64,000 nt of DNA from Candidatus Multivoradales bacterium (GTDB lineage Bacteria > Acidobacteriota > Thermoanaerobaculia > Multivoradales > JAHEKO01), in NCBI GenBank assembly GCA_965223155.1, contig CBDCVR010000015.1, positions 832,001 through 896,000 on the forward strand. Reading direction: 5' to 3'. Positions within the stretch are counted from its first letter, which is position 1, and each line of letters starts with the position of its first letter. This document shows positions 1 through 64,000 of the stretch, piece after piece. Position numbers and translations under genes: made by a program. The notes under the pieces are model-generated. The model worked only from the letters and a program-made list of their open reading frames with translations, ran no database searches and had not been told where the DNA came from.

Positions 1-152
1 TGAGACGGCCTGCGGCAGGTCGAAACCCAGCCGGCTTCTCGGGTTGCGTCAAGCGCGGCCTCCACGGCTAGAATTCCGCTGCGAGCCGATGCCTCGGTTC
101 CCCCAACCCGATCCAGTCGACCGACCTCCAGACCGGCCCGGACCCAAATCCG

Positions 153-1463
153 ATGCACGACCCACCCGAGAATCGAGCCATCGCCAAAGCCTCGCCGGCG
201 CTCGCCGCGCTGCTGTCACCCCTGGGTGAGCGGGTTGCCTTTCCTCCCGACATCCCGTTCCAGGCAGCACAGGCTCGCGGCAGGGAAATCGACGGCACCA
301 TCGGCCAGATCACCGATGGAACCGGCGGGGTTGTGGCCCCGGCCTCGCTCACGGCCGGCTTGGACGCTCTTGAGACCGAAGCCCGCAACCGGGCGCTCTT
401 GTACTCCCCGGTGGAGGGCCGGCCCGAAGTTCGCTCGGCGTGGCGCGATTGGCAGCGGAACCGGGGCGCTGAAGGCAAGCCGTCGTCTCTTCCGCTAGTA
501 ACTGTGGGACTCACCCACGGCTTGTCGCTCGTTGCTGATCTCTTCGCAGGGCCCGGGCGCCTGGTCGCGGTCCCGGCGCCGTTCTGGGGCAACTACCGCC
601 AGACCTTCTCGACGCGCACGGGCGCGATCGTGGTTTCCGCTCCAGCGTACCGCGACGGAAACTTCAACCCCCGCGCCATCAGCGAGGCGCTTGGAGATCT
701 GCCGCCGGAGAAGGGCGCCATCGCCATCGTCAACCTACCCTCGAATCCGGGCGGTTACTCGGTCACGGACGAAGAACGGGCGAGCCTGGTCGAGTCCCTT
801 CGCGGCGTGGCCCAAGAACGTCCTCTGCTCGTGGTCTGCGACGACGCCTACGCCGGGCTTGTCTACGAGGACGCCGTCTCGGATCGCTCGCTCTTCTGGG
901 ACTTGATCGGCGTCGACGACAATCTAGTCCCGGTCAAGGTCGATGGCGCCACCAAGGAGCTGTCCTTCTTCGGCGGCCGGCTCGGCTTCTTGACCTTTCC
1001 GTTCGATCCGGAAACCGAGATCGCGGCCGCGCTCGAGAGCAAGGTCAAGTGCCTGACCCGGGCCGCCCTGGGCTCGCCGGCGGCGGTCACCCAGGTGCTC
1101 GTGCATCAGGCCCTGGCGTCCGGCCGGGCCGAGGCCGAGGTCGCCGCGATCCGTGACCGGCTCGGCCAGCGCTGCCGGATCTTGCAAGAGGCGCTCGCCG
1201 CCACCGATCCGGACTTGCTCCGGCCGATGCCGTGCAACTCGGGCTGTTTCGCTCTCATCGAGCTCGGTCCCGCGCCGGCCCGCGCCGGGATCGAGGCCGA
1301 CGCCGTCCGCCGCCACCTCCTGGACCGGCACGATACGGGCCTCATCTCGATCGGCTCGAGCTTTCTCCGCATTGCCTTCTGCTCGGTGCACCGAGACGCA
1401 TTGCCCGAGCTCGTTCGGCGCCTGGAGCAAGCCGTTCGTGAGCTCACCGACCCGGCGAAGTAG
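153..1463 (+). CDS. PLP-dependent aminotransferase class I/II
   Basis: NLPSNPGGY, DDAY and DGATKE...GGRLG motifs of fold-type I aminotransferases; 436 aa. Confidence 0.85.
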   Translation: MHDPPENRAIAKASPALAALLSPLGERVAFPPDIPFQAAQARGREIDGTIGQITDGTGGVVAPASLTAGLDALETEARNRALLYSPVEGRPEVRSAWRDWQRNRGAEGKPSSLPLVTVGLTHGLSLVADLFAGPGRLVAVPAPFWGNYRQTFSTRTGAIVVSAPAYRDGNFNPRAISEALGDLPPEKGAIAIVNLPSNPGGYSVTDEERASLVESLRGVAQERPLLVVCDDAYAGLVYEDAVSDRSLFWDLIGVDDNLVPVKVDGATKELSFFGGRLGFLTFPFDPETEIAAALESKVKCLTRAALGSPAAVTQVLVHQALASGRAEAEVAAIRDRLGQRCRILQEALAATDPDLLRPMPCNSGCFALIELGPAPARAGIEADAVRRHLLDRHDTGLISIGSSFLRIAFCSVHRDALPELVRRLEQAVRELTDPAK

Positions 1464-1487
1464 GCGACCCATAGTAACTTAGACGGC

Positions 1488-1736
1488 GTGACCGCGAGCG
1501 ATCCCCAGCCCCGCGCTACTCCGGCCGATTCTCCGCCGCGCTCGGACTCGTTCGGGCCCTCGAGCAGGATGGCCTTGGCGGTCGCCGCCATCGTTCTCTT
1601 CGCCGTCCGCCACGACGTGTTCCTCGGAGATACGACCACCCTGGTCGCCGGCCTCCCGATCTCGCTCGTCTACCACCTCGCCTATTGCGTCTTGGTATCG
1701 GTGGTTCTGGCCCTGCTTCTTCGGGCCGGCCGATGA
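1488..1736 (+). CDS. Small 2-TM membrane protein (DUF3311/DUF997-like symporter partner)
   Basis: Two hydrophobic segments with RHD..GLP..L.YH; stop overlaps the ATG of the SSS gene (ATGA). Confidence 0.65.
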   Translation: MTASDPQPRATPADSPPRSDSFGPSSRMALAVAAIVLFAVRHDVFLGDTTTLVAGLPISLVYHLAYCVLVSVVLALLLRAGR

Positions 1737-3190
1737 CGCTGGCCATCATCTTCATTTACCTCGGCCTAGTCGTGGCCATCGGCCTCTTGAGCCAGCGCCT
1801 GCTGCGCTCGACCGGAGAGGACTACTTCCTCGCGTCCCGGACGATCGGACCGTTCCTGCTCCTGATGTCGCTTTTTGGCACGCACATGACCGCCTTTTCC
1901 CTCCTGGGCGCTTCGGGCGAGGCCTACCACCGGGGTATCGGCGTCTTCGCCCTCATGGCGTCGTCCTCGGCGCTGGTGGTGCCCTTCGCCATTCTGCTTC
2001 TGGCGCCCAAAGTTTGGCGCTTGGGCAGCATCCACGGCTATCGCACCCAAGTCGAGTTCTTTCGCGACCGCTGGGGCTCGGACGCTCTCGGGCTGTGCCT
2101 GTTCGCGGTTCTGGTCGGATTGCTGGTGCCGTATCTGCTGATCGGCATCAAGGGCGGCGGCATCACGCTCGCGGTCATCACCGGAGGCGACGTTCCCGAA
2201 TGGGCCGGCAGCGTTCTGATGTGTGTCGTGGTCTTCGGCTATGTCACCGCGGGCGGTCTTAGGGGTACCGCCTGGGTCAACGCGTTCCAGACTCTGGTCT
2301 TCATGCTGCTCGGTGCCGTGACCTTCGTACTCATCACGCGCTCGTTCGGCGGCGTGGGCGCGGCGATGGAGCGCCTCGCCCAGTCCTCGCCCCACCTTCT
2401 GGCCCGAGGCGGGCACATCCGCCCGCTGGAGCTCGTGACGTACGCCGCTATTCCGCTGTCGGTCGCCATGTTCCCGCACATCTTCATGCACTGGTTGACG
2501 GCCCGCCGCGCCCAAGCCTTTCGATTGCCGGTCGTGGCCTACCCGCTCTGCATCGCCATCGTGTGGCTGCCGAGCGTCGTTCTCGGCGTTCTGGGCACGC
2601 TCGACTTCCCGGGCCTCAAGGGCCCTGCGGCCAACAACGTCTTGGTCGAGATGATCGGTCTCTACGCGCCGGGCGCGATGGCCGGGCTCCTGGCTGCCGG
2701 CGTTTTCGCCGCGGTCATGTCGTCCCTCGATTCCCAGGTCCTGGCACTCAGCACGATGTTCACCCGCGACGTCGTCGAGCGCTACCTGCCCGGACGGTTG
2801 AACGAGAAGGCGACGGTAATGGCCGGGCGCTGCTTCGTCGCCGCGATCCTGGCGGTGACGCTGTTTCTGGCGCTTACCGTTGACCGCAGCTTGTTCCGCC
2901 TCGGCATCTGGTCTTTTAGCGGGTTCGCGGCGCTCGCCCCGATCATCGTGGCCGCCCTCTACTGGCGCCGGAGCACGGGCTCGGGTGCGTTCGGCTCGCT
3001 CGCCGCAACCGCGGCAACCTGGATCTACTTTTTTCAGAAGGGCTGGCAACAACCGGGCTACACCGTCGTAGGAAGCGGTGTGATGCCGGTCGCGGTCATG
3101 CTGGCCGTCTCGGCTGGAACCATGATCCTCGTGTCGCTCGCCACCCGCCCTCCGGAATCGGAACGGATCTCGAAATTCTTCTCCTCGTGA
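1733..3190 (+). CDS. Sodium:solute symporter (SSS) family
   Basis: EDYFLASR, GGLRGTAW...FQ, AAVMSSLDSQ motifs; about 13 TM; start taken at ATG 1733 coupled to the upstream stop. Confidence 0.9.
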   Translation: MTLAIIFIYLGLVVAIGLLSQRLLRSTGEDYFLASRTIGPFLLLMSLFGTHMTAFSLLGASGEAYHRGIGVFALMASSSALVVPFAILLLAPKVWRLGSIHGYRTQVEFFRDRWGSDALGLCLFAVLVGLLVPYLLIGIKGGGITLAVITGGDVPEWAGSVLMCVVVFGYVTAGGLRGTAWVNAFQTLVFMLLGAVTFVLITRSFGGVGAAMERLAQSSPHLLARGGHIRPLELVTYAAIPLSVAMFPHIFMHWLTARRAQAFRLPVVAYPLCIAIVWLPSVVLGVLGTLDFPGLKGPAANNVLVEMIGLYAPGAMAGLLAAGVFAAVMSSLDSQVLALSTMFTRDVVERYLPGRLNEKATVMAGRCFVAAILAVTLFLALTVDRSLFRLGIWSFSGFAALAPIIVAALYWRRSTGSGAFGSLAATAATWIYFFQKGWQQPGYTVVGSGVMPVAVMLAVSAGTMILVSLATRPPESERISKFFSS

Positions 3191-3209
3191 GCCCCAGGAC
3201 GTCCCCGTC

Positions 3210-4607
3210 GTGAAGATCGCCTACATCGCCGCCGGCGCCGGCGGCATGTACTGCGGCTCGTGCATTCACGACAACACGGTGGCGGCGGCCCTTCAGGACC
3301 TCGGTCACGAGGTCGCGCTGTTGCCGACCTACACGCCGATGCGGACCGACGAGGCCAGCGTCAGCGAGAAGCGCGTCTTCTACGGCGCTCTCGGGGTGTA
3401 CCTGGAGCAGAAGAGCGCGTTCTTTCGCCGCCGGCATCGCGCTCTCGACTGGATTCTGAACCGTCCGGGTCTGCTCGAGTTCGTCGCGCGCTTCAGCGGC
3501 CGAACCGATGCCCGCGAGCTGGGCGAGCTGGCTCTTGGGGTGCTCCGCGGCGAGGCCGGGACGGCGACCAAGGAGCTCGACCAGCTCGTCGCGTTTCTGA
3601 AGCAGGACTTCCGTCCTGACCTCGTCCATGTCACGAATTCGCTCTTCCTGGGGCTGGTACGTCGCCTGCGATCGGAGCTTGGCGTTCCGGTGGTGGTTGC
3701 CGTCCAGGGCGAGGACCTGTTCCTCGACGAGTTGCCGGAAGCCTACCGCCATGAGGTCGTCGCCGAGATGCGCCGCCGCGCAGCGGACGTCAGTGCCTTC
3801 CTCGCCCCCAACCACTACTACGCCGGGCACATGGCCGAGCTCCTCGAGGTACCGGTGGATCGCATGACCGTCATTCCCCTCGGACTCAACCTGGACGGCC
3901 ACTCCGAGCCTCTGGAGCGGCCCGGCGACGACGCTCCCAGGACCGTCGGCTACCTGGCCCGGATCGCCCCGGAGAAGGGGCTGCACCATCTGGTCGAGGC
4001 CTTTCTGGAGCTGGCCCGCGATCCGGATCTGGAGGACGTCCGGCTGGCGGTCGCCGGCTACCTGGGGCCCAAGGACCGCTCCTACTACCTCGAGCTCGAG
4101 CGCAAGATCGCGGCCGCCGGACTCATCGACCGCTACGATTACGTCGGCGAGATCGACCGAGCCGCCAAGATCTCGTTCTTGCGATCCTTGGACGTCGTCG
4201 CGGTGCCGACCGTCTACCGGGAGGCCAAAGGGCTCTTCGCCCTCGAAGCCATGGCCAACGGCGTGCCGGTGGTGGTCCCCGATCACGGCGGCTTCCCGGA
4301 GATGCTCGCCGCCACCGGTGGCGGATGCCTGGTCGAACCCGGCTCACAGCGCGATCTCGCCGACACCGTGCGGCGGCTTCTGCGAGACCGGGACGAGCGA
4401 CGGGCTCTCGGCGATGCCGCGAGACAAGCCGTCCTGGAGCGGTTTGGCGCCGAGGCCATGGCCCGCGCCACCGCCGACTTCTACAAAGCTACGATCGCGC
4501 GGACGGCATCGAGTCGGCCATCAGGGGCGCCGGCCGGACCGGCCGCCGAGACCGCTCGGGAGCCCACGCGCGAACCGGCCGAACCAGCAGAGCCAGGGCC
4601 GCCGTAG
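3210..4607 (+). CDS. Glycosyltransferase family 4
   Basis: GT-B motifs YLARIAPEKG and EAKGLFALEAMANGVPVV; N-terminal GMYCGSC. Confidence 0.88.
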   Translation: MKIAYIAAGAGGMYCGSCIHDNTVAAALQDLGHEVALLPTYTPMRTDEASVSEKRVFYGALGVYLEQKSAFFRRRHRALDWILNRPGLLEFVARFSGRTDARELGELALGVLRGEAGTATKELDQLVAFLKQDFRPDLVHVTNSLFLGLVRRLRSELGVPVVVAVQGEDLFLDELPEAYRHEVVAEMRRRAADVSAFLAPNHYYAGHMAELLEVPVDRMTVIPLGLNLDGHSEPLERPGDDAPRTVGYLARIAPEKGLHHLVEAFLELARDPDLEDVRLAVAGYLGPKDRSYYLELERKIAAAGLIDRYDYVGEIDRAAKISFLRSLDVVAVPTVYREAKGLFALEAMANGVPVVVPDHGGFPEMLAATGGGCLVEPGSQRDLADTVRRLLRDRDERRALGDAARQAVLERFGAEAMARATADFYKATIARTASSRPSGAPAGPAAETAREPTREPAEPAEPGPP

Positions 4608-4630
4608 CGAGGATTGGATATCCTCGCGTC

Positions 4631-5059
4631 ATGACCGAGCCGGCCCGTTTCACCTACCGCCGCCGCATCGAGTTCGTGGACACCGACGTCTCGGGCATCG
4701 TCCACTTCTCGCGCTTTCTCGTGTTCATGGAGACCGCCGAGCACGAGCTTCTGCGTTCGCTCGGCACCAGCGTTCACCTCGAGAGCGGCGGCGACACCAT
4801 CGGCTGGCCGCGGGTGAACGCGACCTGCGACTACCTCGCGCCGCTCCGCTTCGGCGACGAGGTCGCCGTCGAAGTCCGGATTGCCCGCCAGGGCACCAAG
4901 TCCATGACCTACGCCTTCCGCTTCCTCCGCGACTGCGAGCGCGTCGCCGAGGGGCGGATGACCTCGGTCTGCTGCCGCCTGACCGAAGCCGGCCCCGAGC
5001 CCATCCCGATCCCGGACTTCTTCCTGGAGAAGCTGGCCGGGGCCGCCGCCCGCCCATGA
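4631..5059 (+). CDS. Acyl-CoA thioesterase (4HBT/YbgC hot-dog fold)
   Basis: FVDTDVSGIVHFSRFLVFME motif; start at ATG 4631 within ORF 4325..5059. Confidence 0.85.
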   Translation: MTEPARFTYRRRIEFVDTDVSGIVHFSRFLVFMETAEHELLRSLGTSVHLESGGDTIGWPRVNATCDYLAPLRFGDEVAVEVRIARQGTKSMTYAFRFLRDCERVAEGRMTSVCCRLTEAGPEPIPIPDFFLEKLAGAAARP

Positions 5060-5742
5060 GCGATCCGACGCCCGCCCTCGCCGTCCGCGGGCTGAGCAAG
5101 ACCTTCGTCAGCGGCGACTCCCGCGTCGAAGTTCTCCGGGACGCGTCACTCGGCCTCGACCGGGGTGAGTCGGCCGCGATCACCGGGCCTTCGGGCTCGG
5201 GCAAGAGCACTCTGCTCCATCTGATCGGCACCCTGGACGAGCCCACCTCGGGCTCGATCTCGATCGCCGGTGAGAACCCGTTCGAGCGGAGCGAGAGCGA
5301 TCTGGCCTACTTCCGGAACCGCGAGCTGGGCTTCGTCTTCCAGGAGAACCATCTCTTGCCCCAGTACACGGTCGAGGAAAACGTGCTGCTGCCCTCCCTG
5401 GCCTTTCCCTCGCCGCCGGGCGACGTCGCGGGCCGCGCCCGCGAGCTTCTCGGACGGGTCGGGCTCGGCCACCGCCTAGAGCACAAGGCCGCGCGGCTAT
5501 CGGGCGGGGAGCGCCAGCGGGCCGCGGTCGCCCGCGCCCTGATCCTGGAGCCCAAGATCCTGCTTTGCGACGAGCCTACCGGCAACCTGGACCGGGACAA
5601 CGCCGAAGCGGTGGCCGACCTTCTCCTGGAGCTCCATCGGGAGGCGGCAACCGTCCTGGTCGTGGTCACCCACGACCTCGAGCTCGCGGCGCGCTTCGAC
5701 CGGCGCTTCGAACTGGACGGCGGCATTCTCACCGAGGTCTGA
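5056..5742 (+). CDS. ABC transporter ATP-binding protein (LolD/MacB-like)
   Basis: GPSGSGKS, LSGGERQR, DEPTGNLD, VTHD; ATGA overlap with the thioesterase. Confidence 0.93.
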   Translation: MSDPTPALAVRGLSKTFVSGDSRVEVLRDASLGLDRGESAAITGPSGSGKSTLLHLIGTLDEPTSGSISIAGENPFERSESDLAYFRNRELGFVFQENHLLPQYTVEENVLLPSLAFPSPPGDVAGRARELLGRVGLGHRLEHKAARLSGGERQRAAVARALILEPKILLCDEPTGNLDRDNAEAVADLLLELHREAATVLVVVTHDLELAARFDRRFELDGGILTEV

Positions 5743-5748
5743 AGACCG

Positions 5749-8700
5749 ATGCGGGCGAGCCTCCGGCATTACTGGCGCAGCCATCTGGCGGTAGCGCTGG
5801 GCGCCGCCACCGCCTCGGCAGTGCTGGCTGGAGCCCTCGTCGTCGGCGACTCCGTGCGAGCGAGCCTCCGCGGCCTCGTGTTAGATCGTTTGGGCTCGAT
5901 CGAGAGCGCCGTCCTGGCTCCGGGCTTCTTTCGCGAGGAGCTGGCCGAGGAGCTCGCCGGCGTCCCGATGCTGACCTTCCGGGGTGCCGCGACACGAGTT
6001 GCCTCCGGAGCGCGCGCCTCGAACGTTGCGATCTTCGGCGTCGATGCGAGCTTTGCCGAGCTCTTTCCCGAACCTTCTGCTTCGCCCGAGCCTTCTGTTT
6101 CGAAAGCTCCTGGCGACGCCTCGCTGCCATTTGACTTCGACCGCCGTCCCGGGCAGATCCTGGCTTCGGTCGTCGTCAACCAGACCCTGGCCGACGAGCT
6201 TGGAGTTGAGCTGGGCGACGACGTGGTCGTGGCTCTCGAACGGCCCGCCGAGATCCCACGCGAGACCGTGCTCGGCCGCGAAGCGGCCGCCGAGAGCGTC
6301 GAGAGCTTGCGGCTCCAGGTCTCGGCCGTCGTGCCCGATCGTGGGCCAGGGGGCTTTCGCTTTCACCCTCAGCAAACGGCGCCTAAGAACCTCTTCGTCG
6401 AACTCTCGCGCCTGCAACGGAATCTCTTCGGCAGGGAGCAGAATCGCCGGGCGAACGTCGCGCTTCTTCCGACCTCCGGTTCGAGCGCAGGCAACCCGGA
6501 TCTGACGACGCGGCTGGAGGAAGCCGCGCGGCTGGAGGATCTTTCGTTGTTTCTCGAGACCGGCGAGGGGCGAGCGCGGCTCATGAGCCGGCAGTTCGTC
6601 CTTTCCGATGCCGTGGTCGAAGAAGCGGCCGAGCTCGGACGGGAGCGGGGCCTTGTGGCCCAGCGGAGCTTGACCTACCTCGCCAACTCGCTCGAGACCG
6701 CGGCCGGCTCGGTGCCCTATTCCACGATCACGGCCCTCGAGACCCTGGACTCGGTCGAGATTCTCGCGCCCCTCGGTACGGATCCACCCTCCGCTCTGGC
6801 GGACGACGAAATTCTCATTGACGCCTGGTCGGCCGAGGATCTGGGCGCCGTGCCCGGTGAGACCGTACGTCTCACCTACTACGAGCTCGGTCCGCGCGAC
6901 GAGCTCACCGAGCGCACCGCTGAGTTCACTCTGCGCGGCGTGGTCGCCATGTCCGGCGCGGCGGTCGATTCCTCGCTGACGCCGGACTTTCCCGGCATGC
7001 AGGATGCCGACGACATCTCGGCCTGGGAACCGCCGTTCCCGGTGGATCTCGACCGCGTCCGCGATCGGGACGAGGACTATTGGGACAGCTTCGAGGCCGC
7101 TCCGAAGGCGTTCGTCTCGCTGGCGGCCGGCCGCGAGCTCTGGCGAAGCCGCTTCGGCCAGACCACCGCCCTCGATCTTTCGGGACCTGCTCCAGAGGTG
7201 GGCTCCAACGCCGCCCAACCGAAGCTCGACCGAGCGCTCGCCCGCCATCTCGTTCGCCACCTCGTTCGAAGAACCGCGCCGCTCGAGAACCGCGACCTGC
7301 GCCGGGAGGGCCTCGAAGCCGCCCGGGGAGCGACCGACTTCGCCGGTCTCTTTCTGGCCTTGAGCTTTTTTCTGATCGTGGCCGCGATCTTGCTGGCAGC
7401 GCTCCTCTTTCGGCTCGGACTCGAGCAGCGAGCGGCCGAGGTCGGGCTCCTGCGCGCCGTAGGCTTTCGCGAGCCCGCGGTCCGAAGGCGGTTTCTAAAG
7501 GAAGGCTTGGTGGTCGCCGCCGCCGGCTCGGCGCTCGGTCTGGCCGCCGCCGTCGCCTACGCCCGGATGATGCTGGCCGGGCTCTCGGGCTGGTGGCGGC
7601 CCGCGGTCGGCACCTCCGCGCTCGAACTCCACGTCACCACCCGATCCCTGGCCCTGGGCGGTTTCGTGGCGCTGGTTACCGTGGTCTTCGCCATCGCTTG
7701 GTCGCTCCGCCGGCTCAAGGCCGTTACCGTTCCCGCGCTCCTGAGCGGAGACGTCGAGCGCCCAGCTTCGCCCAGGACGAGCCGCCTACGCCGCTGGATC
7801 GCTGTCGCCGCCCTGACGGGAAGCGCGTATTTCGGGCTCCGCGCGGTCGCTGGCTCTTTGTCTCCGGCCCTCGACGCCTTGGCCTGTGGCGCGGGGCTCC
7901 TCATCGCCGGGATCGCCGGCTTTTCCGAGCTCGCCGCCGGCCGCGGCCGCCGCGGCTGGGGACCCGGAGGACGGCGACACGACCAGGCGCCGCAAGACGG
8001 CCGTTTTGCGGCAGAAGCCATGGGTGCCCGCAACAGCCGGCGCCATCCGGGACGAAGCCTCGCCAGCGTGGCGCTCGTGGCCACAGCCGTCTTCCTCTTG
8101 GTGGTCGTCGGTGCCAATCGTCGCGAGTTGGCGATTGACGCCGATTCCCGCGACTCGGGCGCCGGAGGATTTCGCTGGGTCGCGGAGTCGTCAACTCCGA
8201 TCTACGGCGACCTCTCCGACCCGACCGCCCTCGAAGAGCTCGGCCTCGACGCCGAGGACGCCGGGCTGGTCGCCGCGGCGTCGATCGTTCCGCTTCGCCG
8301 CTTGCTCGGCGAAGACGCCAGCTGTCTCAACCTCTACCGGCCGGAAAAGCCTACGCTCCTCGGCGTCCCGTCCGAGCTGGTCGCGCGGGGCGGATTCGCC
8401 TTCCAATCGCAACTCACCGCAGCGGACAATCCGTGGTCGTTGCTGGAAACGCGCTTTGCGCCCGTCGATGGAGAGCCCGTCGTCGCCGCCATCGGCGACG
8501 CCAACTCGGTCCAGTGGATTCTCCACTCGGGCCTCGGCAAGGACTTCGCGATCCGCAATCAACGCGGCCAGACAGTGCGCTTGCGCTTCGTAGCGCTGCT
8601 CAAGCGCAGCCTCTTTCAGAGCGAGCTCCTGGTCGCCGAGAGCGCGTTTCTCGAACACTTCCCGGGAGCCGGCGGTTACGGAACGTTCCTGGTCGAGGCG

Positions 8701-9207
8701 CCCCGAGACGATGCTCCGGATTTCGCCGAGGAGCTGCCGGTGGTTCTGGAGCGCTCGCTCGGCAGGTACGGCTTCGACGTCACCGGATCCGAGGCGAAGA
8801 TCCTCTCGTTTCTCGCCATCGAGAACACCTACATGGCGACCTTTCAGGCTCTGGGCGGCCTGGGGCTCATCCTGGGCACCCTGGGTCTGGGCATCGTTCT
8901 CCTCCGGAACGTCTTGGAGAGGCGCGGAGAGCTCGCCACGTTGCGCGCCTTGGGCTTTCGCCGGAGCCTCCTGGCGCGCATGGTGCTGGCCGAGAACGCG
9001 ACCCTCCTGGCGGCAGGCATCGGGATCGGTTCAATCGCGGGTCTGATCGCCGTCTTGCCGAATCTTCTGGCGGAGGGGCACGGGTTACCGATCGTCTCGC
9101 TCGCCGCCACCCTGGCAGCGGTTTTCACCGTCGGAATGCTGGCGAGCGGCTTCGCCGTGCGCACCACTCTCCGCGCGCCCCTGATCGCGGCGCTCAAGGG
9201 CGACTAG
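5749..9207 (+). CDS. Large duplicated FtsX/MacB-type ABC permease
   Basis: Two FtsX-like repeats (EQRAAEVGLLRAVGF; ERRGELATLRALGF) with large periplasmic domains; 1152 aa. Confidence 0.88.
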   Translation: MRASLRHYWRSHLAVALGAATASAVLAGALVVGDSVRASLRGLVLDRLGSIESAVLAPGFFREELAEELAGVPMLTFRGAATRVASGARASNVAIFGVDASFAELFPEPSASPEPSVSKAPGDASLPFDFDRRPGQILASVVVNQTLADELGVELGDDVVVALERPAEIPRETVLGREAAAESVESLRLQVSAVVPDRGPGGFRFHPQQTAPKNLFVELSRLQRNLFGREQNRRANVALLPTSGSSAGNPDLTTRLEEAARLEDLSLFLETGEGRARLMSRQFVLSDAVVEEAAELGRERGLVAQRSLTYLANSLETAAGSVPYSTITALETLDSVEILAPLGTDPPSALADDEILIDAWSAEDLGAVPGETVRLTYYELGPRDELTERTAEFTLRGVVAMSGAAVDSSLTPDFPGMQDADDISAWEPPFPVDLDRVRDRDEDYWDSFEAAPKAFVSLAAGRELWRSRFGQTTALDLSGPAPEVGSNAAQPKLDRALARHLVRHLVRRTAPLENRDLRREGLEAARGATDFAGLFLALSFFLIVAAILLAALLFRLGLEQRAAEVGLLRAVGFREPAVRRRFLKEGLVVAAAGSALGLAAAVAYARMMLAGLSGWWRPAVGTSALELHVTTRSLALGGFVALVTVVFAIAWSLRRLKAVTVPALLSGDVERPASPRTSRLRRWIAVAALTGSAYFGLRAVAGSLSPALDALACGAGLLIAGIAGFSELAAGRGRRGWGPGGRRHDQAPQDGRFAAEAMGARNSRRHPGRSLASVALVATAVFLLVVVGANRRELAIDADSRDSGAGGFRWVAESSTPIYGDLSDPTALEELGLDAEDAGLVAAASIVPLRRLLGEDASCLNLYRPEKPTLLGVPSELVARGGFAFQSQLTAADNPWSLLETRFAPVDGEPVVAAIGDANSVQWILHSGLGKDFAIRNQRGQTVRLRFVALLKRSLFQSELLVAESAFLEHFPGAGGYGTFLVEAPRDDAPDFAEELPVVLERSLGRYGFDVTGSEAKILSFLAIENTYMATFQALGGLGLILGTLGLGIVLLRNVLERRGELATLRALGFRRSLLARMVLAENATLLAAGIGIGSIAGLIAVLPNLLAEGHGLPIVSLAATLAAVFTVGMLASGFAVRTTLRAPLIAALKGD

Positions 9208-11201
9208 CCCTGAGCCTGACGGCGGCGGCGGTTGATGACGGCAAGCACCGCGAACCCGGCAAGCCCCAAGTAGTTCCACCAGGCGATTCCCGCGCTCGAA
9301 TCCATCGCTTGCCGGGCCAGGCCCGGAGCCAGGATCAAGAGCGCGGCCGCCAATGAGACCGCTCGCGTGGCCGGGGTGAGCCGCGTCCAGAGCTGGCCGG
9401 TGATCGCCGCTGCCAGAGGCACGACACCGGCAAGGGCGATGGCCAGCGCCACAGCCACGGCCGGCCACGGCGCCCGGCTGCCATCGGGCTCGAGCATCAA
9501 GAGTGCCGGCCGGAAGACAAACAGGAACGGCAAGCCGAAACCCACGAGAGCAAAGCGAAACGCGGCCCAGCTCGACTTGAGGAAGGACGCGTTCGCGATG
9601 GAGCTCGCCGCGTAGGCGGCAAGGGCGACGGGTGGCGTCACCATCGACATCATTCCGAAGTAGAAGATGAAGAGGTGAGCGGCGAGCGGCACCACGCCCA
9701 GCTTCGCCAGAACCGGCCCGATCAGGGTCGCCATCAAGAGATAACAGACGGCCGACGGCAAGCCCATTCCGAGGACAATCGACGAGACCATGATGGCCAG
9801 AAGAGCCAAGATCAGGTGGTCCTGGGCGAGCGGCAGAATCAGGGCCGGCAGCCGGGTGCCGATACCGGTAAGGGTGACGATCCCAATCACGATGCCGACG
9901 CAGGCCGCGGCCGCCACCAGCGCGGTGCTGGCCTCGGCGGCCCGCTCGAGGGCGGCGAGCAAGCGGCCGACGCCGAGCCGGGTTCTGCGGTTCCAGGCGC
10001 TCAGGAACACCACCACCAGGAGCGCCAGGGTGACAGCGCGAAACACCGAGAATCCGGCGAGAAGAAAGACGATGAGCCCGCCCAGCCCGCCCAGGAACAC
10101 GAGCCCTTCGAACCGGGCCCAGGAAAACGGCTCGGCCTCGCCGCTGCCGGGCGCTGCGGCACCGGTCGGAGCCGGCTCGGCCGTGGCCGCAGCCCCGACG
10201 CCGTCCGCCCCGATCCCGGCGGGCGTGGCCCCGGCTTCTCGGCCTTGGAACTTCCGCGCCGACAGATGCACGATGACGAAGAGCGACGCGTAGTAGACGA
10301 GCGCGGGCAAGAAGGCGGCTCGGATGATCTCCAGATACGTCACCGCGGGGGTGACGATTTCGAGCATCATGTACGCGCCCGCACCCATCACCGGCGGCAC
10401 CAGGGCGCCGCCCGAGCTGGCGGCGGCCTCGACGCCCGCGGCCTCATGCCGTGGAAAGCCCGAGCTCCGCATCATCGGGATCGTGAACGTACCCGTGGTC
10501 GCGGTATTGGCCACCGCGCTTCCCGAAAGCGAGCCCATGAGTCCGCTGGAGAACACCGCCACCTTGGCCGCGCCGCCGGTCGAGCGGGCAAACACCCTGC
10601 GGGCGAGGTTGACGATGAAGCCGGTGGCCCCCGTGGCTTCGAGAATCGCGCCAAAGACGACAAACAGGAAGACGTAGGTGAACATCACCCGCAGGGCGAT
10701 GCCGAACACTCCCTGGCTGTGTAGAAAGGCCTGGCCGACAATGCGCTCGAGCGAGTAGCCCCGGTGAGGCATGAGCCAGTCCGGAAGCATCGGGCCGAGC
10801 TTGGCGTAGAGCAGGAACGCCCCGGCCAGAGCCGGAAGAACCCACCCCACGACCCGCTGGGTCGCCAGCAAGACCAGTACGATGCCGACGGTACCGATAG
10901 CGATGTCCCAGCCGGTCTCCACGCCCGCGCGCTCACCCAGCGCGGTGCTATCGAGCCACAGGCCGCGGAACCAAGGCTCGGTCTGAACCACCACGAAACC
11001 ACAGACCGCGAGCGCGAGACCCGCCGCCGCGAGATCCACCACGCGCCCCTTGGCCAGGAAGCACAGGGCCAGTCCCAGCCCGGCGAAGATCGCCAATTGG
11101 GACTGCGGCTGAAGCTGCGGATAGTTGATCTCGGCGAGCGCGAAGATCGGCAGGGCCACCGCGATGCCGCGCGCTAGAACGCGCGCGCCGGCGTTAGCCA
11201 T
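9204..11201 (-). CDS. TRAP transporter fused 4TM/12TM permease (TAXI type)
   Basis: GSLSGSAVANTATTG, EAAASSGG..PPVMGA, LGMGLP, TPPVALAAYAA motifs. Confidence 0.92.
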   Translation of the reverse strand: MANAGARVLARGIAVALPIFALAEINYPQLQPQSQLAIFAGLGLALCFLAKGRVVDLAAAGLALAVCGFVVVQTEPWFRGLWLDSTALGERAGVETGWDIAIGTVGIVLVLLATQRVVGWVLPALAGAFLLYAKLGPMLPDWLMPHRGYSLERIVGQAFLHSQGVFGIALRVMFTYVFLFVVFGAILEATGATGFIVNLARRVFARSTGGAAKVAVFSSGLMGSLSGSAVANTATTGTFTIPMMRSSGFPRHEAAGVEAAASSGGALVPPVMGAGAYMMLEIVTPAVTYLEIIRAAFLPALVYYASLFVIVHLSARKFQGREAGATPAGIGADGVGAAATAEPAPTGAAAPGSGEAEPFSWARFEGLVFLGGLGGLIVFLLAGFSVFRAVTLALLVVVFLSAWNRRTRLGVGRLLAALERAAEASTALVAAAACVGIVIGIVTLTGIGTRLPALILPLAQDHLILALLAIMVSSIVLGMGLPSAVCYLLMATLIGPVLAKLGVVPLAAHLFIFYFGMMSMVTPPVALAAYAASSIANASFLKSSWAAFRFALVGFGLPFLFVFRPALLMLEPDGSRAPWPAVAVALAIALAGVVPLAAAITGQLWTRLTPATRAVSLAAALLILAPGLARQAMDSSAGIAWWNYLGLAGFAVLAVINRRRRQAQG

Positions 11202-11204
11202 CGA

Positions 11205-12266
11205 TCAGGAGCCGGGACCGGCTTCGGTGGCGGCTTCGGGCGAAGCCTCCGCGCGGTCCGCCGGCCAGATGTCGAGCTCGCGAAAGAAGCGGATGGCGCC
11301 CGGGTGAAACGGCGTTCCGGTGTCCCGGACGGCCACGTTCGGGTTGATGGCGCGTCCCGCCGGGTGTTTCTCGACGACCTCGGCGCGATGCTCCCAGATG
11401 GTCTTGGTCACGTCGTAGACCACCTCCTCGTCGGCGGCCGCCGACGTCACGAGGTGCATCGAGCCCACGTTCAGCCCGGCGAAGTCCTCGTCCAGGCCCC
11501 GGTAGGTTCCCGCCGGAATCGTCGCGCGGTCGAAGAACGGATACTCGCGCAGCAGCGCCTCGATCGCTTCGGGGTCGAACGGCACGTAGATGAGGTCCTG
11601 GGTGGTCGCCGCCTGGGTAATCGAGGCCGTCGGGACCGCGCCTCCCAGAAACGCCGCCGCCGCCGAGCCATCGGCCAGCAGATCCACCGCGCCGGTCTGC
11701 GTGGCGTGGAGAGCGGTCAGGTCCTCGTAACTCAAGCCGTGGGCCTGGAGGATCGGGCCTAGGAAGTGATCGAAGCCCGCACCCGCCGGCCCCAAGACCA
11801 CCCGCCTACCGGCAAGATCGGCGATCCCGGCCACGGGTCCATCCTCGGGAGCGATGAACAGGGCGACGTTGGGTGCCAGGGTCATCACGGTCCGGATGGG
11901 CAGCTCACTCTGCCAGGCCCCCTGCCCGCGCACCGCGAAATAGGAAATCGCCGAGTTCGCCATGGCGAAGTCGAGCTCACCCCGAGCCAACCGCCGTAGG
12001 TTCTCCTGCGTCCCCTTGGTGGCCTCGGCGGTAACTTGCCAACCGCGATCGCCCGGATGGGCGTCGAGGACCTCGGCCAAGGCCCCGCCGACGACAAAGA
12101 ACGCCCCGCCCGGCGGAGCAGTCCCCACGCTCAAGAATCGGGGTGCCGCAGCCGAGCTTTCGGAAGTGGGACCGGACTCGCCGGCACCTCCGCACGCCAT
12201 CCCAAGAAGGCCGGCGGCCGCCGCCAGCGCGGGAGCGATCTTGAACGTTCTTCCGGTTCTCGACAT
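11205..12266 (-). CDS. TAXI family TRAP solute-binding lipoprotein
   Basis: GTAPPGGAFF, ATKGTQENL, PFHPGAIRFF; lipobox-like GMAC; adjacent to the permease. Confidence 0.9.
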   Translation of the reverse strand: MSRTGRTFKIAPALAAAAGLLGMACGGAGESGPTSESSAAAPRFLSVGTAPPGGAFFVVGGALAEVLDAHPGDRGWQVTAEATKGTQENLRRLARGELDFAMANSAISYFAVRGQGAWQSELPIRTVMTLAPNVALFIAPEDGPVAGIADLAGRRVVLGPAGAGFDHFLGPILQAHGLSYEDLTALHATQTGAVDLLADGSAAAAFLGGAVPTASITQAATTQDLIYVPFDPEAIEALLREYPFFDRATIPAGTYRGLDEDFAGLNVGSMHLVTSAAADEEVVYDVTKTIWEHRAEVVEKHPAGRAINPNVAVRDTGTPFHPGAIRFFRELDIWPADRAEASPEAATEAGPGS

Positions 12267-12388
12267 CGGGAAAGTCTAGCAGCCCGAAGGAGGGGTCCAG
12301 AGGGGCAGGCCAAGACCGAAACCGGAAGGCCCAGCTCGCTCGGCGCGACAGCGATCCGCGGCCAAGCCGAGCCGGCCGCCGGCCGAGA

Positions 12389-14200
12389 TCAGCGCACCGG
12401 CAGCCGGTAGAGAGCCGCTTCCTGGTCGGTTCGAAGAAGCAGGTGACGCCCTGCCAGAGCCGGCGGATTCCAGGACTTGCCCGAAAAGGCTCGGAACCGC
12501 CCTAGCTCGCGGTACTCCTCGGGATCGGGATCGAGCAGCAGCACCTCGCCGCGCTCGGTCGTCACGAGCAGGAGCTCCCCGACCAGAATCATCTGGCCGT
12601 GTCCGAACCGCCCCTTCTTCCAGCAGCGTTCGCCGTCGCGCGGATCGAGACAGACCAGAACACCGTCGTCGAGGCCATAGACGTAGCCCTCGTGGACCAC
12701 CACGTTGGTGAACTTTGCCTTGAGCCTGGAGCTCGCCCAGAGCTCCTCGAGCTCGAATCCTCCAGCGCCCGACTCCACCCGGAAGAGCTTCGAGCCGATG
12801 CCGTACCCGGTCGATACCAGCATCCGGTCGCCGCCCAGGAAGACCGGCACCGCCACGTTCGGAAACTCGCCGGTCCAGGACTCGGACCAAAGGACCTCGC
12901 CGGTCGCGACCTCGTGGCCGGTGATCGAGGTCTGATTCCGGATCACGACCTGCCGGCGGCCGCCGAGGGTGGCGAGAACCGGCGATGAATAGCTCGAGGT
13001 GTCGTCGCCCGCGGCCCAAACCGGTCCGCCAGTCTCGGCGTCGTAGGCCACCAGCGAGCGGCCGTCCCGGCCACCGGCGCTGACCACCACCAATCCATCC
13101 ACGACGAGCGGAGAACCGCTCTTGCCCCACTCCCGGTTGCCGGCTCCGTTCTCGGCCAGAACGTCCCGCGACCAGAGCTTCCGGCCGGTCTCGAGATCAA
13201 GCGCGTTGAGCAGACCCGTGGCTCCCAGGGTGTAGACCCGCCCACCAGCGAGGGTCGGCGTGGCCCGCGGTCCGATACCGCCGATGGTCGTCTCGTAGCG
13301 CGTCGTATCGGAATGGCGCCAGAGCACTTCGCCGGTGGCGAGCGCGTAGGCCGTGACCTGCTCTTCGACGCCCTGCTGCTCTTGCGTTACCGCGCGGTCG
13401 CCGGCAATGGCGAAGGCCGACCAGGCCGCGCCCACGGGTCGCCGCCAGATTTCCTCCGGCGGATGGCTCGCCCAATCGGGATCGAGCGCCGGACCCGGCA
13501 GCCGCGCGTCCCGGGTCGGTCCCAGAAACTGCGGGTAGTCGGGCGCGGCAGGCGTCAGGGGCACCGGCGCGTTGACCGCGGTCGCGGCGACCACGAGCTC
13601 GTCGCCTGCCGGAGCGATTGCCTCGGACCCTTGTGAGGCCTCGGACGCCGCACCCGAAGCCGGGTCAGGCCCAGACTCGACCTCGGTCCCGGACAGCTCG
13701 ACCTCGACCGACGCGCCGGCGGCGGCGTCGTCATCAGGACCAGGGCTCAACGGCCCCACTTCGGCCGTTCCTGCCTCTGCCGCAGCTTCCATGGAGACTC
13801 CGACATCGGGCGCGGACTCGCCTGGCGACTCTTCCGGCTCCGGGGGCTCCTCCTCCCCACCGGCCTTCCAGCCCAGAATCGGCACCAAGTCTCCGGTGAC
13901 TCCCTGGATCTCGACGAAGTTCGCGGCCAACCCTCCGGCCGCCACGGCGAGTGCCAGCGCTCCCAGCCGCCAGCGCCATGGCGCCTTCGAGGCCAGCAAG
14001 AACCAGAGCAGCAGCAGAGCTGCCGCGGCCACCGTCGCCAGCAGGCCGTGGAGAACGCTGTGCTGGCGGCTATGGTCCGCGATCCACCAGGTCCAGACAA
14101 GGACGACTGCCCAGAGAACCAGGATCAATCCGGCCGGCCAGAGCCTGAGTCTCCGAGAATCCCGGCCGTTCTGAGTCCCGCGGTGGCTTCGGCTCTCCAT
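12389..14200 (-). CDS. Membrane-anchored PQQ-like beta-propeller repeat protein
   Basis: N-terminal TMs, acidic linker, YPQFLGPTRD and repeated D/ATG..LW blades; start taken at ATG 14200. Confidence 0.82.
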   Translation of the reverse strand: MESRSHRGTQNGRDSRRLRLWPAGLILVLWAVVLVWTWWIADHSRQHSVLHGLLATVAAAALLLLWFLLASKAPWRWRLGALALAVAAGGLAANFVEIQGVTGDLVPILGWKAGGEEEPPEPEESPGESAPDVGVSMEAAAEAGTAEVGPLSPGPDDDAAAGASVEVELSGTEVESGPDPASGAASEASQGSEAIAPAGDELVVAATAVNAPVPLTPAAPDYPQFLGPTRDARLPGPALDPDWASHPPEEIWRRPVGAAWSAFAIAGDRAVTQEQQGVEEQVTAYALATGEVLWRHSDTTRYETTIGGIGPRATPTLAGGRVYTLGATGLLNALDLETGRKLWSRDVLAENGAGNREWGKSGSPLVVDGLVVVSAGGRDGRSLVAYDAETGGPVWAAGDDTSSYSSPVLATLGGRRQVVIRNQTSITGHEVATGEVLWSESWTGEFPNVAVPVFLGGDRMLVSTGYGIGSKLFRVESGAGGFELEELWASSRLKAKFTNVVVHEGYVYGLDDGVLVCLDPRDGERCWKKGRFGHGQMILVGELLLVTTERGEVLLLDPDPEEYRELGRFRAFSGKSWNPPALAGRHLLLRTDQEAALYRLPVR

Positions 14201-14226
14201 GGCAACAATGTTAGCCTGCCGGTCCG

Positions 14227-16113
14227 TTGACTCCACCCGACGCCAAGAAGAAGGTCACCCTGGCCGCGGTCCGCCGGGAGGCCAAGCGCGTCATCTGGCA
14301 GTTCCGGGGGCGTCTGGCCATCGGTCTGGTGCTGCTCCTCATCGGACGGCTGGCGGGCATGATCCTGCCGGCGTCTTCGAAGTTCCTGATCGATGAGGTG
14401 ATCGGCAAGGGCCGGCACGATCTTCTCGTCTGGATCGCCGTCGCCGCCGGTGCCGGAGCTCTCATCCAGGCGATCTCGTCGTTCTCGCTGGCAGTGCTTC
14501 TGGGCGCCGCGGCCCAGCGCGCCATCAACGGCCTGCGCCTCCGGGTCCAGAGCCATATCGGCCGGCTGCCGATCTCGTTCTTCGAGGAGCACAAGAGCGG
14601 TGAGCTCATCTCGCGCATCATGTCCGACCCAGAGGGCGTCCGGAATCTCGTGGGCACGGGATTCGTGCAGCTGATCGGCGGGGCGCTGTCGGCGACGGTG
14701 GCGTTCTCCGTCCTGCTGTGGCTGAACTGGCGGCTGACGCTCATCACGCTCCTCTTCCTGGCGGTCTTCGGAGTCGTCATGGTCGTGGGTTTCAGCCGCA
14801 TTCGCCCGATTTTCCGGGAACGCGGCAAGCTCAACGCCGAGATCACCGGTCGGCTCGCCGAGTCGCTCAACGGCGCCCGCATCGTCAAGGCCTACACCGC
14901 CGAGGATCGCGAGGACGCGCTCTTTGCCAAAAACACCGAGCGCTTCGTCGATCTGGTGGTCAAGTCAGTGGTCGGTGTTTCGACCGTTTCGACCCTGGGC
15001 ACCTTGATCTTCGGCCTGGTGGCACTCACGGTCGGTCTTCTCGGCACCCGGCAAGTCCTCGCCGGAACCATGTCGGTTGGCGACCTCTTCATGTTCGTCG
15101 TTTTCACCGGTCTGATGGTGACGCCGCTCATCCAGATGAGCGCCATCGGCACGCAACTGACCGAAGCTTTCGCCGGCCTCGACCGCATCTACGAGATCCT
15201 GGAGCGTGAGACCGAGCTCGACGACGACCCCACCCGCCGGGCGCTTGCATCCTTGGATGGGCATGTTCGGTTCCAGAACGTCTGGTTCGAGTACCAGCGA
15301 GACGTCCCGGTCTTGCGCGACGTTTCCTTCGAAGCCCCAGCGGGCACGACGACCGCGATCGTGGGATCGAGCGGCGCCGGCAAGAGCACGCTCATCGGCC
15401 TCATCCTGACCTTCAGAACGCCCACCCAAGGATCCATTCACGTGGACGGGCAGGATCTCGCGACCGTCAAGCTCCGCGACTATCGCCGTCACCTCGCGGT
15501 CGTCCTGCAGGACGATTTCCTATTCGACGGCACCATCGCCGAGAACATCGCCTATAGCCGGCCCGAAGCGAGCCGCGACGAGATCGTCGAGGCCGCGCGC
15601 CTGGCCAACTGCGATCAGTTCGTGCGCGAGTTTCCGGACGGCTACGACACGGTGGTCGGGGAGCGCGGGGTCAAGCTCTCGGGCGGCCAGAAGCAAAGGG
15701 TCTCGATCGCGCGGGCAATGCTCGCGGACCCGCGAATCCTGGTGCTCGATGAAGCCACCTCATCGCTCGACAGCGAGAGCGAGCAGTTGATCCAGGAGGG
15801 TCTCCAGAAGCTGCGCTCGGGGCGAACCACCTTCGTCATCGCGCACAGGCTCTCCACCATTCGGAACGCCGACAACATTCTCGTTCTCGAAGAGGGCAGG
15901 ATCGTCGAAAGCGGCGTCCACGCCGAGTTGCTCGAGCGTGACGGCCGCTATCGCGAGCTCCACGACAAGCAATACCGACTCGAGGCCGACCTCTTCCTGA
16001 ACCCCGGCGAGAGCCCTCGGGACGAAGCCGACGATCGAGAGGACGCCGGCGGCGTCCGGCCCGCCGCCATCGGTCCCCGGATGCCGGGAGGCTTTGGCGG
16101 GCGGGGCGGCTGA
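14227..16113 (+). CDS. ABC exporter, fused TMD-NBD (MsbA-like)
   Basis: 6-TM domain plus GSSGAGKS, LSGGQKQR, DEATSSLD, IAHRLST; TTG start uncertain. Confidence 0.92.
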   Translation: MTPPDAKKKVTLAAVRREAKRVIWQFRGRLAIGLVLLLIGRLAGMILPASSKFLIDEVIGKGRHDLLVWIAVAAGAGALIQAISSFSLAVLLGAAAQRAINGLRLRVQSHIGRLPISFFEEHKSGELISRIMSDPEGVRNLVGTGFVQLIGGALSATVAFSVLLWLNWRLTLITLLFLAVFGVVMVVGFSRIRPIFRERGKLNAEITGRLAESLNGARIVKAYTAEDREDALFAKNTERFVDLVVKSVVGVSTVSTLGTLIFGLVALTVGLLGTRQVLAGTMSVGDLFMFVVFTGLMVTPLIQMSAIGTQLTEAFAGLDRIYEILERETELDDDPTRRALASLDGHVRFQNVWFEYQRDVPVLRDVSFEAPAGTTTAIVGSSGAGKSTLIGLILTFRTPTQGSIHVDGQDLATVKLRDYRRHLAVVLQDDFLFDGTIAENIAYSRPEASRDEIVEAARLANCDQFVREFPDGYDTVVGERGVKLSGGQKQRVSIARAMLADPRILVLDEATSSLDSESEQLIQEGLQKLRSGRTTFVIAHRLSTIRNADNILVLEEGRIVESGVHAELLERDGRYRELHDKQYRLEADLFLNPGESPRDEADDREDAGGVRPAAIGPRMPGGFGGRGG

Positions 16114-16118
16114 CGGTC

Positions 16119-17072
16119 TTGAACTACTTCCTCGTCGCTCTCGGCATCACGCTTCTGTACTTGGGCGGCGAGGCTCTGGTGCGCGGCTCGGTTAGCCTGG
16201 CCCGAGCCATGGGGCTGAGCCCGCTCGTCATCGGCCTGACCGTAGTCTCCTTCGGGACTTCGAGCCCGGAGCTGGCTTCGACCCTGGCGGCGACCCTCGA
16301 GGAAGCGCCGGCGGTCGCGTTCGGCAACGTCGTGGGCTCGAACATCGCGAACATCGGGCTCATCCTGGGACTGACCGCACTGGTGTGGCCACTCAGGACC
16401 CAGGCCCGGTTCCTGCGCCGGGAGGTTCCGTTCATGCTGGCGGCGTCGGGGCTGCTCTTCCCGCTGGCCGCCGACGGTCGGATTGGTCGCCTGGAGGGCA
16501 TGGCACTCTTCGGTCTCTTGATCTGGTTTCTGGTGCATCTGCTCCGGGCCAAGAAGGATCCGGATCCGGAGGTCCGAGAGGAGTTCGAAACCGAGTTCGG
16601 CACCTCCGCTCGCCAGCGCCGGCGCGTCCCGAAAGCCATCGGCCTGGTGGTTTTAGGCCTGGTACTGCTGGTCGTCGGCGCCGAGTCCCTATTGCGGGGC
16701 GGGCTAGCCATCGCTCGCGAGGTCGGTATCAGCGAGCGCGTCTTGGGCCTGACGCTGGTTGCCCTCGGTACCAGCCTTCCAGAGCTGGCGGCGTCGATCG
16801 TGGCGGCTCTGAAGCGCGAGGGTGACATCGTCCTCGGCAACATCGTCGGCTCGAACGTCTTTAACGTCCTATGCATCCTCGGACTCACGTCGATCGTCCG
16901 CCCGGTGCATCTGGATTGGGGATCGAGCTGGCCCGACCTCGTCGTGATGCTGGGGCTCTCAGCGATCGTCTGGCCGTTTCTGGCCACCAGGCTCAAACTC
17001 GAGCGCTGGGAAGGGGTCCTGCTCTTGGGCGGATACGTCCTCTACACCGCGTTTCTCTTCACCGCGTCGTAG
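16119..17072 (+). CDS. Calcium/sodium antiporter (YrbG family)
   Basis: Two alpha repeats GTSSPEL/GTSLPEL with GN(V/I)VGSN. Confidence 0.92.
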   Translation: MNYFLVALGITLLYLGGEALVRGSVSLARAMGLSPLVIGLTVVSFGTSSPELASTLAATLEEAPAVAFGNVVGSNIANIGLILGLTALVWPLRTQARFLRREVPFMLAASGLLFPLAADGRIGRLEGMALFGLLIWFLVHLLRAKKDPDPEVREEFETEFGTSARQRRRVPKAIGLVVLGLVLLVVGAESLLRGGLAIAREVGISERVLGLTLVALGTSLPELAASIVAALKREGDIVLGNIVGSNVFNVLCILGLTSIVRPVHLDWGSSWPDLVVMLGLSAIVWPFLATRLKLERWEGVLLLGGYVLYTAFLFTAS

Positions 17073-17253
17073 GCTGCGGACCGGTCTGAAGCGAGTGGGA
17101 ACGAGCCGAGCTGGAATAAACCGAGTCGAGCGACCAATCAAGCCCCAACGGACCCTCTTCCCTACTGGGTCTAGCATCTCGGCAGCAACCCAGTCCGGAT
17201 TCTTGCTCGCTCGATCCAGCGGCGGAGGAAACGCCAGTCGACCGAACAGAGGC

Positions 17254-19890
17254 CTACCCGGCCACCGGAGCGGCCGGTTCGGCATCGGCGGCCGGAGATG
17301 GGGCGGCACCAGGGCCGGGGTCCAGGGGAACGCTTACGACAAACGCAGCGCCCCCGAGTTCGGAGCGTCCCTCGACGGTGACTTCGCCGCCATGGGCCTT
17401 GACCAGATTGCGAACCGTGGCCAACCCCAAACCGGTACCCTTCTTCTTGCCCGTCGAAAACGGATCAAAAAGTGACCCGAGCCGTTCTTCCTCGATGCCC
17501 GCGCCGTTGTCGGCGACTCGAACCCGCAAGAAGGTCTCATCGCTACCCAACTCGACGACGATCAGACGCTCCTGCTTGCCGGACACGGCATCCTGAGCGT
17601 TCGAGACGAGGTTCTCGAGAACCCGAGTGAAACGGTCGGGGTCGAGCTCGACCTCCACAGCGGACTCCAGACGATCCTCGACGACCAACTCCACGCCGTG
17701 ACGCGCCACATTCGTCCGCAACGGCGCCAGGACACCGACGAGATAGGTCGAAGCCGGCAGCACGGCCTTCTTGAGCTCGGTGCCTGCTCCGCGGGCGAAC
17801 TCCAGGATCTCGGTCGCCATCGTCTCCAACCTGGTGGCAGCGGCTCGAACCTGATCGATGTCTTCGACCAAGTCTTCCTTCGGCCCACCGCCCACGGCGA
17901 CCGCACGCGCCAGGTCGGAATAGCCTTTGATGAGCATCAGGGCGTTGCGAAGATCATGCACCACCGTGCTCGTCAAGCTGCCGATGGCGGCGAGTCTCGT
18001 CTCACGCTCTCCCAACCGCCGCTCCGTCCGACGTGCCCGGATCTGCGCGCCGATGCGCGCTTCCAGCTCCTCCATCGAGAACGGCTTCGTGACGTAGTCA
18101 TCGGCCCCGGTGTCGAGACCTTCGACCGCGGCCTCGGAGCCGGCCTTCGCGGTTACCAGGATAATCGGCGTTCCCTTGAGCATGGGCTCGGTGCGAAGCC
18201 TCCGGCACAGCTCGTATCCGTTCATCTTGGGCATCATGATGTCGGAGAGGACAAGATCGGGCCGAATCGCCAAGGCCTTCTTGAGACCTTCGACCCCGTC
18301 GATAGCGGTCTCGACCTTGTAGTGCCGCGACAGTTGTCCGACCAGGTACGAGCGTAGATCCGAGTTGTCCTCGACGACCAGCACCGTGGCATCCCGGTCG
18401 AGTCGTTCGGGAGGACCTGTCCCATCGCCTCCCATCCCAGCCGCGTCGCCGCCGCGCACGTCGGCCAGCAACGTGTCCCGCTGAGAGCGACGACCAAACT
18501 CTCGATTGGCAAGAACCTCTGCCCGCGCTCGGAGGACCTTGTCTTCTCGTCTTCGCGGAGCCTGCCGGCGCTCTTCCGGCGTCAGAGCCTCCCTCGGCAG
18601 GGTCACGCGAAATGTCGACCCTTGACCCGCGACGCTCTCGACCTCGACGTCTCCGCCCTGCAATCGCGCCAACTCGCGAGCCAGGGCCAGACCGAGCCCG
18701 GTGCCTTCCTCGCTTCGCGTGAGGCTGCTGTCGACTTGGTGAAACCGATCGAAGATGGCTTCTTCCTGTCCGGGGGGAATGCCCGGTCCCGAGTCCGAGA
18801 CCTCGAACACCATGGCGCTGTCGTCGGCCCGCGCCCTCACCACGATGCGTCCGCCGTCCGGGGTGAACTTCAAGGCGTTGGAAAGAAGATTGGCGGCGAT
18901 CATCTCGACCTTGGCGCTGTCGAAGGCAAAGACCGGCAGATCGTTCAGTCCTTCGGTGGTGAGCTCGATTCCCTTGCGTCCGGCGTGCGGCAGGCTGGCC
19001 TGAACCAACTCGGTGAGGAGGGCGGCAAGATCGCCCGGCCGAACGTCGAGCTGCATCTGACCCGCCTCGAGCTTGGCGGTGTCCAGCAGGAGATTGACGT
19101 GCCTCAGGAGACGGCGGCTGTTCGCCAGCGCGGCCCGCAGGAGAGTTCTCTTCTCCGGATTCCGCTCGTCCCGAAGCATGGTCTCGACCGGACTGACCAT
19201 CAGCGTCAGCGGCGTACGCAGCTCGTGGCTGACGTTCGCGAAGAAGCGGGTCTTTGCCTCATCGAGCTTCTTGAGCTCGTCGTTGGCCTGCTCTAACCGC
19301 AAACGAAGGGACAGATCGCGGCGACGGCTTCGATCTCCGGCTTCGACCGCGAGACAGGTAAAGACACAGGTGCTCACCACATAGAAGAACGCTGGAACGG
19401 CCGCGGCATTGAGACCTGCAAGGTATGCGTTGGCGAGTAAGTAGGTGACCGCAACAGCGAAGCAAAACAGCACCGCCGTCGGCAGCCTCCAGGGCATGAA
19501 CAGGCCGACAAAGAAGAGAACCAGTAAGATCCCGAAGTAATAGTGGCTCTCGAAACCACCGACCCTCGGAGTCATAATTGCGATGCCCGAGGCTGCCACG
19601 TAGAGCATCAGGACTGAAATTGGCCCCAGAAAGGGCTGAGCCTTCTCGGCATACGAGAGGCCGATCGTTATCGCTGCGAGCAAGACGACAACCAGGCGAA
19701 CAGCGATCAAGAAACCAAGTTCGGAACTCGAGCTGTAGTAGTCCAGGATGCTGAATCCTGCATACAGCACGATCCCCACGCCCAGGCCCCGACGGAGCCA
19801 TTGGACCAACAGCTCATGCACTTCTGCGGCCAGGACGGACTCAAAGCGCGCCACATCAGAGGTCGCCCTGTCGGGCTTTTCGCTGAACAC
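17254..19890 (-). CDS. Membrane hybrid histidine kinase TM-HisKA-HATPase-REC-HisKA-HATPase (PhcS+PhcR-like architecture)
   Basis: About 6 TM; H-box SHELRTPL with ATPase; REC (VEDN, SDIMMP, KP); second H-box VHDLRNAL with second ATPase (DNGAGI, GTGLGL). Confidence 0.9.
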   Translation of the reverse strand: MFSEKPDRATSDVARFESVLAAEVHELLVQWLRRGLGVGIVLYAGFSILDYYSSSSELGFLIAVRLVVVLLAAITIGLSYAEKAQPFLGPISVLMLYVAASGIAIMTPRVGGFESHYYFGILLVLFFVGLFMPWRLPTAVLFCFAVAVTYLLANAYLAGLNAAAVPAFFYVVSTCVFTCLAVEAGDRSRRRDLSLRLRLEQANDELKKLDEAKTRFFANVSHELRTPLTLMVSPVETMLRDERNPEKRTLLRAALANSRRLLRHVNLLLDTAKLEAGQMQLDVRPGDLAALLTELVQASLPHAGRKGIELTTEGLNDLPVFAFDSAKVEMIAANLLSNALKFTPDGGRIVVRARADDSAMVFEVSDSGPGIPPGQEEAIFDRFHQVDSSLTRSEEGTGLGLALARELARLQGGDVEVESVAGQGSTFRVTLPREALTPEERRQAPRRREDKVLRARAEVLANREFGRRSQRDTLLADVRGGDAAGMGGDGTGPPERLDRDATVLVVEDNSDLRSYLVGQLSRHYKVETAIDGVEGLKKALAIRPDLVLSDIMMPKMNGYELCRRLRTEPMLKGTPIILVTAKAGSEAAVEGLDTGADDYVTKPFSMEELEARIGAQIRARRTERRLGERETRLAAIGSLTSTVVHDLRNALMLIKGYSDLARAVAVGGGPKEDLVEDIDQVRAAATRLETMATEILEFARGAGTELKKAVLPASTYLVGVLAPLRTNVARHGVELVVEDRLESAVEVELDPDRFTRVLENLVSNAQDAVSGKQERLIVVELGSDETFLRVRVADNGAGIEEERLGSLFDPFSTGKKKGTGLGLATVRNLVKAHGGEVTVEGRSELGGAAFVVSVPLDPGPGAAPSPAADAEPAAPVAG

Positions 19891-19981
19891 CAGCCAAAGC
19901 CTACCTCAAGAAATATCAAGTGCCGAGCGTCTTTAGCGGTACACTAGATCAGCGATCCCGCAAAGCTTCTCTGGAGCTGGT

Positions 19982-21493
19982 TTGAAATCGAACCGACCAT
20001 CGAATGCACCCTCAGGCGCAATACACGCGGACCTGTTGGGAGGCGACGAGATTCTTCAATACCGACCTCGCCGGCTCCGTACGTCCGAGCTCAATTACGA
20101 CCTTTCTTGCCAAGGACTCTTGGACCAGGCCGCGTTTGGCCCCTTCCCAGTCGTCGATATCTCGACCACGGGCCTCGCGCTACAGGGAGGTGACAGCTCA
20201 GTTCTGCCCCCGGGGTCTGAGATCTCGTCGCTTCAGCTGCTACACGGAGAATCGATCATCTGGGAAGGACTCGGTGTCTGCGTGTATCAGGTCCAGGACC
20301 CTTCGCCCCGCGTCGGCCTACGCTTCACGTCCGGACTTCTCGACCTGCACCTAATCAAGGTCGCTGATTCAATCGAAACTCGCTTGGAAGCGCTCCTGAC
20401 GGAGCGCCAGGAGACCAGCTCAGCTCTTCCCGCTGCTTGGCGAGTAGCCGTTTCCGATCTTCGCGGACTCCTTGAAGACGTGCAACAGGTACTCGAGGTA
20501 GCCGACGAGAGCTTCGACTACGATTCATCCAGCTTTGTCGAAGACCGAAAGGCCCTTTTCGAACGAGTCTTCGAGAAATGGGCCCCGGCGTTCTACGGGC
20601 AACAGGAATTACTCTTTCGACTGTCCGAGGAGCTCGAGGAAAAAACCCGCGAGCGAGCTCAGGCTTTCGCTTCTCGCGAGATCATGCCCCTCGTCTACTT
20701 GAGCCCCATGTACCGGCGGGCTTTCGACAAGCCCCTTGGTTACGCCGGCGACTACCGACTGATCGAAATGTACTTCGAGGATCTGTACTCCGGAAAGACA
20801 CTCTTCGCTCAGTTCCTCCAATTGCTGGCGCAGCGTTACCCGCTTGGGAAGACGGTTCGAGACCGCGAATCCTTGATGCGTAGCAAGGTCTCCCGAACGA
20901 TCAGGCGCCGCGACAACCCGCGAATCGTCGCCCTTGCCTGCGGACCCGCCCTAGAACTAAAGAACGTCATCCTCGAACTCGCCTCCGGCGAACACTCGTG
21001 CGAGTTCGTTTTCGTAGATCAAGACGAACAGGCGATGAACTTCGCCCACAGTTCTCTGAGTAGGTCGCTTATGGGCGTCGGGCAGGCGGCTCAGCTGGCG
21101 TACCGCCTCAACGGGCTTCATATTTCCGTCAAACAGATCCTGAAACCGGCGGATGATGGAGAAGCGGAGTTCGTTCGTTCGGCACTTGGGGAAGCGGACT
21201 TGATCTACGCCGCCGGGCTGTACGACTACTTGCCTCAACCGGTAGCGACCGCCCTTACACAAAGGCTCTATGGCCTCTTGGCGCCTGGTGGAGAGCTGTT
21301 CGTTGGCAACCTGAAGCGCTGCCCCGTCTCCACCTGGATCATGGAATACGTCCTCGCCTGGCACCTTCAGTACCGGACGGAGTCGGACATGGAAGCGCTG
21401 GCCCTTGCGTTGCGGCCCACCCCCTCTACCTACCGTCTTTCGGTCGATGCTATGGACCGCTGCGTTTTCCTTGAAGTCCATCGGCCCGAGTAG
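19982..21493 (+). CDS. PhcB-like class I SAM-dependent methyltransferase with N-terminal PilZ-like region
   Basis: KPLGYAGDY, ALACGP, VDQD, IYAAGLYDYL, LAPGGELFVGN; N-terminal RPRRLR...DISTTG...VGLRF. Confidence 0.72.
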   Translation: MKSNRPSNAPSGAIHADLLGGDEILQYRPRRLRTSELNYDLSCQGLLDQAAFGPFPVVDISTTGLALQGGDSSVLPPGSEISSLQLLHGESIIWEGLGVCVYQVQDPSPRVGLRFTSGLLDLHLIKVADSIETRLEALLTERQETSSALPAAWRVAVSDLRGLLEDVQQVLEVADESFDYDSSSFVEDRKALFERVFEKWAPAFYGQQELLFRLSEELEEKTRERAQAFASREIMPLVYLSPMYRRAFDKPLGYAGDYRLIEMYFEDLYSGKTLFAQFLQLLAQRYPLGKTVRDRESLMRSKVSRTIRRRDNPRIVALACGPALELKNVILELASGEHSCEFVFVDQDEQAMNFAHSSLSRSLMGVGQAAQLAYRLNGLHISVKQILKPADDGEAEFVRSALGEADLIYAAGLYDYLPQPVATALTQRLYGLLAPGGELFVGNLKRCPVSTWIMEYVLAWHLQYRTESDMEALALALRPTPSTYRLSVDAMDRCVFLEVHRPE

Positions 21494-21508
21494 CTTGAGC
21501 GTCGCGGA

Positions 21509-22423
21509 ATGACCAAGTCCCCAACCACGCGCCTGCCGGGATGGGCCTATCGGCGAGAGCGTCGTGTGACCCTCGTCGCCGTTGTGCTGCCGTTCTTGGG
21601 CTTCGTCGGCGGAACCCTCGCCTTTTGGAAGCGCGGGCTGGATCTCTCGGACCTGGTGCTCTTTGGAGTCTTCTACGTGCTCACCGCCCTCGGAGTCACG
21701 ATCGGTTTCCACCGTCTCTTTTCGCACCGCAGCTTCAAGACCGCCCGCCCGATTCGGGTCGTTCTCGCGGTCTTCGGATCCATGGCCGTTCAGGGACCGA
21801 TTATTCGCTGGGTTGCCGATCATCGCCGCCATCATCAATTCAGCGACCACGAAGGCGACCCGCATTCGCCCCACTTGCAAGAAGGCACCGGCTATCTGAC
21901 GATGCTCCGCAATCTCTGGTACGCCCACGTCGGCTGGCTCTTCGACCGGGACAAGACCTCCATCCGGATCTACGCCGCTGACCTCCTTCACGATGGGCTC
22001 GTACGGTCCGTCGACCGGCACTACGCGGCCTGGCTGGTCCTCAGCCTCGCCGCTCCGGCGCTGGCGGGGTGGGCCTTGACCTCGAGTCTGACGGGCGCGC
22101 TTTCGGCGTTCCTGTTTGCCGGACTCGCTCGTATCTTTGTCCTGCAACACGTGACCTGGAGTGTGAACTCCATCTGCCACTACTTCGGCAGCCAGCCCTT
22201 CGCCACCGAGGACGAGAGCCGGAACAACTGGGTCATGGCTTTGCTTGCGCTGGGTGAGGGATGGCACAACAATCATCACGCCTTCCCCGGTTCGGCTCGG
22301 CAGGGGCTCAGATGGTGGCAGTTCGATCCCAGCTATCTCGTGATCGTGCTCCTCGAGAAGCTGGGTCTGGCCGAGCGCGTGAAGACGGTCTCGCCGGCCG
22401 CCATGACTCGTAAGGCCCGCTAG
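21509..22423 (+). CDS. Acyl-CoA (delta-9 type) fatty acid desaturase
   Basis: His boxes [20 protein letters not shown]. Confidence 0.93.
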
Positions 22424-22604
22424 GCCCGTACCGGTACCCGCCCGGATTTCCCTCCGACGCGGTACCGCAAGCCTCCGACTTGCGAAACAATCGGGGCGCC
22501 ATGGTCCTGCGCCCCACGAAGCAAACGATCGTCGCGGCCCCATCCCGGCCCGCCAAGCTCGACGTGCGGCTCGGCCGCTTTTCGCCGCAAGGTCGGTCCC
22601 TGAC

Positions 22605-23504
22605 ATGAAGATAGGCGTATTGTCGCTGAGGTCTTCGCTCTATTCGACCCGGCGGCTGGTCACCGCCGCGCGCGAGCGCGGCCACGACGCGTCGGTCATC
22701 AACTATCTGCGCTGCTACATGGACATCACTTCGCGCAGGCCCTCGGTCCTGTACGCCGGCCACCGCCTCAAGTTCGACGCAATCATCCCTCGGATCGGAG
22801 CAACCTACACGTTCTATGGAACCGCCGTGGTCCGCCAGTTCGAGATGATGAACGTTCTGGCCGCGAACGACTCGATGGCGATCAGCCGATCCCGTGACAA
22901 GTTGCGCTCGCTCCAGCTCTTGGCGCGTGAGGGTCTCGGGCTGCCGGTGACGAGCTTTGCCCATTCCACCAAGGACATAGACGGGTTGATCGAGATCGTC
23001 GGCGGCACCCCGCTGCTAGTCAAGCTTCTGGAGGGAACCCAAGGAGTCGGGGTCGTCTTGGCCGAGACCAAGAGCGCCGCCCGTTCCGTAATGGAGGCTT
23101 TTCGCCAGCTCGACGCCAATATCCTGGTCCAGCAGTTCATCAAGGAGGCCAAGGGCGCCGACATCCGGGCTTTCGTCGTCGGCGGCAAGGTGATCGCCGC
23201 GATGAAGCGCCAGGCGCCTCCGGGGGAGTTTCGGTCCAACCTCCATCGCGGCGGAACCGCCGTCAAGATCAAACTCAGTGAAGAGGAGCGACGCACCGCG
23301 GTCAAGGCCGCGGCCACCCTCGGATTGAACGTCGCCGGCGTCGACATGCTGCAATCCGGGCACGGGCCGGTGGTCATCGAGGTCAACTCCTCTCCGGGGC
23401 TCGAAGGCATCGAGGCGGCCAGCGGCAAAGACGTGGCCGGGGCCATCATCCAGTTCTTGGAACGGCAGCACCGCCGGGGACGACGACGTGGCGTCCGAGC
23501 CTAA
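22605..23504 (+). CDS. rimK: RimK family alpha-L-glutamate ligase (ATP-grasp)
   Basis: [51 protein letters not shown]. Confidence 0.93.
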
Positions 23505-24453
23505 GCCCTTCAAGATCGGAGGCCACAAGGTCTCCCCAGGCAAGCGCAAGCGCCTGTCCCTCGATCTCGCTCGCCTGCCCACGGGAGACTGGCTCTCTCT
23601 CCACGTCGTGGTGCTCCACGGCGCCTTGCCCGGTCCGGCACTGTGGATGGACGCCGCCGTCCATGGCGACGAGCTAAACGGCCTCGAGATCATTCATCGA
23701 GTCTTGGACGCGCTCGACCCGAAGACGCTCTCCGGCACGGTTGTCGCGGTCCCGATCGTCAACGTCTTCGGCTTCGTCCAGCAGACACGCTACCTACCCG
23801 ACCGGAGAGACCTGAATCGCAGCTTTCCGGGTTCCTCGCGCGGTTCTCTGGCGTCACGAATCGCGCATCTCTTCATGCGCGAGATCGTCTCGCGGTGCGA
23901 CTACGGTCTCGACTTTCACACCGGCTCGAACCACCGCACCAACCTGCCCCAGGTTCGCGCCGACATCTCCGACCCGGAGACCCGCAGGCTGGCCCTGGCC
24001 TTTGGCGCCCCCCTTATGTACCGTGCCAAGCGCATCAAGGGCTCGCTACGCTCCGCGGCTGGCAAGGCTGGGGTCAAGATCTTGGTCTACGAAGCCGGAG
24101 AGCCGCTCCGTTTCGAGGAGAATGCCATCGAGCTCGGCGTCCAGGGGACGCTCCGCGTCCTGGAGATGGTCGGCATCGCCAAGACCCGTACGCCGGGCGA
24201 GGCTGCATCTTTCGAGGCGAAGTCCACGCGCTGGGTCCGCGCGCCCCGCAGCGGCATCCTGCACCTGTCGGCCGATCTCGGAAAACCCGTCCGCAAGGGC
24301 GAGCTGCTGGGGGTCATCTCGGATCCCCTGGGGAGCCGGAAACGCAAGTTCCGCGCCCCGGCCACGGGGATCGTCATGGGCTACACCAACAATCCCCTGG
24401 TCCATCGCGGCGATGCCGTGGTCCACATTGCCACGGCTCCGGACGACGTCTAG
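23488..24453 (+). CDS. Succinylglutamate desuccinylase/aspartoacylase family (M14-like) protein
   Basis: [25 protein letters not shown]; commonly paired with rimK. Confidence 0.88.
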
Positions 24454-24517
24454 CTCGCCCGGTCGTCGCACCAGGAAGCCCGCGGGCGCGGCCCGAAGCA
24501 CCTCCTCCTCGGGGCCG

Positions 24518-25834
24518 CTAGAGCGAAGTTCCGGCCTCTCCCGCCAAGCTGGAAAGAGCGCTCTCGAAGCCGGCGATGAGCTCTCCGGGATCGGGAATCA
24601 GGCCTCTGTCGACCGCGAGACCCAAGCGCACCCTGCCGTCGTAACTCAGGATGCTCACTCCCAGGCCGAGCCGCCCGGATTGCGGCACCCAGAACATCAT
24701 GTCGTCGACGGCGCGGCCGCAGATCGCGAGCGGCCGTCTCGGACCGGGCACGTTCGTCATGACTGCCGTGGCATTCTTGCTGAGCAGGTTCACGACGCGC
24801 CGATGGAGCCCGGCGTGGGTCGAGCCCAGGGCCCTCAGCACGGCGTAGACGACGAAGGCCTCGGGCGAGCGCTTGAGTCGATCCATGCGCTCCTTGACCG
24901 CGCGCACGCGGGCGATTCGCTTCCCGACTCCCACCGGCAGCGACAGATAGACAAGACCGAACTGGTTGCCGAGCTCGGTATCGGACGGAGGCCGCAGGTT
25001 GACCGGAATGACCGCCCGTAAGTCCCGCACGGGGAGTCCCTGGGCGCGCTTCTCGAGGTACGAGCGCAGGGTCTCGGTGACTGCCGCGGTAAGCACGTCG
25101 TTGATGGTCGCCTCCAGTCTTCGGCCGATGTCTTTGACGGTCGCAAGCGGAATCTCGTTCGACCAGACCGCGAGCTTGTCCACGCCCAGCGGTCCCTTGA
25201 ACGCTGTTGCCGGGTCGGCTCGCATCGAGAGCAGCCGCGCCAGCGCGCCCGCGGCGTGGCCGCCCGCCTTGACCGCCGCGACGATTCTCCGGGCCGAGGG
25301 AATGCTCTCGTGATCGTCGCCTGCTTGGGCCAGCCCGACCTGGGCGATACCGTCTTCCGTCTCGGCGGGATCGGTCATGCCCAGGAGGACCTGCATCAGC
25401 GACATGCCGTCGCCGATGCAGTGGTGGATCCTGGCAACCAAGGCCGAACCGCCCCGGAAGTCCTCGACGTAGCGGAACCTCCAGAGCGGGCGGTCGAAGG
25501 CCAAGGGCGTCGACATCTCCGAACTCACCAGTGTCTGGAGCTCGGCTTTGCTGGTGCGATCCTCCAACCGGGTGTCTAGAACGTGCTTTGAAAGATCGAA
25601 GTCGGTCTCGATCCAGGCCGGCTTGCCCAGCTTGCCCGCCGGGTCGCGAACACACATCCGGAAACGCTCGTGCGGAAGCAGCGTGTCTTCGATCCGGCCC
25701 AGAAACTCGTCCCGCGGCAGCCGTTCGGCCAAAGTCATGACCGAAGTGATCGTCATGAGATTGGTTGCATCCTCCATGCGCAACCAAGCGCTGTCGGCCG
25801 CGGTTAGCGGGTTCGCTTCGAAACGATCGGTCAT
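24518..25834 (-). CDS. Wax ester synthase/diacylglycerol acyltransferase (WS/DGAT)
   Basis: HHCIGDG catalytic motif, RPLW, TINDVL, TNVPGP; start taken at ATG 25834. Confidence 0.92.
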   Translation of the reverse strand: MTDRFEANPLTAADSAWLRMEDATNLMTITSVMTLAERLPRDEFLGRIEDTLLPHERFRMCVRDPAGKLGKPAWIETDFDLSKHVLDTRLEDRTSKAELQTLVSSEMSTPLAFDRPLWRFRYVEDFRGGSALVARIHHCIGDGMSLMQVLLGMTDPAETEDGIAQVGLAQAGDDHESIPSARRIVAAVKAGGHAAGALARLLSMRADPATAFKGPLGVDKLAVWSNEIPLATVKDIGRRLEATINDVLTAAVTETLRSYLEKRAQGLPVRDLRAVIPVNLRPPSDTELGNQFGLVYLSLPVGVGKRIARVRAVKERMDRLKRSPEAFVVYAVLRALGSTHAGLHRRVVNLLSKNATAVMTNVPGPRRPLAICGRAVDDMMFWVPQSGRLGLGVSILSYDGRVRLGLAVDRGLIPDPGELIAGFESALSSLAGEAGTSL

Positions 25835-25856
25835 CGCAGCGTGCCGGAGGCGATGC

Positions 25857-26228
25857 CTATTCTTCTTCGTCGCCGGCGGCCGCAACGAGTCCCTCGCCGG
25901 CCTCGGAAAGCAGAGCTTCGGCCGCCTCCCGGCTGGAGGCTGGAACGCGTACGACGGCCGCTAGCAGCCGCGGATCGTCGTCGCCGCCCATCGCGCCCAG
26001 AGGATAGAGGCCTCCGAGGGTTTCGCCTCCCTGGACCAAGAAGCGAATTCCGGCGCCGCTCAGAACCGACTCGACCACGGGCAGGAGCGAAGCATCCGCG
26101 GTCCGCAGAACTTCGACGAAGCGCTCGCCGCGCTCCGGCTCCGGCTTCGTTGAGCTCAACGGTACCGAGCAGTCCGGACACATCCGAATCTCGTCTCGAA
26201 ACTCACCACCGCATGAGGGACAGTACAT
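25857..26228 (-). CDS. Zinc-ribbon plus DUF2007-like putative signal-transducing protein
   Basis: MYCPSC..E.R.....CPDC..L followed by SVLSGAGIRFLVQGG; start ATG 26228. Confidence 0.75.
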   Translation of the reverse strand: MYCPSCGGEFRDEIRMCPDCSVPLSSTKPEPERGERFVEVLRTADASLLPVVESVLSGAGIRFLVQGGETLGGLYPLGAMGGDDDPRLLAAVVRVPASSREAAEALLSEAGEGLVAAAGDEEE

Positions 26229-26604
26229 CGCTTGCAACCTTTCCGTTGAGGGCGAGCGCCGACAGCATCTCGCGCGCAGCCTCCTTGTTGGTGACGACCC
26301 AGTACCAGACGCTGACGACGAAGAAATAGAGGGCGCCGAGCGCCATTCCCAAGAAAACCAGGTAGTGGCCGAGCCGGCTCGTGCGACCGAACGGAACCAG
26401 CAGCCCGGCATAGACACCCAGGGTCAGCAGAAGGGAAAAATACGTGTAGTAGTAGCCTTCCTTGGTCACCAGCTCCGTAGCGAAAAAAAAGCTGATGTTG
26501 AGGACAATCAGCAAGTTGTTGAGCCGCGCCAGGTTCGCCCAGTAGACAGCGTATCGCGCTCCGAAGTCCTCGCGGACGCGCTGCCGGAAGGTGTCTTCGG
26601 CCAT
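26203..26604 (-). CDS. Hypothetical membrane protein (about 3 TM)
   Basis: Hydrophobic ORF filling the gap between co-oriented genes; no family recognised. Confidence 0.55.
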   Translation of the reverse strand: MAEDTFRQRVREDFGARYAVYWANLARLNNLLIVLNISFFFATELVTKEGYYYTYFSLLLTLGVYAGLLVPFGRTSRLGHYLVFLGMALGALYFFVVSVWYWVVTNKEAAREMLSALALNGKVASDVLSLMRW

Positions 26605-26629
26605 ATCCAAAGGAAATGTTAGCAGCCGC

Positions 26630-28687
26630 CTAGGCGGCATCCGAGCGCACGACCCATACCAGGCCGGCCACGGCGAGCACCGTGCAGAGTCCGGCGGGAC
26701 CGGGCGCGCCGAGGATCCAGAAGCCGATTCCAAAGAGGCTGCCGAAGACCACGACCAGGCCGGCCGCGAAACGGGTCAGCATCGCACCGGCCCGATCCGG
26801 CGAGGAATCGACATACGGGCGCCAGCCCGGACCCGCCGGACGCACCTTGCGAGCGAAGGCCTCGAGCACCCGCCGATCGTTCTGCGGTCCCCAGATCGCC
26901 GTCGGCAGCCACGCCGTCAGGCTCACCGCAGCGACGATGAGAATCTTCGCCCAGGCGGCGATCTCGGTCACGAAGAAGGGGTTGGTGCCTCCCAGGAGCC
27001 GCGGCGCGCCGCCGAGCTCGAGCCCTAGCGCGGTCAGTGTCGTGGCCCCAAGCGCGGCGAGCTCGGCATGGGCCGTCACTCGCGGCCAGTACCAGCGCAG
27101 GGCGGTTACACTGCCCAGGCCGGCGCCAAGGGTAATGAGAAAGCGCCACACCGTGGCGATGTTCTGGATGAAGAGCGCTGTACTGCCCGCCAGAACCGCG
27201 ATCAGCACGATCGCGATCCGGCTCGCCGTGACGTAGTGGGCCGGCGCGGCATCGCGCTTCACGAACCTCTGGTAGAGATCCCGGACAAGATACGACGCGC
27301 CCCAGTTGGTATGGGTGTCGATCGTGCTCATGAAGGCCGCCAGCAGGCTGGCGACGACCAGTCCCAGAATTCCGGAGGGCAAGTTCCTCCGCATCATGAG
27401 CGGATACGCCATCTCGCGATCGTCCAAGGTCAGGAGAATCGAGCCCAGCTCGAACCTCCGAACCGTCCCGCAGACGGCCTCGAGCGGCAGCTCGCCGCCA
27501 CCGCGCCAGCCGGACAGTTCGAACGGCGACCGGCCCGGCACAGGTTCTCCGCCGATCTCGAGGCGGCATGACGACGGCAGGCCGGTAACGACGAGCCGTG
27601 CGTCTCGTCCGAGATCGATCGGTCCGGGCGAGACGACAACTGTGGCCGCGCCCTCCGGAAGGGCCAGCTCGAAGCTCCGTTCCGGGAAACTCGTACCCTC
27701 CGTGAGCCCGGCCGGCTCCGCTCGCGGATAGACCACCAGCGCCGCCAGGGCGACCAGAATCCAGGGCCAGGGCCGGAGAGCGTTGTGGGCGATGGCGAAC
27801 CAAAGACTGGCACCCTGCGCTTCGCCCTCGCTTCGGCACGAGGCCAGACGCTGCACGATATAGCCCTGCCCCTCGGCCAGGCGCCACCAGCCGGCGACCA
27901 GAAGGACGACAAAGTAGATCCAGCTGATGGATCCCTCTCCGGAAGGCAGGAAGCCGAGAAGCTCCTGGGCTTCGGCGCTTCCCCCGACCGAGCTCTCGAG
28001 CGCTCCCAGCAGGCCCTCGCCGGACGTCGAAGCGGGTTCGCTCAGCGCGCCGACGCCGCCGAAGTCGGCCAGGACGAACCAAGCCAGCGCCAAGGCGCCG
28101 ACGACACCCATCGCGAACTGCACGAGATCGGTCACGACCACCGAGCGCAAGCCCCCGAGGGTCGTGTAGGCAACCGAGGCGATCAGACAGACGGCGATCA
28201 CGAACACCGGCTCGACCGAGAAGAAGGAGCGCGTGATCTTGACCATCGCGGCGATCACCCAGGCCATCGTCAAGCAGTTGACGAAGAGGCCGAAGTAGAT
28301 TGCCTTGAAGGCCCGGAGCACTGCGGCCGCGCGGCCGCCGTAGCGCAGCTCCACAATCTCCGCGTCCGTCAGCACACCCGACCGGCGCCAGAGCCGGGCG
28401 AAGAAGAACGTCGCCGCCAGGTGAGCGATCGCCCAGTTCCACCAAATCCAATTGCCGCTGATGCCGTCGGCCGCGACCAAGCCGGTGACCGCCAGCGGCG
28501 TATCCGCCGCAAAGGTGGTAGCGACCATCGAGGTTCCGGCCAGCCACCAGGGGAGGTTCCGGCCGCCGAGGAAGAAGTTCTCGAGATCGGTGCTGGCCCG
28601 CCTGGAAAAATACGCTCCGACCGCGATAGCGCAAAGCAAGTACAGCCCGATAATCAGAAAATCGATGCCGACCAGGCCGGGACTCAT
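26630..28687 (-). CDS. Sodium:solute symporter (SSS) family, with extracytoplasmic insertion
   Basis: FFLGGRNLPWWLAGTSMVATTFAADTPL, AAFMSTIDT..NWGASY. Confidence 0.9.
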   Translation of the reverse strand: MSPGLVGIDFLIIGLYLLCAIAVGAYFSRRASTDLENFFLGGRNLPWWLAGTSMVATTFAADTPLAVTGLVAADGISGNWIWWNWAIAHLAATFFFARLWRRSGVLTDAEIVELRYGGRAAAVLRAFKAIYFGLFVNCLTMAWVIAAMVKITRSFFSVEPVFVIAVCLIASVAYTTLGGLRSVVVTDLVQFAMGVVGALALAWFVLADFGGVGALSEPASTSGEGLLGALESSVGGSAEAQELLGFLPSGEGSISWIYFVVLLVAGWWRLAEGQGYIVQRLASCRSEGEAQGASLWFAIAHNALRPWPWILVALAALVVYPRAEPAGLTEGTSFPERSFELALPEGAATVVVSPGPIDLGRDARLVVTGLPSSCRLEIGGEPVPGRSPFELSGWRGGGELPLEAVCGTVRRFELGSILLTLDDREMAYPLMMRRNLPSGILGLVVASLLAAFMSTIDTHTNWGASYLVRDLYQRFVKRDAAPAHYVTASRIAIVLIAVLAGSTALFIQNIATVWRFLITLGAGLGSVTALRWYWPRVTAHAELAALGATTLTALGLELGGAPRLLGGTNPFFVTEIAAWAKILIVAAVSLTAWLPTAIWGPQNDRRVLEAFARKVRPAGPGWRPYVDSSPDRAGAMLTRFAAGLVVVFGSLFGIGFWILGAPGPAGLCTVLAVAGLVWVVRSDAA

Positions 28688-28723
28688 CGAGGCACAGGGT
28701 ATCGCCTGGGGGCAGGCGAGCCC

Positions 28724-28756
28724 AAACGAAGAAAGCCCCGGTCGAGCGACCGGGGC
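28724..28756 (-). terminator. Intrinsic terminator
   Basis: 9-bp stem (plus strand GCCCCGGTC 28735-28743 / GACCGGGGC 28748-28756) with a 4-nt loop, followed by TTTCTTCGTTT on the minus strand. Confidence 0.75.
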
Positions 28757-28829
28757 CAGGTGGTTTGTTAGGTGGCGTTGGGCTTCCTAGTAGGGGCCCT
28801 TCCAGTGCGCCACGCGCGAAGAGGATTCC

Positions 28830-28874
28830 CTAAAGGGACGCCACCTCCATCAAACCGCGTTTCTCAGATACCAC
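28830..28874 (-). CDS. 14-codon small ORF MVSEKRGLMEVASL
   Basis: GTG start 7 nt after GGAGG within AGAAAGGAGGTGGTCCA; TAG stop at 28832-28830. Confidence 0.45.
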   Translation of the reverse strand: MVSEKRGLMEVASL

Positions 28875-28999
28875 TGGACCACCTCCTTTCTGGGCGAATC
28901 CGCAAACTGGCGGGACCCAAGTCCGCCCGATCCTCCCGACCGCCCAAGCCGTTTGGACCGCCGCGTCTCCAGTGCGAAGCCGCGGGCACGACTGGCTGC

Positions 29000-29028
29000 A
29001 TGTTGCAGCAAAGATTTTCCTCTGTCAA
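29000..29028 (-). promoter_or_regulatory. Putative sigma70 promoter for the small transcript
   Basis: TTGACA (29028-29023), 17-nt spacer, weak -10 CAACAT (29005-29000). Confidence 0.45.
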
Positions 29029-29080
29029 TCCTGGAATCTCCCTCCCTCATGCCGAGTTACGCCGACTTTGAGCAGGGCGA

Positions 29081-29998
29081 TCAGAACGGGAGCGGCTCTC
29101 CGCTGGTCTCGGTCTGCGCCTTGTGAAGTTCCTGCAGCCGCTCGGTCACCGGTCCTCGCGCTCCATCGCCGATCTGCCGGCCATCCACCTCGAGGATCGG
29201 GCTCAGCTCGCCGACGGTGCCCGTGGTGAAGGCCTCGTCCGCCGTGTAGAGCTCCGAGAGGCTGAGGTTGCGCTCGCGCGAGGGAATGTCGTTGTCCCGC
29301 GCCAGCTCGAGGACGACGCCGCGGGTAATGCCGGGCAGGCAGCTATCGGCGTGCGGCGTCTGAAGCTCGCCGCGGCGCACCAGAAACAGGTTGGTGGCGT
29401 TGGTTTCGGACAGAAACCCATTGAGATCCAACATGACCGCGTCGTCTACGCCGGCGACGTTGGCCTCGATCTTGGCCAGGATGTTGTTGATCAGGTTGTT
29501 GTGATGGATCTTCGAATCGAGGGTCTGGGGCGAATTGCGCCGTACCGAAGCCGTGACCAGCCGCACTCCCTTCGAGGCATAGATCGGCGCTTTCCACTCG
29601 GCCAAGACGATCAGGCAGCACCCCATGCGGTTGAACTCCGGGCTCATGCCGGAGGTGACCTTGGGACCACGAGTCAAGGTCAGCCGGAGGTGGGCACCGT
29701 CCCGCATGCCGTTGGCCTCCAACGTTTCGAAGATGGCCCCCTTGATCTCGTCGCGGGACGGCACACCGTCGAACGCCATGGTGTGGGCCGAGGCCTCGAG
29801 CCGGTCGAGGTGGGCGTCGAGCTGGAAGATCCGGCCGTCGTAGACCCTGAGACCCTCCCAGACCGCGTCGCCGCCCTGGACGACGCTGTCGAAGACCGAC
29901 ACCGAGGCCAGGTGACGGGATACCAGATCGCCACCCACGTGAACCTTGATGTCGGCATTGCGGGGATCCGGAAGCTCGTCCGGGCGGTAGCTCCTCAT
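29081..29998 (-). CDS. Aminotransferase class IV (BCAT/D-amino acid AT-like)
   Basis: GDAVWEGLR, KIHHNNL, LPGITR, ADEAFTTGT; AGGAG RBS before ATG 29998. Confidence 0.9.
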   Translation of the reverse strand: MRSYRPDELPDPRNADIKVHVGGDLVSRHLASVSVFDSVVQGGDAVWEGLRVYDGRIFQLDAHLDRLEASAHTMAFDGVPSRDEIKGAIFETLEANGMRDGAHLRLTLTRGPKVTSGMSPEFNRMGCCLIVLAEWKAPIYASKGVRLVTASVRRNSPQTLDSKIHHNNLINNILAKIEANVAGVDDAVMLDLNGFLSETNATNLFLVRRGELQTPHADSCLPGITRGVVLELARDNDIPSRERNLSLSELYTADEAFTTGTVGELSPILEVDGRQIGDGARGPVTERLQELHKAQTETSGEPLPF

Positions 29999-30008
29999 GC
30001 TGAGTCTC

Positions 30009-30737
30009 CTAGCCGGCCGCCCGAATGGCCCGAGCGTACAGACGCTGGTAATGAGGGAGGCACTCTTCAAGCAGGCCTTCGAGGTGCTCGGGAACGGGTT
30101 CGGCCTTGGGTCGGTAGGGCATGAAGCCGGTCGAGCGGTGCACGTTCCGGTACCAGTGGGGCGCCCAGACCCCGTCCTCGGCTCTGGCGCCCGCCGGCCA
30201 GGACAGCATCGCGGGATCGAAGTCGATTCCGATCGCCTGGCACAATCGCTCGAGCACCCCGGCCGGATCCAACAGAATCTCGCGCGAATCCACGACCGGC
30301 GGATCCTGGCCGCGGGCGACGAGGTCATCCAGGAGCTCGGTCTGATCGGCCAGCCCGGTGTCTCCGATCCCCGGATTCGGTACCTGGTGCACCAGCGAGG
30401 TCAGGACTTCGGCCGGATCCCGGATCAAGAGCACGTTGACGGTCTCATCCAGAAACGAGGGTTCGAGACCGCGCAAGTGGTGGGCCATCTGCTTGAAGAA
30501 CAGAACCGCCCGGTCGCACGGTCCCAGCACGACCTCTCGCACCACTCGCTCGCCGTCGGTGTCCATCGCGGCCAGCACCTCGTCACGGCCGGGGTGGTCG
30601 ACACCAGACAAAGCGAGGTAGTAGCCGTAGAGCGGCTCGTCCACGACCCGTGTGTCCGAGCGCTGCGCGAACGAGTACATGAGCGCCGTCGAGACATTGC
30701 GCGGACCCGACCAGAGACACAGCCGTAGGACCGACAT
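30009..30737 (-). CDS. Sulfotransferase-like P-loop domain protein partnered with class IV aminotransferase
   Basis: WSGPRNVSTALMYSF, DEPLY, FFKQM, LIRDP, GVWAPHWY. Confidence 0.82.
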   Translation of the reverse strand: MSVLRLCLWSGPRNVSTALMYSFAQRSDTRVVDEPLYGYYLALSGVDHPGRDEVLAAMDTDGERVVREVVLGPCDRAVLFFKQMAHHLRGLEPSFLDETVNVLLIRDPAEVLTSLVHQVPNPGIGDTGLADQTELLDDLVARGQDPPVVDSREILLDPAGVLERLCQAIGIDFDPAMLSWPAGARAEDGVWAPHWYRNVHRSTGFMPYRPKAEPVPEHLEGLLEECLPHYQRLYARAIRAAG

Positions 30738-30749
30738 CGAGGACGTACT

Positions 30750-32543
30750 CTATGCGATCTTGAGGGCGACGATGGTGCGGTCGTCCGAGATCTCGACCCC
30801 GCGCGAGAACGCCCGCACACTCTCGAGGACGCCACGGGCCAGATCCTCCGCCGACACGCCCGCCAGGCGCTCGAGGGTGCCGTGGAGACGCTCCGATCCG
30901 AACTCCTGATCGCGGCCATTGAGGCTCTCGTCGACGCCGTCCGAAGCCAGGACGATCACGTCGCCGGCCTTCAGGTCAATCTCGTGCTGCCGGTAGCTGC
31001 GCTCGCCCAAGAGCCCCAGTGGCACGCCGCTCGCCTCGATCGGCGTCACCGCGCTTTTCCGCACGAGCAGCGGATAAGGCAGCCCGGAGTTAGCGATCGT
31101 CAGGCGGCGCCGATCTCGATCGTAGACCCCGAAGGCCAGGGCCACGAAACGGCTATCGAACCCCAGCCGGATGAGTTTGCGGTTCATCTCTTCCAAGACC
31201 TCGGCGGGAGGCAGGCACTTGCCAGTGGCAAACTCCCTCAGGGTTCCAACCGCCAGCGATCCAAGGAGAGCCGCCGAGGTGCCCTTGCCGGCAACGTCCC
31301 CGACGGCAAAGGCCAGCCTGCCCTCGCCGTACGGAAAGGAGTCGTAGAAATCTCCACCCAGATAGCGCGCGGGCTCGTAGGCAACGCCGATGTCGATGCC
31401 TTCGATGGCGAGCATGGTCTTGGGTAGGAGCTGTTTCTGTACCTCGCGAGCGGTCGACAGGTCCTGCTCGAGGCGCAGCTCATCCTGGCGAAGCTTCTCG
31501 TAGAGGCGGGCGTTCTCGAGCGCGATCGCGAGCGACGTCGCCAGCGTCGACAAGAGCTGCTGGTGCCGGTTGCTGAAAGCGTTGTAGCTCGCGCTCTCGA
31601 GATCAATGACCCCGATCATCCGGTCCTTGAAGACCAGCGGAACCACGAGCTCGGAGCGCACCCGGAGCTCGGTGTTACAGCGGGCGTATCTGGGGTCGAG
31701 ATCCACGTTGGGCACGCGGATGGGTTGGCGCAGCGCCGCGGCCGTGCCGCAGATGCCCTGGCCTAGGGCAACCGGCTCGAGCGAACGCACGGGCCGGCCG
31801 TCCTCGAAAACCGAAAAGAAGGGCTCCAGGTGCTGCTTCGTCTCCTCCCACAGGAAGATGGAGAAGACGTCGTAGTCGACGATTCGTCCCAGCCGGTCGG
31901 CGACTTTGCGCAAGAGCTCACGCCGGTTGAGGATCGCCGTCATCTCGCGGCTGATCTCGTGGAGCAAGGACAGCGAGCGCGCTTGCTCGCGCATGCGCTG
32001 TTGAATCCGGGCGCTCTCGATGGCGCTCGCAAGTTGGTCCGCCAGAAGCTCGAGAAGCTCAAGCGTGTCTCCAGCAAACGCACCCGCCTCTTGGGAGCCG
32101 ACGTCCAGGACTCCGATGACACGATCCTCCACGAACAGCGGGATCGCGACTTCGGAACGGACGTCCGCCGAGGCCGCGATGTATCGGGGCTCGGAGAGGA
32201 CATCGTCCACGACCAGGGTCCCCTTGCGCTCCGCCGCGCTGCCCACGATTCCCTGGCCTATGCCAAAGCGCCAGTGTTCGACGACTTCGCGCGAAAAGCC
32301 CTCGGCGAAGGCGAAGCGCAGCTCGCCGCCGAAATCGTCGAGGAGGAGCACCGCCAGGCTGGCGAAATCCACGATCCCGCGCAGCTGCTCGGCGACTCGA
32401 CCTAAGCCCTCGGCCAGGTCCGAACCGGCATTCAGGCTCTGAACCGAGCGCAAGAGACCGCGCAGAGCACGGTCGTGCGCCAGCCGGCTCTGGGCCGGCC
32501 GGATCCCGGAAGCTCCGGGCTTGGGTTGGGAAGTCTGGCTCAC
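30750..32543 (-). CDS. GAF-GAF-SpoIIE (PP2C, RsbU-like) phosphatase
   Basis: Two GAF domains; GGDFYD, GDVAGKG, SDGV, DDRTIV; start taken at GTG 32543 after GGAGG. Confidence 0.9.
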   Translation of the reverse strand: MSQTSQPKPGASGIRPAQSRLAHDRALRGLLRSVQSLNAGSDLAEGLGRVAEQLRGIVDFASLAVLLLDDFGGELRFAFAEGFSREVVEHWRFGIGQGIVGSAAERKGTLVVDDVLSEPRYIAASADVRSEVAIPLFVEDRVIGVLDVGSQEAGAFAGDTLELLELLADQLASAIESARIQQRMREQARSLSLLHEISREMTAILNRRELLRKVADRLGRIVDYDVFSIFLWEETKQHLEPFFSVFEDGRPVRSLEPVALGQGICGTAAALRQPIRVPNVDLDPRYARCNTELRVRSELVVPLVFKDRMIGVIDLESASYNAFSNRHQQLLSTLATSLAIALENARLYEKLRQDELRLEQDLSTAREVQKQLLPKTMLAIEGIDIGVAYEPARYLGGDFYDSFPYGEGRLAFAVGDVAGKGTSAALLGSLAVGTLREFATGKCLPPAEVLEEMNRKLIRLGFDSRFVALAFGVYDRDRRRLTIANSGLPYPLLVRKSAVTPIEASGVPLGLLGERSYRQHEIDLKAGDVIVLASDGVDESLNGRDQEFGSERLHGTLERLAGVSAEDLARGVLESVRAFSRGVEISDDRTIVALKIA

Positions 32544-32629
32544 GGAACCTCCTAGGCCTCCAACAGGGAATCTATCGACTTTCTTCCCAGGCTCCCAGGG
32601 GGATTTGACAGAATCATGCCTCTTCCGAG

Positions 32630-34150
32630 ATGGCCGTAGATTCGCAAAGCGCGCTCTTCGTTCTTGCCTGCCTCTTGTTCGAGCTGGGCATTGTCGCGAT
32701 CCCCATCTTCTACCTCTTTCGGATTCGGCGGCGGGTCGGCATCGGTCCGCTCCTGGTCCTGCTGGGCTCGAACCAGGTCCTGGCGGTCGTCCTGGCCTCG
32801 ACCGTCTACTTCGAGATCCAGCCAGGCCTCCTGGTCTCACCGGGCTCGGCGGTGCTCTTTACCGGTCTGATCGCCGCCGCCCTGCTGGTGTATCTGCGCG
32901 AAGACATTCCCAAGACGCGCAGCCTTCTCTTCGCTTTCGTGCTGGTCAACGCCTCGATCTTCGTTCTGCTCTGGTTGACCGGGTACCAAATGGTTGCCCT
33001 GCCGAGCCAGAACCTGCTCGAGGTTCCGATTGAACTCTTTGAGCTCAATCCCAGGGTGATGGCAGCCGGCACCTTGGCGCTGACTCTCGACGTGTTCCTG
33101 CTCGCGATCTTCTGGGAGGCGTTGCGCCGGTCGCTTCCCAACCTGCCGCGAGCTCTCCGGGTGCTCCTCGTCATTGTTGCCGTGCTTTGTGTCGATGCAG
33201 CCGTCTTCACCACGGTGGCGTTCTGGGGCAGCCCCAATCTCGACGCGCTTCTGGAGGGCCAGCTCGTCACCAAGGTCTTCTTTGGCGTCATCTGGGGCGG
33301 CCTTCTTTCAGCCTACCTCCGCTGGGTGGAGCCGATTGCGGTGCGTTCCATGCAGGAAACCGGCGAGCTCGCGGTCTTTTCGATCCTGACCTACAGGGAG
33401 CGCATCGAGCAGGTCCGGATGGAGCTCGAGGCCGAGCGCTCAGCCAATATCGCAAAGACTCGCTTCCTGGCCCATATGAGCCACGAGTTGCGCACGCCTC
33501 TCAATGCCATCTTAGGATTTACCAAGCTCCTTCAGTCGCCCTCGGCACCGGCCGCCGAGGACCAGAGGCGCCTTTACCTCGAACGGGTCTTCGACAACGG
33601 CCGCCACCTTCTCCATCTGATCAACGGCATCCTGGATCTGTCCAAGATCGAAGCCGGCAAGATCGATATCCATATCGAGCCGGTCGAGGTGGGCTCGCTG
33701 GTCGAGCGCACCATCGAAGAGCTGCGCAGCCAGGCCGCCGCCAAGGAACTCGCTCTCGAAACCCACATCCCGGCCGGAGCGGTCACGCTGGTCACCGACC
33801 CGGTGCGGCTCAAGCAGATCGTCATCAACCTGGTCGGCAACGCGATCAAGTTCACCCACACCGGAGGCGTTCGAATCCAGCTCGGCGAAAGCGCGCACCG
33901 CTGGCACCTCGAAGTCACCGATACCGGCATCGGCATTCCGGCCGACCAGATCGACCGGGTCTTCGAACCGTTCACTCAGGTCGAGGGAGGCCTCTCCCGC
34001 CGCCATCCCGGCACCGGCCTCGGACTGGCCATCACCAGAGCCTTGTGCGAGCAACTTGGGTTTGCCATCTCGATCGACAGCCGGGAAGGTAACGGTACGA
34101 GCATCCGCGTCGAGCTTCAGGATTTCCACGAAGGGCAGGTCGTCGCATGA
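32630..34150 (+). CDS. Sensor histidine kinase with YhhQ/Vut-like multi-TM input domain
   Basis: About 8 TM N-terminus; MSHELRTPLN, NLVGNAIKF, DTGIGI, GTGLGL. Confidence 0.88.
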   Translation: MAVDSQSALFVLACLLFELGIVAIPIFYLFRIRRRVGIGPLLVLLGSNQVLAVVLASTVYFEIQPGLLVSPGSAVLFTGLIAAALLVYLREDIPKTRSLLFAFVLVNASIFVLLWLTGYQMVALPSQNLLEVPIELFELNPRVMAAGTLALTLDVFLLAIFWEALRRSLPNLPRALRVLLVIVAVLCVDAAVFTTVAFWGSPNLDALLEGQLVTKVFFGVIWGGLLSAYLRWVEPIAVRSMQETGELAVFSILTYRERIEQVRMELEAERSANIAKTRFLAHMSHELRTPLNAILGFTKLLQSPSAPAAEDQRRLYLERVFDNGRHLLHLINGILDLSKIEAGKIDIHIEPVEVGSLVERTIEELRSQAAAKELALETHIPAGAVTLVTDPVRLKQIVINLVGNAIKFTHTGGVRIQLGESAHRWHLEVTDTGIGIPADQIDRVFEPFTQVEGGLSRRHPGTGLGLAITRALCEQLGFAISIDSREGNGTSIRVELQDFHEGQVVA

Positions 34151-36111
34151 GCCAAGAACGAGCATCTGAGCTCCCATCCGAGATGGCGCCGTCGCGCTAC
34201 ATCGAGAAGGTCCGTCTCGCGACCGGAGAGATCCTGGAGGACGCGATCGAACCGCGGCGGCTCTTGGTGCACACCCACCGGGACTACCACGTCGTCGATA
34301 TCCACGCTCGCTACATGATGAGCCGGGTGGTCAAGGCCACCGGCGACGAGAGCGCGGCCCGGCGCAAGATGAAGGAGATGCGCGCCCTCGGCCAGCGCAC
34401 CTCGCGGATGCTGGCCAAGATGATCGGCGAAGAGAATCCAGAACGCATCTCCAAGGCTCTTTTCGGCCTCAAGGATCGCGACTATTACTTCCGCTACCGC
34501 CGTCACCCTCTAACCGGCGACGAGATCGCGGCCAGGATTGGCGAGTTGCGCAGGCGGGCCGCCGGCCAGCTGGAACGGAACCGCGAGGACGGCCGTCTGG
34601 CGTTACGCGTGCTTCTCACTGGGGGCACCGGCTTCGTCGGTAAAGAAACTCTCTGGCAGGCGGCTTCCGACCCCGAGATCGCCGAGGTCGTGGTGGTCAT
34701 TCGTCCCAAGACCATCCGCGACCGCAAGACCGGCGAGGTACTCGACGTGCTCGATCCCGCCGACCGCGGCAGGCTGCTTCTCGAGGAGCTCTGGCTCGCC
34801 GACCATCCCGACCGCTCGAAGTTTCGCTTCATCGGCGGCGACGTCGAGGAGCCCAACCTGGGGATTGCCGAGGACGTGCTCGCGACGCTTCGAGCCACCC
34901 TGACCCACGTCATTCACTGCGCCGCTAGCGTCGCCTTCGACGACCCCTATGAGGCGTCCTTTCGCGCCAACGTCAACGGCACGGTCAACGCGCTCGAGTT
35001 CTCACTCGGGCTCCAGGAGGCCCCGGGCAGTCCCTTCGTCTCGCACCTGTCGGTCGAGACTTCGTACATCCACGGACGTCAGACCAAGGAGGTGGCGCGC
35101 GAGGACGAGGTCGTCTTCCCACGTAACTTCTACAACAACTACTACGAGCTCACCAAGGCGATGGCGTCGATCGAGACCGAGCGCTTCATGCTCGAACGCG
35201 GTCTGCGGGTAGCACAGGTCTGCCCGGCGATCGTCATCGGTGAGTCCCGAGCCGGCAACAATCGCGGTGACACCAAGGTCGTCAACGCCCCGGTCAACGT
35301 CTTCGGTCGAGCCCAGCAGGCGATTACAGGACGGTTCGGCGAAGGCAAAGCCGAGCCCCGATCCGATCGATCCGGCCGGCCCGGCCGATCCGGCGGCCGC
35401 GTGCGCTGGCGGGATCGCTCGAAGGCGGCGGCAATCGCTCGCCTGGCGTGCATCTTTCCCGGCGATCCTTCCGCCCAGATCAACTTGATCCCGGTCGACC
35501 GGGTCGCCGCGGGCATGCTGGCCGCGCTCAAACGCGCCGAAGCAGTTGGCGAGCGCGTACACCTCGCCAGCGACACCCGGATCACCTCCAAGCAGATTCA
35601 GACCATCGTCAAGGAAGAACTTGGCGTCGACGTGCGCTTGACCGAGCCGACGCTCCACCGCACCGTCACCCTGCCGCTCCTGACCAAGGTCCTGACCCGC
35701 CTAGGCCAAGGACGGACCGCCAACGCTCTCGAGAAGCTGGGCGGCATCTTTGGCGGCTACAGTGAGTGGGGGCAGCCCGTGCACCAGGTAGGAAAGGACG
35801 TCGAGGTCCTGGGCCTGCCGGCCGAGCGGCCCCAGGCAGAGCACGCTTTTCGCATGCTCTGTCGCCACAACAAGTGGGTCCAGAACTTCGGTCAGATCCG
35901 GGACCCCTTGGAGATCTCGCGCCGGGAGCGCATCTGGTGGAGCTTCATCCAGGATCTGGAGCAGCGCCATGGCAAGCCCGCGGGCGCCATCCCGAGCGAC
36001 GAGTTTCTGACTGAGCTCGAGAAGGCTCTAGACACGGAGGCCTTCGAGGCGCGCCCGCCGGGCTCCCGGGTACCCTCAAGTCCGGCTCACGAGGGTTCGG
36101 AGACGGCCTGA
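34147..36111 (+). CDS. Extended SDR / fatty acyl-CoA reductase-like (NAD_binding_4) protein with N-terminal extension
   Basis: TGGTGFVG, HCAASV, YELTK (YxxxK), PVDRVA; ATGA overlap with the kinase. Confidence 0.75.
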   Translation: MSQERASELPSEMAPSRYIEKVRLATGEILEDAIEPRRLLVHTHRDYHVVDIHARYMMSRVVKATGDESAARRKMKEMRALGQRTSRMLAKMIGEENPERISKALFGLKDRDYYFRYRRHPLTGDEIAARIGELRRRAAGQLERNREDGRLALRVLLTGGTGFVGKETLWQAASDPEIAEVVVVIRPKTIRDRKTGEVLDVLDPADRGRLLLEELWLADHPDRSKFRFIGGDVEEPNLGIAEDVLATLRATLTHVIHCAASVAFDDPYEASFRANVNGTVNALEFSLGLQEAPGSPFVSHLSVETSYIHGRQTKEVAREDEVVFPRNFYNNYYELTKAMASIETERFMLERGLRVAQVCPAIVIGESRAGNNRGDTKVVNAPVNVFGRAQQAITGRFGEGKAEPRSDRSGRPGRSGGRVRWRDRSKAAAIARLACIFPGDPSAQINLIPVDRVAAGMLAALKRAEAVGERVHLASDTRITSKQIQTIVKEELGVDVRLTEPTLHRTVTLPLLTKVLTRLGQGRTANALEKLGGIFGGYSEWGQPVHQVGKDVEVLGLPAERPQAEHAFRMLCRHNKWVQNFGQIRDPLEISRRERIWWSFIQDLEQRHGKPAGAIPSDEFLTELEKALDTEAFEARPPGSRVPSSPAHEGSETA

Positions 36112-37007
36112 GAAGGCCTCTTTGCAATCGCCTTGGTCATGACGATCGCACGGCCAGAGTCCTCGTGCCGAACGGTGTCCATGAACGCCGCGATTAGGTA
36201 AAGGCCGCGGCCGCTGGTCTTCAGCAGATTCTCCGGATCGGTCGGGTTGGGTATCGCGCTCGGGTCAAAGCCGCGGCCTTCGTCCCGGACCACGCATCGG
36301 AACTGGCCGGGGGTGAGCTCGATCTCCACGGTCACCCGCCGCCGGGCGAAGCCGGGCTGGCCCAGCCGTTTCTCCACCTGAGCCGAATACACCAGGGAGG
36401 ACTCCTCGCGAAGCTCCGAGCTGACTTCCAGATTGCCGTGGTGCATGGCGTTGCGAACCGCTTCCTGCACCGCGACGCCAACCTGCATGGCCGAGACTTC
36501 ATCCTCCGACAGCCGGCGCTCGACCAGAAGGCTCTGGACAAAGTGGACCAGCGGCGGAATCAAGATCTCTTCATTCGCCAAGCGAAACTCGAATCGCGAG
36601 CTCATGAGGTGCGACAGAAGACGGGCCCGCTCGCGGTGCTGGTTGGCCACCGCCAAGACGCTCTCGACCGTCGGAACGAGATCGCCCATGATGCGCCGCT
36701 TGGGCACGTAGCTGACGGCACCTTTCTTCAAAGCTCTCTGCGCCACCTCACCACTACCGAAGGCGGTTACCAGAATCACCGGCAGGTTCGGATGCTTCTC
36801 GCGGACCTTCTCGACCAGGACCATGCCGTTCATGCCGGGCATCACGAGGTCCGTGACGACCGCGTCTGGGCGCTTCGTATCGAGGAGCTCGAGAGCACTC
36901 TCGACACTGTCGGCAGCGCGGGTCTCCAGACCGGCCTTCTCCAGGAGCGCTCGGATGAGGAGCACCTGGTCGCCGCTGTCGTCAACAACCAGAACTTCGT
37001 TCGCCAT
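36087..37007 (-). CDS. Response regulator with C-terminal RsbW-like HATPase domain
   Basis: REC (VDD, TDLVMP, VPK); EAVRNAMHHGN, DEGRGFD, GRGLYLI; start ATG 37007. Confidence 0.87.
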   Translation of the reverse strand: MANEVLVVDDSGDQVLLIRALLEKAGLETRAADSVESALELLDTKRPDAVVTDLVMPGMNGMVLVEKVREKHPNLPVILVTAFGSGEVAQRALKKGAVSYVPKRRIMGDLVPTVESVLAVANQHRERARLLSHLMSSRFEFRLANEEILIPPLVHFVQSLLVERRLSEDEVSAMQVGVAVQEAVRNAMHHGNLEVSSELREESSLVYSAQVEKRLGQPGFARRRVTVEIELTPGQFRCVVRDEGRGFDPSAIPNPTDPENLLKTSGRGLYLIAAFMDTVRHEDSGRAIVMTKAIAKRPSQAVSEPS

Positions 37008-37047
37008 GCAATCGCTTTCTTGGGCCGGCAGTCTATACTTTTCGGGT

Positions 37048-38652
37048 TTGGGAGCCTTTCGCCGCCGCGCCGATTCGAACCCGCCAAGCTCCGCGTCGAT
37101 CCGCAGTCCGGAACCGGTCGTGGAAACCGCCCACGGCAGGCTCCGGGGCGTGGCGCTCGAGACCGGAGTGTTCCGCTTCTCCGGCATTCCTTTCGCGGCG
37201 CCGCCTGTCGGGGCCCTGCGCTTCGCCGACCCCCAGCCACCCGAGCCGTGGCCCGGCATCCGCCCCGCCGGTGAGGTCGGCCCGGCGGCGCCCCAGCTCG
37301 CGGTCGGCGCCATGGGGCCCATCGGACGCTTGTCACGCCTGGTTCGCGGCCCCATGGCCGAGGACTGCCTGACCCTCAATGTCTGGACGCCGGGCCTCGG
37401 CGGCGCTTCGCGGCCGGTCCTGGTCTGGTTCCATGGTGGCGCGTTTGTCTTGGGCGCGGGCTCGACGTTTCTCTACGATGCCGCCCATCTGGCGGCAAGC
37501 GGAGACGTCGTGGTGGTCTCGGTCAACTACCGTCTGGGGGCCCTCGGCTTCCTGGACCTCACGCGCCTCACCCGCAGGCGAGACGCACCCTCCAATCTGG
37601 GGCTGAAGGATCAGATCGCCGCTTTGCATTGGGTGCGGGACACGATCGCCGCCTTCGGAGGCGCCGCCGACCAGGTCACGGTCTTCGGAGAATCGGCCGG
37701 AGCGATGAGCGTGGGCACCCTGCTGGCGGCCGCACCCCATCTGTTTCGCCGCGCGATCCTCCAGAGCGGAGCCGCCGCCAACGTTTCGTCTCCCGCCGAG
37801 GCGGCCTACGTCGCGGCCCAGTTCCTGGACGCTCTGGAGGTCGATCCGGATCGGTTCGAAAGGCTGCGCGAGATCGACATCGAGACGATCTTGAAGGCTC
37901 AAAGATCGGTCTTGTTCGGAGAATGGCGCCGCATGGGCCGGCTGCCATGGCAGCCGAGCGTCGACGGCACGACGGTGCCGAACGCGCCGGTCGCAGACAT
38001 CGCCCGCGGGCGCGCCGGCAACATCGACATCCTCCTCGGCACCAACCTGGACGAGTGGAAGCTCTTTACCGCCGGCGCGGTCATGCTGCGGGGCATGAGC
38101 CATCGGGATCTGGAGACAAGGATCGCCTGGAGCCTCCGGCTCTGGGGCATCCGACACGCGCAGGCGGCCGAGGTTCGGAACTACTACCTAGACCTTGTCG
38201 CCCGGCGCAAGCGCCGGCCGACGCCCTACGAGGCCTGGGTGGCGTTTCGAAGCGACCAGTTCTTTCGGATGCCGGCCCGCGATCTCGCCAATCGCCAGAG
38301 CCGGCACACCGGCGCCGTGTTTCTGTACCGCTTCGATCAGCCGATACCCGCGTTTCGCCACTCACTGGGCGCTTGCCACGCAGCCGAGGTTCCCTTGGTC
38401 TTCGGCACCCATCGCACCGCCCTGCTCCGGCCGCTCTATCTCGGCAGCCGCCGCATCGACAGCCTCTCCCGGCTGATGCAATCCGCCTGGCTCTCCTTCG
38501 CCCGTACCGGGCGGCCCGAAGACGACGAGATCGGTCCTTGGCCCGAATTCGAGCCGGAGGGCGACTCCACCCGGGCGCTGGGCTCTCCAGAAACCGTACT
38601 CCGGGAGGTCGACGAGACCAGCCTCGACCTCTGGCTGCGGCCGGCCGGGTAG
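37048..38652 (+). CDS. Carboxylesterase type B (pNB esterase-like)
   Basis: EDCLTLNVWTP, HGGAF, FGESAG nucleophile, GACHAAE; start uncertain (TTG 37048 or GTG 37120). Confidence 0.9.
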   Translation: MGAFRRRADSNPPSSASIRSPEPVVETAHGRLRGVALETGVFRFSGIPFAAPPVGALRFADPQPPEPWPGIRPAGEVGPAAPQLAVGAMGPIGRLSRLVRGPMAEDCLTLNVWTPGLGGASRPVLVWFHGGAFVLGAGSTFLYDAAHLAASGDVVVVSVNYRLGALGFLDLTRLTRRRDAPSNLGLKDQIAALHWVRDTIAAFGGAADQVTVFGESAGAMSVGTLLAAAPHLFRRAILQSGAAANVSSPAEAAYVAAQFLDALEVDPDRFERLREIDIETILKAQRSVLFGEWRRMGRLPWQPSVDGTTVPNAPVADIARGRAGNIDILLGTNLDEWKLFTAGAVMLRGMSHRDLETRIAWSLRLWGIRHAQAAEVRNYYLDLVARRKRRPTPYEAWVAFRSDQFFRMPARDLANRQSRHTGAVFLYRFDQPIPAFRHSLGACHAAEVPLVFGTHRTALLRPLYLGSRRIDSLSRLMQSAWLSFARTGRPEDDEIGPWPEFEPEGDSTRALGSPETVLREVDETSLDLWLRPAG

Positions 38653-38726
38653 GGCGGTGGGCCCGGTCCGAGCCGGCCGGAGCCGGTCGAAAGCAGGCCC
38701 GACCAAGTTTGATCAGGACCGAGGCC

Positions 38727-38771
38727 TTGACAGAGGAGCCCTTCCAGAGTACTCTTTTTGAGTACTCAAAA
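38727..38771 (+). promoter_or_regulatory. sigma70 promoter with overlapping palindromic operator
   Basis: TTGACA 38727-38732, 17 nt, TACTCT 38750-38755; perfect palindrome TTTTGAGTACTCAAAA 38756-38771; second palindrome AGAGTACTCT 38746-38755. Confidence 0.75.
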
Positions 38772-38803
38772 TTCCTTGCGCCGCTTACTCCGGTTAGACC
38801 ACC

Positions 38804-40699
38804 ATGCCAAATTCAACCTCGAACCGATTTCTTCTCGCTAGCGTTTTTCTGCTTGGGCTCGCAACCGCGCCGGCACCCGCGCACATCGTGCCCCCGGAGG
38901 CGCTTCATCCGGTTGCCGAGAGCTACCGCCGTCTCGAGTTCTTTCTGAATCTGAATCCAGTGCCCTGGGACCAGGTCGCGGCCGATTCGCGGCGGATCGC
39001 CGGCGAGCTCGATCGGCTCGGCACCGAGGATCCGTTTGCCGAGGCCCTCGAGGACCGGCTCCGCGCTCTCGAGTCCGAGCGCGGATCCGGGGCCTGGGAC
39101 GCCGGCGCCCGGCGCCAAGCCGGGGCCGCGATTCTGGAAGAAGCGACCCGAGCAGTCGCCCGCACGGTCGTGGCCGAGTTGGATGCCGCCCGAACGCATC
39201 TCGCCGAGTACTCCCGCGCGGCGCGCCATCTCGAAACCGCCCGACGACTCTGGCAGGCGTTCGAGCCCGCGGTGGCGGCGGCGCACCCGGACGAGTTCGT
39301 CCGCCTGGGCGAGTGCTGGCTCGAGCTGGCCTCGGCCCTGGGACATCCGGGACTCGGAGGAATCGGAGGGGTCGCCCCCGACGAGGCCACGTTCGCCTTG
39401 GAAACGGCCGAGGTCTCCGAGTACCTGGCCGCGCACTTCACCGACACGGTCCGTATCCCGCAAATGGGCCGCCTGGCGCCCCTGCCCGGTGTTGAGCTTG
39501 CCGCCTATTCCCCGGGCCGCATGCTGGCGCCCGGCTTCAATCTCAACAAACAGATTCCCCGGCCAAGGCAGATCCTGAACATGGCGACCCGCGGCGTTGA
39601 CGAGCGCGACACGCCGCTGGTGGCCTTGGGAGACATGGCTTTCGACAGCGCCTTGATCTTCGGCGAGCCGGCGCGTTCGCTGGCGATCACCTGCAACACC
39701 TGCCACAACAAGGGCGTAACCAATCCGCAGTTCTTTATCCCTGGTCTGTCCCGGCGCCCCGGCGGCATGGACGTCTCGAACGGTTTCTTCGCCGCTCACG
39801 CCAACAACGGACACTTCGATCCGCTCGACATCCCCGATTTGCGGGGCCTGCGTTTTACCGCGCCCTATGGCCGCAACGGCCGCTTCGACTCGTTGCGCGA
39901 GTTCACCCGCAATGTGATCGTCAACGAGTTCTCCGGCCCCGATCCCGATCCGCTGCTGCTCGACGGCTTGGTGGCGTACATGCTCGAGTTCGACTTCCTG
40001 CCGAACCCCTACCTGGAGGCCGACGGCTCGCTCACGGCTGAGGCCCCGGAGGCGGCGAAGCGCGGCGAGGTTCTCTTCTTGCGCGAGTACCCGGGCCTGG
40101 GCGGGCGTTCCTGCGCCTCGTGCCACGTCCCCTCCGACCACTTCCTGGATCGCAAGCGCCACGACCTCGGCTCGGTCGCGGGCGCCGAAAGCCATTCGAA
40201 GGACCGGGCTCTGGACACGCCGACGCTGCTGAGCAGCACGTATACGGCCCCGTATTTCCATGATGGACGCTTCGAGACCCTGGCCGAGGTCGTCGACTGG
40301 TTCGACGCCCGCTTCGAGCTCGGCTTGAGCGAGGAGCAAGCCTCCGATCTGACCGCCTATCTCGAAACCATCGGCGACGGCGTCGAGGCTTATGAAGACA
40401 CGATTCATACCCTTGAGTCCGAGCTCGAAGAGTTCGACTTCTTTCTTTCCACCTACGAGTTCCTGAAGACCCGCGGCAACGACGTCTTGATCGACGTCAC
40501 CTTCGGCACCATCGCGTTCGAGATCCGAGCCCACAAGTGGGACGTTCAGGATCCGGAGAACCTGCCGCTGCTGGATCGGCTGGCGGCGATGATGGACGAA
40601 GCCCGAACCGCCTTCGCCGCCGGCGACGTCGGGACCGCCGACACCGTGGTGACCGAGTACCGCCGACTCTACAGGAGCAACGCGGAGATCTTGCGATGA
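38804..40699 (+). CDS. Exported di-heme cytochrome c (CcP/MauG superfamily-like) with long N-terminal helical domain
   Basis: Signal peptide; CNTCH and CASCH; TAPYGRNG and TPTL..TAPYFHDG motifs. Confidence 0.82.
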   Translation: MPNSTSNRFLLASVFLLGLATAPAPAHIVPPEALHPVAESYRRLEFFLNLNPVPWDQVAADSRRIAGELDRLGTEDPFAEALEDRLRALESERGSGAWDAGARRQAGAAILEEATRAVARTVVAELDAARTHLAEYSRAARHLETARRLWQAFEPAVAAAHPDEFVRLGECWLELASALGHPGLGGIGGVAPDEATFALETAEVSEYLAAHFTDTVRIPQMGRLAPLPGVELAAYSPGRMLAPGFNLNKQIPRPRQILNMATRGVDERDTPLVALGDMAFDSALIFGEPARSLAITCNTCHNKGVTNPQFFIPGLSRRPGGMDVSNGFFAAHANNGHFDPLDIPDLRGLRFTAPYGRNGRFDSLREFTRNVIVNEFSGPDPDPLLLDGLVAYMLEFDFLPNPYLEADGSLTAEAPEAAKRGEVLFLREYPGLGGRSCASCHVPSDHFLDRKRHDLGSVAGAESHSKDRALDTPTLLSSTYTAPYFHDGRFETLAEVVDWFDARFELGLSEEQASDLTAYLETIGDGVEAYEDTIHTLESELEEFDFFLSTYEFLKTRGNDVLIDVTFGTIAFEIRAHKWDVQDPENLPLLDRLAAMMDEARTAFAAGDVGTADTVVTEYRRLYRSNAEILR

Positions 40700-41583
40700 C
40701 CCGACGCCTTCTTCTTGCCTTCCTTGCGGCGACCTTGGGTGCTTTGAGCGCCCCGAGCGCTCCCGCGGCCACCGCCGCCGCCGAAACTGCGCAGTCCCCA
40801 CTGCGTATCGCGTTCATCGCCTACCAGAATCCGGACCAGCTCCTCGAGAACGTCGCCCCGGTGGCCCGATATCTTGAGAGCGCGCTCGGCCGCCCGGTCG
40901 AGACCTTCGCCGCCACCGATTACGCCGGCGTGGTCGAAGCACTCAAGAACGAAACCGCCGACGCCGGCTTCATGGGTCCGCTCCAGTACATCATCGCCAA
41001 CCGCCAGGCCGGAGCGCGGCCGATCCTGGCCGAGCTCTACAACGGCTCCGCCACCTACGAGTCCCATGTTTTTGTCCGTAAGGACAGTGGCATCGACTCC
41101 TTGGCCGAGCTCGAGGGCAAGACCATCGCCTTCGTGGATCCCTTGTCCTCGTCCGGATATCTGTATCCGCTCCAGACCTTCGTTACCGCCGATCTCATCG
41201 ACTCGGCTGGCGCCGCCGACTCGTTCTTTCGCAAGGTCTACTTCGCCGGCGGCGACGAGCAGGCCGTCCGCGCGGTGCTCAACCGCTTCGTGGACGCCGC
41301 CGGCGTGGGCCAGTACTCGGTGGGTCTGCTCCGTCCCGAGGAGCGCGAAGCCATGCGAATCCTGGGCCGGTCGCGGCCGATCCCGTCCCATTGCGTGGTC
41401 GTTCGCGAAGGGCTCGACGAGGGATCGGCGCAAGCCCTCCAAGAGGCGCTTCTGGCTCTCAACGAAGGACCCGACCGGCCGCTCCTACGGCATCTCTACT
41501 CGGTGGACGGCTACGCCGAAGCAACCCACAAAACCTACTCCGACGTCGAGGCCCTGGCGCGTGAGCTGGGCTTCATCGACTAG
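40696..41583 (+). CDS. PhnD/PtxB-like phosphonate/phosphite ABC substrate-binding protein
   Basis: DYAGVVEAL, FVDPLSSSGYLYP; ATGA overlap with the cytochrome gene. Confidence 0.85.
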   Translation: MTRRLLLAFLAATLGALSAPSAPAATAAAETAQSPLRIAFIAYQNPDQLLENVAPVARYLESALGRPVETFAATDYAGVVEALKNETADAGFMGPLQYIIANRQAGARPILAELYNGSATYESHVFVRKDSGIDSLAELEGKTIAFVDPLSSSGYLYPLQTFVTADLIDSAGAADSFFRKVYFAGGDEQAVRAVLNRFVDAAGVGQYSVGLLRPEEREAMRILGRSRPIPSHCVVVREGLDEGSAQALQEALLALNEGPDRPLLRHLYSVDGYAEATHKTYSDVEALARELGFID

Positions 41584-41599
41584 CCGGAGGCGGCGGCCC

Positions 41600-42481
41600 A
41601 TGGCCAACTCTGAGGTGCGTACCGGCACGGGTCCCGAGGGCCAGGCGATCATTCAGCTCGACTCGGTCCACGTCCTCTACGGCACCACCCTGGCGCTCGA
41701 CGTCGAGAGCCTCGAGATCCGATCCGGCGAGCGCGTCTTCGCCCTCGGCCACAGTGGCTCGGGCAAGACGACGCTTGCCCGCCTCATCAAAGGCCGCCAG
41801 CGGCCGTCGACTGGCAGCGTGCGCGTCTTCGGTCGCGATCCGGCCACCGCCAGGGATCGCCGGCGCCGCCAGCGCCGCGTGGCCATGATCGACCAGGAGT
41901 ACTTCCTGGTACCGCGCCTGAGCGTCGTCGAGAACGTTCTGCACGGCGCTCTCGGCCGGGTCTCGCCCGGCCGTAGCCTGCTCGGCCTCTACCCAAGTGA
42001 CGAGTGGTCCAAGGCCGAAGCCATTCTCGCTGAAGTCGAGCTCGACGGTCTTGGCTACCGGCGAGTCGAGACCCTGTCCGGCGGTCAGAAGCAGCGCGCC
42101 GCGATCGCCCGGGCGCTCATGCAAGAAGCCGACGTCATTCTTGCCGACGAGCCGGTCTCGGCCCTCGATCCAGAGCTCGCCGAGGATGCTCTCGAGCTCC
42201 TGGTCGAGTGCGTGGCGCGGCGCGACGTGACGTTGCTTGTCAACCTCCACCAGCCCGAGCTGGCGCGTCGTTACGCTGACCGCTTTCTGGGCTTGGCCCA
42301 CGGGCGGCTGGTGTACGACGGCGACCCTGAGAACTTTACCGACGACGTAGCCGAGCTCGTCTACCGTGGCCGGCAGGCCGAGCCTGAACTCCCCAACCAT
42401 CCGGAGACCCCTGATGTCGATGCTGCAGAAGGTACGCAGAAGGAAGCTCTTTCTTCAGACCTCCGTCTGGTTGGCGATTAG
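41600..42481 (+). CDS. PhnC-like ABC ATP-binding protein
   Basis: GHSGSGKT, LSGGQKQR, DEPVSALDP, VNLHQ. Confidence 0.87.
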   Translation: MANSEVRTGTGPEGQAIIQLDSVHVLYGTTLALDVESLEIRSGERVFALGHSGSGKTTLARLIKGRQRPSTGSVRVFGRDPATARDRRRRQRRVAMIDQEYFLVPRLSVVENVLHGALGRVSPGRSLLGLYPSDEWSKAEAILAEVELDGLGYRRVETLSGGQKQRAAIARALMQEADVILADEPVSALDPELAEDALELLVECVARRDVTLLVNLHQPELARRYADRFLGLAHGRLVYDGDPENFTDDVAELVYRGRQAEPELPNHPETPDVDAAEGTQKEALSSDLRLVGD

Positions 42482-43193
42482 CGCTCTCGTTCTATGGGCG
42501 ATGCGCTGGTCGGAGTTCGACTCCGGCGCGCTCTTCTCGTCCGGGGAGCGGTTCGCGGAGTTCTTCTCCAGGCTGGTGCCTCCGGATTGGTCGGTCGCGC
42601 AGCTGGTGTTTCGCTCGACGATCGAGACTCTGATGATCGCCCTCGCCGGCACCACGCTGGCCGTGGTGGTGGCCCTGCCGCTGGGTTTTCTGGCTGCCGC
42701 CAACGTCTCGCCCGCCTGGGTCAGCCAGCCCATCAAGTGGCTTCTGGGCCTGATCCGCTCGATCCCGCTGATCGTCGTGGCGATGCTCTTCGTCGCGGCC
42801 GTCGGTCTCGGTCCCTTCCCCGGCATGCTCGCCATCGCGTTTCACTCGATCGGCATGCTCGGCAAGTTCTACGCCGAAGAATTCGAGACCGCCGAGCGCG
42901 GCATTCTCCAAGCGGTGTCCGGAACCGGCGCCACCTGGACGCAAACGGTGCGCTACGGGCTCTGGCCGCAGTCGATTCCCCAGGTCGTGGCCTTCACCGT
43001 CTACCGCCTGGAGATGAATTTTCGGGACGCTGCCGTCCTGGGCCTGGTCGGCGCTGGCGGCGTCGGCTACTACATCCTTCTGTACGTGCGCGGATTCCAG
43101 TACGAGAAAGTCGCCGTGTTGCTCCTGGTGATCATTCTCGTCGTCCTGGCTCTCGACACACTGACCTTTTGGATACGACGATGGATTCAATGA
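42414..43193 (+). CDS. PhnE-like ABC permease
   Basis: RLVPPDW, RSIP, GMLGKFYAE, AAVLGLVGAGGVG. Confidence 0.88.
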   Translation: MSMLQKVRRRKLFLQTSVWLAISALVLWAMRWSEFDSGALFSSGERFAEFFSRLVPPDWSVAQLVFRSTIETLMIALAGTTLAVVVALPLGFLAAANVSPAWVSQPIKWLLGLIRSIPLIVVAMLFVAAVGLGPFPGMLAIAFHSIGMLGKFYAEEFETAERGILQAVSGTGATWTQTVRYGLWPQSIPQVVAFTVYRLEMNFRDAAVLGLVGAGGVGYYILLYVRGFQYEKVAVLLLVIILVVLALDTLTFWIRRWIQ

Positions 43194-43960
43194 AACCCGC
43201 AGTCCTGGCGCCGGCCCTCGCCTTGGCTCTGGTCCTAGGCCTCCTTCTCGGCGGCGCTCCCGGCGCCGCCCAAGAGCCGGAGCTCATAACCGATCGCCCT
43301 GACCAGACCGAGTCTGCGGTCACCGTCCCTGCCGGGAGGGTTCAGGTCGAAACCGGCGCTCTCTGGACCCACGACGACGGAGGCCGAACTTCTCGGGAAG
43401 CCCTGGAGCTAGCCTCGACTCTCGTCCGGATCGGCTGGACCGAGCGTTTCGAGCTCCGCATCGGCGTCGATGGCTGGGTTTCCGAGCGCCTCGAGACAGG
43501 AGCTGGGCGGCCTACGACGCTCGAGGGCCTTGGGGATGCCTCGCTTGGAGGCAAGTTCGTGCTTCAAGAGGGCTCGGGCTCGCGGGCCCAGATCGCCCTT
43601 CTGGCCGAAACCACCGTACCGGCCGGCGACTCCGAGATCACGAGCGACCGCTGGGACCCCTCCGTGCGGCTCGCCATGGCCCGAGACTTCGCGCGGTTCT
43701 CCCTGGGCTGGAACCTCGGCGTCGAGTTCCCCGACGGCGACGAGGTCGCGTTCTACACGCTAGCCGCCAGCTTTCCGCTCGGGAAACGGCGCGGTGCCTT
43801 CCTCGAGATCTTCGGCGACTCGGAGTCCAGCCACTCTCTGGACGGCGGCCTGACGTTCCTGTCCGGCCCCAACTTTCAATTCGACGTCGCCGCGGGGATT
43901 GGCCTGACCGACGAGGCGCCGGACTGGTTCGCCGGGCTGGGCTTTTCGGTACGCCGCTAG
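43190..43960 (+). CDS. Putative outer-membrane beta-barrel transporter (MetA-pathway/phenol degradation family-like)
   Basis: Signal peptide, ITDRPDQTESA, C-terminal GLGFSVR; ATGA overlap with the permease. Confidence 0.75.
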   Translation: MKPAVLAPALALALVLGLLLGGAPGAAQEPELITDRPDQTESAVTVPAGRVQVETGALWTHDDGGRTSREALELASTLVRIGWTERFELRIGVDGWVSERLETGAGRPTTLEGLGDASLGGKFVLQEGSGSRAQIALLAETTVPAGDSEITSDRWDPSVRLAMARDFARFSLGWNLGVEFPDGDEVAFYTLAASFPLGKRRGAFLEIFGDSESSHSLDGGLTFLSGPNFQFDVAAGIGLTDEAPDWFAGLGFSVRR

Positions 43961-44401
43961 TCAGCAGCGAAACCGATCGGGCCGCCAGGTCTGGACCGCC
44001 TTCTTGATCGATTCGCGTCCGCTCAGCTCGCCGTCCAGCACCCGCCGGACCAGACCCGCCACTTCGTCGTCGGAAGCGAAGCGGAGGCCGATGAGCTGGT
44101 CTTCGGAAAGCTCGCCGATCCGCCCTCGGAGCTCGTCGGGCAAGATCTCGGCAAGACGCAGGCGCTCCTCCAAGCGAATCAACCGGTCCTGAACCTGAAG
44201 CGGAAAGAGACGCGCGTAGAGCCAGAGGCCGATGAGAGCCAGCGCCACCGCGAGTGCCAGAGCCGTCGCGAAGGACGGGTGCCGGAAGAGCTGCCAGGCG
44301 GCAAAGAGCGTGTTGACGAGCAGGATCAAGGCCAGCACGAAGTGGTACATCGGCACGAAGCGCCGGTGATTGGCATAGTTCTGGGAACCGGTCTCGGTCA
44401 T
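43961..44401 (-). CDS. Small membrane protein (DUF6526-like)
   Basis: QNYANHRR..YHF, QDRLIRLEE.LR, LRFASD, W..D..R; GGAGA RBS. Confidence 0.7.
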   Translation of the reverse strand: MTETGSQNYANHRRFVPMYHFVLALILLVNTLFAAWQLFRHPSFATALALAVALALIGLWLYARLFPLQVQDRLIRLEERLRLAEILPDELRGRIGELSEDQLIGLRFASDDEVAGLVRRVLDGELSGRESIKKAVQTWRPDRFRC

Positions 44402-44488
44402 CGTGTCTCCTTGTCGGAATTTCCCTTTCCGGCGATGGTACCAATCGCGTTTCCAGGAAAGCCACTCCGGGTAGGTTTCTGCCCGCTT

Positions 44489-44530
44489 CCGCCTTCCGCC
44501 TTCCGCCTTCCGCCTTCCGCCTCCCGCCTC
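44489..44530. repeat. Heptamer tandem repeat (CCGCCTT)n
   Basis: 4 perfect units at 44489-44516 plus 2 CCGCCTC variants in a divergent intergenic region. Confidence 0.85.
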
Positions 44531-44579
44531 CGCAACCCGCCTTCCACCTCCCGCTCTTGATATTGCTAGGCTCCGCCGA

Positions 44580-45806
44580 ATGCCGAACCAGGGCCGCAAT
44601 CTCGCCGTCCTGGTCGCCTCGCAGGCCATTTTCACCACCGGCTCGAGCCTCGTCGTGGCCACTGCGGCGCTCGTCGGTCACAGGCTAGCCGCCGATCCCC
44701 GACTTGCGACCTTGCCCACCGGGCTGGGGTTCTTGGCGGCGATGCTAATTACCTATCCGGCCTCTCTCGTGATGCAGACCCGTGGCCGGCGCTTCGGATT
44801 TCAGGCCGGCTTTCTGAGTGGCGCGGTGGGGGCGATCTTGGCGACCATCAGCATCCTGCGGCCCAACTTTCCGCTGTTCTGCGTCGCCCTGCTCCTGGTC
44901 GGCGTCAACCGTGGCATCGCCCCGTACTACCGATTTGCCGCGGTCGAAGCGGTGAGCGAAGGCCGCCGCGCGAGGGCCATCGCCTGCGTCCTGGTCGGGG
45001 GCCTCGTCGCTGCTTTTCTGGGTCCGGGCCTTGCCCGGTGGACGGAGACGTTGATCGCACAGCCGTTCGCCGGCTCGTTTTCGGCCCTGATCGGTGTTCA
45101 ACTCCTCGGCCTCATCACGCTCGCCGGCCTCGACCTGCCGCGGGTCGAGGCGGTCGAAGCCGCGAGCTCGGGCCGCCCGCTCGCGCGGGTCGCAGCCCAG
45201 CCCCGGTACCTGGTCGCCGCCTTCGGGGCCGTCGTTTCCTACGCCACGATGAACGCGCTAATGACGGCAACACCGCTGGCGATGGCCGAGCGCGGCTTCG
45301 CCTTTGGTCCCACGGCGTCGGTCATCCAGTGGCATCTGGCCGGGATGTTCGCTCCCGCGCTCGTCTCCGGACGCCTCGTCGAGCGCTTCGGCCCCCGGCG
45401 CATGATGGTGCTGGGCGCGGCCGGCATCGGTGTCGCCGCCGCCGGCAACCTGGCCGGCACGACCTTCCTCCACTTCGCCCTGTCTCTCGGTGCCCTGGGC
45501 GTGGGCTGGAACTTCCTCTTCGTCGCCGCCACCGCCTTGATTACGGAGACCTATGAGCCGGCGGAGCAGGCACGAGCCCAGGGATTCAACGACCTCCTGG
45601 TCCTGGGTGCCATGACCGTCTCGGCAACGACCGCCGGCTGGCTCTACGAGTCGGCGGGCTGGTGGCGGATGAACGCCGCCGTGTTGCCCCTGGTCGGGCT
45701 CGTTATTCTGGCGGTGGCGCTTCTGGGTTCCGGCGGGGAAGACCTCGCGCCCGCAAAGCCTACGGGCGGACGCGAGGCCCTGCGCCGTGGCTCTACGCCT
45801 TCTTGA
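44580..45806 (+). CDS. MFS transporter
   Basis: About 12 TM; GRR.GF, YRFAAVE, GRLVERFG. Confidence 0.88.
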   Translation: MPNQGRNLAVLVASQAIFTTGSSLVVATAALVGHRLAADPRLATLPTGLGFLAAMLITYPASLVMQTRGRRFGFQAGFLSGAVGAILATISILRPNFPLFCVALLLVGVNRGIAPYYRFAAVEAVSEGRRARAIACVLVGGLVAAFLGPGLARWTETLIAQPFAGSFSALIGVQLLGLITLAGLDLPRVEAVEAASSGRPLARVAAQPRYLVAAFGAVVSYATMNALMTATPLAMAERGFAFGPTASVIQWHLAGMFAPALVSGRLVERFGPRRMMVLGAAGIGVAAAGNLAGTTFLHFALSLGALGVGWNFLFVAATALITETYEPAEQARAQGFNDLLVLGAMTVSATTAGWLYESAGWWRMNAAVLPLVGLVILAVALLGSGGEDLAPAKPTGGREALRRGSTPS

Positions 45807-46038
45807 TCAGGCCGACGATAAAGAGCAGGACGACTGCGCCGACGACGGCGGTAACCAGCGAACCGGCAAGGCCGCCACCCGCGGAGATCCCCAGAAGTCC
45901 GAAGAGATACCCGCCGAGAACGGCACCGATGATGCCGACGATGATGTTGCCGACGAGCCCGAACCCGCCGCCCTTCATCAGCTGCCCGGCGAGCCAACCC
46001 GCGACCGCTCCGATGATCAAGAACCAAATGATTGCCAT
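45793..46038 (-). CDS. GlsB/YeaQ/YmgE family stress-response membrane protein
   Basis: GAVAGWLAG..M.GGG.G...NIIVGIIGA.LGG pattern; AGGAGG RBS. Confidence 0.9.
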   Translation of the reverse strand: MAIIWFLIIGAVAGWLAGQLMKGGGFGLVGNIIVGIIGAVLGGYLFGLLGISAGGGLAGSLVTAVVGAVVLLFIVGLIKKA

Positions 46039-46143
46039 CGCTTCCCTCCTTGCCCCTCAGGGCTGTGACTAGGTGCACGCCGCAATGCGGCGTGCCAGAC
46101 GGGTTTGAACGCCCGCCGAGTCTATCACCCGATTTGTAAGCGT

Positions 46144-47025
46144 TTAGGCAGCGGAGGCGTGCCGGGCCGAGCGTCTGGCGGTGAACCTGGCGCTCCAGAT
46201 CCGTCCCTCGAGCCTGCGGGCCACGGCGCCGACCAGCCAGGCCAAACCCAGGCGACGGATCCATGCTTTCCACCATGCCGGTATCTCGGACAGGATCAAG
46301 TCGGCCATCTGAGCTCCCCCATAGACGAACCGATCCAGGACCTCGACCTCCTCGAGACCGGCGGCTTCAAGGCCCCGGCGATAGTCGTCCTCCCCAATCG
46401 CGCCGCCGACACAGGAGTTGTAGACCGCCGGGATGGCCCGCAGCCAGCCCGGCAGGTCCTCGACCACGATATCCGAGACCGACATGCGGCCACCCGGCCG
46501 CAGTACTCGGGCGATCTCGGAAAAGACGCGCGGTTTGTCGGGCGAGAGATTGATCACACAATTCGAGATCACCAGATCCACGGACGCATCCTCGACCGGC
46601 AGCTCTTCGATCAGCCCTTTGCGCACTTCCACGTTGCCGACCCCGGCCGAAGCAATGGCGCCTCGCGCGCGCTCGATCATGGCGTCGGTCATATCGACGC
46701 CAATGACCCGACCTTCCGGCCCCACCTTGCCCGCCGCCAGCAAGAGATCGATTCCCGCGCCCGAGCCGAGATCCAGCACCACCTCGCCTGGCCCGACGCC
46801 GGCAAGGGCGGTCGGGTTGCCGCAACCGAACGAGTTGATTCGCGCCTCCTCGGGCAATGACGCCAACTCTTCTTCAGTGTAGCCCGCCGTCCGGGCCGCG
46901 ACCCCTTTCGTTCGTGCGGGGCCACCGCCGCAGTCGCCGCCACCACCACAACAGCCGCTACCAGTGGTCACCGCCTCGGCGTAGGCCTTAGAGACGTTGT
47001 CGCGAATCTTGTCTTGATCGTTCAT
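46144..47025 (-). CDS. arsM: Arsenite S-adenosylmethyltransferase-like protein
   Basis: N-terminal CC, GCGNP, DLGSGAG, SNCVINL, CVGGA; downstream of ArsR. Confidence 0.8.
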   Translation of the reverse strand: MNDQDKIRDNVSKAYAEAVTTGSGCCGGGGDCGGGPARTKGVAARTAGYTEEELASLPEEARINSFGCGNPTALAGVGPGEVVLDLGSGAGIDLLLAAGKVGPEGRVIGVDMTDAMIERARGAIASAGVGNVEVRKGLIEELPVEDASVDLVISNCVINLSPDKPRVFSEIARVLRPGGRMSVSDIVVEDLPGWLRAIPAVYNSCVGGAIGEDDYRRGLEAAGLEEVEVLDRFVYGGAQMADLILSEIPAWWKAWIRRLGLAWLVGAVARRLEGRIWSARFTARRSARHASAA

Positions 47026-47420
47026 TGCGGTTCTCCTTGGATGGTTTCGGTGGCCGGGGCGGCGTCTTCGAGCCGCTTCCATTCACCGGCACCGGCGCAG
47101 CATTCCTCGATCGCCCCGGCCATGTCGCGGAGCGCTTTCGCGACCTCGTCGTAGCGCAACCGGTAGTAGACCTCGCGGCCGCGCTTTTCCGATTCCACGA
47201 TGCCGGCGTCCCGCAAGGTCGCTAGGTGCCGGGACACGACCGAGAGGTCGGTCGGGCAGCACTCCGAGAGCGACGAGACGGTCTGGGCGTCGCAGCAGGT
47301 AGCGAGTTGGGCCACCAGAGCGATGCGATTGCGGTCGCCCAGGGCACGGAAGAAGCCCGGGGCGAAACGGCTTTCGATGTCGGAACAGCACGGGGCGGAA
47401 CTATTGCTTGTTTGCGTCAT
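47022..47420 (-). CDS. arsR: ArsR/SmtB family transcriptional repressor
   Basis: FRALGD.NR, SVVSRHLATLRDAG, EKRGREVYY; several CC pairs. Confidence 0.87.
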   Translation of the reverse strand: MTQTSNSSAPCCSDIESRFAPGFFRALGDRNRIALVAQLATCCDAQTVSSLSECCPTDLSVVSRHLATLRDAGIVESEKRGREVYYRLRYDEVAKALRDMAGAIEECCAGAGEWKRLEDAAPATETIQGEPQ

Positions 47421-47426
47421 TGTGCA

Positions 47427-47455
47427 AGCATAAACGGTGCCCGACCTCGTGTCAA
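47427..47455 (-). promoter_or_regulatory. sigma70 promoter for a leaderless arsR transcript
   Basis: TTGACA (47455-47450), 17 nt, TATGCT (47432-47427), 6 nt, ATG. Confidence 0.75.
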
Positions 47456-47525
47456 GAACTTCCTCCATCCGGCGATCGGACTCTCGACCCGGGCTGACCA
47501 GCGGATCCGAGCTCGCCGCCGCCCA

Positions 47526-48340
47526 GGGCCTGTTAACACTTAAGGGTTAGGATCGTATAAGCTCCGTGCATGGAAATCACGGAGAAACAGTACGAGCGCA
47601 TTGCAGATTGCTTTCCAGTGCAGCGAGGCAACGTCAGCGTGCCGAATGTTCAAGTGCTGAACGCAATTCTCTACGTTGCCGAACACGGCTGCAAGTGGCG
47701 CGGGCTCCCGAAACGATTCGGGAATTGGCACACGATCTACACTCGCATGAACCGTTGGTCCAAGAACGGCGTGTTGGATCGGGTGTTCGCGCGGCTCCAA
47801 GAGGAGCAGATCGTGCGAGTCAAGATCGAGGCCGTGTCACTTGACAGCACGATCGTGCGGGTTCACCCCGACGGTACGGGAGCATTAAAAAAAACGGCCC
47901 CCAGGCCATTGGAAAGTCCCGCGGTGGATGGACCACCAAGATTCATATGGTTGCCGCAGATGCTCGAACAGCCATCACCTTCTGCCTCTCGCCCGGCCAA
48001 GCGCACGATGCGCCCGTCGGCCGATGCTTGCTGAAAGACCTGGGCCGACCGAAGCAACCGATCGCGCTTGTCATGGACCGAGCCTACGAAGGCAACGAAA
48101 CCCGACAACTCGCTCTGAATCTCGGCTATACCCCTGTCGTGCCACCCTTGAGCACTCGCCTTCGGCCCTGGGCCTACGACCGGCTCCTCTACAAACGTCG
48201 CAACGAGATCGAACGGCTCTTTCGCCGGCTCAAAGGCTACCGGCGCATCTTTTCCAGATTCGAGAAGCTCGACGTCATGTACATCGCCTTCATCCATTTC
48301 GCCCTCATCGCTGATGCACTGCGACAATGTTAACACGCCC
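47526..48340 (+). mobile_element. IS5-family insertion sequence (IS427-like subgroup)
   Basis: Terminal inverted repeats GGGCCTGTTAACACT / AATGTTAACACGCCC; about 815 bp; lower GC than flanks. Confidence 0.9.
47570..48333 (+). CDS. IS5 transposase expressed via -1 frameshift
   Basis: orfA (GCKWRGLP..FGNWHTIY, DSTIVR) joins orfB (SRGGWTTKIH, DRAY, RNEIERLF) by a -1 slip at the A8 run 47887-47894. Confidence 0.9.
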
Positions 48341-50115
48341 TAGTCCGCCAGCTCGGCTTCGATGTAGCGGTCGATCGCTTCTTCGAGCACGGGCAGCGGC
48401 ACCGAGCCGTTTCGGAGCACGGCGTCGTGGAACTCACGGACGTCGAAGTCGTCGCCGAGCTTGTTTTCGGCCCTCTTTCTCAACTCTTTGATCTTGAGCT
48501 CGCCCAGCTTGTAGGACAGGGCCTGCCCGGGCCAGGAGATGTAGCGGTCGGTCTCGGTCGTGACCTCGTGGAGGGGCAGGGCCGTGTTCGACCCCAAGAA
48601 CTCCATCACTTGCTCGCGCGTCCATCCCATCGCATGGACGCCGGTGTCCACGACCAGCCGGCAGGCCCGCCACATCTCGTAGGTCAGGCGCCCGAAGTTC
48701 GAGTAGGGATCCGTGTAGAAGCCGGCCTCGAGTCCCAGCCATTCGGAATAGAGGCCCCAGCCCTCTCCGAAGGCCGAGATGTAGGAAAACCGCCGGAAGT
48801 TGGGCAGGCCCTCGAGCTCGCGGTTGAGAGCGATCTGGAAGTGGTGCCCGGGCACGGCTTCGTGGAGGGATAAGGCTTCGAGGTTGTAGAGCGGTCGCGA
48901 CGGCAGGTTGTAGGTGTTGACCCAGTAGCGGCCGGGCTCGGTGCTGCCCAGCGGCGGTCCGACGTAGCGCCCGGCCGTGTACTTGGGAGCCAGATAGTCG
49001 GGCACGGGCTCGACCGTGTAGGACAGCCGCGGCAGGGTCTTGAAGAGCGACGGCAGCTTGCCGTCCATCCGCTTCGAGATCCAGGCAGCCTCCTTCAAGA
49101 GCGCCTCCGGACTGTCCACGTAGAACTGCGGATCGGTGCGCAGGAAGTCCAGGAACTCGGCGAAGGTGCCCGCAAAGCCCACCTCCTCGATGATGGTCTC
49201 CATCTCCGCCCGGATGCGCGCGACCTCGGACTTGCCGATCTCGTGGATCTCCTCGGGGGTGAGATCGAGGGTGGTGAAGTTCCGGATCGTGTGCTGGTAG
49301 TAGGCGCGCCCGTCGGGGAGCTCGACCGCGCCCAGGGTCTCGCGCGCGCCCGGGATGTACTCCTCGGTCATGAAGTCGTAGAACGCCTGGTAGGCCGGAA
49401 CGACGGCTTCGAGGATGGCTTGGCTACCCTCCGCGGCCAGGCGCGCACGCTCCTCGTCCGAAAAGCTCGGCGGAAACTTCGCAAACGGCTCCCACAGCAC
49501 GCTGTCTTCGGCCTCCTCCACCACGTGGGAAGAGATCGTGTCCTCAATGCCATCTAGCACCACCCGGGCCAGGGTCATGCCGCGGGCCAGCCCCGCTTTC
49601 ATGTTGGCGATGTGCTGCCGGGTGTACCCCGAAAAAGCGTTGAGGCGGGCGATCAGGTTGTCGTAGTCGTGGACGGTCGCCAGCGGTACGTTCTTGTGCA
49701 GGCGCGCAAAGCCGCTGTGAAACCCCGAGTCGGCGTTGATCGGGATCTCGTAGGTCTTGAAGCCGTGCGCCGCGACGCGCAGCTCAAGCTGCCGCCGGAA
49801 GATGTCGTAGTTGATCTGGGACATCCGGTCCAGGGCCTCGCGATCGATCGCCGCGAGCTCGGCTAGAAAGGCCTCGGTCTCGGCCGCGGCTTGCGCCCGA
49901 GCCTCGGGGCCCACGTCCGGCAGCTTGTCGTTCCACTCGTGCCGGCCTACCGACGTGGCCAGCAACGGATTGTTGGCCACGCGCCACTCCCACTCCCGCG
50001 CGAAGAGCTCTTCGAGCTCCGCTGCCCCAGCAGAATTATCCGATGCAGAGACCGTCGTCGTACGTGCCGCGACGACCGCGAGCATCATCAGCGCGAAACA
50101 AGTCAATCTACGCAT
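48340..50115 (-). CDS. DUF885 family exported protein
   Basis: Signal peptide; HEAVPGHH.Q, EGWGLYSE, RLVVDTG.H, PGQALSYK. Confidence 0.92.
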   Translation of the reverse strand: MRRLTCFALMMLAVVAARTTTVSASDNSAGAAELEELFAREWEWRVANNPLLATSVGRHEWNDKLPDVGPEARAQAAAETEAFLAELAAIDREALDRMSQINYDIFRRQLELRVAAHGFKTYEIPINADSGFHSGFARLHKNVPLATVHDYDNLIARLNAFSGYTRQHIANMKAGLARGMTLARVVLDGIEDTISSHVVEEAEDSVLWEPFAKFPPSFSDEERARLAAEGSQAILEAVVPAYQAFYDFMTEEYIPGARETLGAVELPDGRAYYQHTIRNFTTLDLTPEEIHEIGKSEVARIRAEMETIIEEVGFAGTFAEFLDFLRTDPQFYVDSPEALLKEAAWISKRMDGKLPSLFKTLPRLSYTVEPVPDYLAPKYTAGRYVGPPLGSTEPGRYWVNTYNLPSRPLYNLEALSLHEAVPGHHFQIALNRELEGLPNFRRFSYISAFGEGWGLYSEWLGLEAGFYTDPYSNFGRLTYEMWRACRLVVDTGVHAMGWTREQVMEFLGSNTALPLHEVTTETDRYISWPGQALSYKLGELKIKELRKRAENKLGDDFDVREFHDAVLRNGSVPLPVLEEAIDRYIEAELAD

Positions 50116-50177
50116 CCCTGACTCCTTCTTTGTTTGCGAACCCCTGAGAGGCGTGGTCCCGGCGGGGTTTCCGGATC

Positions 50178-50867
50178 TTACTCCTCGTCGTCATCGAGAC
50201 CGAGTTGGCGCCTCAGGTCCGAGACCGAACGGTCTAGTTCGTCCACTCGGCCCTCCAGAACCTCGAGCTTTTGAGCGAGCACCGCACGGGGTCGGGCCAT
50301 CGGCTCCTCTTGGGACTTGGGCAAAGGCGCCTGCGCGGGATCCGCAACGGCTCTGCTACGAGACTCGGCCGCCTCGCCGCCCAGAAGCTGCATCCACCGG
50401 CTTTCTTTCTGCCCCGGCCGCCGCGCCAGCTCGGTCACGAGATCCCGATCCTCGACGGCCATCCGCCGGAGCGCGCCGTTGACGTCCTCGAGCTCGGCGA
50501 ACTCATGGAGCCGGCGGGTCCGCGTTCGGAGCTCGCCCACGGTCTGCGGACCGCGCAGCATCAAGACCGTCAACACCGCCTTTTCCCCGGCATCGAGCTC
50601 CAGGCGCCTGCTGATCGACTGCTTCCACTTCTGAGCGCGGGCGCCCTCGGTCTTCCAGACCAGCGTGGTCTCAGCCAGGGAGTCCAGGGCCTCGTAGACC
50701 TCGCTCTCGGTGAGAGCCGTCACCGGATCGCGATTGCTCTTCTGGTTGCAGCCGGCGAGAAGGGCGTTGACGGTCATCGGGTAGTACTCGGGCGTCGCCT
50801 GCTCCTTTTCCAGCAGGGTGCCGAGAACCCGGACTTGGACCGGGTCGAGATCATCGATGATCCGCAT
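50178..50867 (-). CDS. YceH/DUF480 family protein
   Basis: RVLGTLLEKE.ATPEYYP, CNQKSNRDP, LRGPQTVGEL, PGQKESR. Confidence 0.9.
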   Translation of the reverse strand: MRIIDDLDPVQVRVLGTLLEKEQATPEYYPMTVNALLAGCNQKSNRDPVTALTESEVYEALDSLAETTLVWKTEGARAQKWKQSISRRLELDAGEKAVLTVLMLRGPQTVGELRTRTRRLHEFAELEDVNGALRRMAVEDRDLVTELARRPGQKESRWMQLLGGEAAESRSRAVADPAQAPLPKSQEEPMARPRAVLAQKLEVLEGRVDELDRSVSDLRRQLGLDDDEE

Positions 50868-50891
50868 GCCTCCGGGCGCTCTCCGGACGCG

Positions 50892-53800
50892 CTACTCCGG
50901 CTGCCAGGCCGGTATCCGGCCCGGCGTCCAGGGTGCGCCCGCGGCTTCCATCTCGGCCTCGAGCTCGCCGAGATCCTCCTCGACCAATGCCCTGAGCGCG
51001 CCAAGAACCGGCTCGAACGCCTCGGCGGCGATGTCGTAGGCGCGCCGGTGGGTGGCGGTGGGCGCCGAGCTCGACGTCCAGCTGCCGCCCACGGCACGGC
51101 CGATCCGGGCCGAGATCGAAGGCGGCGTGGGCTCGAAGCGGCGGGAGACGGTCCGGTCTCCCTGAAGCGAGACCTTGAGGTCCTCGAGGCGGGTTTCGAG
51201 ATCTTCGAGCCGTGCCACCCAAGCCTCGCTTTCGGTCGGCGTGTCGAGAGCGGCGCGGCGCAGGTGCTGGATCCGGGTTTCGGTCTCTCCGACCACGCGG
51301 TTGGCGCCCTGGACCGCCCGCTGCAAGCGGGCGAGCTTCTTCTGGAAGGCGAGGAGAGCGGCCTTGTCGTCGGCCGGCAACGAGACCGTACCGGTCGGCA
51401 CCGTCTCGAACGTCTCCGGCCCGGCGAGCTCGGTCAGCTCGTTGTTCTCGAACTTGGCGAGACTCACCGAGTAGGTCCCGGGAACCACCATCGGTCCCAT
51501 GGGATCGCTCGAGAAGGCGTTCCGCGCTCGCGGTGTGAGGCGAGCGGGGTCGTGCGGCGGATACCGAAGATCCCAGCTCACCCGATGGAGGCCCTTCTCG
51601 GCCGGACCGGTCAGGCGGCGAACGACGTGTCCGTCGGAGTCCCGCACGGTCAGGACGATCGCTGGATCCTGGGCGCGATCTTCGGCCCGGAGCTCTTCCC
51701 AGCTCGGGTAGCCGACGTCCTCGCCGGCTTCCTTCTCGGCTTCCTCGGACTGGCGCTTCTTCTTCAGGCTCTGGAACCCGTCCTCGAGGTAGTAGGTGAA
51801 GACCGCTCCGTGCGGGGGATTTTCGGCCGTGTAGAACGAGTCCCCCTGGAAGGCGACGTTGTTGTAGCCGAGCTCGAAGCTCTTCATGTACATCCGGGTG
51901 CGCCGCGGAGCGAACAGGATCGCCTCGGCTTCGAGCGCTTCTTCGCTCATCCGCCGGAGCGGCGAGTAGTCGTCGAGGATGAAAAAGCCGCGCCCGAAGG
52001 TGCCGACGACCAAGTCGTTTTCGCGAGCCTGGATCTCGAGGTCGCGCACGTTGATGGTCGGCATGCCGGCGAGCTTCACCCAGCTCGTGCCGCCATTGAC
52101 CGAGACGTAGGCCGCCCACTCGGTGCCGGCAAACAGGAGATCGGCCGTCTCGTGATCCTGGGCGACAGTGTAGACCGTGCCCTTGTCGGGCAGATCGCCG
52201 GCGATCGACGTCCAACTGCGGCCGCGGTCGGTTGACTTCAGAAGGTACGGCTTGAAGTCACCCGACTTGTGGTTGTCGATCGCCGCGAAGACCGTGTCAG
52301 GGTCGTGCTTCGAAGCTTCGAGGTCGCTCACATACGCCATCGCCGGAACACCAGGAAACGAGTCCTCGCGTCTCCAGTTGGCGCCGCCATCTTCCGAGAT
52401 CTGAATCAAGCCGTCATCGGTGCCGACGTAAAGCAGCCCTTCGATCAGTGGTGATTCCGAGACCGACACGATCGTGCCGAAGAACGAGGTCGATCGGTTC
52501 TTCGACACGGTGTCCACACCCCAGACCTTCCCCATGACCTCGAGCCGGTTCCGGTCCAGGTTCCGGGTCAGATCGCCGGAGACCGGCCGCCAGGAGTCAC
52601 CCCGGTCGTCCGAGCGATACAGGCGCTGCGAGGCGAAGTAGAGGCGAGTCGAGGCGTGCGGACTGATCGCGAACGCCGAATCCCAATTCCAACGCGGCGG
52701 ATCCTCTCCGGGCTCGGTCTGGGGCTTGATGTCGGTTCGCTCCCAGCTCTTCTTGTCGAGCCGGACCAGGCCGCCGTACTGCCACTGGGAGTAGACGATG
52801 TCGGGGTTGTCGGGATCGACCCCCGGGTCGAAGCCGTCGCCGCCCACGGTCACGTACCAGTCCCGGTTGGTGATGCCGTGCTCGGAGGTGGTCCGGGAAG
52901 GACCGCCCAAGGTGGAATTGTCTTGGGTGCCGCCATAGACGTTGTAGAAGGGCAGCGCGTTATCGACCGCGATCTTGTAAAACTGCGTGATCGGCAAATT
53001 GGCCTTGAAATCCCAGGTCGCGCCCCGGTCCCAGGTCTCATAGACGCCGCCGTCGCAGCCCGAGATCATGTGCCGGGTGTCGTCCGGATCGATCCAGTGG
53101 GCGTGGCTGTCGACGTGCTTGGCAAACTCCGGGACCTTCTCGAAGCTCTTGCCGCCGTTCTCGGACACATGGAGCCAGGTGTCCATCGAGTAGATCCGGT
53201 CCGGGTTCGTCGGATCGACGAAGATCTCGTTGTAGTACTGGGGCGAGCCCGACACGTAGTCCGAGCGTCTCTCCCAGTTGAGCCCACCGTCGGTCGAGCG
53301 GAAGAAACCACTCTTCTTGCCCAGCGACTCGACGATGGCGTAGACGGTATCCGGTGCCGACGGCGCTACCGCCAGCCCGATCTTGCCCTTGTCCTCCTTC
53401 GGCAGACCGTTTTCGATCTTCGACCAATTGGCACCGCCGTCCGTCGTCTTGTAGACGGTCGATTCCGGACCGCCGTTGATGAGCGTCCAGGTCCGCCGGC
53501 GCCGCTGGTAGGAGGACGCGTACAAGACGTCCGGGGCGCGCGGGTCCATCCAGACTTCGTTGACCCCGGTGTGCTCGCCGATCTCGAGCACTCGCTGCCA
53601 GGTCTCGCCGCCGTCGGTCGTCTTGTAGACGCCGCGCTCACCGCCGGCCCGCCAGAGCGGGCCCTGAGCGGCGACGTAGACCGTCGCCGAATCGCGCGGA
53701 TCCACCACGATCCGCCCGATGTGTTCCGACTCGCCCAGGCCCACGTTCTTCCAGTTCTTGCCGGCGTCCTGGGACTTGTAGACCCCATCGCCGTAGGAGA

Positions 53801-54203
53801 CCGAGCGCTGCGAGTTGTTCTCGCCGGTACCGACCCAGATCACGTCCGGGTTGTTGGGGTCCAGGGTGATGCACCCGATCGAAAACGATCCCTCGCCGTC
53901 GAAGATAGGCGTCCAGGTGGTGCCCGCGTTGATCGTCTTCCACACCCCGCCGGAAGCCGCGGTCACGTACCAGATGCTCGAGTCGTCCGGATGCACGACG
54001 AGATCCGAGATCCGGCCCGAGGCGATCGCGGGACCGATCTCGCGCAGCGGCAACCCGGCCAGGAGCTCGGCCGAGACCCGAAGCTCGGAGCCATCCGGGC
54101 TCGCGGCCGAGGCCTTGGCTTTGCCCCGCTTGGCGGCGGCCGGTTCGGCAGCCCCGGCGAGAACGGTCCAGGTGACAAGAATTCCGACCAAAGTCCGCGT
54201 CAT
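50892..54203 (-). CDS. Exported VPS10/BNR-repeat glycosyl hydrolase-like protein (paralog 1)
   Basis: IGP..SGRI, many S.DGG..W Asp-boxes, GGTQDN, GTFGRG; signal peptide. Confidence 0.88.
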
Positions 54204-54379
54204 CGCTTACCTCTTTCTCCTCAGGAACTTGAAGCCGGGGGACCGTCCGCCGTCGGGAAGACCGGAGCCCGCGCTCCGCTGGTCGAGGAAGGCCGCAAGG
54301 CTATCACCACGCGCTCCGCGCGCCGGCCGCGGATCCGTACCGCTCGCCCGAGGCTTCTTGCCCCTATACTTCGAGCATC

Positions 54380-54658
54380 TTGCGCCCGGCCCGCCCCAAC
54401 CCCGAAGTGCTCTTTCGACACGTGAACGACGAGACCATCCTCGTGCACCTCGACTCGGGAGCAATCTTCTCGCTCAACGAGACCGGATCGCGGTACTGGC
54501 AGCTCCTCGAGTCGGGACTGGCGCCCGAGGCGCTCCTGGACCGAATGGCCGAGGAGTTCGACGTGGCCCGCTCTCAGCTCGCCAGGGAGATCGCCGAGCT
54601 GCAGACAAGCCTCCTGGAGGCCGGGTTGGTCGAAGTCGGCGCTCCTGCGGTTGACTAG
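54380..54658 (+). CRISPR. placeholder
   Basis: not a CRISPR; disregard, see the CDS entry at the same coordinates. Confidence 0.
54380..54658 (+). CDS. PqqD-family RiPP recognition element (lasso B1-like)
   Basis: V.FR.V.DE.ILV.L.SG..FSLNETG...WQLL ... EFDV ... L.EAGLV pattern; 92 aa; TTG start. Confidence 0.85.
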   Translation: MRPARPNPEVLFRHVNDETILVHLDSGAIFSLNETGSRYWQLLESGLAPEALLDRMAEEFDVARSQLAREIAELQTSLLEAGLVEVGAPAVD

Positions 54659-56555
54659 GCCGCCTGAGATCGACATGGCCGCCTGGGCTCTCAGCTGGCT
54701 ACCCGAGATCGAGGCCGAGCCCCGGCTCTACGGCGATCCTCCGGGACCGGACTCCTCCGTCAGCCTTTCTCGCTCGGACGCCGGCGACTTTTCGTTATTC
54801 GACGGCTACCTCCTCGACCCGGGCAAGCTTTCTGCCCGGTCCGACCCAACGGCTTCGAACGCCGAGATCCTCGCCCGCGCCGATGGCGACGGGACGCCCA
54901 GGATCCTCGACCGGCTGCGCGGGAGCTTCGTCTGGATCGTCTGGAACGCCCAGCGCCGTCGGCTGACGGTAGTCCGGGACCTGGCCGGGCTCACCCCCTG
55001 CTTCTTCACTTGGGATGGGAGCGCGCTTCTCGTCGCGCGCCGACCCGACGCGCTCCTGAGGCTCGGCCGTGACCTGGGGCGACTCGACTTTGCCGTCAAC
55101 CGGGAGGCCGTCGCCGAGTACCTGGCGTCGTCCTATTCGGAGGCGCTCGCCGACGAGACCTTCATCAGCAAGGTCAGGCGACTGCGGCCGGCGCACCTGC
55201 TGCGGCTCGACCGGACCGGCCTGGAGATCGATCGCTACTGGGCGCCGCTGCCGGGGGGATTCGCTTGGGCCACGGCGGACGAGGCCGCAACCTTCCCCCA
55301 GGTGCTCGAAGCCGCAGTGGCTCGCTGCCTCGACGCGGGGGCGGACTCGCTGGCCCTGAGCGGCGGCTTCGATTCGGTGAGCCTGGCGGTGCTGGCCGCC
55401 CGGTTGCGCGGTAGCCGGGCGCCACTCGACGCCGTCTCGCTTCACTTCGACGGCGGTGACTGCGACGAGAGCGCCACCCAGACGGCGGTCGCCCGCGCCC
55501 TCGGCATGCCCCAGACCATCCGATCGCTCGCCCAGAGTCTTGGAGACCGCAATCCGGTCGAGGCCGCCCTGGCTCTCTCCGGCGAGAGCCCGGTGCCGGT
55601 GCTGAGCGTATGGCAAGCGTTCTACACCGGTCTCATGGCGAGCATGCGCCCCAGGAAGAGCGGCCTGATGCTGGGAACCGGCGGCGACGAACTCATGGCC
55701 GTCGATGGAAAATATGGCGCGGACTGTGTGCTCGCGGCCTCGCCGCTCCGCCTCTGGCGGTTCTACGACTCCTGGCGGCGGGCTTCTTCGTTCGGACCGC
55801 TATTTGTTGCCCGCGAGATCTTCTGGCGCCACGGCCTGCGGGCAGCGGGACGCGAGATCCTGCTGCGGGCTCTTGACGCGGGGGTCCCGGAGCTCCAAGC
55901 GCGGATCCTCCGCCGGCGCTGGCGCCGGCGAATCGAGGCCAATACCTGGCTCACCCGCGACGCCGGGCTCCTGGACCGGCTCGAACGCCGACGCTCCGGT
56001 GGTACCGACCTCCGCCAAGTCCGGGAGCCAAGCCTGTACATTCGGTACCTGCGCGCCTTGTTTGACTCGCCGGCCCTGATGATGGAGCTCGATCAGGGAG
56101 CTGCCTGGGCCCAGGCCCAGGGTATTGCCACATTCCTGCCATTTTTCGATCGAGACGTCATCGAGCTGAGCCTCCGCCTGACTCCCGAGCAACTCCTGGC
56201 GGGCGGCGAATCCAAAGCACTCTTGCGGAATCTGGTTCGTGGAGGACTCCCCCAGGTCGAGCTCCCTGCCCGCAAAGTCGGCTTCGGTATGATGGTTCAT
56301 GACGTTCTCCGTAAGAGTGGCCGCGAAATCTGGCAGAATTGGCGTTCGACGCTTCGGCTCGGCGAGATTGGCCTGATCCAGCCGGATCGTGGACAGCGAG
56401 CCCTCGATGGCTATTTTGCTCATCGCAACAACGATTGGTTCTTGGCGTGGAAGATTCTGAGCGCGGAAGCCTGGCTGAGGCACCATCGGTCGCGGCCGAC
56501 GAGACCACCCCGGCCTCTCTCCGAAAACCCTGGCGAAAGTCCTGGAGGCCCATGA
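54651..56555 (+). CDS. Asparagine-synthetase-like macrolactam synthetase (lasso cyclase C-like)
   Basis: LSGGFDS ATP-pyrophosphatase loop, GTGGDE, LPFFD, EAWLR; no N-terminal Cys; alternative start ATG 54675. Confidence 0.82.
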   Translation: MTRPPEIDMAAWALSWLPEIEAEPRLYGDPPGPDSSVSLSRSDAGDFSLFDGYLLDPGKLSARSDPTASNAEILARADGDGTPRILDRLRGSFVWIVWNAQRRRLTVVRDLAGLTPCFFTWDGSALLVARRPDALLRLGRDLGRLDFAVNREAVAEYLASSYSEALADETFISKVRRLRPAHLLRLDRTGLEIDRYWAPLPGGFAWATADEAATFPQVLEAAVARCLDAGADSLALSGGFDSVSLAVLAARLRGSRAPLDAVSLHFDGGDCDESATQTAVARALGMPQTIRSLAQSLGDRNPVEAALALSGESPVPVLSVWQAFYTGLMASMRPRKSGLMLGTGGDELMAVDGKYGADCVLAASPLRLWRFYDSWRRASSFGPLFVAREIFWRHGLRAAGREILLRALDAGVPELQARILRRRWRRRIEANTWLTRDAGLLDRLERRRSGGTDLRQVREPSLYIRYLRALFDSPALMMELDQGAAWAQAQGIATFLPFFDRDVIELSLRLTPEQLLAGGESKALLRNLVRGGLPQVELPARKVGFGMMVHDVLRKSGREIWQNWRSTLRLGEIGLIQPDRGQRALDGYFAHRNNDWFLAWKILSAEAWLRHHRSRPTRPPRPLSENPGESPGGP

Positions 56556-56662
56556 AGCTGAGCCACCTGGGCTCGATCGGCGATCTCGTTCAGGGAAGCG
56601 GCAAGACCGGCACGGTTCCCGACGGCGATCCCCAATCTGTTCGCAAGACCGGCGTCGGCTAG
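56552..56662 (+). CDS. Putative RiPP precursor peptide MKLSHLGSIGDLVQGSGKTGTVPDGDPQSVRKTGVG
   Basis: ATGA overlap with the cyclase stop; lasso-leader-like (W.P)xKLxxLGxxxxLVQG; true start may be further upstream in frame. Confidence 0.72.
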   Translation: MKLSHLGSIGDLVQGSGKTGTVPDGDPQSVRKTGVG

Positions 56663-57534
56663 GCCGTTCGGTCGTTCTCGAAAACCGCCCGCAGCCGCCG
56701 CACGGTCCGCCGGAACCGCTCGGGCCCGGACGGATACGCAAGACGCGCGACCTCGACCGAGCCGACCAGGTGTAAGCAGGAGGCAGCCATTCGCCGGGTT
56801 GCCTCACCGTCGGCCGGGTCGAAGCGCCAGCAGTGCTTGAGAAGCTCCGGAAAAGCGATTGGCGCGGGAAGGGGTTCAAGGACGGAACCCTCCAGCTCGG
56901 CTGCGCCGTCTCGACGCTCGAGCAGGACGACGCGCCGGATCGGAAGGAATCGGGGCGGCCGCCGCGCATCCGCCAGCCATTCTGAGGGCGGCTCCGAAAA
57001 CCCCTCCGGATCGAAGCCCAGGAGCTCAAAGGCGTCGGGAAGCAGCCTGAGCCGGAACGGCACGAGCCAACCCCGGCAGGATTCACCGTCCGGCTCGAAG
57101 GGCACGAGGTCGTCCGCGGCCACCTGGGCTCCGGAGAGTCCCAGGGCCGCGGCCAGCGTCGACTTGCCGGTGCCCGAGTCTCCGCAAAGCACCGCTACGC
57201 CGCCGGCCGCGACCACGGCGCTGGCATGGAGCGAGGTCAGCCCGCGAGCCTCGAGGATCAGTGGCAGCACCTGGCGCCGGTACACCTCGGCGATCTCGTC
57301 GCCGGCCGCGTCGCCGGCCACCTCGGCAACCGCTGCGGCCGAGGTCTCGGTCCCGAATCGAAAGAGGCCCACGGCATCGAGGCGCAAGAATCGCTCGGCC
57401 CCCAGAGAGCCGGCGGTACCGATCTGGACGCCCCGCGGATCGCACCAGGGCCAGGAGCGACCCCCGCGCGACGTCCAGTCCGCCCCGGGATCGCCCACCG
57501 TCGCGACCCGCTCGATCTTCAACTCCGGTAGCAT
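56659..57534 (-). CDS. HPr-kinase-like protein (RiPP-associated kinase type)
   Basis: LHASAV, GDSGTGKSTL, ADDL motifs; convergent with the precursor, stops overlapping in CTAG. Confidence 0.8.
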   Translation of the reverse strand: MLPELKIERVATVGDPGADWTSRGGRSWPWCDPRGVQIGTAGSLGAERFLRLDAVGLFRFGTETSAAAVAEVAGDAAGDEIAEVYRRQVLPLILEARGLTSLHASAVVAAGGVAVLCGDSGTGKSTLAAALGLSGAQVAADDLVPFEPDGESCRGWLVPFRLRLLPDAFELLGFDPEGFSEPPSEWLADARRPPRFLPIRRVVLLERRDGAAELEGSVLEPLPAPIAFPELLKHCWRFDPADGEATRRMAASCLHLVGSVEVARLAYPSGPERFRRTVRRLRAVFENDRTA

Positions 57535-57672
57535 GGCGCCTCGACCGAATCTTAGCGGCCGGCACCAAGGCCTGTCCCCGACGCCTCGAGCCGCCCCGGC
57601 GGGCTTGTCCAGCCCGATCGAGACGCCGGCCGGTACCGGAAAAAACTGCTGCCCTCGGAGGACCCTAGAACG

Positions 57673-60600
57673 ATGACCCGACCCCTCGGCACCGCCCGGA
57701 CCAATCGTTGCCCCGTCTTGTCCCGGATCGCTCTTGCCACCGTCGTCTTGACCCTCCTGTCCCTCGTTTTCTCGACACCCGCCGAAGCCCGTAAGGGCAA
57801 GAAGAAGGCGGCCGCCGAGTCCGCTGAGGCCCCCGAGTCCGATACCGCGCTATCGTCGGCGACCTTCTCCGGCCTCGAGTTTCGCTCGATCGGCCCGGCT
57901 CTCATGTCGGGCCGCATCGCCGACATTGCCGTTCATCCCGACGACCAGTCGGTCTGGTACGTGGCGGTGGGGAGCGGCAACTTGTGGAAGACTACGAACG
58001 CTGGCACTACCTGGACGCCCATCTTCGACGACCAGGGCTCGTACTCGATTGGTGACGTGACCCTGGATCCGTCCAACCCCGAGATCGTTTGGGTCGGCAC
58101 CGGCGAGAACGTCGGAGGGCGTCACGTGGGCTACGGTGACGGCGTGTACAAGAGCCTCGATGGGGGCGCAAGCTGGGAAAACGTCGGCCTCGAGAGCTCG
58201 GAACACATCGGCAACATCGTCGTCGATCCGAACGACGGCAATGTCGTCTACGTCGCATCTCAAGGCCCACTGTGGTCTGCCGGAGGCGACCGCGGTCTCT
58301 TCAAGACCACCGACGGCGGCGCGACCTGGGAGAAGATCCTCGGCGGCGGCGAGTACACGGGCGTCAACGAGGTGATGATGGACCCGCGGGACTCGATGGT
58401 TCTCTACGCCTCGACCCATCAGCGCTTTCGGAACGTCGCCGCCCTCCTCAACGGCGGCCCCGAATCGGGACTCCACAAGTCCACCGACGGCGGCACGACT
58501 TGGCGTGAGCTCTCGAACGGCATCCCCGAAGACGACAAAGGCAAGATCGGCATCGCGATCTCGCCCATCAACCCGGACGTTGTCTACGCGACGGTCGAGA
58601 CCCCACAGCGGGAGATCGCCGTCTACCGTTCCGCGAACGCCGGCGCGAGCTGGGAGAAGGGCGCCGATGTCGGCTACTCGGGCACCGGCCCGCACTACTA
58701 CCAGGAGATCTTCGCCAGTCCCCACAAGTTCGACCGCATCTACCACATGAACCCGCGTATCTCGGTCTCGGACGACGGCGGTACGAGCTGGCGGCCGCTG
58801 GGCGAGGAGTACAAGCACGGCGACAGCCATGCGATGGCCTTCGATCCGAACGACCCGGACTACCTTCTAGTCGGAAGCGACGGTGGGCTCTACGAGAGCT
58901 TCGACCAGGCCAAGAGCTGGAAGTTCCTCGCCAACCTGCCGGTGACCCAGTTCTACAAGGTGGCGGTGGACTACGACGAGCCCTTCTACCACGTGGTCGG
59001 CGGCACCCAGGACAACAACACGCAGTACGGGCCTTCGCGCACCGACAACGTGCACGGCATCCGCAACTCCGACTGGGAGATCACGCTTTTCGGCGACGGC
59101 CACCAGCCGGCGATCGACCCCACCGACCCGAACATCGTCTACTCCGAGTGGCAGGAAGGGAACCTGACCCGCTGGGACCGAGCCACCGGCGAGATGATCT
59201 ACATCCAGCCGCAACCCGAAGCCGACGAGGAATGGGACCGCTTCAACTGGGACTCGCCCATTCTGATCAGCGCCCACGACCCGGCCCGCCTCTACTTCGC
59301 GAGCCAGCGAGTCTGGCGCAGCGACAACCGCGGCGATTCTTGGCGGCCGGTTTCCGGAGACCTCTCGAAGGGCGTTGATCGGCTGACCCAGCCGATGATG
59401 GGCAGAGTGTGGCAGTGGGAGTCGAACTGGGACGTCTGGGCGATGTCGAAATACAGCACGATCACGTCTCTAGGGGAATCACCCAAGGACGAGAACATCC
59501 TCTACGCCGGCACCGATGACGGCCTCGTCCAGATCTCCGAGGACGGCGGCCAGACCTGGCGCAAGATCGACTCGCTGCCCGGCGTCCCCGATGGTTTCTT
59601 CGTCAACGACATCAAGGCCGACCTCCACGACGCGGACACCGCCTACGTCGTGGTTGACGACCACAAGTCAGGCGACTTCTCGCCCTACGTCCTGAAATCG
59701 ACCAATCGAGGCCGCTCCTGGACCTCGATCGCGAGCGATCTTCCCGAGCGCCACGTCGTGTGGCGTCTGGTGCAAGATCACGAGAACCCCAATCTCCTCT
59801 TCGTCGGCACCGAATTCGGGGTCTTCTTCACGGTCGACGGCGGCGGCAAGTGGGTCAAGCTTTCGGCCGGGATGCCCAACATCCCGGTGCGGGACCTGGC
59901 CATCCAGAAGCGGGAGAACGACTTGATCGCGGCGACCTTCGGCCGCGGCTTCTACGTCCTCGACGACTACAGCGCTCTGCGCTCGATCTCGGAGGAAATG
60001 CTCGAGTCGTCCGACGTCGAGCTCTTCGAGCCGCGTAAGGCCTGGTGGTACATGGAGCGCCGTGCCCTGGGCGGCTCCAAGAAGGCCAGCCAGGGCGAGG
60101 CCTTCTACGTCGCCGACAACCCGCCTTTCGGCGCCACCTTCACTTACTACCTGAAGGATTCCCTCGAGACCGCCAAGGAGGCGCGCAAGAAGCAAGAGGG
60201 CGAGGTCGCCAAGGAGGGCGGAGACACGCCCTACCCCGGATGGGACGCACTCCGCGAAGAGGATCTCGAGGAGGCTCCTGCGATTCTCCTAACGGTCACC
60301 AACGGAGCCGGCGAGGTGGTTCGCCGCCTGACCGGGCCGGCCAAGGCCGGCGTCCACCGCGTGACCTGGGACCTACGGTATCCGAGTTCGAGCGCCTGGA
60401 GCGAGGACTGGAACGACGAGAACGCAAGCGGTTTCCTGGCCGAGCCCGGAACCTACACAGTTTCGCTGGCCCAGCGCTCGGGGACCGTCGTGACCGATCT
60501 CGACCAGAGCCAGTCCTTCGAGGTCGTACCGCTTCGCGAGCGAGGCCTTCCGGGCGCGAGCCCGGCCGAGGCCGTGGCCTTCCTGCGCGAGCTCGACGCC

Positions 60601-61032
60601 TTCAACCTCCAGGCCGAGGCCGCGAACTCCGCGCTCGCGGAGGCCGAAACGAAGCTCGACGCCATCAGGCAGGCGCTCATGCGGTCGACTCTGGCGCACA
60701 GCCAGCTCGATGACAGCGCCCGCGGTCTGTGGCGGAAGGTCAAGGACCTCCAGCTCTGGCTCGAAGGCAGCGAACGCCGGGACAACATGGGTGATCCGGG
60801 ACCGGTCTCGATCGAGCGCCGGCTCGGCGTCGCCTTCATGGGCAACATGCTGTCGACCTACGGACCGACACCGACTCATACGCGCCAGTTCGAAATCGCC
60901 AAGGAGGAGTTCGCCCGACTCTCTTCGGAGCTCAACCAACTTCTCGAAACCGACCTACCCGCTCTCGAGACTCAGCTCGACGCGGCGGGCGTTCCGTGGA
61001 CTCCGGGCCGCGGCATTGGCGGAGGATCCTGA
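57673..61032 (+). CDS. Exported VPS10/BNR-repeat glycosyl hydrolase-like protein (paralog 2)
   Basis: Same architecture as 50892..54203, with shared blocks [27 protein letters not shown]. Confidence 0.88.
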   Translation: MTRPLGTARTNRCPVLSRIALATVVLTLLSLVFSTPAEARKGKKKAAAESAEAPESDTALSSATFSGLEFRSIGPALMSGRIADIAVHPDDQSVWYVAVGSGNLWKTTNAGTTWTPIFDDQGSYSIGDVTLDPSNPEIVWVGTGENVGGRHVGYGDGVYKSLDGGASWENVGLESSEHIGNIVVDPNDGNVVYVASQGPLWSAGGDRGLFKTTDGGATWEKILGGGEYTGVNEVMMDPRDSMVLYASTHQRFRNVAALLNGGPESGLHKSTDGGTTWRELSNGIPEDDKGKIGIAISPINPDVVYATVETPQREIAVYRSANAGASWEKGADVGYSGTGPHYYQEIFASPHKFDRIYHMNPRISVSDDGGTSWRPLGEEYKHGDSHAMAFDPNDPDYLLVGSDGGLYESFDQAKSWKFLANLPVTQFYKVAVDYDEPFYHVVGGTQDNNTQYGPSRTDNVHGIRNSDWEITLFGDGHQPAIDPTDPNIVYSEWQEGNLTRWDRATGEMIYIQPQPEADEEWDRFNWDSPILISAHDPARLYFASQRVWRSDNRGDSWRPVSGDLSKGVDRLTQPMMGRVWQWESNWDVWAMSKYSTITSLGESPKDENILYAGTDDGLVQISEDGGQTWRKIDSLPGVPDGFFVNDIKADLHDADTAYVVVDDHKSGDFSPYVLKSTNRGRSWTSIASDLPERHVVWRLVQDHENPNLLFVGTEFGVFFTVDGGGKWVKLSAGMPNIPVRDLAIQKRENDLIAATFGRGFYVLDDYSALRSISEEMLESSDVELFEPRKAWWYMERRALGGSKKASQGEAFYVADNPPFGATFTYYLKDSLETAKEARKKQEGEVAKEGGDTPYPGWDALREEDLEEAPAILLTVTNGAGEVVRRLTGPAKAGVHRVTWDLRYPSSSAWSEDWNDENASGFLAEPGTYTVSLAQRSGTVVTDLDQSQSFEVVPLRERGLPGASPAEAVAFLRELDAFNLQAEAANSALAEAETKLDAIRQALMRSTLAHSQLDDSARGLWRKVKDLQLWLEGSERRDNMGDPGPVSIERRLGVAFMGNMLSTYGPTPTHTRQFEIAKEEFARLSSELNQLLETDLPALETQLDAAGVPWTPGRGIGGGS

Positions 61033-61034
61033 AG

Positions 61035-63221
61035 ATGACTCCGAATACGACGTTTGCCACTCTCCGGCCCGCGGCCGTTCTGGCCGCCGCCTTCCTCATC
61101 GCGGCCTACCTCGGGGCCTCTCCCGGCCCGGAAGAGGCAAGCCGCCTCTTTGACGCGGCTCGCTCTGGAGATGCCGATGCCGCGACCGCCCTTCTCGACC
61201 AAGGCGTTCCGGTGGACGCCACCGACAAGTACGGCTCGACCGCGCTGGCCATGGCTTCGAGCTCCGGCCACGCCGACGTCGTCCGGCTCTTGCTGGCGCG
61301 CGGAGCCGACGTCAATCACGCCGACGCCTTCTACGGCGCGCGCCCGGTGGACATCGCGCTCTTCTGGAAAGGCCATCGCGACATCGCCAAGATCCTCCTC
61401 GAAGCTGGAGCCGAGGGCCGCGAGGACGCCCTCGGCCTTGCTCTGCGAGAAGGCGACGTGGATCTGGCGCGGGCCGCCGTGGCCAGTGGTCCGCTCTACC
61501 AGAGCGCTCTTCAGGCACTGCGCGACCGGCTGGGCAAGCTCGCCTCAGAGGAGGAGGCGCCGGCCCAGATCGCCGAGCTCCTGGCTGGTGCGTCAAGCCG
61601 CCCCGATCCGCCGACGCCCAGCTACGACTTGGAGCAGCTTCATACCTTTACCGGCAAGTTCGAGGGCTGGACTTCGGATGATGCCGTCGAGGTCACCTTG
61701 CGCGAAGGCGTCCTTCAGTGGCGCCTCAACGACGAGGCGCGCGGCGCTCTCCGCATCGTCGGTGAGCGCGCTTTCGCCGCGACCGACGGCAGCCCGGTCA
61801 ACTTCAACGGCCGCTCCGGGCGCATCGAAGGCGTCGTCGTTCGCGCTGGGGACCAGAGCGTGTTCATGCGCCGGAGCGTGGCCGAGCCCGATCCCGAGGC
61901 CGCCGCGCGCTTCGCCGCTCTCGAGGTGACTCCAGAAGACGCCGCCTCGAGTCCCAACTGGCCCGCCTTCCGGGGTGCCAACGCGGTCGGCGTCGCCGAC
62001 GGTCACGCCACCGCCGTGTCCTGGAACATCGGCTCGGGCGACGGCATCCTCTGGACCGGTTCTCTTCCCGGCCTCGGCAATTCGAGCCCGATTGTCTGGG
62101 GCGACCGGGTCTACGTCACGACCGCGGTCGCCGACGTCGAGCAGAGGCTCCGCACGGGTCTGACCGGGGCCACCGAGTACTTCGATGAGAACGTGGAGCA
62201 CTCCTGGCGGGTCCTGGCCTTCGACAAGCGCTCGGGCAAGCTCGTCTGGGACGTCGAGGTGGGCCGCGCCGTGCCTCTGACCAAGCGCCATTTCAAGGCC
62301 TCGCAGGCCAACTCGACCCCGGTCACCGACGGTGAGCGCATCGTCGTGGTCTTTCCAACTGCCGGGCTTGCTTGCCTGGACGCGGACGGTACCGTCCTCT
62401 GGAGGAAGGACCTGGGAGGCCTCAATGCCGGGGCCTTCAGCGACCCGACTATCGAGTGGGGTTTCGCCAGCTCACCGATTCTGTACGGCGATTCGGTCAT
62501 CCTCCAGGTCGACGTCCACGAGGGATCCCACCTCGTCTCCTGGGATCTCGAGACGGGGCGCGAGCTCTGGCGCACCGAGCGTGACGTCGCCCCGTCGTGG
62601 GCGACGCCGACGATTCTCCCGGGTCCGGAGGGCGACGAGCTCGTCACCAACGGCTCGACCATCCACGCCTACGATCCCAAGACCGGGCGCGAGCTCTGGA
62701 GCCTGGGGCCCAACTCGGAGTTGGTCGTCGCCACGCCCGTGGTCGATGGCGGGGTCGTCTACGTCTCGGCCGGGTACCCGCCGATCAAGCCGATCTATGC
62801 CGTGCGCGCGGGCACCCGCGGGGCGCTCGACACCCAACCGGGCAAAGCCCACGACGATCTTCTCTGGAGCCACGGGCGGGGCGGCGCCTACATGCCCAGT
62901 CCGCTTCTCTACCGGGGCCTCTACTACATCGTGCACCACAATGGCCGCCTGGTGGCTTACGACCCGGCCGACGGCACCGCCGTCTTCAAGAGCCGTTTTT
63001 CCAAGGGCGGCACCTTCACCGGCTCGCCGGTGGCCGCCGACGGCAAGCTCTACGTCCCCACCGAAGAGGGGCTTCTCTACGTTCTCGAGGCCGGCCCGGC
63101 CTATTCCGAGCTCGCCATCAACGACATGGGCGAGCCGCTCATGGCCACACCCGCGATCTCAGAGGGAATGCTCTTCTTGCGGACGCCTTCGAAGCTCGTG
63201 GCGGTTGCCGGCGCCGGCTGA
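61035..63221 (+). CDS. Exported ankyrin-repeat plus PQQ-like beta-propeller protein
   Basis: Ankyrin GSTAL.MA...GH..VV.LLL..GADVN; NWPAFRG, SSPIVWG propeller; GGAGG RBS before ATG 61035. Confidence 0.83.
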   Translation: MTPNTTFATLRPAAVLAAAFLIAAYLGASPGPEEASRLFDAARSGDADAATALLDQGVPVDATDKYGSTALAMASSSGHADVVRLLLARGADVNHADAFYGARPVDIALFWKGHRDIAKILLEAGAEGREDALGLALREGDVDLARAAVASGPLYQSALQALRDRLGKLASEEEAPAQIAELLAGASSRPDPPTPSYDLEQLHTFTGKFEGWTSDDAVEVTLREGVLQWRLNDEARGALRIVGERAFAATDGSPVNFNGRSGRIEGVVVRAGDQSVFMRRSVAEPDPEAAARFAALEVTPEDAASSPNWPAFRGANAVGVADGHATAVSWNIGSGDGILWTGSLPGLGNSSPIVWGDRVYVTTAVADVEQRLRTGLTGATEYFDENVEHSWRVLAFDKRSGKLVWDVEVGRAVPLTKRHFKASQANSTPVTDGERIVVVFPTAGLACLDADGTVLWRKDLGGLNAGAFSDPTIEWGFASSPILYGDSVILQVDVHEGSHLVSWDLETGRELWRTERDVAPSWATPTILPGPEGDELVTNGSTIHAYDPKTGRELWSLGPNSELVVATPVVDGGVVYVSAGYPPIKPIYAVRAGTRGALDTQPGKAHDDLLWSHGRGGAYMPSPLLYRGLYYIVHHNGRLVAYDPADGTAVFKSRFSKGGTFTGSPVAADGKLYVPTEEGLLYVLEAGPAYSELAINDMGEPLMATPAISEGMLFLRTPSKLVAVAGAG

Positions 63222-63228
63222 TCCGCCC

Positions 63229-64000
63229 CTAGGCTGCCGCGTGCGCCCAGGCCGTGTAGGCGCGAAGATGCGAGACGGCGTCGTGGACGCGTAGGACCTC
63301 GACGCCCTTGGTGCACAGGGCGAGCGAGATGCCCAGGGTCTCGAGGTCGCGGCCGGCGGCATCGTCACCCCTCCCGGAATCGCGGGCCAACGATCCGAGA
63401 AACGACTTCCGCGAGTGCCCCACCAAGATCCGGAGCCCGTAGCGCTGGAACCTCTCTACCGCGCGCAGGAGCTCGAGCGAGTGGAGCGCGCTCTTGCCGA
63501 AGCCGATCCCCGGGTCGAAGAGAATCCGGTCGAGATCAAGGCCCGCGGCTTCCCAGGCGCGCAGCCGCTCGCCCAGCCAGGACTCGACTTCGGCAACCGG
63601 GTCGGCCGTGTCCGGAAACCGAACTTCCGGCTCGACCGGCACGGTCAGACTGTGCATCGCCACCCAGTCCGCTCCGCTCTGGCGGGCCAGGTCCAGCATT
63701 GCGGGATCGGCCAAGCCGGAAGTGTCGTTGATCCAGTCGGCACCTAGCTCGAGCGCCCATTCGGCGACCTCCGCATGACGGGTATCGACCGAGATCAGAG
63801 GACGAAGCAGCCGGCCCCGGCCGGCGGCGACGAGATCCGACAGAACCGGCTCGAGCCGCGCCCATTCGCTTTCGGGATCGACCGCCTCGGCTCCCGGCCG
63901 GGTTGACTCCGCTCCCAGGTCGAGGACGTGGACGCCGGCACTGTCCATCGCCTCGAGGTCCTCCTCGAGCACTCTCCGGTCCCGGTAGCGGCCACCGTCC
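63229..64000 (-). CDS. folP: Dihydropteroate synthase (5' part outside window)
   Basis: DGG at the window edge, GAESTRPG, SVDT, DPGIGFGK, GHSRKSF, RVHD. Confidence 0.92.
   Translation of the reverse strand, partial: DGGRYRDRRVLEEDLEAMDSAGVHVLDLGAESTRPGAEAVDPESEWARLEPVLSDLVAAGRGRLLRPLISVDTRHAEVAEWALELGADWINDTSGLADPAMLDLARQSGADWVAMHSLTVPVEPEVRFPDTADPVAEVESWLGERLRAWEAAGLDLDRILFDPGIGFGKSALHSLELLRAVERFQRYGLRILVGHSRKSFLGSLARDSGRGDDAAGRDLETLGISLALCTKGVEVLRVHDAVSHLRAYTAWAHAAA

Follow-up and report, generated by a model that had tools for sequence, protein, structure and literature searches.

A divergent gene pair in the DNA stretch analysed here (64,000 nucleotides of a Candidatus Multivoradales bacterium contig, referred to as the window) is probably the core of a Phc-type signaling system, in which a methyltransferase (P0002) would act as signal synthase and a hybrid histidine kinase (P0001) as the sensor of its product. 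PhcB is the quorum-sensing enzyme of Ralstonia, a synthase of 3-hydroxy fatty acid methyl esters, and PhcS is the sensor kinase of the Phc system. The three genes of the locus (the pair and a desaturase gene), the 91-bp divergent and 15-bp gaps between them, and the two motifs KPLGYAGDY and AGLYDYL, on which a sequence-only reading had built a signal synthase-receptor cassette, are all present as claimed, according to ORF coordinates and motif positions (Table 1). The methyltransferase starts at a TTG codon (19982), with GGAG located 5 nt upstream. An antisense ORF without a family match (20957-22606) was taken as spurious. No consensus promoter was found by scanning the 91-bp divergent region. 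Terminator-like sites were not commoner than in shuffled sequence, and none was found between the methyltransferase and desaturase genes.

Table 1. Features of the locus, numbered in positions of the window.
Feature	Position	Strand	Size or basis
Hybrid kinase (P0001)	17254-19890	-	878-aa ORF
Second HisKA-like/HATPase core, kinase residues 620-858	17317-18033	-	Pfam; NCBIfam AtoS/ZraS-type
Receiver domain, kinase residues 503-613	18052-18384	-	Pfam Response_reg, 95.6 bits
First HisKA + HATPase_c core, kinase residues 212-434	18589-19257	-	Pfam
PhcS-like (MASE8-like) multi-pass membrane sensor, kinase residues 1-205	19276-19890	-	hhalign
Divergent intergenic region, kinase/methyltransferase	19891-19981	none	91 bp
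Methyltransferase (P0002)	19982-21493	+	503-aa ORF
Predicted PilZ-fold beta-barrel, methyltransferase residues 28-120	20063-20341	+	AlphaFold model, Foldseek, invariant columns
Helical middle domain, methyltransferase residues 122-309	20345-20908	+	Model secondary structure; PhcB-family alignment
Class I SAM-methyltransferase fold, methyltransferase residues 310-503	20909-21493	+	Pfam, model, Foldseek
Methyltransferase-desaturase gap	21494-21508		15 bp
Desaturase	21509-22423	+	304-aa ORF; Pfam FA_desaturase
WS/DGAT wax-ester synthase/acyltransferase gene	24518-25885	-	Pfam

Searches of Pfam and NCBIfam were not enough to assign the methyltransferase to a family: Methyltransf_12 was the single Pfam match and was sub-threshold (21 bits vs. 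a cutoff of 30), and no NCBIfam match was found. By BLASTP it aligns with the enzyme of a phcBS-type operon of Paraburkholderia graminis (28% identity, 358 residues, E = 2e-34), and by hhalign its profile matches that of 93 Burkholderiales relatives of the P. graminis enzyme over 408 columns (probability 100, E = 5.6e-46). KPLGYAGDY (residues 250-258; nt 20729-20755) is situated in the helical domain and AGLYDYL (residues 411-417; nt 21212-21232) in the SAM-methyltransferase fold. Their columns are invariant or nearly so in 21 relatives and are retained in distant ones; in the alignment with PhcB-family proteins, the columns KPLGYAGDY and AGL(Y/F)DYL are invariant. As judged from these alignments, the methyltransferase is homologous to the PhcB family across its helical and SAM-methyltransferase domains. 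The Burkholderiales PhcB-type proteins share 60-92% mutual identity and the window methyltransferase is 28% identical to them, which places it, on sequence grounds, as a distant, paralogue-level relative of the family. The assignment to PhcB, made earlier from motifs, is thus borne out as homology over these two domains, but does not extend to orthologue-level similarity or to architecture (28% identity, 503 aa, a PilZ-type N-terminus). PhcB and PhcS were represented in these comparisons by Paraburkholderia and Cupriavidus relatives, with the names given by the sources, in place of an R. solanacearum sequence. Many relatives of the methyltransferase bear the JGI name for a 3-hydroxypalmitic acid methyl ester biosynthesis protein, and its closest homologues in the protein collection (P0005-P0008) are 57-60% identical to it. 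Foldseek with the whole model gave 3ocj, a Bordetella parapertussis protein of unknown function, as the best match (E = 1.3e-11), followed by small-molecule methyltransferases including SgvM, Rv2258c, and NodS (about 1e-9); 3ocj and SgvM-type enzymes match the helical/methyltransferase part only, at 14-18% identity.

The N-terminus of the methyltransferase, overlooked in the sequence-only reading, is predicted to be a PilZ-fold domain. In the AlphaFold model the domain has a pLDDT of 83.6, and PilZ structures head its Foldseek list with modest E-values (4.7e-4 to 1e-2; TM 0.5-0.62). The top PDB matches, 4xrn, 5y6f, 5kgo, 4rt1, and 4p00, are PilZ structures with c-di-GMP. Four of 21 relatives match the Pfam PilZ model at E≤1, the best of them at 6.3e-4. 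Two motifs, R28-P-x-R31 and D59-x-S61-x-x-G64, occupy invariant columns in the relatives, and the RPxR arginines (RxxR spacing) are invariant in 45 sequences. The domain resembles the PilZ c-di-GMP receptors YcgR, Alg44, BcsA, MrkH, and MapZ in its predicted fold and its [D/N]xSxxG motif. On the other hand, it has RPxR in place of their canonical RxxxR and, unlike them, is fused to a PhcB-like methyltransferase; a literature search for a PilZ-methyltransferase fusion found no description. The PilZ-type motifs are absent from all 120 of 120 Burkholderiales PhcB-type proteins. The profiles of the N-terminal domains of the two types gave no significant alignment (hhalign E = 0.0028, probability 10.8). 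The N-terminal 100 residues given by the TTG start are conserved in 44 loci. They are missing from a 403-aa version of the methyltransferase in the protein collection (P0004), which cuts off the PilZ domain; the present start corrects this record. GGDEF/EAL genes adjoin the methyltransferase-kinase pair in loci L004, L008, and L038.

The kinase had been described as a multi-TM hybrid, and hydropathy and Pfam analyses agree: 5-6 hydrophobic segments were found within residues 58-182, together with two HisKA/HATPase_c pairs and one Response_reg domain. A profile of 20 window-type N-termini aligned with one of 117 PhcS N-termini over 186 columns (hhalign, probability 99.3, E = 2.4e-20), with controls (reversed and 10 column-shuffled) at E = 0.19-0.72. 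A BLASTP alignment with a PhcS-like kinase of Paraburkholderia begins at residue 67 and extends into the membrane part. These comparisons indicate that the window kinase and PhcS have homologous membrane sensors, as the proposal of a PhcS-like receptor had supposed. Pfam MASE8 does not match the window kinase and is sub-threshold in three relatives; in the Pfam copy used, the PhcS-like reference itself scores 17.6 bits against MASE8, and PF20968 is found in the precomputed annotation of all 120 listed PhcS relatives. Proteins named PhcS by NCBI and JGI are 88% identical to the P. graminis operon kinase, and its relatives at 63-65% identity come from Cupriavidus taiwanensis ("repressor of PhcA") and Ralstonia insidiosa. 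[quoted passage not shown] Residues 503-858 of the window kinase have the same composition by Pfam, a comparison with PhcR by layout only, and the whole protein has the appearance of a fusion between PhcS and a PhcR-type protein. The PhcR copy in L081 has a receiver only, and the likeness of the window receiver to the L081 regulators was dismissed as generic. The kinase reading made from the sequence thus stands, but it had missed both this fused layout and the other outputs, Ser/Thr kinase and PP2C, that are described below.

Of 160 confirmed relatives (loci), the best 80 were used to count linkage. The closest of them are Acidobacteriota/Thermoanaerobaculia MAGs (best locus 45% identical), and neither a Ralstonia locus nor the window's own genome is among the 80 given by the genome scan. 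A full-length P0001-like kinase is encoded beside the methyltransferase, within about 1.4 kb, in 42 of the best 80 loci, and the pairs occur in three different orientations. The linkage is conserved across several phyla. In 15 other loci of the 80 the adjacent gene encodes a Ser/Thr kinase, the membrane N-terminus of which (roughly 240 residues) matches the window-type sensor profile in 13 of 15 cases (E = 7.3e-11; controls 0.067 or worse). One further locus among the 80 has the sensor-type domain fused to a SpoIIE/PP2C phosphatase. Compared directly with the PhcS sensor, the Ser/Thr kinase sensor gives a weak match (E = 0.0019, probability 14), and the link between the two would hold only via the window-type sensor. 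Thirteen of the best 80 loci have no P0001-like kinase although at least 3 kb of sequence is present on each side; most of them have the Ser/Thr kinase. Loci L047, L058, and L038 do not fit simply. A ligand-receptor pair would be expected to show just this pattern, in which the sensor stays next to the same enzyme throughout and its output changes. In distant relatives (L052-L080) the order is methyltransferase, sensor kinase, receiver-kinase gene, and in L008 the putative receptor kinase shares an operon with a receiver-EAL phosphodiesterase. In 8 loci the gene just upstream of the methyltransferase encodes a FadL/TodX outer-membrane channel, which suggests that a hydrophobic molecule crosses the outer membrane.

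The desaturase resembles Delta-9-type membrane acyl desaturases in its Pfam match above cutoff (FA_desaturase, PF00487; 82.3 bits vs. 29.7) and its three His boxes, HRLFSH (68), HRRHH (105), and HNNHH (253), and its His-box pattern makes it a candidate for this type; its score against the NCBIfam DesA family is 102.6 bits, under the cutoff of 400. It is probably co-transcribed with the methyltransferase, and the 15-bp gap that separates the methyltransferase stop codon from the start of the desaturase, and which lacks a terminator-like site, is the only footing of the idea that the desaturase is a working tailoring enzyme and the signal a new unsaturated fatty-acid methyl ester. We consider this unlikely, and the claim that the desaturase is part of the module was not supported by the co-occurrence analysis. 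A desaturase adjoins the methyltransferase in one of the best 80 loci and is absent in 79, and tblastn found none at E≤1e-10. Three syntenic relatives (L003, L005, L010) pass directly from the methyltransferase to a WS/DGAT gene 62-66% identical to that of the window, where a desaturase-RimK-AstE-like block of three genes intervenes. L003 also has counterparts (60-76% identity) of the ABC, Na/Ca-exchanger, and SSF genes that flank the locus on either side. This synteny marks the block as an indel, and the desaturase looks like a local insertion rather than a conserved member of the module. Its GC3 (0.79) deviates less from the background (0.81-0.85) than does the value for the methyltransferase (0.69). 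With the WS/DGAT gene and a fatty-acyl-reductase-like gene nearby, the desaturase may equally belong with the neighboring neutral-lipid genes; WS/DGAT is a conserved downstream neighbor in the closest syntenic relatives. A divergent desaturase touching the methyltransferase in L032 and an FA_hydroxylase-P450 fusion overlapping it in L058 hint at an occasional recruitment of tailoring enzymes, but the L032 desaturase is only 26% identical to that of the window.

Two other readings dispense with a lipid-ester signal. The methyltransferase could methylate a protein in a CheR-like manner, perhaps the kinase, or a membrane lipid, under c-di-GMP control, with the sensor reading a local state. Weak similarity to CheR in 13 of 21 relatives (E≤1, best value 9.4e-5), the CheR annotation of a plasmid homologue (H2), and a PilZ protein bound to CheR1 (5xly) among the fold matches are in line with this. 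The PhcB family gives a far stronger homology (E = 5.6e-46), however, the best structural matches are small-molecule methyltransferases, and the FadL-type channels in 8 loci suggest that a hydrophobic molecule is transported, so that we regard it as rather improbable. A multi-pass membrane kinase near a desaturase also recalls a DesK-like membrane-fluidity circuit, in which the kinase would sense membrane state and control the desaturase, the methyltransferase being incidental. DesK uses HisKA_3, whereas Pfam gives HisKA in the window kinase and lists no HisKA_3 match; the sensor is homologous to that of PhcS, and the kinase travels with the methyltransferase and not the desaturase (42 vs. 1 of the best 80 loci). 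We rejected this circuit as highly implausible on the linkage counts.

For the synthase-receptor pair, which we prefer, we infer the substrate, the product and its diffusibility, ligand binding, and the direction of control as follows. The methyltransferase would make a small hydrophobic methylated molecule, by PhcB homology most likely a fatty-acid-derived methyl ester, and c-di-GMP or a related ligand would probably control its synthesis through the PilZ-fold domain. The hybrid kinase would detect the product through its PhcS-like membrane domain and relay the signal via its own receiver and second kinase core, parts that in Ralstonia are distributed over PhcS and PhcR. The desaturase would have come with the three-gene insertion, probably on the same transcript, and would not be a conserved part of the system.

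The likeness to the Phc system thus comprises a homologous methyltransferase with helical and SAM domains and both motifs, a homologous membrane sensor on a histidine kinase, the adjacency of synthase and sensor genes, and a receiver-kinase unit without a DNA-binding domain that recalls PhcR in its layout. Several features differ. PhcS is a simple sensor plus HisKA and HATPase of about 445 aa, whereas the window kinase, a hybrid of 878 aa, also has a receiver and an extra core; phcS follows phcB in one operon, whereas the window pair is divergent; and the PilZ-type motifs of the window methyltransferase are those lacking in Burkholderiales PhcB-type proteins. No PhcQ or PhcA counterpart was identified. 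PhcB is 464-468 aa long (PMC8578825), compared with 503 aa here.

In the literature that we found, Phc signaling is described only for Ralstonia and its relatives, and searches for the JGI protein name, or for homologues of PhcB from Myxococcota or Acidobacteria, returned nothing relevant. The linked homologues of synthase and sensor occur in at least four other phyla, with an additional input domain of the second-messenger type and with exchangeable outputs. Tentatively, they may represent a widespread, undescribed Phc-type branch (Acidobacteriota, Myxococcota, Planctomycetota, Verrucomicrobiota), with a PilZ/c-di-GMP-gated synthase and a receptor with interchangeable outputs (hybrid histidine kinase, Ser/Thr kinase, PP2C), the desaturase being perhaps recruited in the present case. 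If so, the receiver-EAL phosphodiesterase operon of L008 would close a loop between extracellular signal and second messenger. If the chemistry holds, these genes would define a broad, mostly uncultured class of lipid-ester cell-to-cell signaling and a direct meeting point of c-di-GMP and quorum sensing.

The hybrid kinase (P0001), the methyltransferase (P0002) and the desaturase are open reading frames lying exactly where the sequence-only reading had placed them, with gaps of 91 bp between the first two and 15 bp between the last two. Pfam assigns P0001 a HisKA/HATPase_c core, a Response_reg domain and a second HisKA/HATPase_c core, which are preceded by ~200 hydrophobic residues. P0002 gives only a sub-threshold Pfam methyltransferase match. 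The motifs KPLGYAGDY and AGLYDYL, on which the sequence-only PhcB assignment was based, are present at residues 250-258 and 411-417, and their columns are invariant or nearly invariant in 21 relatives.

Features of the window and of related loci (positions are those of the sequence named)
Sequence	Feature	Position	Strand	Remarks
Window	Hybrid kinase (P0001)	17254-19890	-	
Window	Methyltransferase (P0002)	19982-21493	+	TTG start
Window	Desaturase	21509-22423	+	Pfam FA_desaturase
Window	RimK-type ATP-grasp ligase and AstE/AspA-like deacylase	22605-24453		overlap of 17 bp
Window	WS/DGAT wax-ester synthase	24518-25885	-	
Window	GAF-GAF-SpoIIE phosphatase (-) and sensor kinase (+)	30750-34150		overlap head to head; kinase has VUPS (vitamin-uptake-like sensor) membrane domain
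Window	654-aa protein	34147-36111	+	fatty-acyl-reductase-type NAD_binding_4 domain
Window	Carboxylesterase	36823-38652		
Window	HTH_20 (ArsR-type) regulator adjoining Methyltransf_31 enzyme	46144-48333		then 128-aa DDE transposase fragment
L008	Receiver-EAL phosphodiesterase	4747-5901	-	between hybrid kinase and PilZ-methyltransferase gene
L058	FA_hydroxylase-cytochrome P450 fusion	5469-7502	+	overlaps end of PhcB-like methyltransferase gene; locus without usual sensor kinase
L081 (Paraburkholderia)	Cyclopropane-fatty-acyl-phospholipid synthase family gene	4580-5602	+	~1 kb upstream of phcB-like gene

A plasmid operon of Paraburkholderia graminis, found by tblastn of plasmids, served as Phc reference and as proxy for the Ralstonia sequences. 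It encodes a methyltransferase (468 aa), a kinase (445 aa), a receiver (134 aa) and a receiver protein (344 aa), and its gene sizes match those of PhcB and PhcQ in PMC8578825. Relatives 88% identical to its kinase carry the NCBI and JGI name 'sensor histidine kinase PhcS', and those at 63-65% identity include a Cupriavidus taiwanensis 'repressor of PhcA' and a Ralstonia insidiosa protein. Its methyltransferase has relatives (60-92% identical) in Paraburkholderia, Cupriavidus, Massilia and others. Of P0002 itself, a word-indexed search gave 85 relatives, many of which bear the JGI name 3-hydroxypalmitic acid methyl ester biosynthesis protein. P0002 shares 28% identity with the operon methyltransferase over 358 residues (E 2e-34), and the two family profiles match over 408 columns (prob 100, E 5.6e-46). 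Judged by these comparisons, homology to the PhcB family is real but distant. The structural model of full P0002 (pLDDT 86.2) has 3ocj and small-molecule methyltransferases as its top PDB matches.

BLASTP aligns residues 67-433 of P0001, membrane part included, with the PhcS-like kinase of the operon (E 6e-21). A profile of 20 P0001-type N-termini matches one of 117 PhcS N-termini over 186 columns (prob 99.3, E 2.4e-20), against E 0.22 for the reversed profile and 0.19-0.72 for ten column shuffles; shuffling in blocks, by which local homology is preserved, gave E 8e-7 to 4e-4. Pfam MASE8 is annotated on all 120 listed PhcS relatives in the protein collection. In the Pfam copy used here, its score stays below threshold even in the PhcS-like reference; three relatives match weakly, and P0001 itself has no match. 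The receiver and second kinase core of P0001 repeat the receiver-kinase layout of PhcR, a likeness of layout as described in PMC8578825.

An exhaustive search found 3,795 representatives related to P0002 at E<=1e-3, of which 250 reach E<=1e-30. A genome scan confirmed 160 relatives, and linkage was counted in the best 80 of them, all MAGs, from Acidobacteriota/Thermoanaerobaculia, Myxococcota, Planctomycetota, Verrucomicrobiota and a few other groups. In 42 of these 80 loci the methyltransferase has a full-length P0001-like kinase (alignment starting at query residue 120 or before and reaching residue 830 or beyond) no more than ~1.4 kb away; the kinase is co-directional and downstream in 23, convergent in 13 and divergent, as in the window, in 6. 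Another nine loci match in part: contig ends truncate most of these matches, and two lie more than 3.9 kb away. In 15 of the 29 remaining loci a Ser/Thr kinase directly adjoins the methyltransferase, either complete (L006, L014, L016, L019, L021, L030, L032, L033, L036, L041, L045, L046 and L048) or truncated (L009 and L025); ahead of its kinase domain, 2-5 hydrophobic segments are predicted. The membrane-part profile of the 13 complete kinases matches the window-type sensor profile over 176 columns (prob 97.1, E 7.3e-11; controls E 0.067 or worse), and in L061 the window-type sensor domain precedes a SpoIIE/PP2C phosphatase. Sensor and enzyme are kept together while output and orientation vary, and no other argument speaks as strongly for the enzyme making what the sensor detects. 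In ~17 loci the hybrid kinase is flanked by receiver-HATPase genes with a layout like that of PhcR. Eight loci, all in a more distant subfamily, carry a gene for a FadL/TodX channel immediately upstream of the methyltransferase.

P0002 residues 28-120, modelled separately from 45 sequences (pLDDT 83.6), resemble c-di-GMP-bound PilZ domains (4xrn, YcgR, MrkH, Alg44, BcsA; E from 4.7e-4, TM 0.5-0.62), and at E<=1 four of 21 relatives have a Pfam PilZ match. R28, R31 and G64 do not vary among P0002 relatives, and D59 and S61 are almost invariant. Of the 124 full-length representatives in the best 150 matches, 90 carry the pattern RxxR...[D/N]xSxxG, as do none of 120 Burkholderiales PhcB-type proteins; profile comparison of the two N-termini (E 0.0028) does not demonstrate relatedness. 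The canonical PilZ arginine motif is RxxxR but the spacing in P0002 is RxxR, so binding of a ligand is a prediction. The 403-aa protein-collection version (P0004; 100% identical, 80% coverage) begins ~100 residues downstream of the TTG start and lacks most of this conserved domain. The longer form is supported by a GGAG 5 nt upstream of the TTG and by conservation of the extra 100 residues (19982-20281) in 44 loci. GGDEF/EAL proteins adjoin the kinase-methyltransferase pair in L004, L008 and L038, and the arrangement in L008 suggests a loop from receptor through c-di-GMP to synthase. Neither PilZ-methyltransferase fusions nor PhcB homologues from these phyla were the subject of any publication found in the accessible parts of the literature, including PMC8578825, PMC13320629, PMC12950752 and bioRxiv 10.1101/2021.11.05.467447; subscription literature (e.g., PilZ domain censuses) may hold some.

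The desaturase had been proposed as part of the module, making the signal an unsaturated methyl ester. Co-transcription with the methyltransferase is likely, since the 15-bp gap holds no terminator-like site, and this is the sole support for a shared function. However, conserved linkage is absent: tblastn found a desaturase in one of 80 loci (L032), divergent and 26% identical. The window and L003 share the order ABC transporter (76% identical), Na/Ca exchanger (75%), kinase (60%), methyltransferase (45%), WS/DGAT (62%) and SSF transporter (60%). Because WS/DGAT directly follows the methyltransferase in L003, L005 and L010, the block at 21509-24453, with the genes for the desaturase, RimK and the AstE-like protein, is an indel here, and the RimK/AstE-like pair arrived together with the desaturase. 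An unsaturated signal is thus possible, without comparative support. Neutral-lipid metabolism offers the desaturase another home, with the WS/DGAT and the fatty-acyl-reductase-like gene; these two and the carboxylesterase may constitute a set of genes for wax esters or neutral lipids. P0002 is less conserved than its neighbours in L003, and its GC3 of 0.69 is the lowest in the region (0.76 in the kinase, 0.79 in the desaturase and 0.81-0.85 in neighbours; window G+C ~66%); apparently it has either evolved more quickly than the genes around it or been replaced.

As far as homology and conserved linkage go, the proposal of a synthase-receptor cassette in a distant lineage is supported. As read from sequence, this Phc-like system is extended by a putative PilZ input, a fused PhcS/PhcR-type kinase and alternative outputs.

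Follow-up and report, generated by a model that had tools for sequence, protein, structure and literature searches.

A candidate family of structured small mRNAs with an extended complement to the 16S rRNA 3' tail in Acidobacteriota and a second bacterial phylum

Results

A predicted stand-alone RNA on the minus strand

We analyzed a window of 64,000 nucleotides from a Candidatus Multivoradales bacterium (contig CBDCVR010000015.1), in which the minus strand of positions 28724-29028 carries the element described here, upstream of a gene for a sodium:solute symporter. A sequence-only reading had proposed at this locus a stand-alone unit of approximately 270 nt, characterized by an exceptional 16S-tail complement, a tiny ORF and nested stems. 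All of the features it described are present where it placed them, and our analysis supports such a unit. A pseudoknot in the 5' domain and a distribution over two phyla were absent from that reading and were found in the present analysis. The features are as follows, in 5' to 3' order.

29023-29028, minus strand: -35-like hexamer TTGACA, from sequence
29000-29005, minus strand: -10-like hexamer CAACAT, 17-nt spacer from the -35
28724-28994, minus strand: predicted transcript of about 270 nt, delimited by its conserved promoter-like site and its terminator
28961-28985, minus strand: P1 hairpin with variable apex, stem 28985-28981 with 28965-28961
28928-28960, minus strand: helix Ha, 28960-28954 with 28934-28928, its loop containing the pseudoknot 5' strand
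28941-28945, minus strand: pseudoknot 5' strand GGGCG in the Ha loop, partner 28896-28892
28909-28927, minus strand: hairpin Hc (GGCGGA..CCCGCC), from covariation
28892-28896, minus strand: pseudoknot 3' strand CGCCC, immediately 5' of SD1
28874-28891, minus strand: SD1, 18-nt complement of the genome's own 16S 3' tail, AGAAAGGAGGTGGTCCAG
28830-28874, minus strand: 14-codon ORF GTG..TAG, MVSEKRGLMEVASL, start GTG at 28874, stop TAG at 28832-28830
28851-28856, minus strand: H4 5' strand GGTTTG, ORF codons 7-8, pairs with 28767-28762
28838-28846, minus strand: H5 5' strand (A)GGTGGCGT with internal SD-like GGAGGTGG inside the ORF, pairs with 28778-28770
28827-28837, minus strand: small hairpin whose loop contains or borders the stop codon
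28786-28823, minus strand: internal hairpins H7 and H8, enclosed by H5
28770-28778, minus strand: H5 3' strand ACGCCACC(T), resembling an anti-SD and masking the SD-like sequence within the ORF
28762-28767, minus strand: H4 3' strand CAAACC, partner of 28856-28851
28724-28757, minus strand: intrinsic terminator, 10-bp GC-rich stem and T-run

The proposed promoter, TTGACA and CAACAT separated by 17 nt, was found at 29028-29023 and 29005-29000, from which we infer a transcription start near 28993. A consensus promoter scan flagged 0 sites, because CAACAT fits TATAAT at only 3 of 6 positions. The -10 consensus of the relatives is CAnnAT, and the RNA is preceded by TTGACN-16..18-NANNNT in 24 of 27 order-level relatives, as it is in 10 of 24 distant members. 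The intrinsic terminator, in which TTTCTTCGTTT follows a 10-bp stem at 28757-28734, was likewise confirmed; it is kept in aligned relatives, and its helix (helix 9) has 91.5% of cells paired in a 52-pair covariation count. Comparison of the relatives at the level of DNA shows that the promoter-like site and the terminator are both conserved while the flanks are variable, and on this evidence the element appears to be a conserved stand-alone unit.

Family members in two phyla and variable gene context

Homologs with covarying stems, on which the original proposal had been made to depend, were found in relatives by two approaches. Of 40 relatives, 26 gave a BLAST match to the element. A covariance model (R1) was applied to two phyla, 231 genomes in all and 230 besides the source genome; it matched 24 of 151 genomes in the organism's own phylum (Acidobacteriota), all at 49.7 bits or higher, and 40 of 81 genomes in the phylum containing a Krumholzibacteriia MAG, 37 of them at 54 bits or higher. 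The family totals at least 60 members in these two phyla; the placement of the source genome in Acidobacteriota agrees with a 16S identity of 88.4% to a MAG titled Thermoanaerobaculia. The model found no match in the remaining 127 of the 151 own-phylum genomes, including all 8 of the 8 'same class' genomes. This patchy distribution indicates that the family cannot meet a universal ribosomal need. A second version of the 3' domain, partial, diverged and lacking SD1, lies elsewhere in the source genome.

We also searched with an extended-SD pattern, ARR+AGGAGG (GAA+AGGAGG in this family), which gave at least 116 loci as a sample rather than a census. Among the pattern matches listed, L064 and L110 are true members of the family and the rest are other extended-SD elements; the matches listed include further extended-SD mini-ORF RNAs in records with Planctomycetota, Bradymonadales and Cellvibrionales in their titles. 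A second, shorter acidobacterial family has the same arrangement of a helix that ends where the pairing with 16S begins.

The sequence-only reading had counted an attenuator among its options, and in the source genome the layout agrees with a ribosome-dependent transcription attenuator of the symporter gene, in that the tiny ORF precedes a terminator lying 46 nt ahead of the symporter start, all on one strand. The flanking genes, however, are not conserved between relatives. In five near relatives (L005, L006, L008, L009 and L011) the downstream gene encodes a PAS histidine kinase, and more distant relatives (e.g. L013, L014, L016, L021 and L027) have unrelated or opposite-strand genes at this position. 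An alternative anti-SD/antiterminator pairing exists in only 3 of 27 relatives, and the covarying helices described below do not compete with the terminator. Because the flanking genes differ, the element is unlikely in the extreme to be an attenuator of the symporter gene, a reading that synteny largely refutes.

The 16S-tail complement

The claim of an 18-nt pairing with the 16S tail, including one G-U, was tested against the single 16S gene of the source genome and was borne out. The 3' end of this gene is CTGGATCACCTCCTTTCT, and all 18 of the 18 positions of SD1 pair with it, one of them as G-U; the last G of SD1 doubles as the first base of the start codon. A search of the 4.0-Mb genome for the 18-mer (R at the wobble position, at most one mismatch) recovered only SD1 and the antisense of the 16S 3' end. 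The predicted duplex of SD1 with the 16S tail has an energy of about -32.6 to -32.9 kcal/mol, the strongest site in the 64-kb window; over the 42,652 windows scored within it the mean is -7.4 (sd 2.9) and the second-strongest site reaches -26.5 kcal/mol. SD1 is found in all 50 members, forming 14-18 pairs with the 16S tail at -24.1 to -33.2 kcal/mol, where the tail was examined in the source genome and four MAGs and assumed to be identical for the other members, with the mature 3' end presumed. Differences in SD1 among members are mostly transitions that preserve wobble pairing (A to G, C to U), and most order-level copies have the conserved wobble GGUGGUCC. The spacing from GGAGG to GTG is 7 nt, inside the usual range.

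Other matches to the 16S tail were considered and rejected. Those within the window at 35569-35596(-), 52876-52903(+) and 12280-12304(+) span 12-13 nt and are not arranged with a GUG mini-ORF, and the same is true of the 12-13-nt matches at C15:34063 and C15:759047 elsewhere in the genome, which lie in coding-looking DNA.

Covariation in the 5' domain and the 3' half

The sequence upstream of SD1 forms a predicted domain of hairpins closed by a pseudoknot. Across 50 members, all 5 pairs of P1 have changed on both sides (86% of cells paired), and compensatory changes are found in 6 of 7 pairs of Ha (94.9% of cells paired) and in all 6 pairs of Hc (95%). The pseudoknot is 95.6% paired with compensatory changes in 3 of its 5 pairs; one pair changes from G-C to A-U in 10 of the 50 members, and members carry variants such as GGACG/CGTCC and GAGCA/TGCTC. 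In 37 of 50 members the pseudoknot and the duplex with 16S meet directly, with a linker of 0 nt. For the 5' domain including the pseudoknot, 93.2% of cells are paired and 20 of 23 pairs are compensatory in the 50 members. The covariation is evidence for a 5' domain whose pseudoknot directly adjoins the 16S complement.

The second half of the ORF lies in two long-range helices, H4 and H5, that are supported by covariation. The 9-bp inverted repeat 28770-28778/28838-28846 of the sequence-only reading corresponds to H5, in which 97.3% of cells are paired and 4 of 8 pairs are compensatory in the 50 members; H5 pairs the internal SD-like sequence GGAGGUGG with the anti-SD-like word CGCCACC. The extension of this stem by 28762-28767 with 28851-28856 also proved real, as H4, with compensatory changes in 5 of 6 pairs in the 52-pair count and 6 of 6 in the 50 members. 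The small hairpin at the stop codon has 4 of 4 pairs compensatory and 74-83% of cells paired. Across the family H7 and H8 have compensatory changes in 5 of 5 and 4 of 4 pairs, whereas in the window copy several of their pairs are mismatched and both hairpins are poorly formed. It had also been suggested that the segment 28758-28764 pairs with the SD in a mutually exclusive switch. The pairing itself is present in the window copy, but it is not a conserved switch, the linker word occurring in 3 of 27 relatives.

In the 52-pair count, 90.8% of cells are paired, compared to 55-56% when the pairing is shifted by a single column, and 26 of 52 pairs are compensatory; the 50-member count gives 87.1% of cells paired and 23 of 27 pairs compensatory. 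In none of the three counts did any shuffle (0 of 500) equal the real alignment in percentage paired, compensatory pairs or covariation score, and the extra pair types of the 52-pair count were matched by 1 of 500 shuffles; these figures come from relatives that are not independent of one another and from an alignment (A3) fitted to the model, which biases it toward the modelled structure. From the raw MAFFT alignment, RNAalifold predicted a closing GCG/CGC helix and an extension of H5 into the interior. Both were dropped because they show no compensatory changes; P1, the pseudoknot and the stop-codon hairpin covary instead. The minimum free energy of the whole RNA is not unusual (z = -0.79), and the support for the structure is covariation, not folding energy.

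Constraints upon the 14-codon ORF

The tiny ORF of the original reading, GTG to TAG, was confirmed as 14 codons from 28874 to 28830. In 49 of 50 members there is an ORF of 13-15 codons, differing in length by multiples of 3 throughout, and a GTG start is likewise found in 49 of 50. The stop codon is TAG in 37 members, TAA in 10 and TGA in 2; member L016 is without an in-frame stop. The predicted peptides share an xxDK.GL.EVAS-like pattern, with N-terminal residues that vary freely.

Such conservation could be that of an ordinary micropeptide gene, in which the extended SD serves to drive synthesis of a functional 14-aa peptide. The preserved frame and peptide pattern are what such a gene would exhibit, and the 7-nt distance from GGAGG to the GTG is also suitable for it. 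Variability is flat over the codon positions, however, with no excess at the third position. The conserved codons for 'GL.EVA' coincide exactly with the 5' sides of H4 and H5 and change in concert with the segments they pair with, so RNA pairing accounts for this part of the pattern. In addition, a pseudoknotted 5' domain of 100 nt would be superfluous for peptide production. We regard the micropeptide reading as improbable. The frame of the ORF is kept, yet the constraints upon it look to be at the level of the RNA.

Discussion

Relationship to known RNAs with an extended SD

The element is probably a stand-alone structured small mRNA or sRNA of the rre kind, which by analogy would be expected to dock on free 30S subunits through SD1. 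According to Hahn et al. (RNA Biol 2017; PMC5711450), the rre small mRNAs rreB and rreR are bound strongly by 30S and translated weakly, and reports of them are confined to Alphaproteobacteria. For rreB this study describes a 17-nt 16S complement that includes the G of the GTG, a 14-aa sORF, co-sedimentation with 30S, and stabilization of the RNA upon removal of the start codon (PMC5711450). An RNA of the rre type matches the organism's own 16S 3' end over an uninterrupted 16 nt or more, and the match ends in the first base of the sORF's GTG; SD1 has both properties (18 of 18, one G-U).

As described there (PMC5711450), rreB and rreR share with this RNA a 16S-tail complement of 16-18 nt that ends in the G of a GTG start, a short sORF (14 aa in rreB, 18 in rreR and 14 here), the form of short stand-alone units with a terminator (a predicted transcript in our case), a peptide conserved only within a clade, and a genomic context that varies across clades. 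The rre RNAs differ in being 165 nt, compared to about 270 nt here, the present family having an additional 5' pseudoknot domain of approximately 100 nt. Binding to 30S and weak translation were shown for rreB and would apply to this RNA by analogy. The proposal of a ribosome-binding sRNA or a regulated micropeptide mRNA is consistent with these rre small mRNAs, the only characterized relatives in kind (PMC5711450). Apart from the SD word, neither sequence nor structure shows homology to rreB, rreR or CC2171, and the peptides are unrelated; the link to the rre kind is therefore one of analogy, not descent.

An Rfam scan of the 64-kb window, a check proposed with the original reading, gave no match at gathering level, and the element is absent from Rfam. 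The one sub-threshold match at the element was to RF01867 (caulobacter sRNA CC2171) at 16.4 bits (E = 0.32), against a gathering score of 75, and it is due to the segment 28819-28898, with the SD word and the hairpin at the stop codon, rather than to the terminator. The RF01867 consensus starts with ..GAAAGGAGGUGAUCCAGUG followed by an sORF (MSHCH..), and on alphaproteobacterial loci carrying the motif the model scores 47-72 bits. CC2171 is reported to have been validated by Northern analysis in Methylorubrum (bioRxiv 10.1101/2022.01.24.477521). In CC2171 the 5' part of the sORF pairs over a long range with a segment before the terminator and encloses hairpins, a layout that matches SD1, ORF, H4/H5 and terminator of the present RNA. 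CC2171 is 159 nt long, alphaproteobacterial, without the 5' pseudoknot domain, and catalogued as an sRNA. The novelty that had been suggested for this RNA is accordingly to be divided: the family is new to Rfam, but the kind has been known since 2016/17 and CC2171 is one such family.

The E. coli rpsO/S15 operator contains a pseudoknot that adjoins the SD and traps 30S without productive placement of the start codon. Operators of this type are cis-acting leaders for ribosomal proteins and require a protein ligand, whereas the present RNA stands alone; the pseudoknot near the SD in both provides a lead only. In Flavobacteriales, another report (PMC9976891) describes an extended SD of rpsU (bS21) that senses the state of the 16S 3' tail, the anti-SD being sequestered by the ribosomes. 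That SD belongs to the leader of an ordinary protein-coding gene, with neither a tiny ORF nor a stand-alone RNA (PMC9976891). A search of the open-access and bioRxiv literature for a description outside Alphaproteobacteria gave only PMC5711450 and the citing papers of the same laboratory.

Possible function of the RNA

A structured non-coding RNA could also act upon a non-ribosomal partner, as a sponge or decoy for a translational repressor that binds RBSs or as a base-pairing sRNA, with SD-like words that mimic ribosome binding sites. Two conserved SD-like words in an elaborate fold (SD1 and the one in H5), together with a 3'-domain copy elsewhere in the genome that has no SD1, would be in keeping with such a function. 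A complementarity of 14-18 nt, reaching the base presumed to be the last of 16S, is far beyond what mimicry requires, the variation in SD1 preserves wobble pairing with 16S, and the in-frame ORF is left unexplained, making this reading decidedly improbable. A CsrA/Rsm-titrating sRNA, which would carry many GGA motifs in loops, was rejected: only two SD-like words are conserved, and a search for CsrA (PF02599) was negative in the 98.66%-complete genome and positive in control genomes.

For an RNA of the rre kind, the 18-nt SD1 would pair with the entire single-stranded 3' tail of 16S rRNA and, by analogy with rreB, would bind 30S tightly. The over-long duplex, which would cover the first base of the GUG, and the GUG start itself may result in weak translation, again as in rreB. 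The rare ribosome that does translate the ORF would have to melt H4, H5 and the stop-codon hairpin, so that the life-time and conformation of the RNA would depend on the ribosome. We would further suggest that the pseudoknot helix may stack coaxially on the SD/anti-SD helix and cap the 16S 3' end. The physiological output could be the peptide, titration or protection of 30S, or the sensing of free 30S.

A more specific possibility, offered tentatively and on the unlikely side, is that this two-phylum family serves as a clamp for the 16S 3' tail. The 18-bp SD duplex would be stacked on the pseudoknot helix with the end of 16S buried inside one continuous helix, and the 30S subunit would be parked in an initiation-incompetent state, possibly protected from exonucleases; translation of the ORF would then unzip the long-range helices and bring about release or turnover.

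Extended-SD small mRNAs such as rreB, rreR and CC2171 have so far come from one bacterial class, and the present family would place them well outside Alphaproteobacteria, as a second family, of independent origin and far more structured. A helix that terminates exactly at the start of the 16S pairing is a candidate design rule for such RNAs, and the comparative depth of the family allows the needs of ribosome contact to be separated from those of the peptide. A natural RNA expected to bind the full 16S tail may also be of use to structural biologists. If the clamp were true then, together with the other extended-SD mini-ORF RNAs, docking on the 16S tail would be a general bacterial device and not an alphaproteobacterial curiosity.

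Organization of the locus

On the minus strand, the element occupies a 393-bp gap between genes for a class-IV aminotransferase and a sodium:solute symporter. The promoter-like site, 16S-tail complement, GTG-initiated ORF, inverted repeat and terminator of the sequence-only reading were all located where it had placed them. The features, all on the minus strand, are as follows.

29081-30328 (-): class-IV aminotransferase gene (PF01063), upstream of the element
29028-29023 (-): -35-like TTGACA, 17-nt spacer to CAACAT
29005-29000 (-): -10-like CAACAT
between CAACAT and SD1 (-): GC-rich stretch, ~100 nt
28985-28981 with 28965-28961 (-): helix P1
28960-28954 with 28934-28928 (-): helix Ha
28945-28941 with 28896-28892 (-): pseudoknot, GGGCG (Ha loop) with CGCCC
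28927-28922 with 28914-28909 (-): helix Hc
28891-28874 (-): SD1, AGAAAGGAGGTGGTCCAG, complement of the 16S 3' tail
28874 (GTG) to 28832-28830 (TAG stop) (-): 14-codon ORF encoding MVSEKRGLMEVASL
28856-28851 with 28767-28762 (-): helix H4, GGTTTG with CAAACC
28846-28838 with 28778-28770 (-): 9-bp inverted repeat
28845-28838 with 28778-28771 (-): helix H5, GGTGGCGT with ACGCCACC
28837-28827 (-): stop-codon hairpin
28823-28786 (-): two internal hairpins
28757-28734 (-): terminator, 10-bp GC-rich stem, with T-run
26630-28687 (-): sodium:solute symporter gene (PF00474), downstream of the element

A consensus promoter scan called no site for the element because CAACAT agrees with TATAAT at only 3 of 6 positions. 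Of 27 order-level sequences, 24 carry the pattern TTGACN-16..18-NANNNT ahead of the RNA, as do 10 of 24 distant members of the family. The upstream aminotransferase ORF (29081-30328, minus strand) is listed as 415 aa; its Pfam domain covers residues 156-380 only and the equivalent open frames of near relatives span 314-332 aa, so the real start is probably more downstream than listed.

Predicted pairing with the 16S rRNA tail

The genome has a single 16S gene, whose 3' end reads CTGGATCACCTCCTTT/CT; the position of the mature end we take to be that of model bacteria. Comparison with this end bore out the proposed pairing of the 18-mer along its full length, with one G-U. Allowing one mismatch, the 18-mer has just two sites in the 4.0-Mb genome, this one and the strand opposite the 16S end. 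Among 42,652 sampled 22-nt windows of the 64-kb stretch, no other was predicted to bind the 16S tail as stably as the SD1 site (-32.9 kcal/mol); the mean was -7.4 (sd 2.9), and the second-ranked site reached -26.5 kcal/mol. The runners-up, at 35569-35596 (-), 52876-52903 (+) and 12280-12304 (+) with -26.5, -26.1 and -24.8 kcal/mol, match over 12-13 nt (for example GGAGGTGATCCGG), lie in GC-rich surroundings and lack the GUG mini-ORF layout.

All 50 members are predicted to form 14-18 pairs with the tail CUGGAUCACCUCCUUUCU, a sequence confirmed in the window's own genome and four MAGs and assumed for the remaining members: 18 pairs in 31, 17 in 3, 16 in 12, 15 in 2 and 14 in 2, with duplex energies of -24.1 to -33.2 kcal/mol. 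Variants of SD1 are mostly transitions that convert Watson-Crick to wobble pairs (GGUGGUCC, GGGGGUG, GAUUCAG, GAUCUAG). These in silico comparisons show that selection keeps the full-length complement. In 37 of the 50 members no spacer separates the 3' strand of the pseudoknot from the first 16S-paired base, and the duplex extends to the last base of the assumed tail.

Covariation and structure of the RNA

The structure model was obtained with RNAalifold on the raw alignment, which gave a partial result, followed by an all-against-all column scan, inspection and counts on three alignments. In A1 (whole RNA, 27 sequences), 90.8% of cells were paired compared with 55-56% when partners were slid by one column, and 26 of 52 pairs showed compensatory change. 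The corresponding values were 87.1% against 53-54%, with 23 of 27 pairs compensatory, for A3 (3' domain, 50 sequences), which was fitted to our covariance model R1 and is thereby biased toward that structure, and 93.2% against 49-50%, with 20 of 23 pairs, for A4 (5' domain, 50 sequences), a MAFFT alignment made without fitting to a model. None of 500 shuffles of each alignment scored as high in percentage paired, compensatory pairs or covariation score; for extra pair types, 1 of 500 shuffles of A1 attained the observed value. Shuffle tests are inflated by relatedness among the sequences, and we therefore rely more on the slid-partner controls and on how varied the compensatory pair types are. 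The pseudoknot helix alone was 95.6% paired in A4, with changes on both sides at 3 of its 5 pairs. The folding energy of the whole RNA is ordinary (z = -0.79).

These in silico data show a pseudoknotted 5' domain adjoining the 16S complement, and long-range helices H4 and H5 that lock the distal half of the ORF; one long-range helix covers an internal SD-like word by an anti-SD-like word. The mutually exclusive SD-masking switch proposed earlier does not fit.

Constraint on the mini-ORF

From the aligned start, the ORF has 13-15 codons in 49 of 50 members (14 in 44, 15 in 4, 13 in 1), the exception being L016, which lacks an in-frame stop. The start codon is GTG in 49 members and TTG in one, and the stop is TAG in 37, TAA in 10 and TGA in 2. 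Every length difference is a multiple of three, so selection acts on the reading frame. Variability is nevertheless flat across the three codon positions. The conserved codons GGT TTG ... GAG GTG GCG make up strands of H4 and H5 and change in concert with the 3' strands they pair with; the peptide sequence thus seems to follow incidentally from constraints on the RNA, and we consider an ordinary micropeptide gene unlikely. A small covarying hairpin carries the stop codon, within or at its loop. H4 begins 19 nt past the G of GTG; judging by the 30S footprint, this is roughly where mRNA enters a ribosome during initiation.

Conservation and distribution

BLAST of 28700-29080 (-) matched 26 of 40 relatives at 70-83% identity over the core (17 of 24 same-family genomes, and 9 of 16 in the order's other families). 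One relative (G005, locus L028) is counted in A1 and its counts only and was left out afterwards, including from R1. The alignment conserves the -35/-10 pair, the 16S complement, the ORF and the terminator. The upstream aminotransferase is shared by near relatives only; downstream, the window has SSF and five near relatives have a PAS histidine kinase. Farther relatives have unrelated neighbours, many of them encoded on the other strand (HSP90, aldehyde dehydrogenase, ECF sigma factors, FGGY kinase, ZIP transporter). The element thus appears to be an independent, conserved unit. The sequence-only reading had also entertained an attenuator; since the flanks are not conserved, one acting in cis on the adjacent symporter gene is excluded, and we regard attenuation as highly improbable. 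Its ribosome-binding or micropeptide reading does fit.

Model R1 covers 151 positions, from SD1 to CAAACC. Within the phylum it matched 24 of 151 genomes, all at ≥49.7 bits: the window's genome, a congener, and 22 labelled 'same phylum' that are spread over ten families. The search gave no match in any of eight 'same class' genomes, nor in the sampled same-family and same-order genomes. Loci sharing only the SD word score 15-29 bits. Among the matches listed, named true members include a Thermoanaerobaculia MAG (77 bits; 16S identity to the window genome 88.4%) and a Candidatus Krumholzibacteriia MAG (69.6 bits). As NCBI classifies Thermoanaerobaculia under Acidobacteriota, the window's host is probably an acidobacterium within or close to this class. 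In the phylum of the Krumholzibacteriia MAG 40 of 81 genomes matched, 37 at ≥54 bits. Ten second-phylum members were inspected and all have the complete architecture, with covariation in the pseudoknot (for example GGACG/CGTCC) and an MSSDRCGLVEVASP-type ORF (14 codons in nine, 15 in one). A loose pattern of extended SD plus GTG occurred in 26 of the same 151 genomes (28 sites against 6 in a reversed control), indicating a patchy rather than universal device.

Outside the window, a weak second R1 match (L172, G000:C14:656656-656763, minus strand; 26.7 bits, model positions 41-151) is a diverged 3'-domain copy (GGCTTGATGGAGGTGGC.., stop-hairpin-like CCCCGGTAGCGGGG, AACCCAGTGCC..) without an upstream 16S complement. 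This copy may be the remnant of a duplication or an RNA in its own right.

Other extended-SD elements

A second, shorter RNA family accounts for 46 of 116 among the matches listed (e.g. L032, L034, L043-L046), with record titles of Acidobacteriota, Acidiferrales or Terriglobia. Members measure ~115 nt from a TATAAT-like -10 and start with two small 5' hairpins, the second (CGGC..GCCG) adjoining AGAAGGAGGTGATCCAGTG with zero spacer; a 6-codon ORF (MRYGLR) is followed immediately by a terminator, and R1 scores are 15-29 bits. At least 11 further loci with the same 16S-tail complement and GTG (L039, L050, L056, L073, L083, L089, L094, L116, L121, L130, L139; 7 of the 11 bear titles, mostly Phycisphaerales, Phycisphaeraceae or Planctomycetota) have an 11-13-codon ORF with a common ..C..GLRx pattern, which suggests another clade-specific family. 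Tiny ORFs also follow the motif at L052, L086, L102, L123, L057 (adjoined by two tRNA genes), L069, L140, L072 and L088; titles include Lujinxingiaceae, Bradymonadaceae, SAR92 cluster, Cellvibrionales, Anaerolineae and an Enterobacterales MAG, three of the nine being uninformative. The theme of motif plus mini-ORF thus extends past the clades named in the available text of PMC5711450. At least 20 Rhodobacterales loci (L036, L037, L040-L042 and others) encode an 18-aa MSRK.. peptide, rreR-like in appearance; L077, L080, L100, L106, L111, L115, L129 and L084 are listed beside them. Rhizomicrobium, Caulobacter and other alphaproteobacterial loci among the matches listed score 33-72 bits with Rfam family CC2171 (RF01867), under its 75-bit gathering score, so this threshold passes over many apparent members. 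At L059, L062 and L085 (Flavobacteriia-type titles) the same 19-nt motif lies before or within 82-83-aa ORFs (MPLR.SEVNR.LGKVDEL..), and at L035, L047 and L054 (Streptomyces) before or within ORFs of >87 aa; these are not mini-ORF RNAs.

Relation to known small mRNAs and proposed mode of action

According to the available text of Hahn et al. (RNA Biol 2017, PMC5711450), rreB of Bradyrhizobiaceae is a 165-nt small mRNA with a 14-aa sORF; 17 nt of it, among them the G of the GTG start, are perfectly complementary to the end of 16S rRNA (3'). It is found in the P100 fraction, co-sediments with 30S and is weakly translated; replacing the start codon with a stop stabilises it, overexpression gives no phenotype, and the authors call its function elusive. 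The same text places 16-17-nt analogues only in Caulobacterales, Rhizobiales, Rhodobacterales (rreR, 18 aa) and Rhodospirillales, with mutually unrelated peptides and non-conserved genomic context. CC2171, whose consensus starts GAAAGGAGGUGAUCCAGUG-UCUCAUUGUCA, is evidently the same kind of RNA as rreB, and its model gives alphaproteobacterial loci that bear the motif 47-72 bits, slightly short of the 75-bit threshold; the available text of one preprint (bioRxiv 10.1101/2022.01.24.477521) reports it as Northern-validated in Methylorubrum, with no function assigned.

By this likeness, we think it probable that the window RNA is an rre-like small mRNA that docks on the 30S subunit. As inferred from rreB, it would hold 30S tightly, and initiation on the mini-ORF would be poor, since the duplex enters the start codon, itself a GUG. 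Its fate may likewise be ribosome-dependent, as H4, H5 and the stop hairpin must open for any translating ribosome. Very tentatively, the zero-spacer junction might allow stacking between the pseudoknot helix and the SD/anti-SD helix, with the pseudoknot helix capping the 3' end of 16S. That the RNA instead has a non-ribosomal partner seems improbable, somewhat more so than a plain micropeptide gene; a search of the genome for CsrA, the obvious candidate for an RBS-binding partner, found none. 30S docking remains the preferred reading.

No family reached threshold in an Rfam 15 search of the window, where CC2171 scored 16.4 bits, and in the open-access literature we found RNAs of this sort described for Alphaproteobacteria only. 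The kind is already known; the family described here is new, more elaborate and absent from Rfam, and it occurs in phyla from which RNAs of this kind had not previously been reported.

Follow-up and report, generated by a model that had tools for sequence, protein, structure and literature searches.

A lasso-type RiPP locus of Acidobacteriota whose leader peptide may be removed by an unlinked B2 peptidase

Introduction

The rules of lasso genome mining expect a B2 gene beside the cyclase gene, and a lineage that scatters its B2 genes would score as incomplete and be passed over; sister species of the organism studied here scatter B1 as well as B2. The locus described below poses the resulting question in concrete form: how would the leader of a lasso-like precursor be removed where no B2 is encoded next to the cyclase? 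The locus lies in a window of 64,000 nucleotides (the whole stretch of DNA analysed) from the genome G000, a member of Thermoanaerobaculia (Acidobacteriota), and is composed of four genes, encoding a PqqD-type RiPP recognition element (RRE), an AsnB-like cyclase, a precursor peptide and a convergent HprK-like kinase. The first-pass annotation of this DNA offered two readings, namely that B2 acts in trans or that the locus represents a distinct family of RiPPs whose leader is not removed in the classical way. The nearest described systems are of the paeninodin type, whose clusters hold the genes C, A, HprK, B1, B2, (N) and D (PMC6993621), and whose leaders carry a W-x-x-P motif that is bound by the RRE (PMC13381572).

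By comparing the locus with related loci in other genomes and by searching its own genome for B2, we arrive, with moderate confidence, at a paeninodin-like (HprK-kinase-associated) lasso pathway in which the leader would be removed in trans by the product of a lone B2 gene. We regard the locus as a split cluster, a known system in reduced form, with no new chemistry.

Gene organization and assembly support

All four genes of the locus were confirmed as real (Table 1), and the description given of them in the first-pass annotation was largely upheld. The RRE is a stand-alone PqqD gene scoring well above the Pfam cut-off, the cyclase has the domains and the residues of an AsnB-like enzyme (SGGFDS, residue 237; GGDE, residue 344; no Cys at position 2, after the start), and the genes on both flanks are unrelated VPS10 genes. 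The gaps between the cluster and these flanks measure 176 and 138 bp and the space between them is filled by the four genes, which leaves no room for a B2 or exporter gene; none was found when the ORFs between the two VPS10 genes were read, as the annotation had reported. An NTP transferase gene is likewise absent from the locus.

The layout is no obvious misassembly, since independent public contigs span the whole locus: a contig of 4769 bases from run X1 covers positions 53600-58368 with zero differences, and contigs from runs X2 and X3 cross the boundary between precursor and kinase. This support comes from two samples of one study, possibly the source sample itself. A joint of 53688>57295 seen in runs X2 and X4 has a short side of only 21 letters and was disregarded.

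Table 1. Features of the locus, its flanks and the unlinked B2 gene of the same genome
Feature	Position	Strand	Basis and remarks
Upstream flank, VPS10/sortilin-BNR gene	50892-54203	-	Domain match
B1, stand-alone PqqD-type RiPP recognition element, 92 aa	54380..54658	+	Pfam PF05402, 6e-15, 55.8 bits (cut-off 23.4)
C, AsnB-like lasso-type macrolactam cyclase, 634 aa	54651..56555	+	Asn_synthase (PF00733), 100.4 bits, 2.2e-28; GATase_7, 37.2 bits, 3.4e-9
Sigma-70-like promoter match in the 3' end of the cyclase gene, upstream of the long-form precursor start	56390..56417	+	Weak, consensus match only
A, precursor, predicted long form from GTG 56447	56447..56662	+	Upstream in-frame Trp motif; profile match
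Leader duplication of 12 nt in tandem (RKPW, RKSW)	56522..56545	+	Read from sequence; copies identical at 10/12 bases
K, HprK-like P-loop kinase, 291 aa, convergent	56659..57534	-	P-loop GDSGTGKST at residue 118
Downstream flank, VPS10/sortilin-BNR gene	57673-61032	+	Domain match
Unlinked B2	G000:C15:1163371-1163931		NF033537 lasso_biosyn_B2, 87.6 bits (cut-off 33); same contig, ~277 kb from the locus

The RRE shares 33-43% identity with the RREs of eight related loci and scores 39.5 and 36 bits against NF033530 and NF033536, two models of lasso PqqD chaperones, under their cut-offs. The cyclase, for which ATG 54675 is an alternative start, reaches 87-93 bits against clade-specific NCBIfam lasso cyclase models with cut-offs of 300-525, and is 40-43% identical to the cyclases of the G015, Rokubacteria and Polyangia loci. 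Its C-terminal ~15-20 residues form an unconserved tail, homologues aligning only up to about residue 610-621. A B2 domain fused inside the cyclase was considered and rejected, as the length and domain layout of the protein match those of its homologues.

The convergent kinase falls under the cut-offs of its families (Hpr_kinase_C, 17.2 bits versus 33.3; HprK_rel_A, 25.2 versus 200), and the main ground for its putative assignment to the lasso-type HprK-like kinases is the neighborhood of its homologues, which adjoin a cyclase homologue in five of the five loci first examined and then in all 11 related loci; identity with these cyclase-adjacent kinases is 30-40%. Along with the P-loop, these homologues bear out the HPr-kinase-like gene that had been called from the DNA.

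The precursor peptide

The first-pass annotation took a 36-aa ORF starting at ATG 56552 as the precursor. This is the precursor gene, and its product ends in TGVG as described, but the 36-aa form is probably truncated: the in-frame sequence upstream of the ATG reads ...RKPWRKSWRP and holds the Trp leader motif, whose Trp is invariant in eight of eight aligned relatives, and the match to the precursor-family profile (56528-56659, 74.2 bits) begins 24 nt before the ATG. Besides GTG 56447, candidate starts of a longer form are TTG 56435 and CTG 56471; no ATG, GTG or TTG lies in frame between 56447 and 56552. Translation from GTG 56447 or TTG 56435 would run over the final ~36 codons of the cyclase frame, and the promoter-like site listed in Table 1 is the only one in positions 54000-57900, where shuffled sequences lead one to expect 0.2. 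A GGAGG sits 3 nt upstream of ATG 56552; if translation were to start there, the leader would be without Trp and binding by the RRE might fail. At the other end of the gene, the precursor stop overlaps that of the kinase (CTAG).

The leader motif is W-x-P-M-x-L (here W-R-P-M-K-L), with its Pro one place early relative to [Y/W]xxPx[L/V/I/F/A], and the precursors of G014 and G323 are alike in this. A cut before G-K, which like the start codon is a prediction, would give a core that begins G-K-T-G with the pair Gly1-Asp8, and the residue at -2 would be Gly/Ser where Thr is usual.

Related loci in other genomes

As a single query against genome contigs and metagenome contigs, the window cyclase returned pattern matches of which none was confirmed; a three-row cyclase alignment also served as query. 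The precursor type W..P...G...GK.....D.DP...RK occurs at 11 loci, distributed over Acidobacteriota, Myxococcota and Rokubacteria. The first-pass annotation had raised the question of whether close homologous loci all carry B2, and the answer is divided: B2 lies in the cluster at five loci (G014, G323, a Polyangiaceae MAG and two Rokubacteria MAGs), it is absent from five, all of them in the window's family, and a contig end cuts the remaining one. The precursors of the B2-carrying clusters share the W, G-K, D-P and R-K positions with that of the window, and between their cyclases and that of the window the identity is 28-43%. As this precursor type occurs together with B2 in these homologous clusters, we conclude from sequence comparison that B2 is part of the pathway and that the window's lineage has scattered its genes; the same five clusters disfavor the proposal of a separate RiPP family that dispenses with classical leader removal.

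The other B2-less loci, those of G015, G001, G002 and G003, hold cyclase, precursor and kinase, and in G001-G003 PqqD is missing as well. B2 is encoded elsewhere in the genomes of G001, G002 and G015. Accessory genes differ among the relatives, with an NTP transferase and an ABC exporter in G014 and an NTP transferase in G323 and Rokubacteria. The G323 cluster has the gene order of the window (PqqD-C-A with a convergent kinase), plus B2 and NTP_transf_5 between kinase and precursor.

The likeness to G323 bears on a second explanation, under which the window holds a decaying or silent remnant from which deletion has taken B2, the NTP transferase and the exporter and which yields no mature product, the unlinked B2 described below belonging to another pathway. 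The window does resemble the G323 layout minus ~1.5 kb, its locus has no exporter (the closest ABC exporter is ~40 kb away), and its leader has no clear start codon and bears the 12-nt duplication, where precursor 1 of G015 has a single RKPW. Island gain and loss would also fit the patchy spread of the precursor type, with strong matches in 6 of 45 genomes of the window's family and 1 of 124 of that of G323. The deletion scenario, however, has no close comparison, the window and G323 cyclases being only 30% identical, and several features of the genes speak against decay: beside their homologues all four ORFs have full length, their GC3 is high at 0.79-0.85, the SGGFDS, GGDE and P-loop motifs are intact, and so are the precursor's invariant W, G, K, D and R. 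Moreover, the B2-less state is common to five loci in three genera. We therefore regard a remnant as unlikely, though worth keeping in mind, and proceed with a pathway served by a B2 from elsewhere in the genome.

The unlinked B2 of G000

A search of G000 with PF13471, as the first-pass annotation had suggested, gave four matches at E<=1, of which exactly one, at 80.2 bits, exceeds the 26-bit cut-off, and this gene is unlinked to the locus (Table 1). Its ORF is intact and adjoins no cyclase, and Cys106 and His141 (HAW) are invariant in eight of eight aligned B2s. It groups with the B2s of G001, G010, G025, G033, G009, G032 and G015 (support 91/80) in a clade that spans six genera and in which all ORFs are intact. 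Identity to the in-cluster B2s is low, at 17-23% for those of G323, G038 and G014 and ~30-32% for those of Rokubacteria, which indicates that the unlinked B2 was not recently copied from a cluster-borne one. The in-cluster B2s have an acidic residue (E, E, D) 12-13 positions after the catalytic His, a position that we take to be a possible third member of the triad (McjB); the B2s of G000, G009, G033 and G015 have Gly/Gln there. A PDB sequence search with the B2 profile returned zero matches at E<=0.01 and at E<=10.

The genomic position of the unlinked B2 is not conserved, and its CoxG/XdhC and Exo_endo_phos neighbors stand beside no other B2 searched (~1.5-kb flanks). In G009 and G015 the clade B2 adjoins HprK-like kinase genes, NTP_transf_5 or PqqD, which are accessory genes of the present type of pathway, but it does so in kinase/PqqD/NTP modules that hold no cyclase, and the native role of the clade may lie in another RRE-dependent pathway. 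A scan for [YW]xxP leader motifs near the unlinked B2 and a survey of small frames near the B2 modules of G015 and G009 gave nothing convincing. In a complex prediction with the RRE alignment, the precursor and the alignment of the unlinked B2, one control outscored the complex, and we give the prediction no weight in either direction.

A second lasso locus, on contig C13 of G000, also comprises PqqD, precursor, cyclase and HprK-like kinase without B2. Its precursor, which needs a leader peptidase, has the canonical leader Y-x-x-P-x-L, and Thr occupies position -2 before G...D8. Within the family, the best identity of its cyclase is 31-33%, with matches in 2 of 44 genomes at E<=1e-30. The idea that B2 acts in trans has thus gained a sole, unlinked, intact PF13471 gene with the invariant Cys and His and a second B2-less locus, but the action of this B2 on the window precursor is something that we infer. 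Against it counts the loose co-occurrence of the locus and the clade B2: G003 (91% complete) has the locus, and a PF13471 search of its genome gave zero matches, and G010, G025 and G033 have the clade B2, and no precursor of the window type was found in them.

G003 is also an argument for a third explanation, that the pathway is active and its leader is removed or trimmed by another protease, housekeeping or signal-peptidase-like as in the linear polyphosphorylated peptide (LPP) family, with B2 uninvolved. Precedents exist in two sources, which describe RRE-dependent LPP clusters with an SpI-like peptidase replacing B2 (PMC13381572) and a pseudomycoidin that can be cyclised without leader or peptidase (PMC6993621). 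G000 itself holds four further PqqD-HprK-NTP_transf_5 modules without B2, by which RRE pathways lacking a linked B2 are common in this genome. On the other side, no candidate protease linked to the locus was found, B2 is present in five of the five complete homologous clusters found, and the G003 genome is only 91% complete. Another protease in place of B2 strikes us as improbable, and leader removal by the unlinked B2 is the reading that we develop below.

Proposed pathway

In the pathway that we favor, the RRE would bind the Trp-containing leader of the ~70-aa precursor and the single B2 transglutaminase-like peptidase of the genome would cut this leader off at the predicted site. The same B2 probably serves the locus on C13 too. 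The AsnB-like cyclase would adenylate an Asp side chain and close it onto the new N-terminus, giving a ring of presumably threaded topology; the likeliest ring is Gly1-Asp8 of the core, with Lys1 to the invariant Asp of D-P as the alternative.

The C-terminal Ser is the residue phosphorylated by PadeK/PsmK, as reported in PMC6993621 and PMC7533575. The first-pass annotation was apt in drawing this comparison: the 12 precursors end in Gly (nine), Asp, Gln and Pro, and since none ends in Ser, the target of the kinase must differ from that in paeninodin. A Ser/Thr 1-3 residues after the invariant Lys would be the likeliest phosphosite.

We consider it very improbable that the enzyme instead joins the side chains of the invariant Lys and the invariant Asp on an uncleaved, RRE-bound precursor, yielding a side-chain isopeptide RiPP from lasso machinery that needs no peptidase, with the kinase marking a neighboring Ser/Thr and B2 serving other RRE modules: Lys and the Asp of D-P indeed do not vary among the 12 precursors and keep a fixed spacing of 7-8 residues, the Gly before Lys is missing in one (precursor 2 of G015) and the usual cut distance from the Trp motif would yield a 10-11-residue ring, but the two residues are equally invariant in the five B2-carrying clusters and so are no mark of a B2-free mechanism, a cut before G-K yields ordinary rings of 8-9 residues, and no description of a lasso-type cyclase forming a Lys-Asp side-chain bond was found in the literature searched.

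Shared unlinked proteases are already familiar from other RiPP classes. If it is true that one unlinked B2 serves two lasso loci in G000, the lasso class, too, would have a leader peptidase that is shared. The precursor family spans three phyla, always accompanied by an HprK-like kinase and never ending in the Ser that is modified by the characterised kinases; the constancy of the kinase without this Ser suggests a phosphorylation site or role that has yet to be described.

Comparison with known systems

The closest likeness is to the paeninodin and pseudomycoidin clusters of Bacillota, which, as described in PMC6993621 and PMC13381572, share with the window a discrete PqqD RRE, an AsnB-like cyclase, an HprK-like kinase and a Trp-type leader; the window's relatives add NTP_transf_5, an ABC exporter and B2, again as in paeninodin clusters. 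Unlike these, the window locus is without B2, NTP transferase and exporter, its B2 being unlinked, and no precursor of its type (0 of 12) ends in Ser. It further differs from paeninodin in its W-x-P-M-x-L leader, in a -2 residue other than Thr, in its host phylum, Acidobacteriota, and in that neither cyclase nor RRE reaches the cut-off of any NCBIfam lasso model.

LPP clusters, as described in PMC13381572, hold an RRE together with an HprK-like kinase, an NTP transferase, an SpI-like peptidase and an exporter, with a [Y/W]xxP leader. The RRE and the HprK-like kinase of the window are like theirs, as are the four PqqD-HprK-NTP_transf_5 modules elsewhere in G000. Unlike LPP clusters, which have no cyclase, the window has no peptidase gene at its locus and does have a cyclase and a lasso-like core.

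Finally, the pairing of a lasso-type cyclase with a cluster that lacks a B2 gene recalls triculamin-type clusters (A, C, D, T; no B1/B2), which, as described in PMC12070363, have no RRE, a follower replacing the leader and an N-terminally truncated cyclase. In contrast to these, the window has an RRE, a leader and a full-length cyclase of 634 aa with a GATase-like domain.

The locus and its gene content

Between two divergently oriented VPS10/sortilin-BNR genes, four closely packed genes at 54380-57534 encode a PqqD-type RRE (B1), an AsnB-like enzyme (the presumptive cyclase), a precursor peptide and, convergently, an HprK-like kinase. The first-pass annotation had described a four-gene, lasso-like locus without the transglutaminase-like leader peptidase (B2) or an exporter; the genes and layout stand, whereas the precursor length of 36 aa is probably too short, since a Trp leader motif lies in frame upstream. 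Spacers of 176 and 138 bp separate the locus from its flanking genes, and neither a B2, an exporter nor any further gene is found between the VPS10 genes; the closest ABC exporter in the window, ~40 kb off, shows no evident connection with the cluster. The cyclase and RRE fall short of the NCBIfam lasso-specific models, which are narrow and clade-specific, and the kinase matches Hpr_kinase_C and HprK_rel_A below cut-off only. The compact layout is free of evident misassembly: a 4769-base public-run contig matches 53600-58368 with zero differences and further contigs bridge the precursor/kinase junction, the covering contigs coming from four public runs on two samples of one study that is possibly the source of the assembly. 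Within the kinase gene, four single-base variants at 57256-57284 occur in one short contig each of two runs (X2 and X4) and are probably strain variation. The left and right VPS10/BNR genes are paralogues, 51% identical.

Features of the locus in the window and of related genes elsewhere in the same genome (C13, C14 and C15 are contigs of that genome)
Feature	Position	Strand	Details
MsbA-like ABC exporter	14227-16113	+	ABC_membrane + ABC_tran
VPS10/sortilin-BNR, left flank	50892-54203	-	
PqqD-type RRE (B1)	54380-54658	+	92 aa; PF05402 55.8 bits, cut-off 23.4
AsnB-like enzyme (cyclase)	54651-56555	+	634 aa; Asn_synthase 100.4 bits; GATase_7 37.2 bits; SGGFDS at residue 237, GGDE at residue 344
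Promoter-like site	56390-56417	+	TGGACA, 16 nt, TATTTT; weak match
Tandem duplication	56522-56545		12 nt; 10/12 bases identical
P-loop protein (HprK-like kinase)	56659-57534	-	291 aa; GDSGTGKST at residue 118
VPS10/sortilin-BNR, right flank	57673-61032	+	
Unlinked B2 ORF	C15:1163371-1163931		186 aa; NF033537 lasso_biosyn_B2 87.6 bits, cut-off 33
PF13471 match in unlinked B2	C15:1163494-1163859		80.2 bits
Second lasso-type locus	C13:850438-853881 (L055 7438-10881)		PqqD (66.9 bits); 55-aa precursor; 583-aa cyclase; 347-aa HprK-like kinase
PqqD-HprK-NTP_transf_5 module	C13:966900-969218		
PqqD-HprK-NTP_transf_5 module	C14:350715-356535		
PqqD-HprK-NTP_transf_5 module	C14:430464-436583		
PqqD-HprK-NTP_transf_5 module	C14:968127-970784		

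The precursor and its leader

The precursor is probably longer than 36 aa. The ATG at 56552 that opens the 36-aa ORF overlaps the cyclase stop codon, and the frame is open upstream, with RKPWRKSWRP ahead of the Met. Precursors adjoining homologous cyclases have a Trp at the matching place, then Pro and a hydrophobic residue, and a Gly nine residues past the Trp; neither the 7-row nor the 8-row precursor alignment shows any variation at this Trp, this Gly, one Asp or one Arg, and a Lys is constant in the 7-row alignment and, as judged by eye, in 12 of 12 precursors. In the window, the precursor profile matches from 56528 onwards, and so from upstream of the ATG. W-x-x-P-x-L is described as the paeninodin-type leader motif bound by the RRE (PMC13381572); an RRE would be pointless if the precursor lacked this motif. 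The window's variant is W-R-P-M-K-L, and two related loci (G014 and G323) likewise carry W-x-P-M-x-[LV], so that the in-frame Met is a conserved leader residue and not necessarily the start.

At ~56500 the third-position GC signal, counted by hand, passes from the cyclase frame to that of the precursor, and the last 15-20 residues of the window cyclase are unconserved among its homologues. A long form could begin at GTG 56447; no ATG, GTG or TTG lies between this codon and ATG 56552, and CTG 56471 is the sole near-cognate codon. The promoter-like site, the only such match in 54000-57900, falls inside the 3' end of the cyclase gene just before the long-form start, and the tandem duplication doubles the RKPW motif. 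A GGAGG 3 nt upstream of ATG 56552 makes the short form a possible alternative.

Related loci with the same precursor type

Precursor-profile searches covered 45 genomes of the window's family (8 matches at E<=0.01, 6 strong), 300 genomes of its order (7 at E<=0.001), 401 genomes sampled from its class (12 at E<=0.01; strong in 5 genomes) and 124 genomes of the family of G323 (1 match), and a 3-row cyclase alignment run against named genome records gave 6 loci. All searches together yielded 11 loci with the window's precursor type. On whether homologous loci consistently lack B2, as the first-pass annotation had asked, the picture is mixed: five carry B2 in the cluster, and the five that do not (the window, G015, G001, G002 and G003) all belong to the window's family. 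With A for precursor, C for cyclase, K for kinase and N for NTP transferase, the B2-bearing clusters read PqqD, K, A, C, NTP_transf_5, unknown, ABC, B2 in G014; PqqD, C, A, then convergent K, B2, NTP_transf_5 in G323; PqqD, C, A, K, B2, PqqD in a Polyangiaceae MAG; and B2, PqqD, C, A, K, N in two Rokubacteria MAGs. The eleventh is a Polyangia contig that starts inside the cyclase, its B2 status being cut off. In one Rokubacteria record (L110 10001-11784) the cyclase match is broken into three pieces in different frames, pointing to frameshifts or misassembly there.

Cyclases of G015, the Rokubacteria and the Polyangia contig share 40-43% identity with the window cyclase, and the others ~28-31%, so B2-linked and B2-unlinked relatives are equally close to the window. 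In the closest relative, G015 (L027 6711-11956), one operon combines two cyclases (42% and 38% identity to that of the window) and two distinct precursors with just one kinase and one RRE. The G001, G002 and G003 loci hold K, C and A only, their nearest PqqD also lying elsewhere in the genome. Gene scattering is a lineage trait and not a quirk of one assembly. We consider decay of the cluster, one of the two main rival explanations, unlikely.

An unlinked B2 in the same genome

The window's own genome (G000; 4.0 Mb, 98.7% complete) has exactly one PF13471 match above cut-off; three others have scores of 11-16 bits. This B2 lies ~277 kb from the locus on the same contig, beside genes for CoxG, XdhC, a MobA-like transferase and an Exo_endo_phos protein, with no RiPP genes among these neighbours. 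Its Cys and H-A-W His are retained, both of them invariant across 8 of 8 aligned B2s. Across the window's family, 25 of 45 genomes (counting the unpublished G005, on which nothing here depends) have PF13471 genes above cut-off, several adjoining AsnB-like genes. In a tree of 27 B2 domains, which excluded six rows (two of them duplicates, one the G005 sequence and three short or weak), the G000 B2 groups with those of G001, G010, G025, G033, G009, G032 and G015 (support 91/80); the tree gives no resolved relation to the Rokubacteria in-cluster B2s. The clade members in G001, G010, G025 and G033 are stand-alone genes. In G009 (L088, contig C111), TMEM175, NTP_transf_5 and the clade's B2, then a divergent HprK-like kinase and a sulfotransferase, lie directly upstream of a 73%-identical orthologue of the VPS10 gene that flanks the window locus on the right, so the equivalent chromosomal site holds related RiPP-type genes in another genus. 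The G015 member (L087 10091-11746, contig C1, ~3.894 Mb) forms a one-strand row of HprK-like gene, B2 and PqqD that contains no cyclase, the G015 cyclases lying 560 kb away. These contexts indicate that the clade goes with the kinase/RRE machinery of the pathway type, not with the cyclase specifically. With its clade intact across six genera, the unlinked B2 is a plausible RRE-guided leader peptidase.

The second lasso-type locus in G000 has all genes on one strand, followed by a Crp-family regulator. Its precursor has a canonical Y-x-x-P-x-L...G...T-L leader and a G-G-G-G-L-P-S-D core (Thr at -2, Gly1-Asp8), and a B2 profile search of the surrounding 19 kb found none. The strongest argument for B2 acting in trans is this combination of a textbook lasso precursor lacking a nearby peptidase with a lone stray B2 elsewhere in the genome. 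The genome totals 6 PqqD, 8 HprK-like and 6 NTP_transf_5 genes; besides the two lasso loci it has four PqqD-HprK-NTP_transf_5 modules without cyclase or B2, and the stray B2 may serve such other RRE modules instead.

One caution concerns the unlinked B2: in-cluster B2s have Glu/Asp 12-13 residues past the His, where those of G000, G009, G033 and G015 have Gly/Gln, and this column may be the one that holds the triad Asp in McjB. A Cys-His-Asp triad is described for McjB-like proteins (PMC7533575), and a sequence-match search found no solved B2 structure. Leader removal by another protease is the second main rival, and to us an improbable one. On balance we favour, by a modest degree of belief, a split lasso cluster with B2 acting in trans, the branch of the first-pass annotation that fares best; its other branch, new B2-free RiPP chemistry, is very hard to credit when the same precursor type accompanies an in-cluster B2 in five other genomes.

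Proposed pathway

By homology with paeninodin-type systems (PMC6993621, PMC13381572), the RRE would bind the Trp leader, B2 would cut it, the cyclase would adenylate an Asp and close the ring, and the kinase would add phosphate. With the Trp placed at -15 to -17, its position in known leaders, the core would have its first acidic residue only 10-12 residues in, which exceeds known ring sizes. The precursors share G-K (Gly in 11/12, Lys in 12/12), an acidic residue six places past the Lys in 10/12, and D-P, or D alone, 7-8 places past the Lys throughout the 12. We favour a predicted cut just before G-K, which would give Gly1-Asp8 in the window and Gly1-Asp9 in G014 and G323; cutting before the Lys would instead join Lys1 to the invariant Asp in rings of 8-9. 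Characterised kinases phosphorylate a C-terminal Ser (PMC6993621, PMC7533575), a residue absent from the end of all 12 precursors. All of them do have one or more Ser/Thr among the three residues that follow the invariant Lys, and we propose this Ser/Thr as the candidate phosphate acceptor.

Comparison with known systems

The locus matters chiefly for its bearing on fragmented lasso pathways, for a peptidase that may be shared, and for a kinase whose target would differ from a C-terminal Ser. In our literature searches no paper came up that describes lasso clusters with an unlinked B2, or this precursor family in Acidobacteriota. Triculamin-type B-less clusters have no RRE, no leader and a truncated cyclase (PMC12070363), and the window locus is not of that type. 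LPP clusters are without a cyclase, which the window locus has, so it is not LPP either; the four PqqD-HprK-NTP_transf_5 modules resemble LPP or HprK-related systems. The window locus appears to work like a paeninodin-type lasso cluster, although three features of that type are missing: a B2 within the cluster, a Ser at the C-terminus, and the pair of NTP transferase and exporter.
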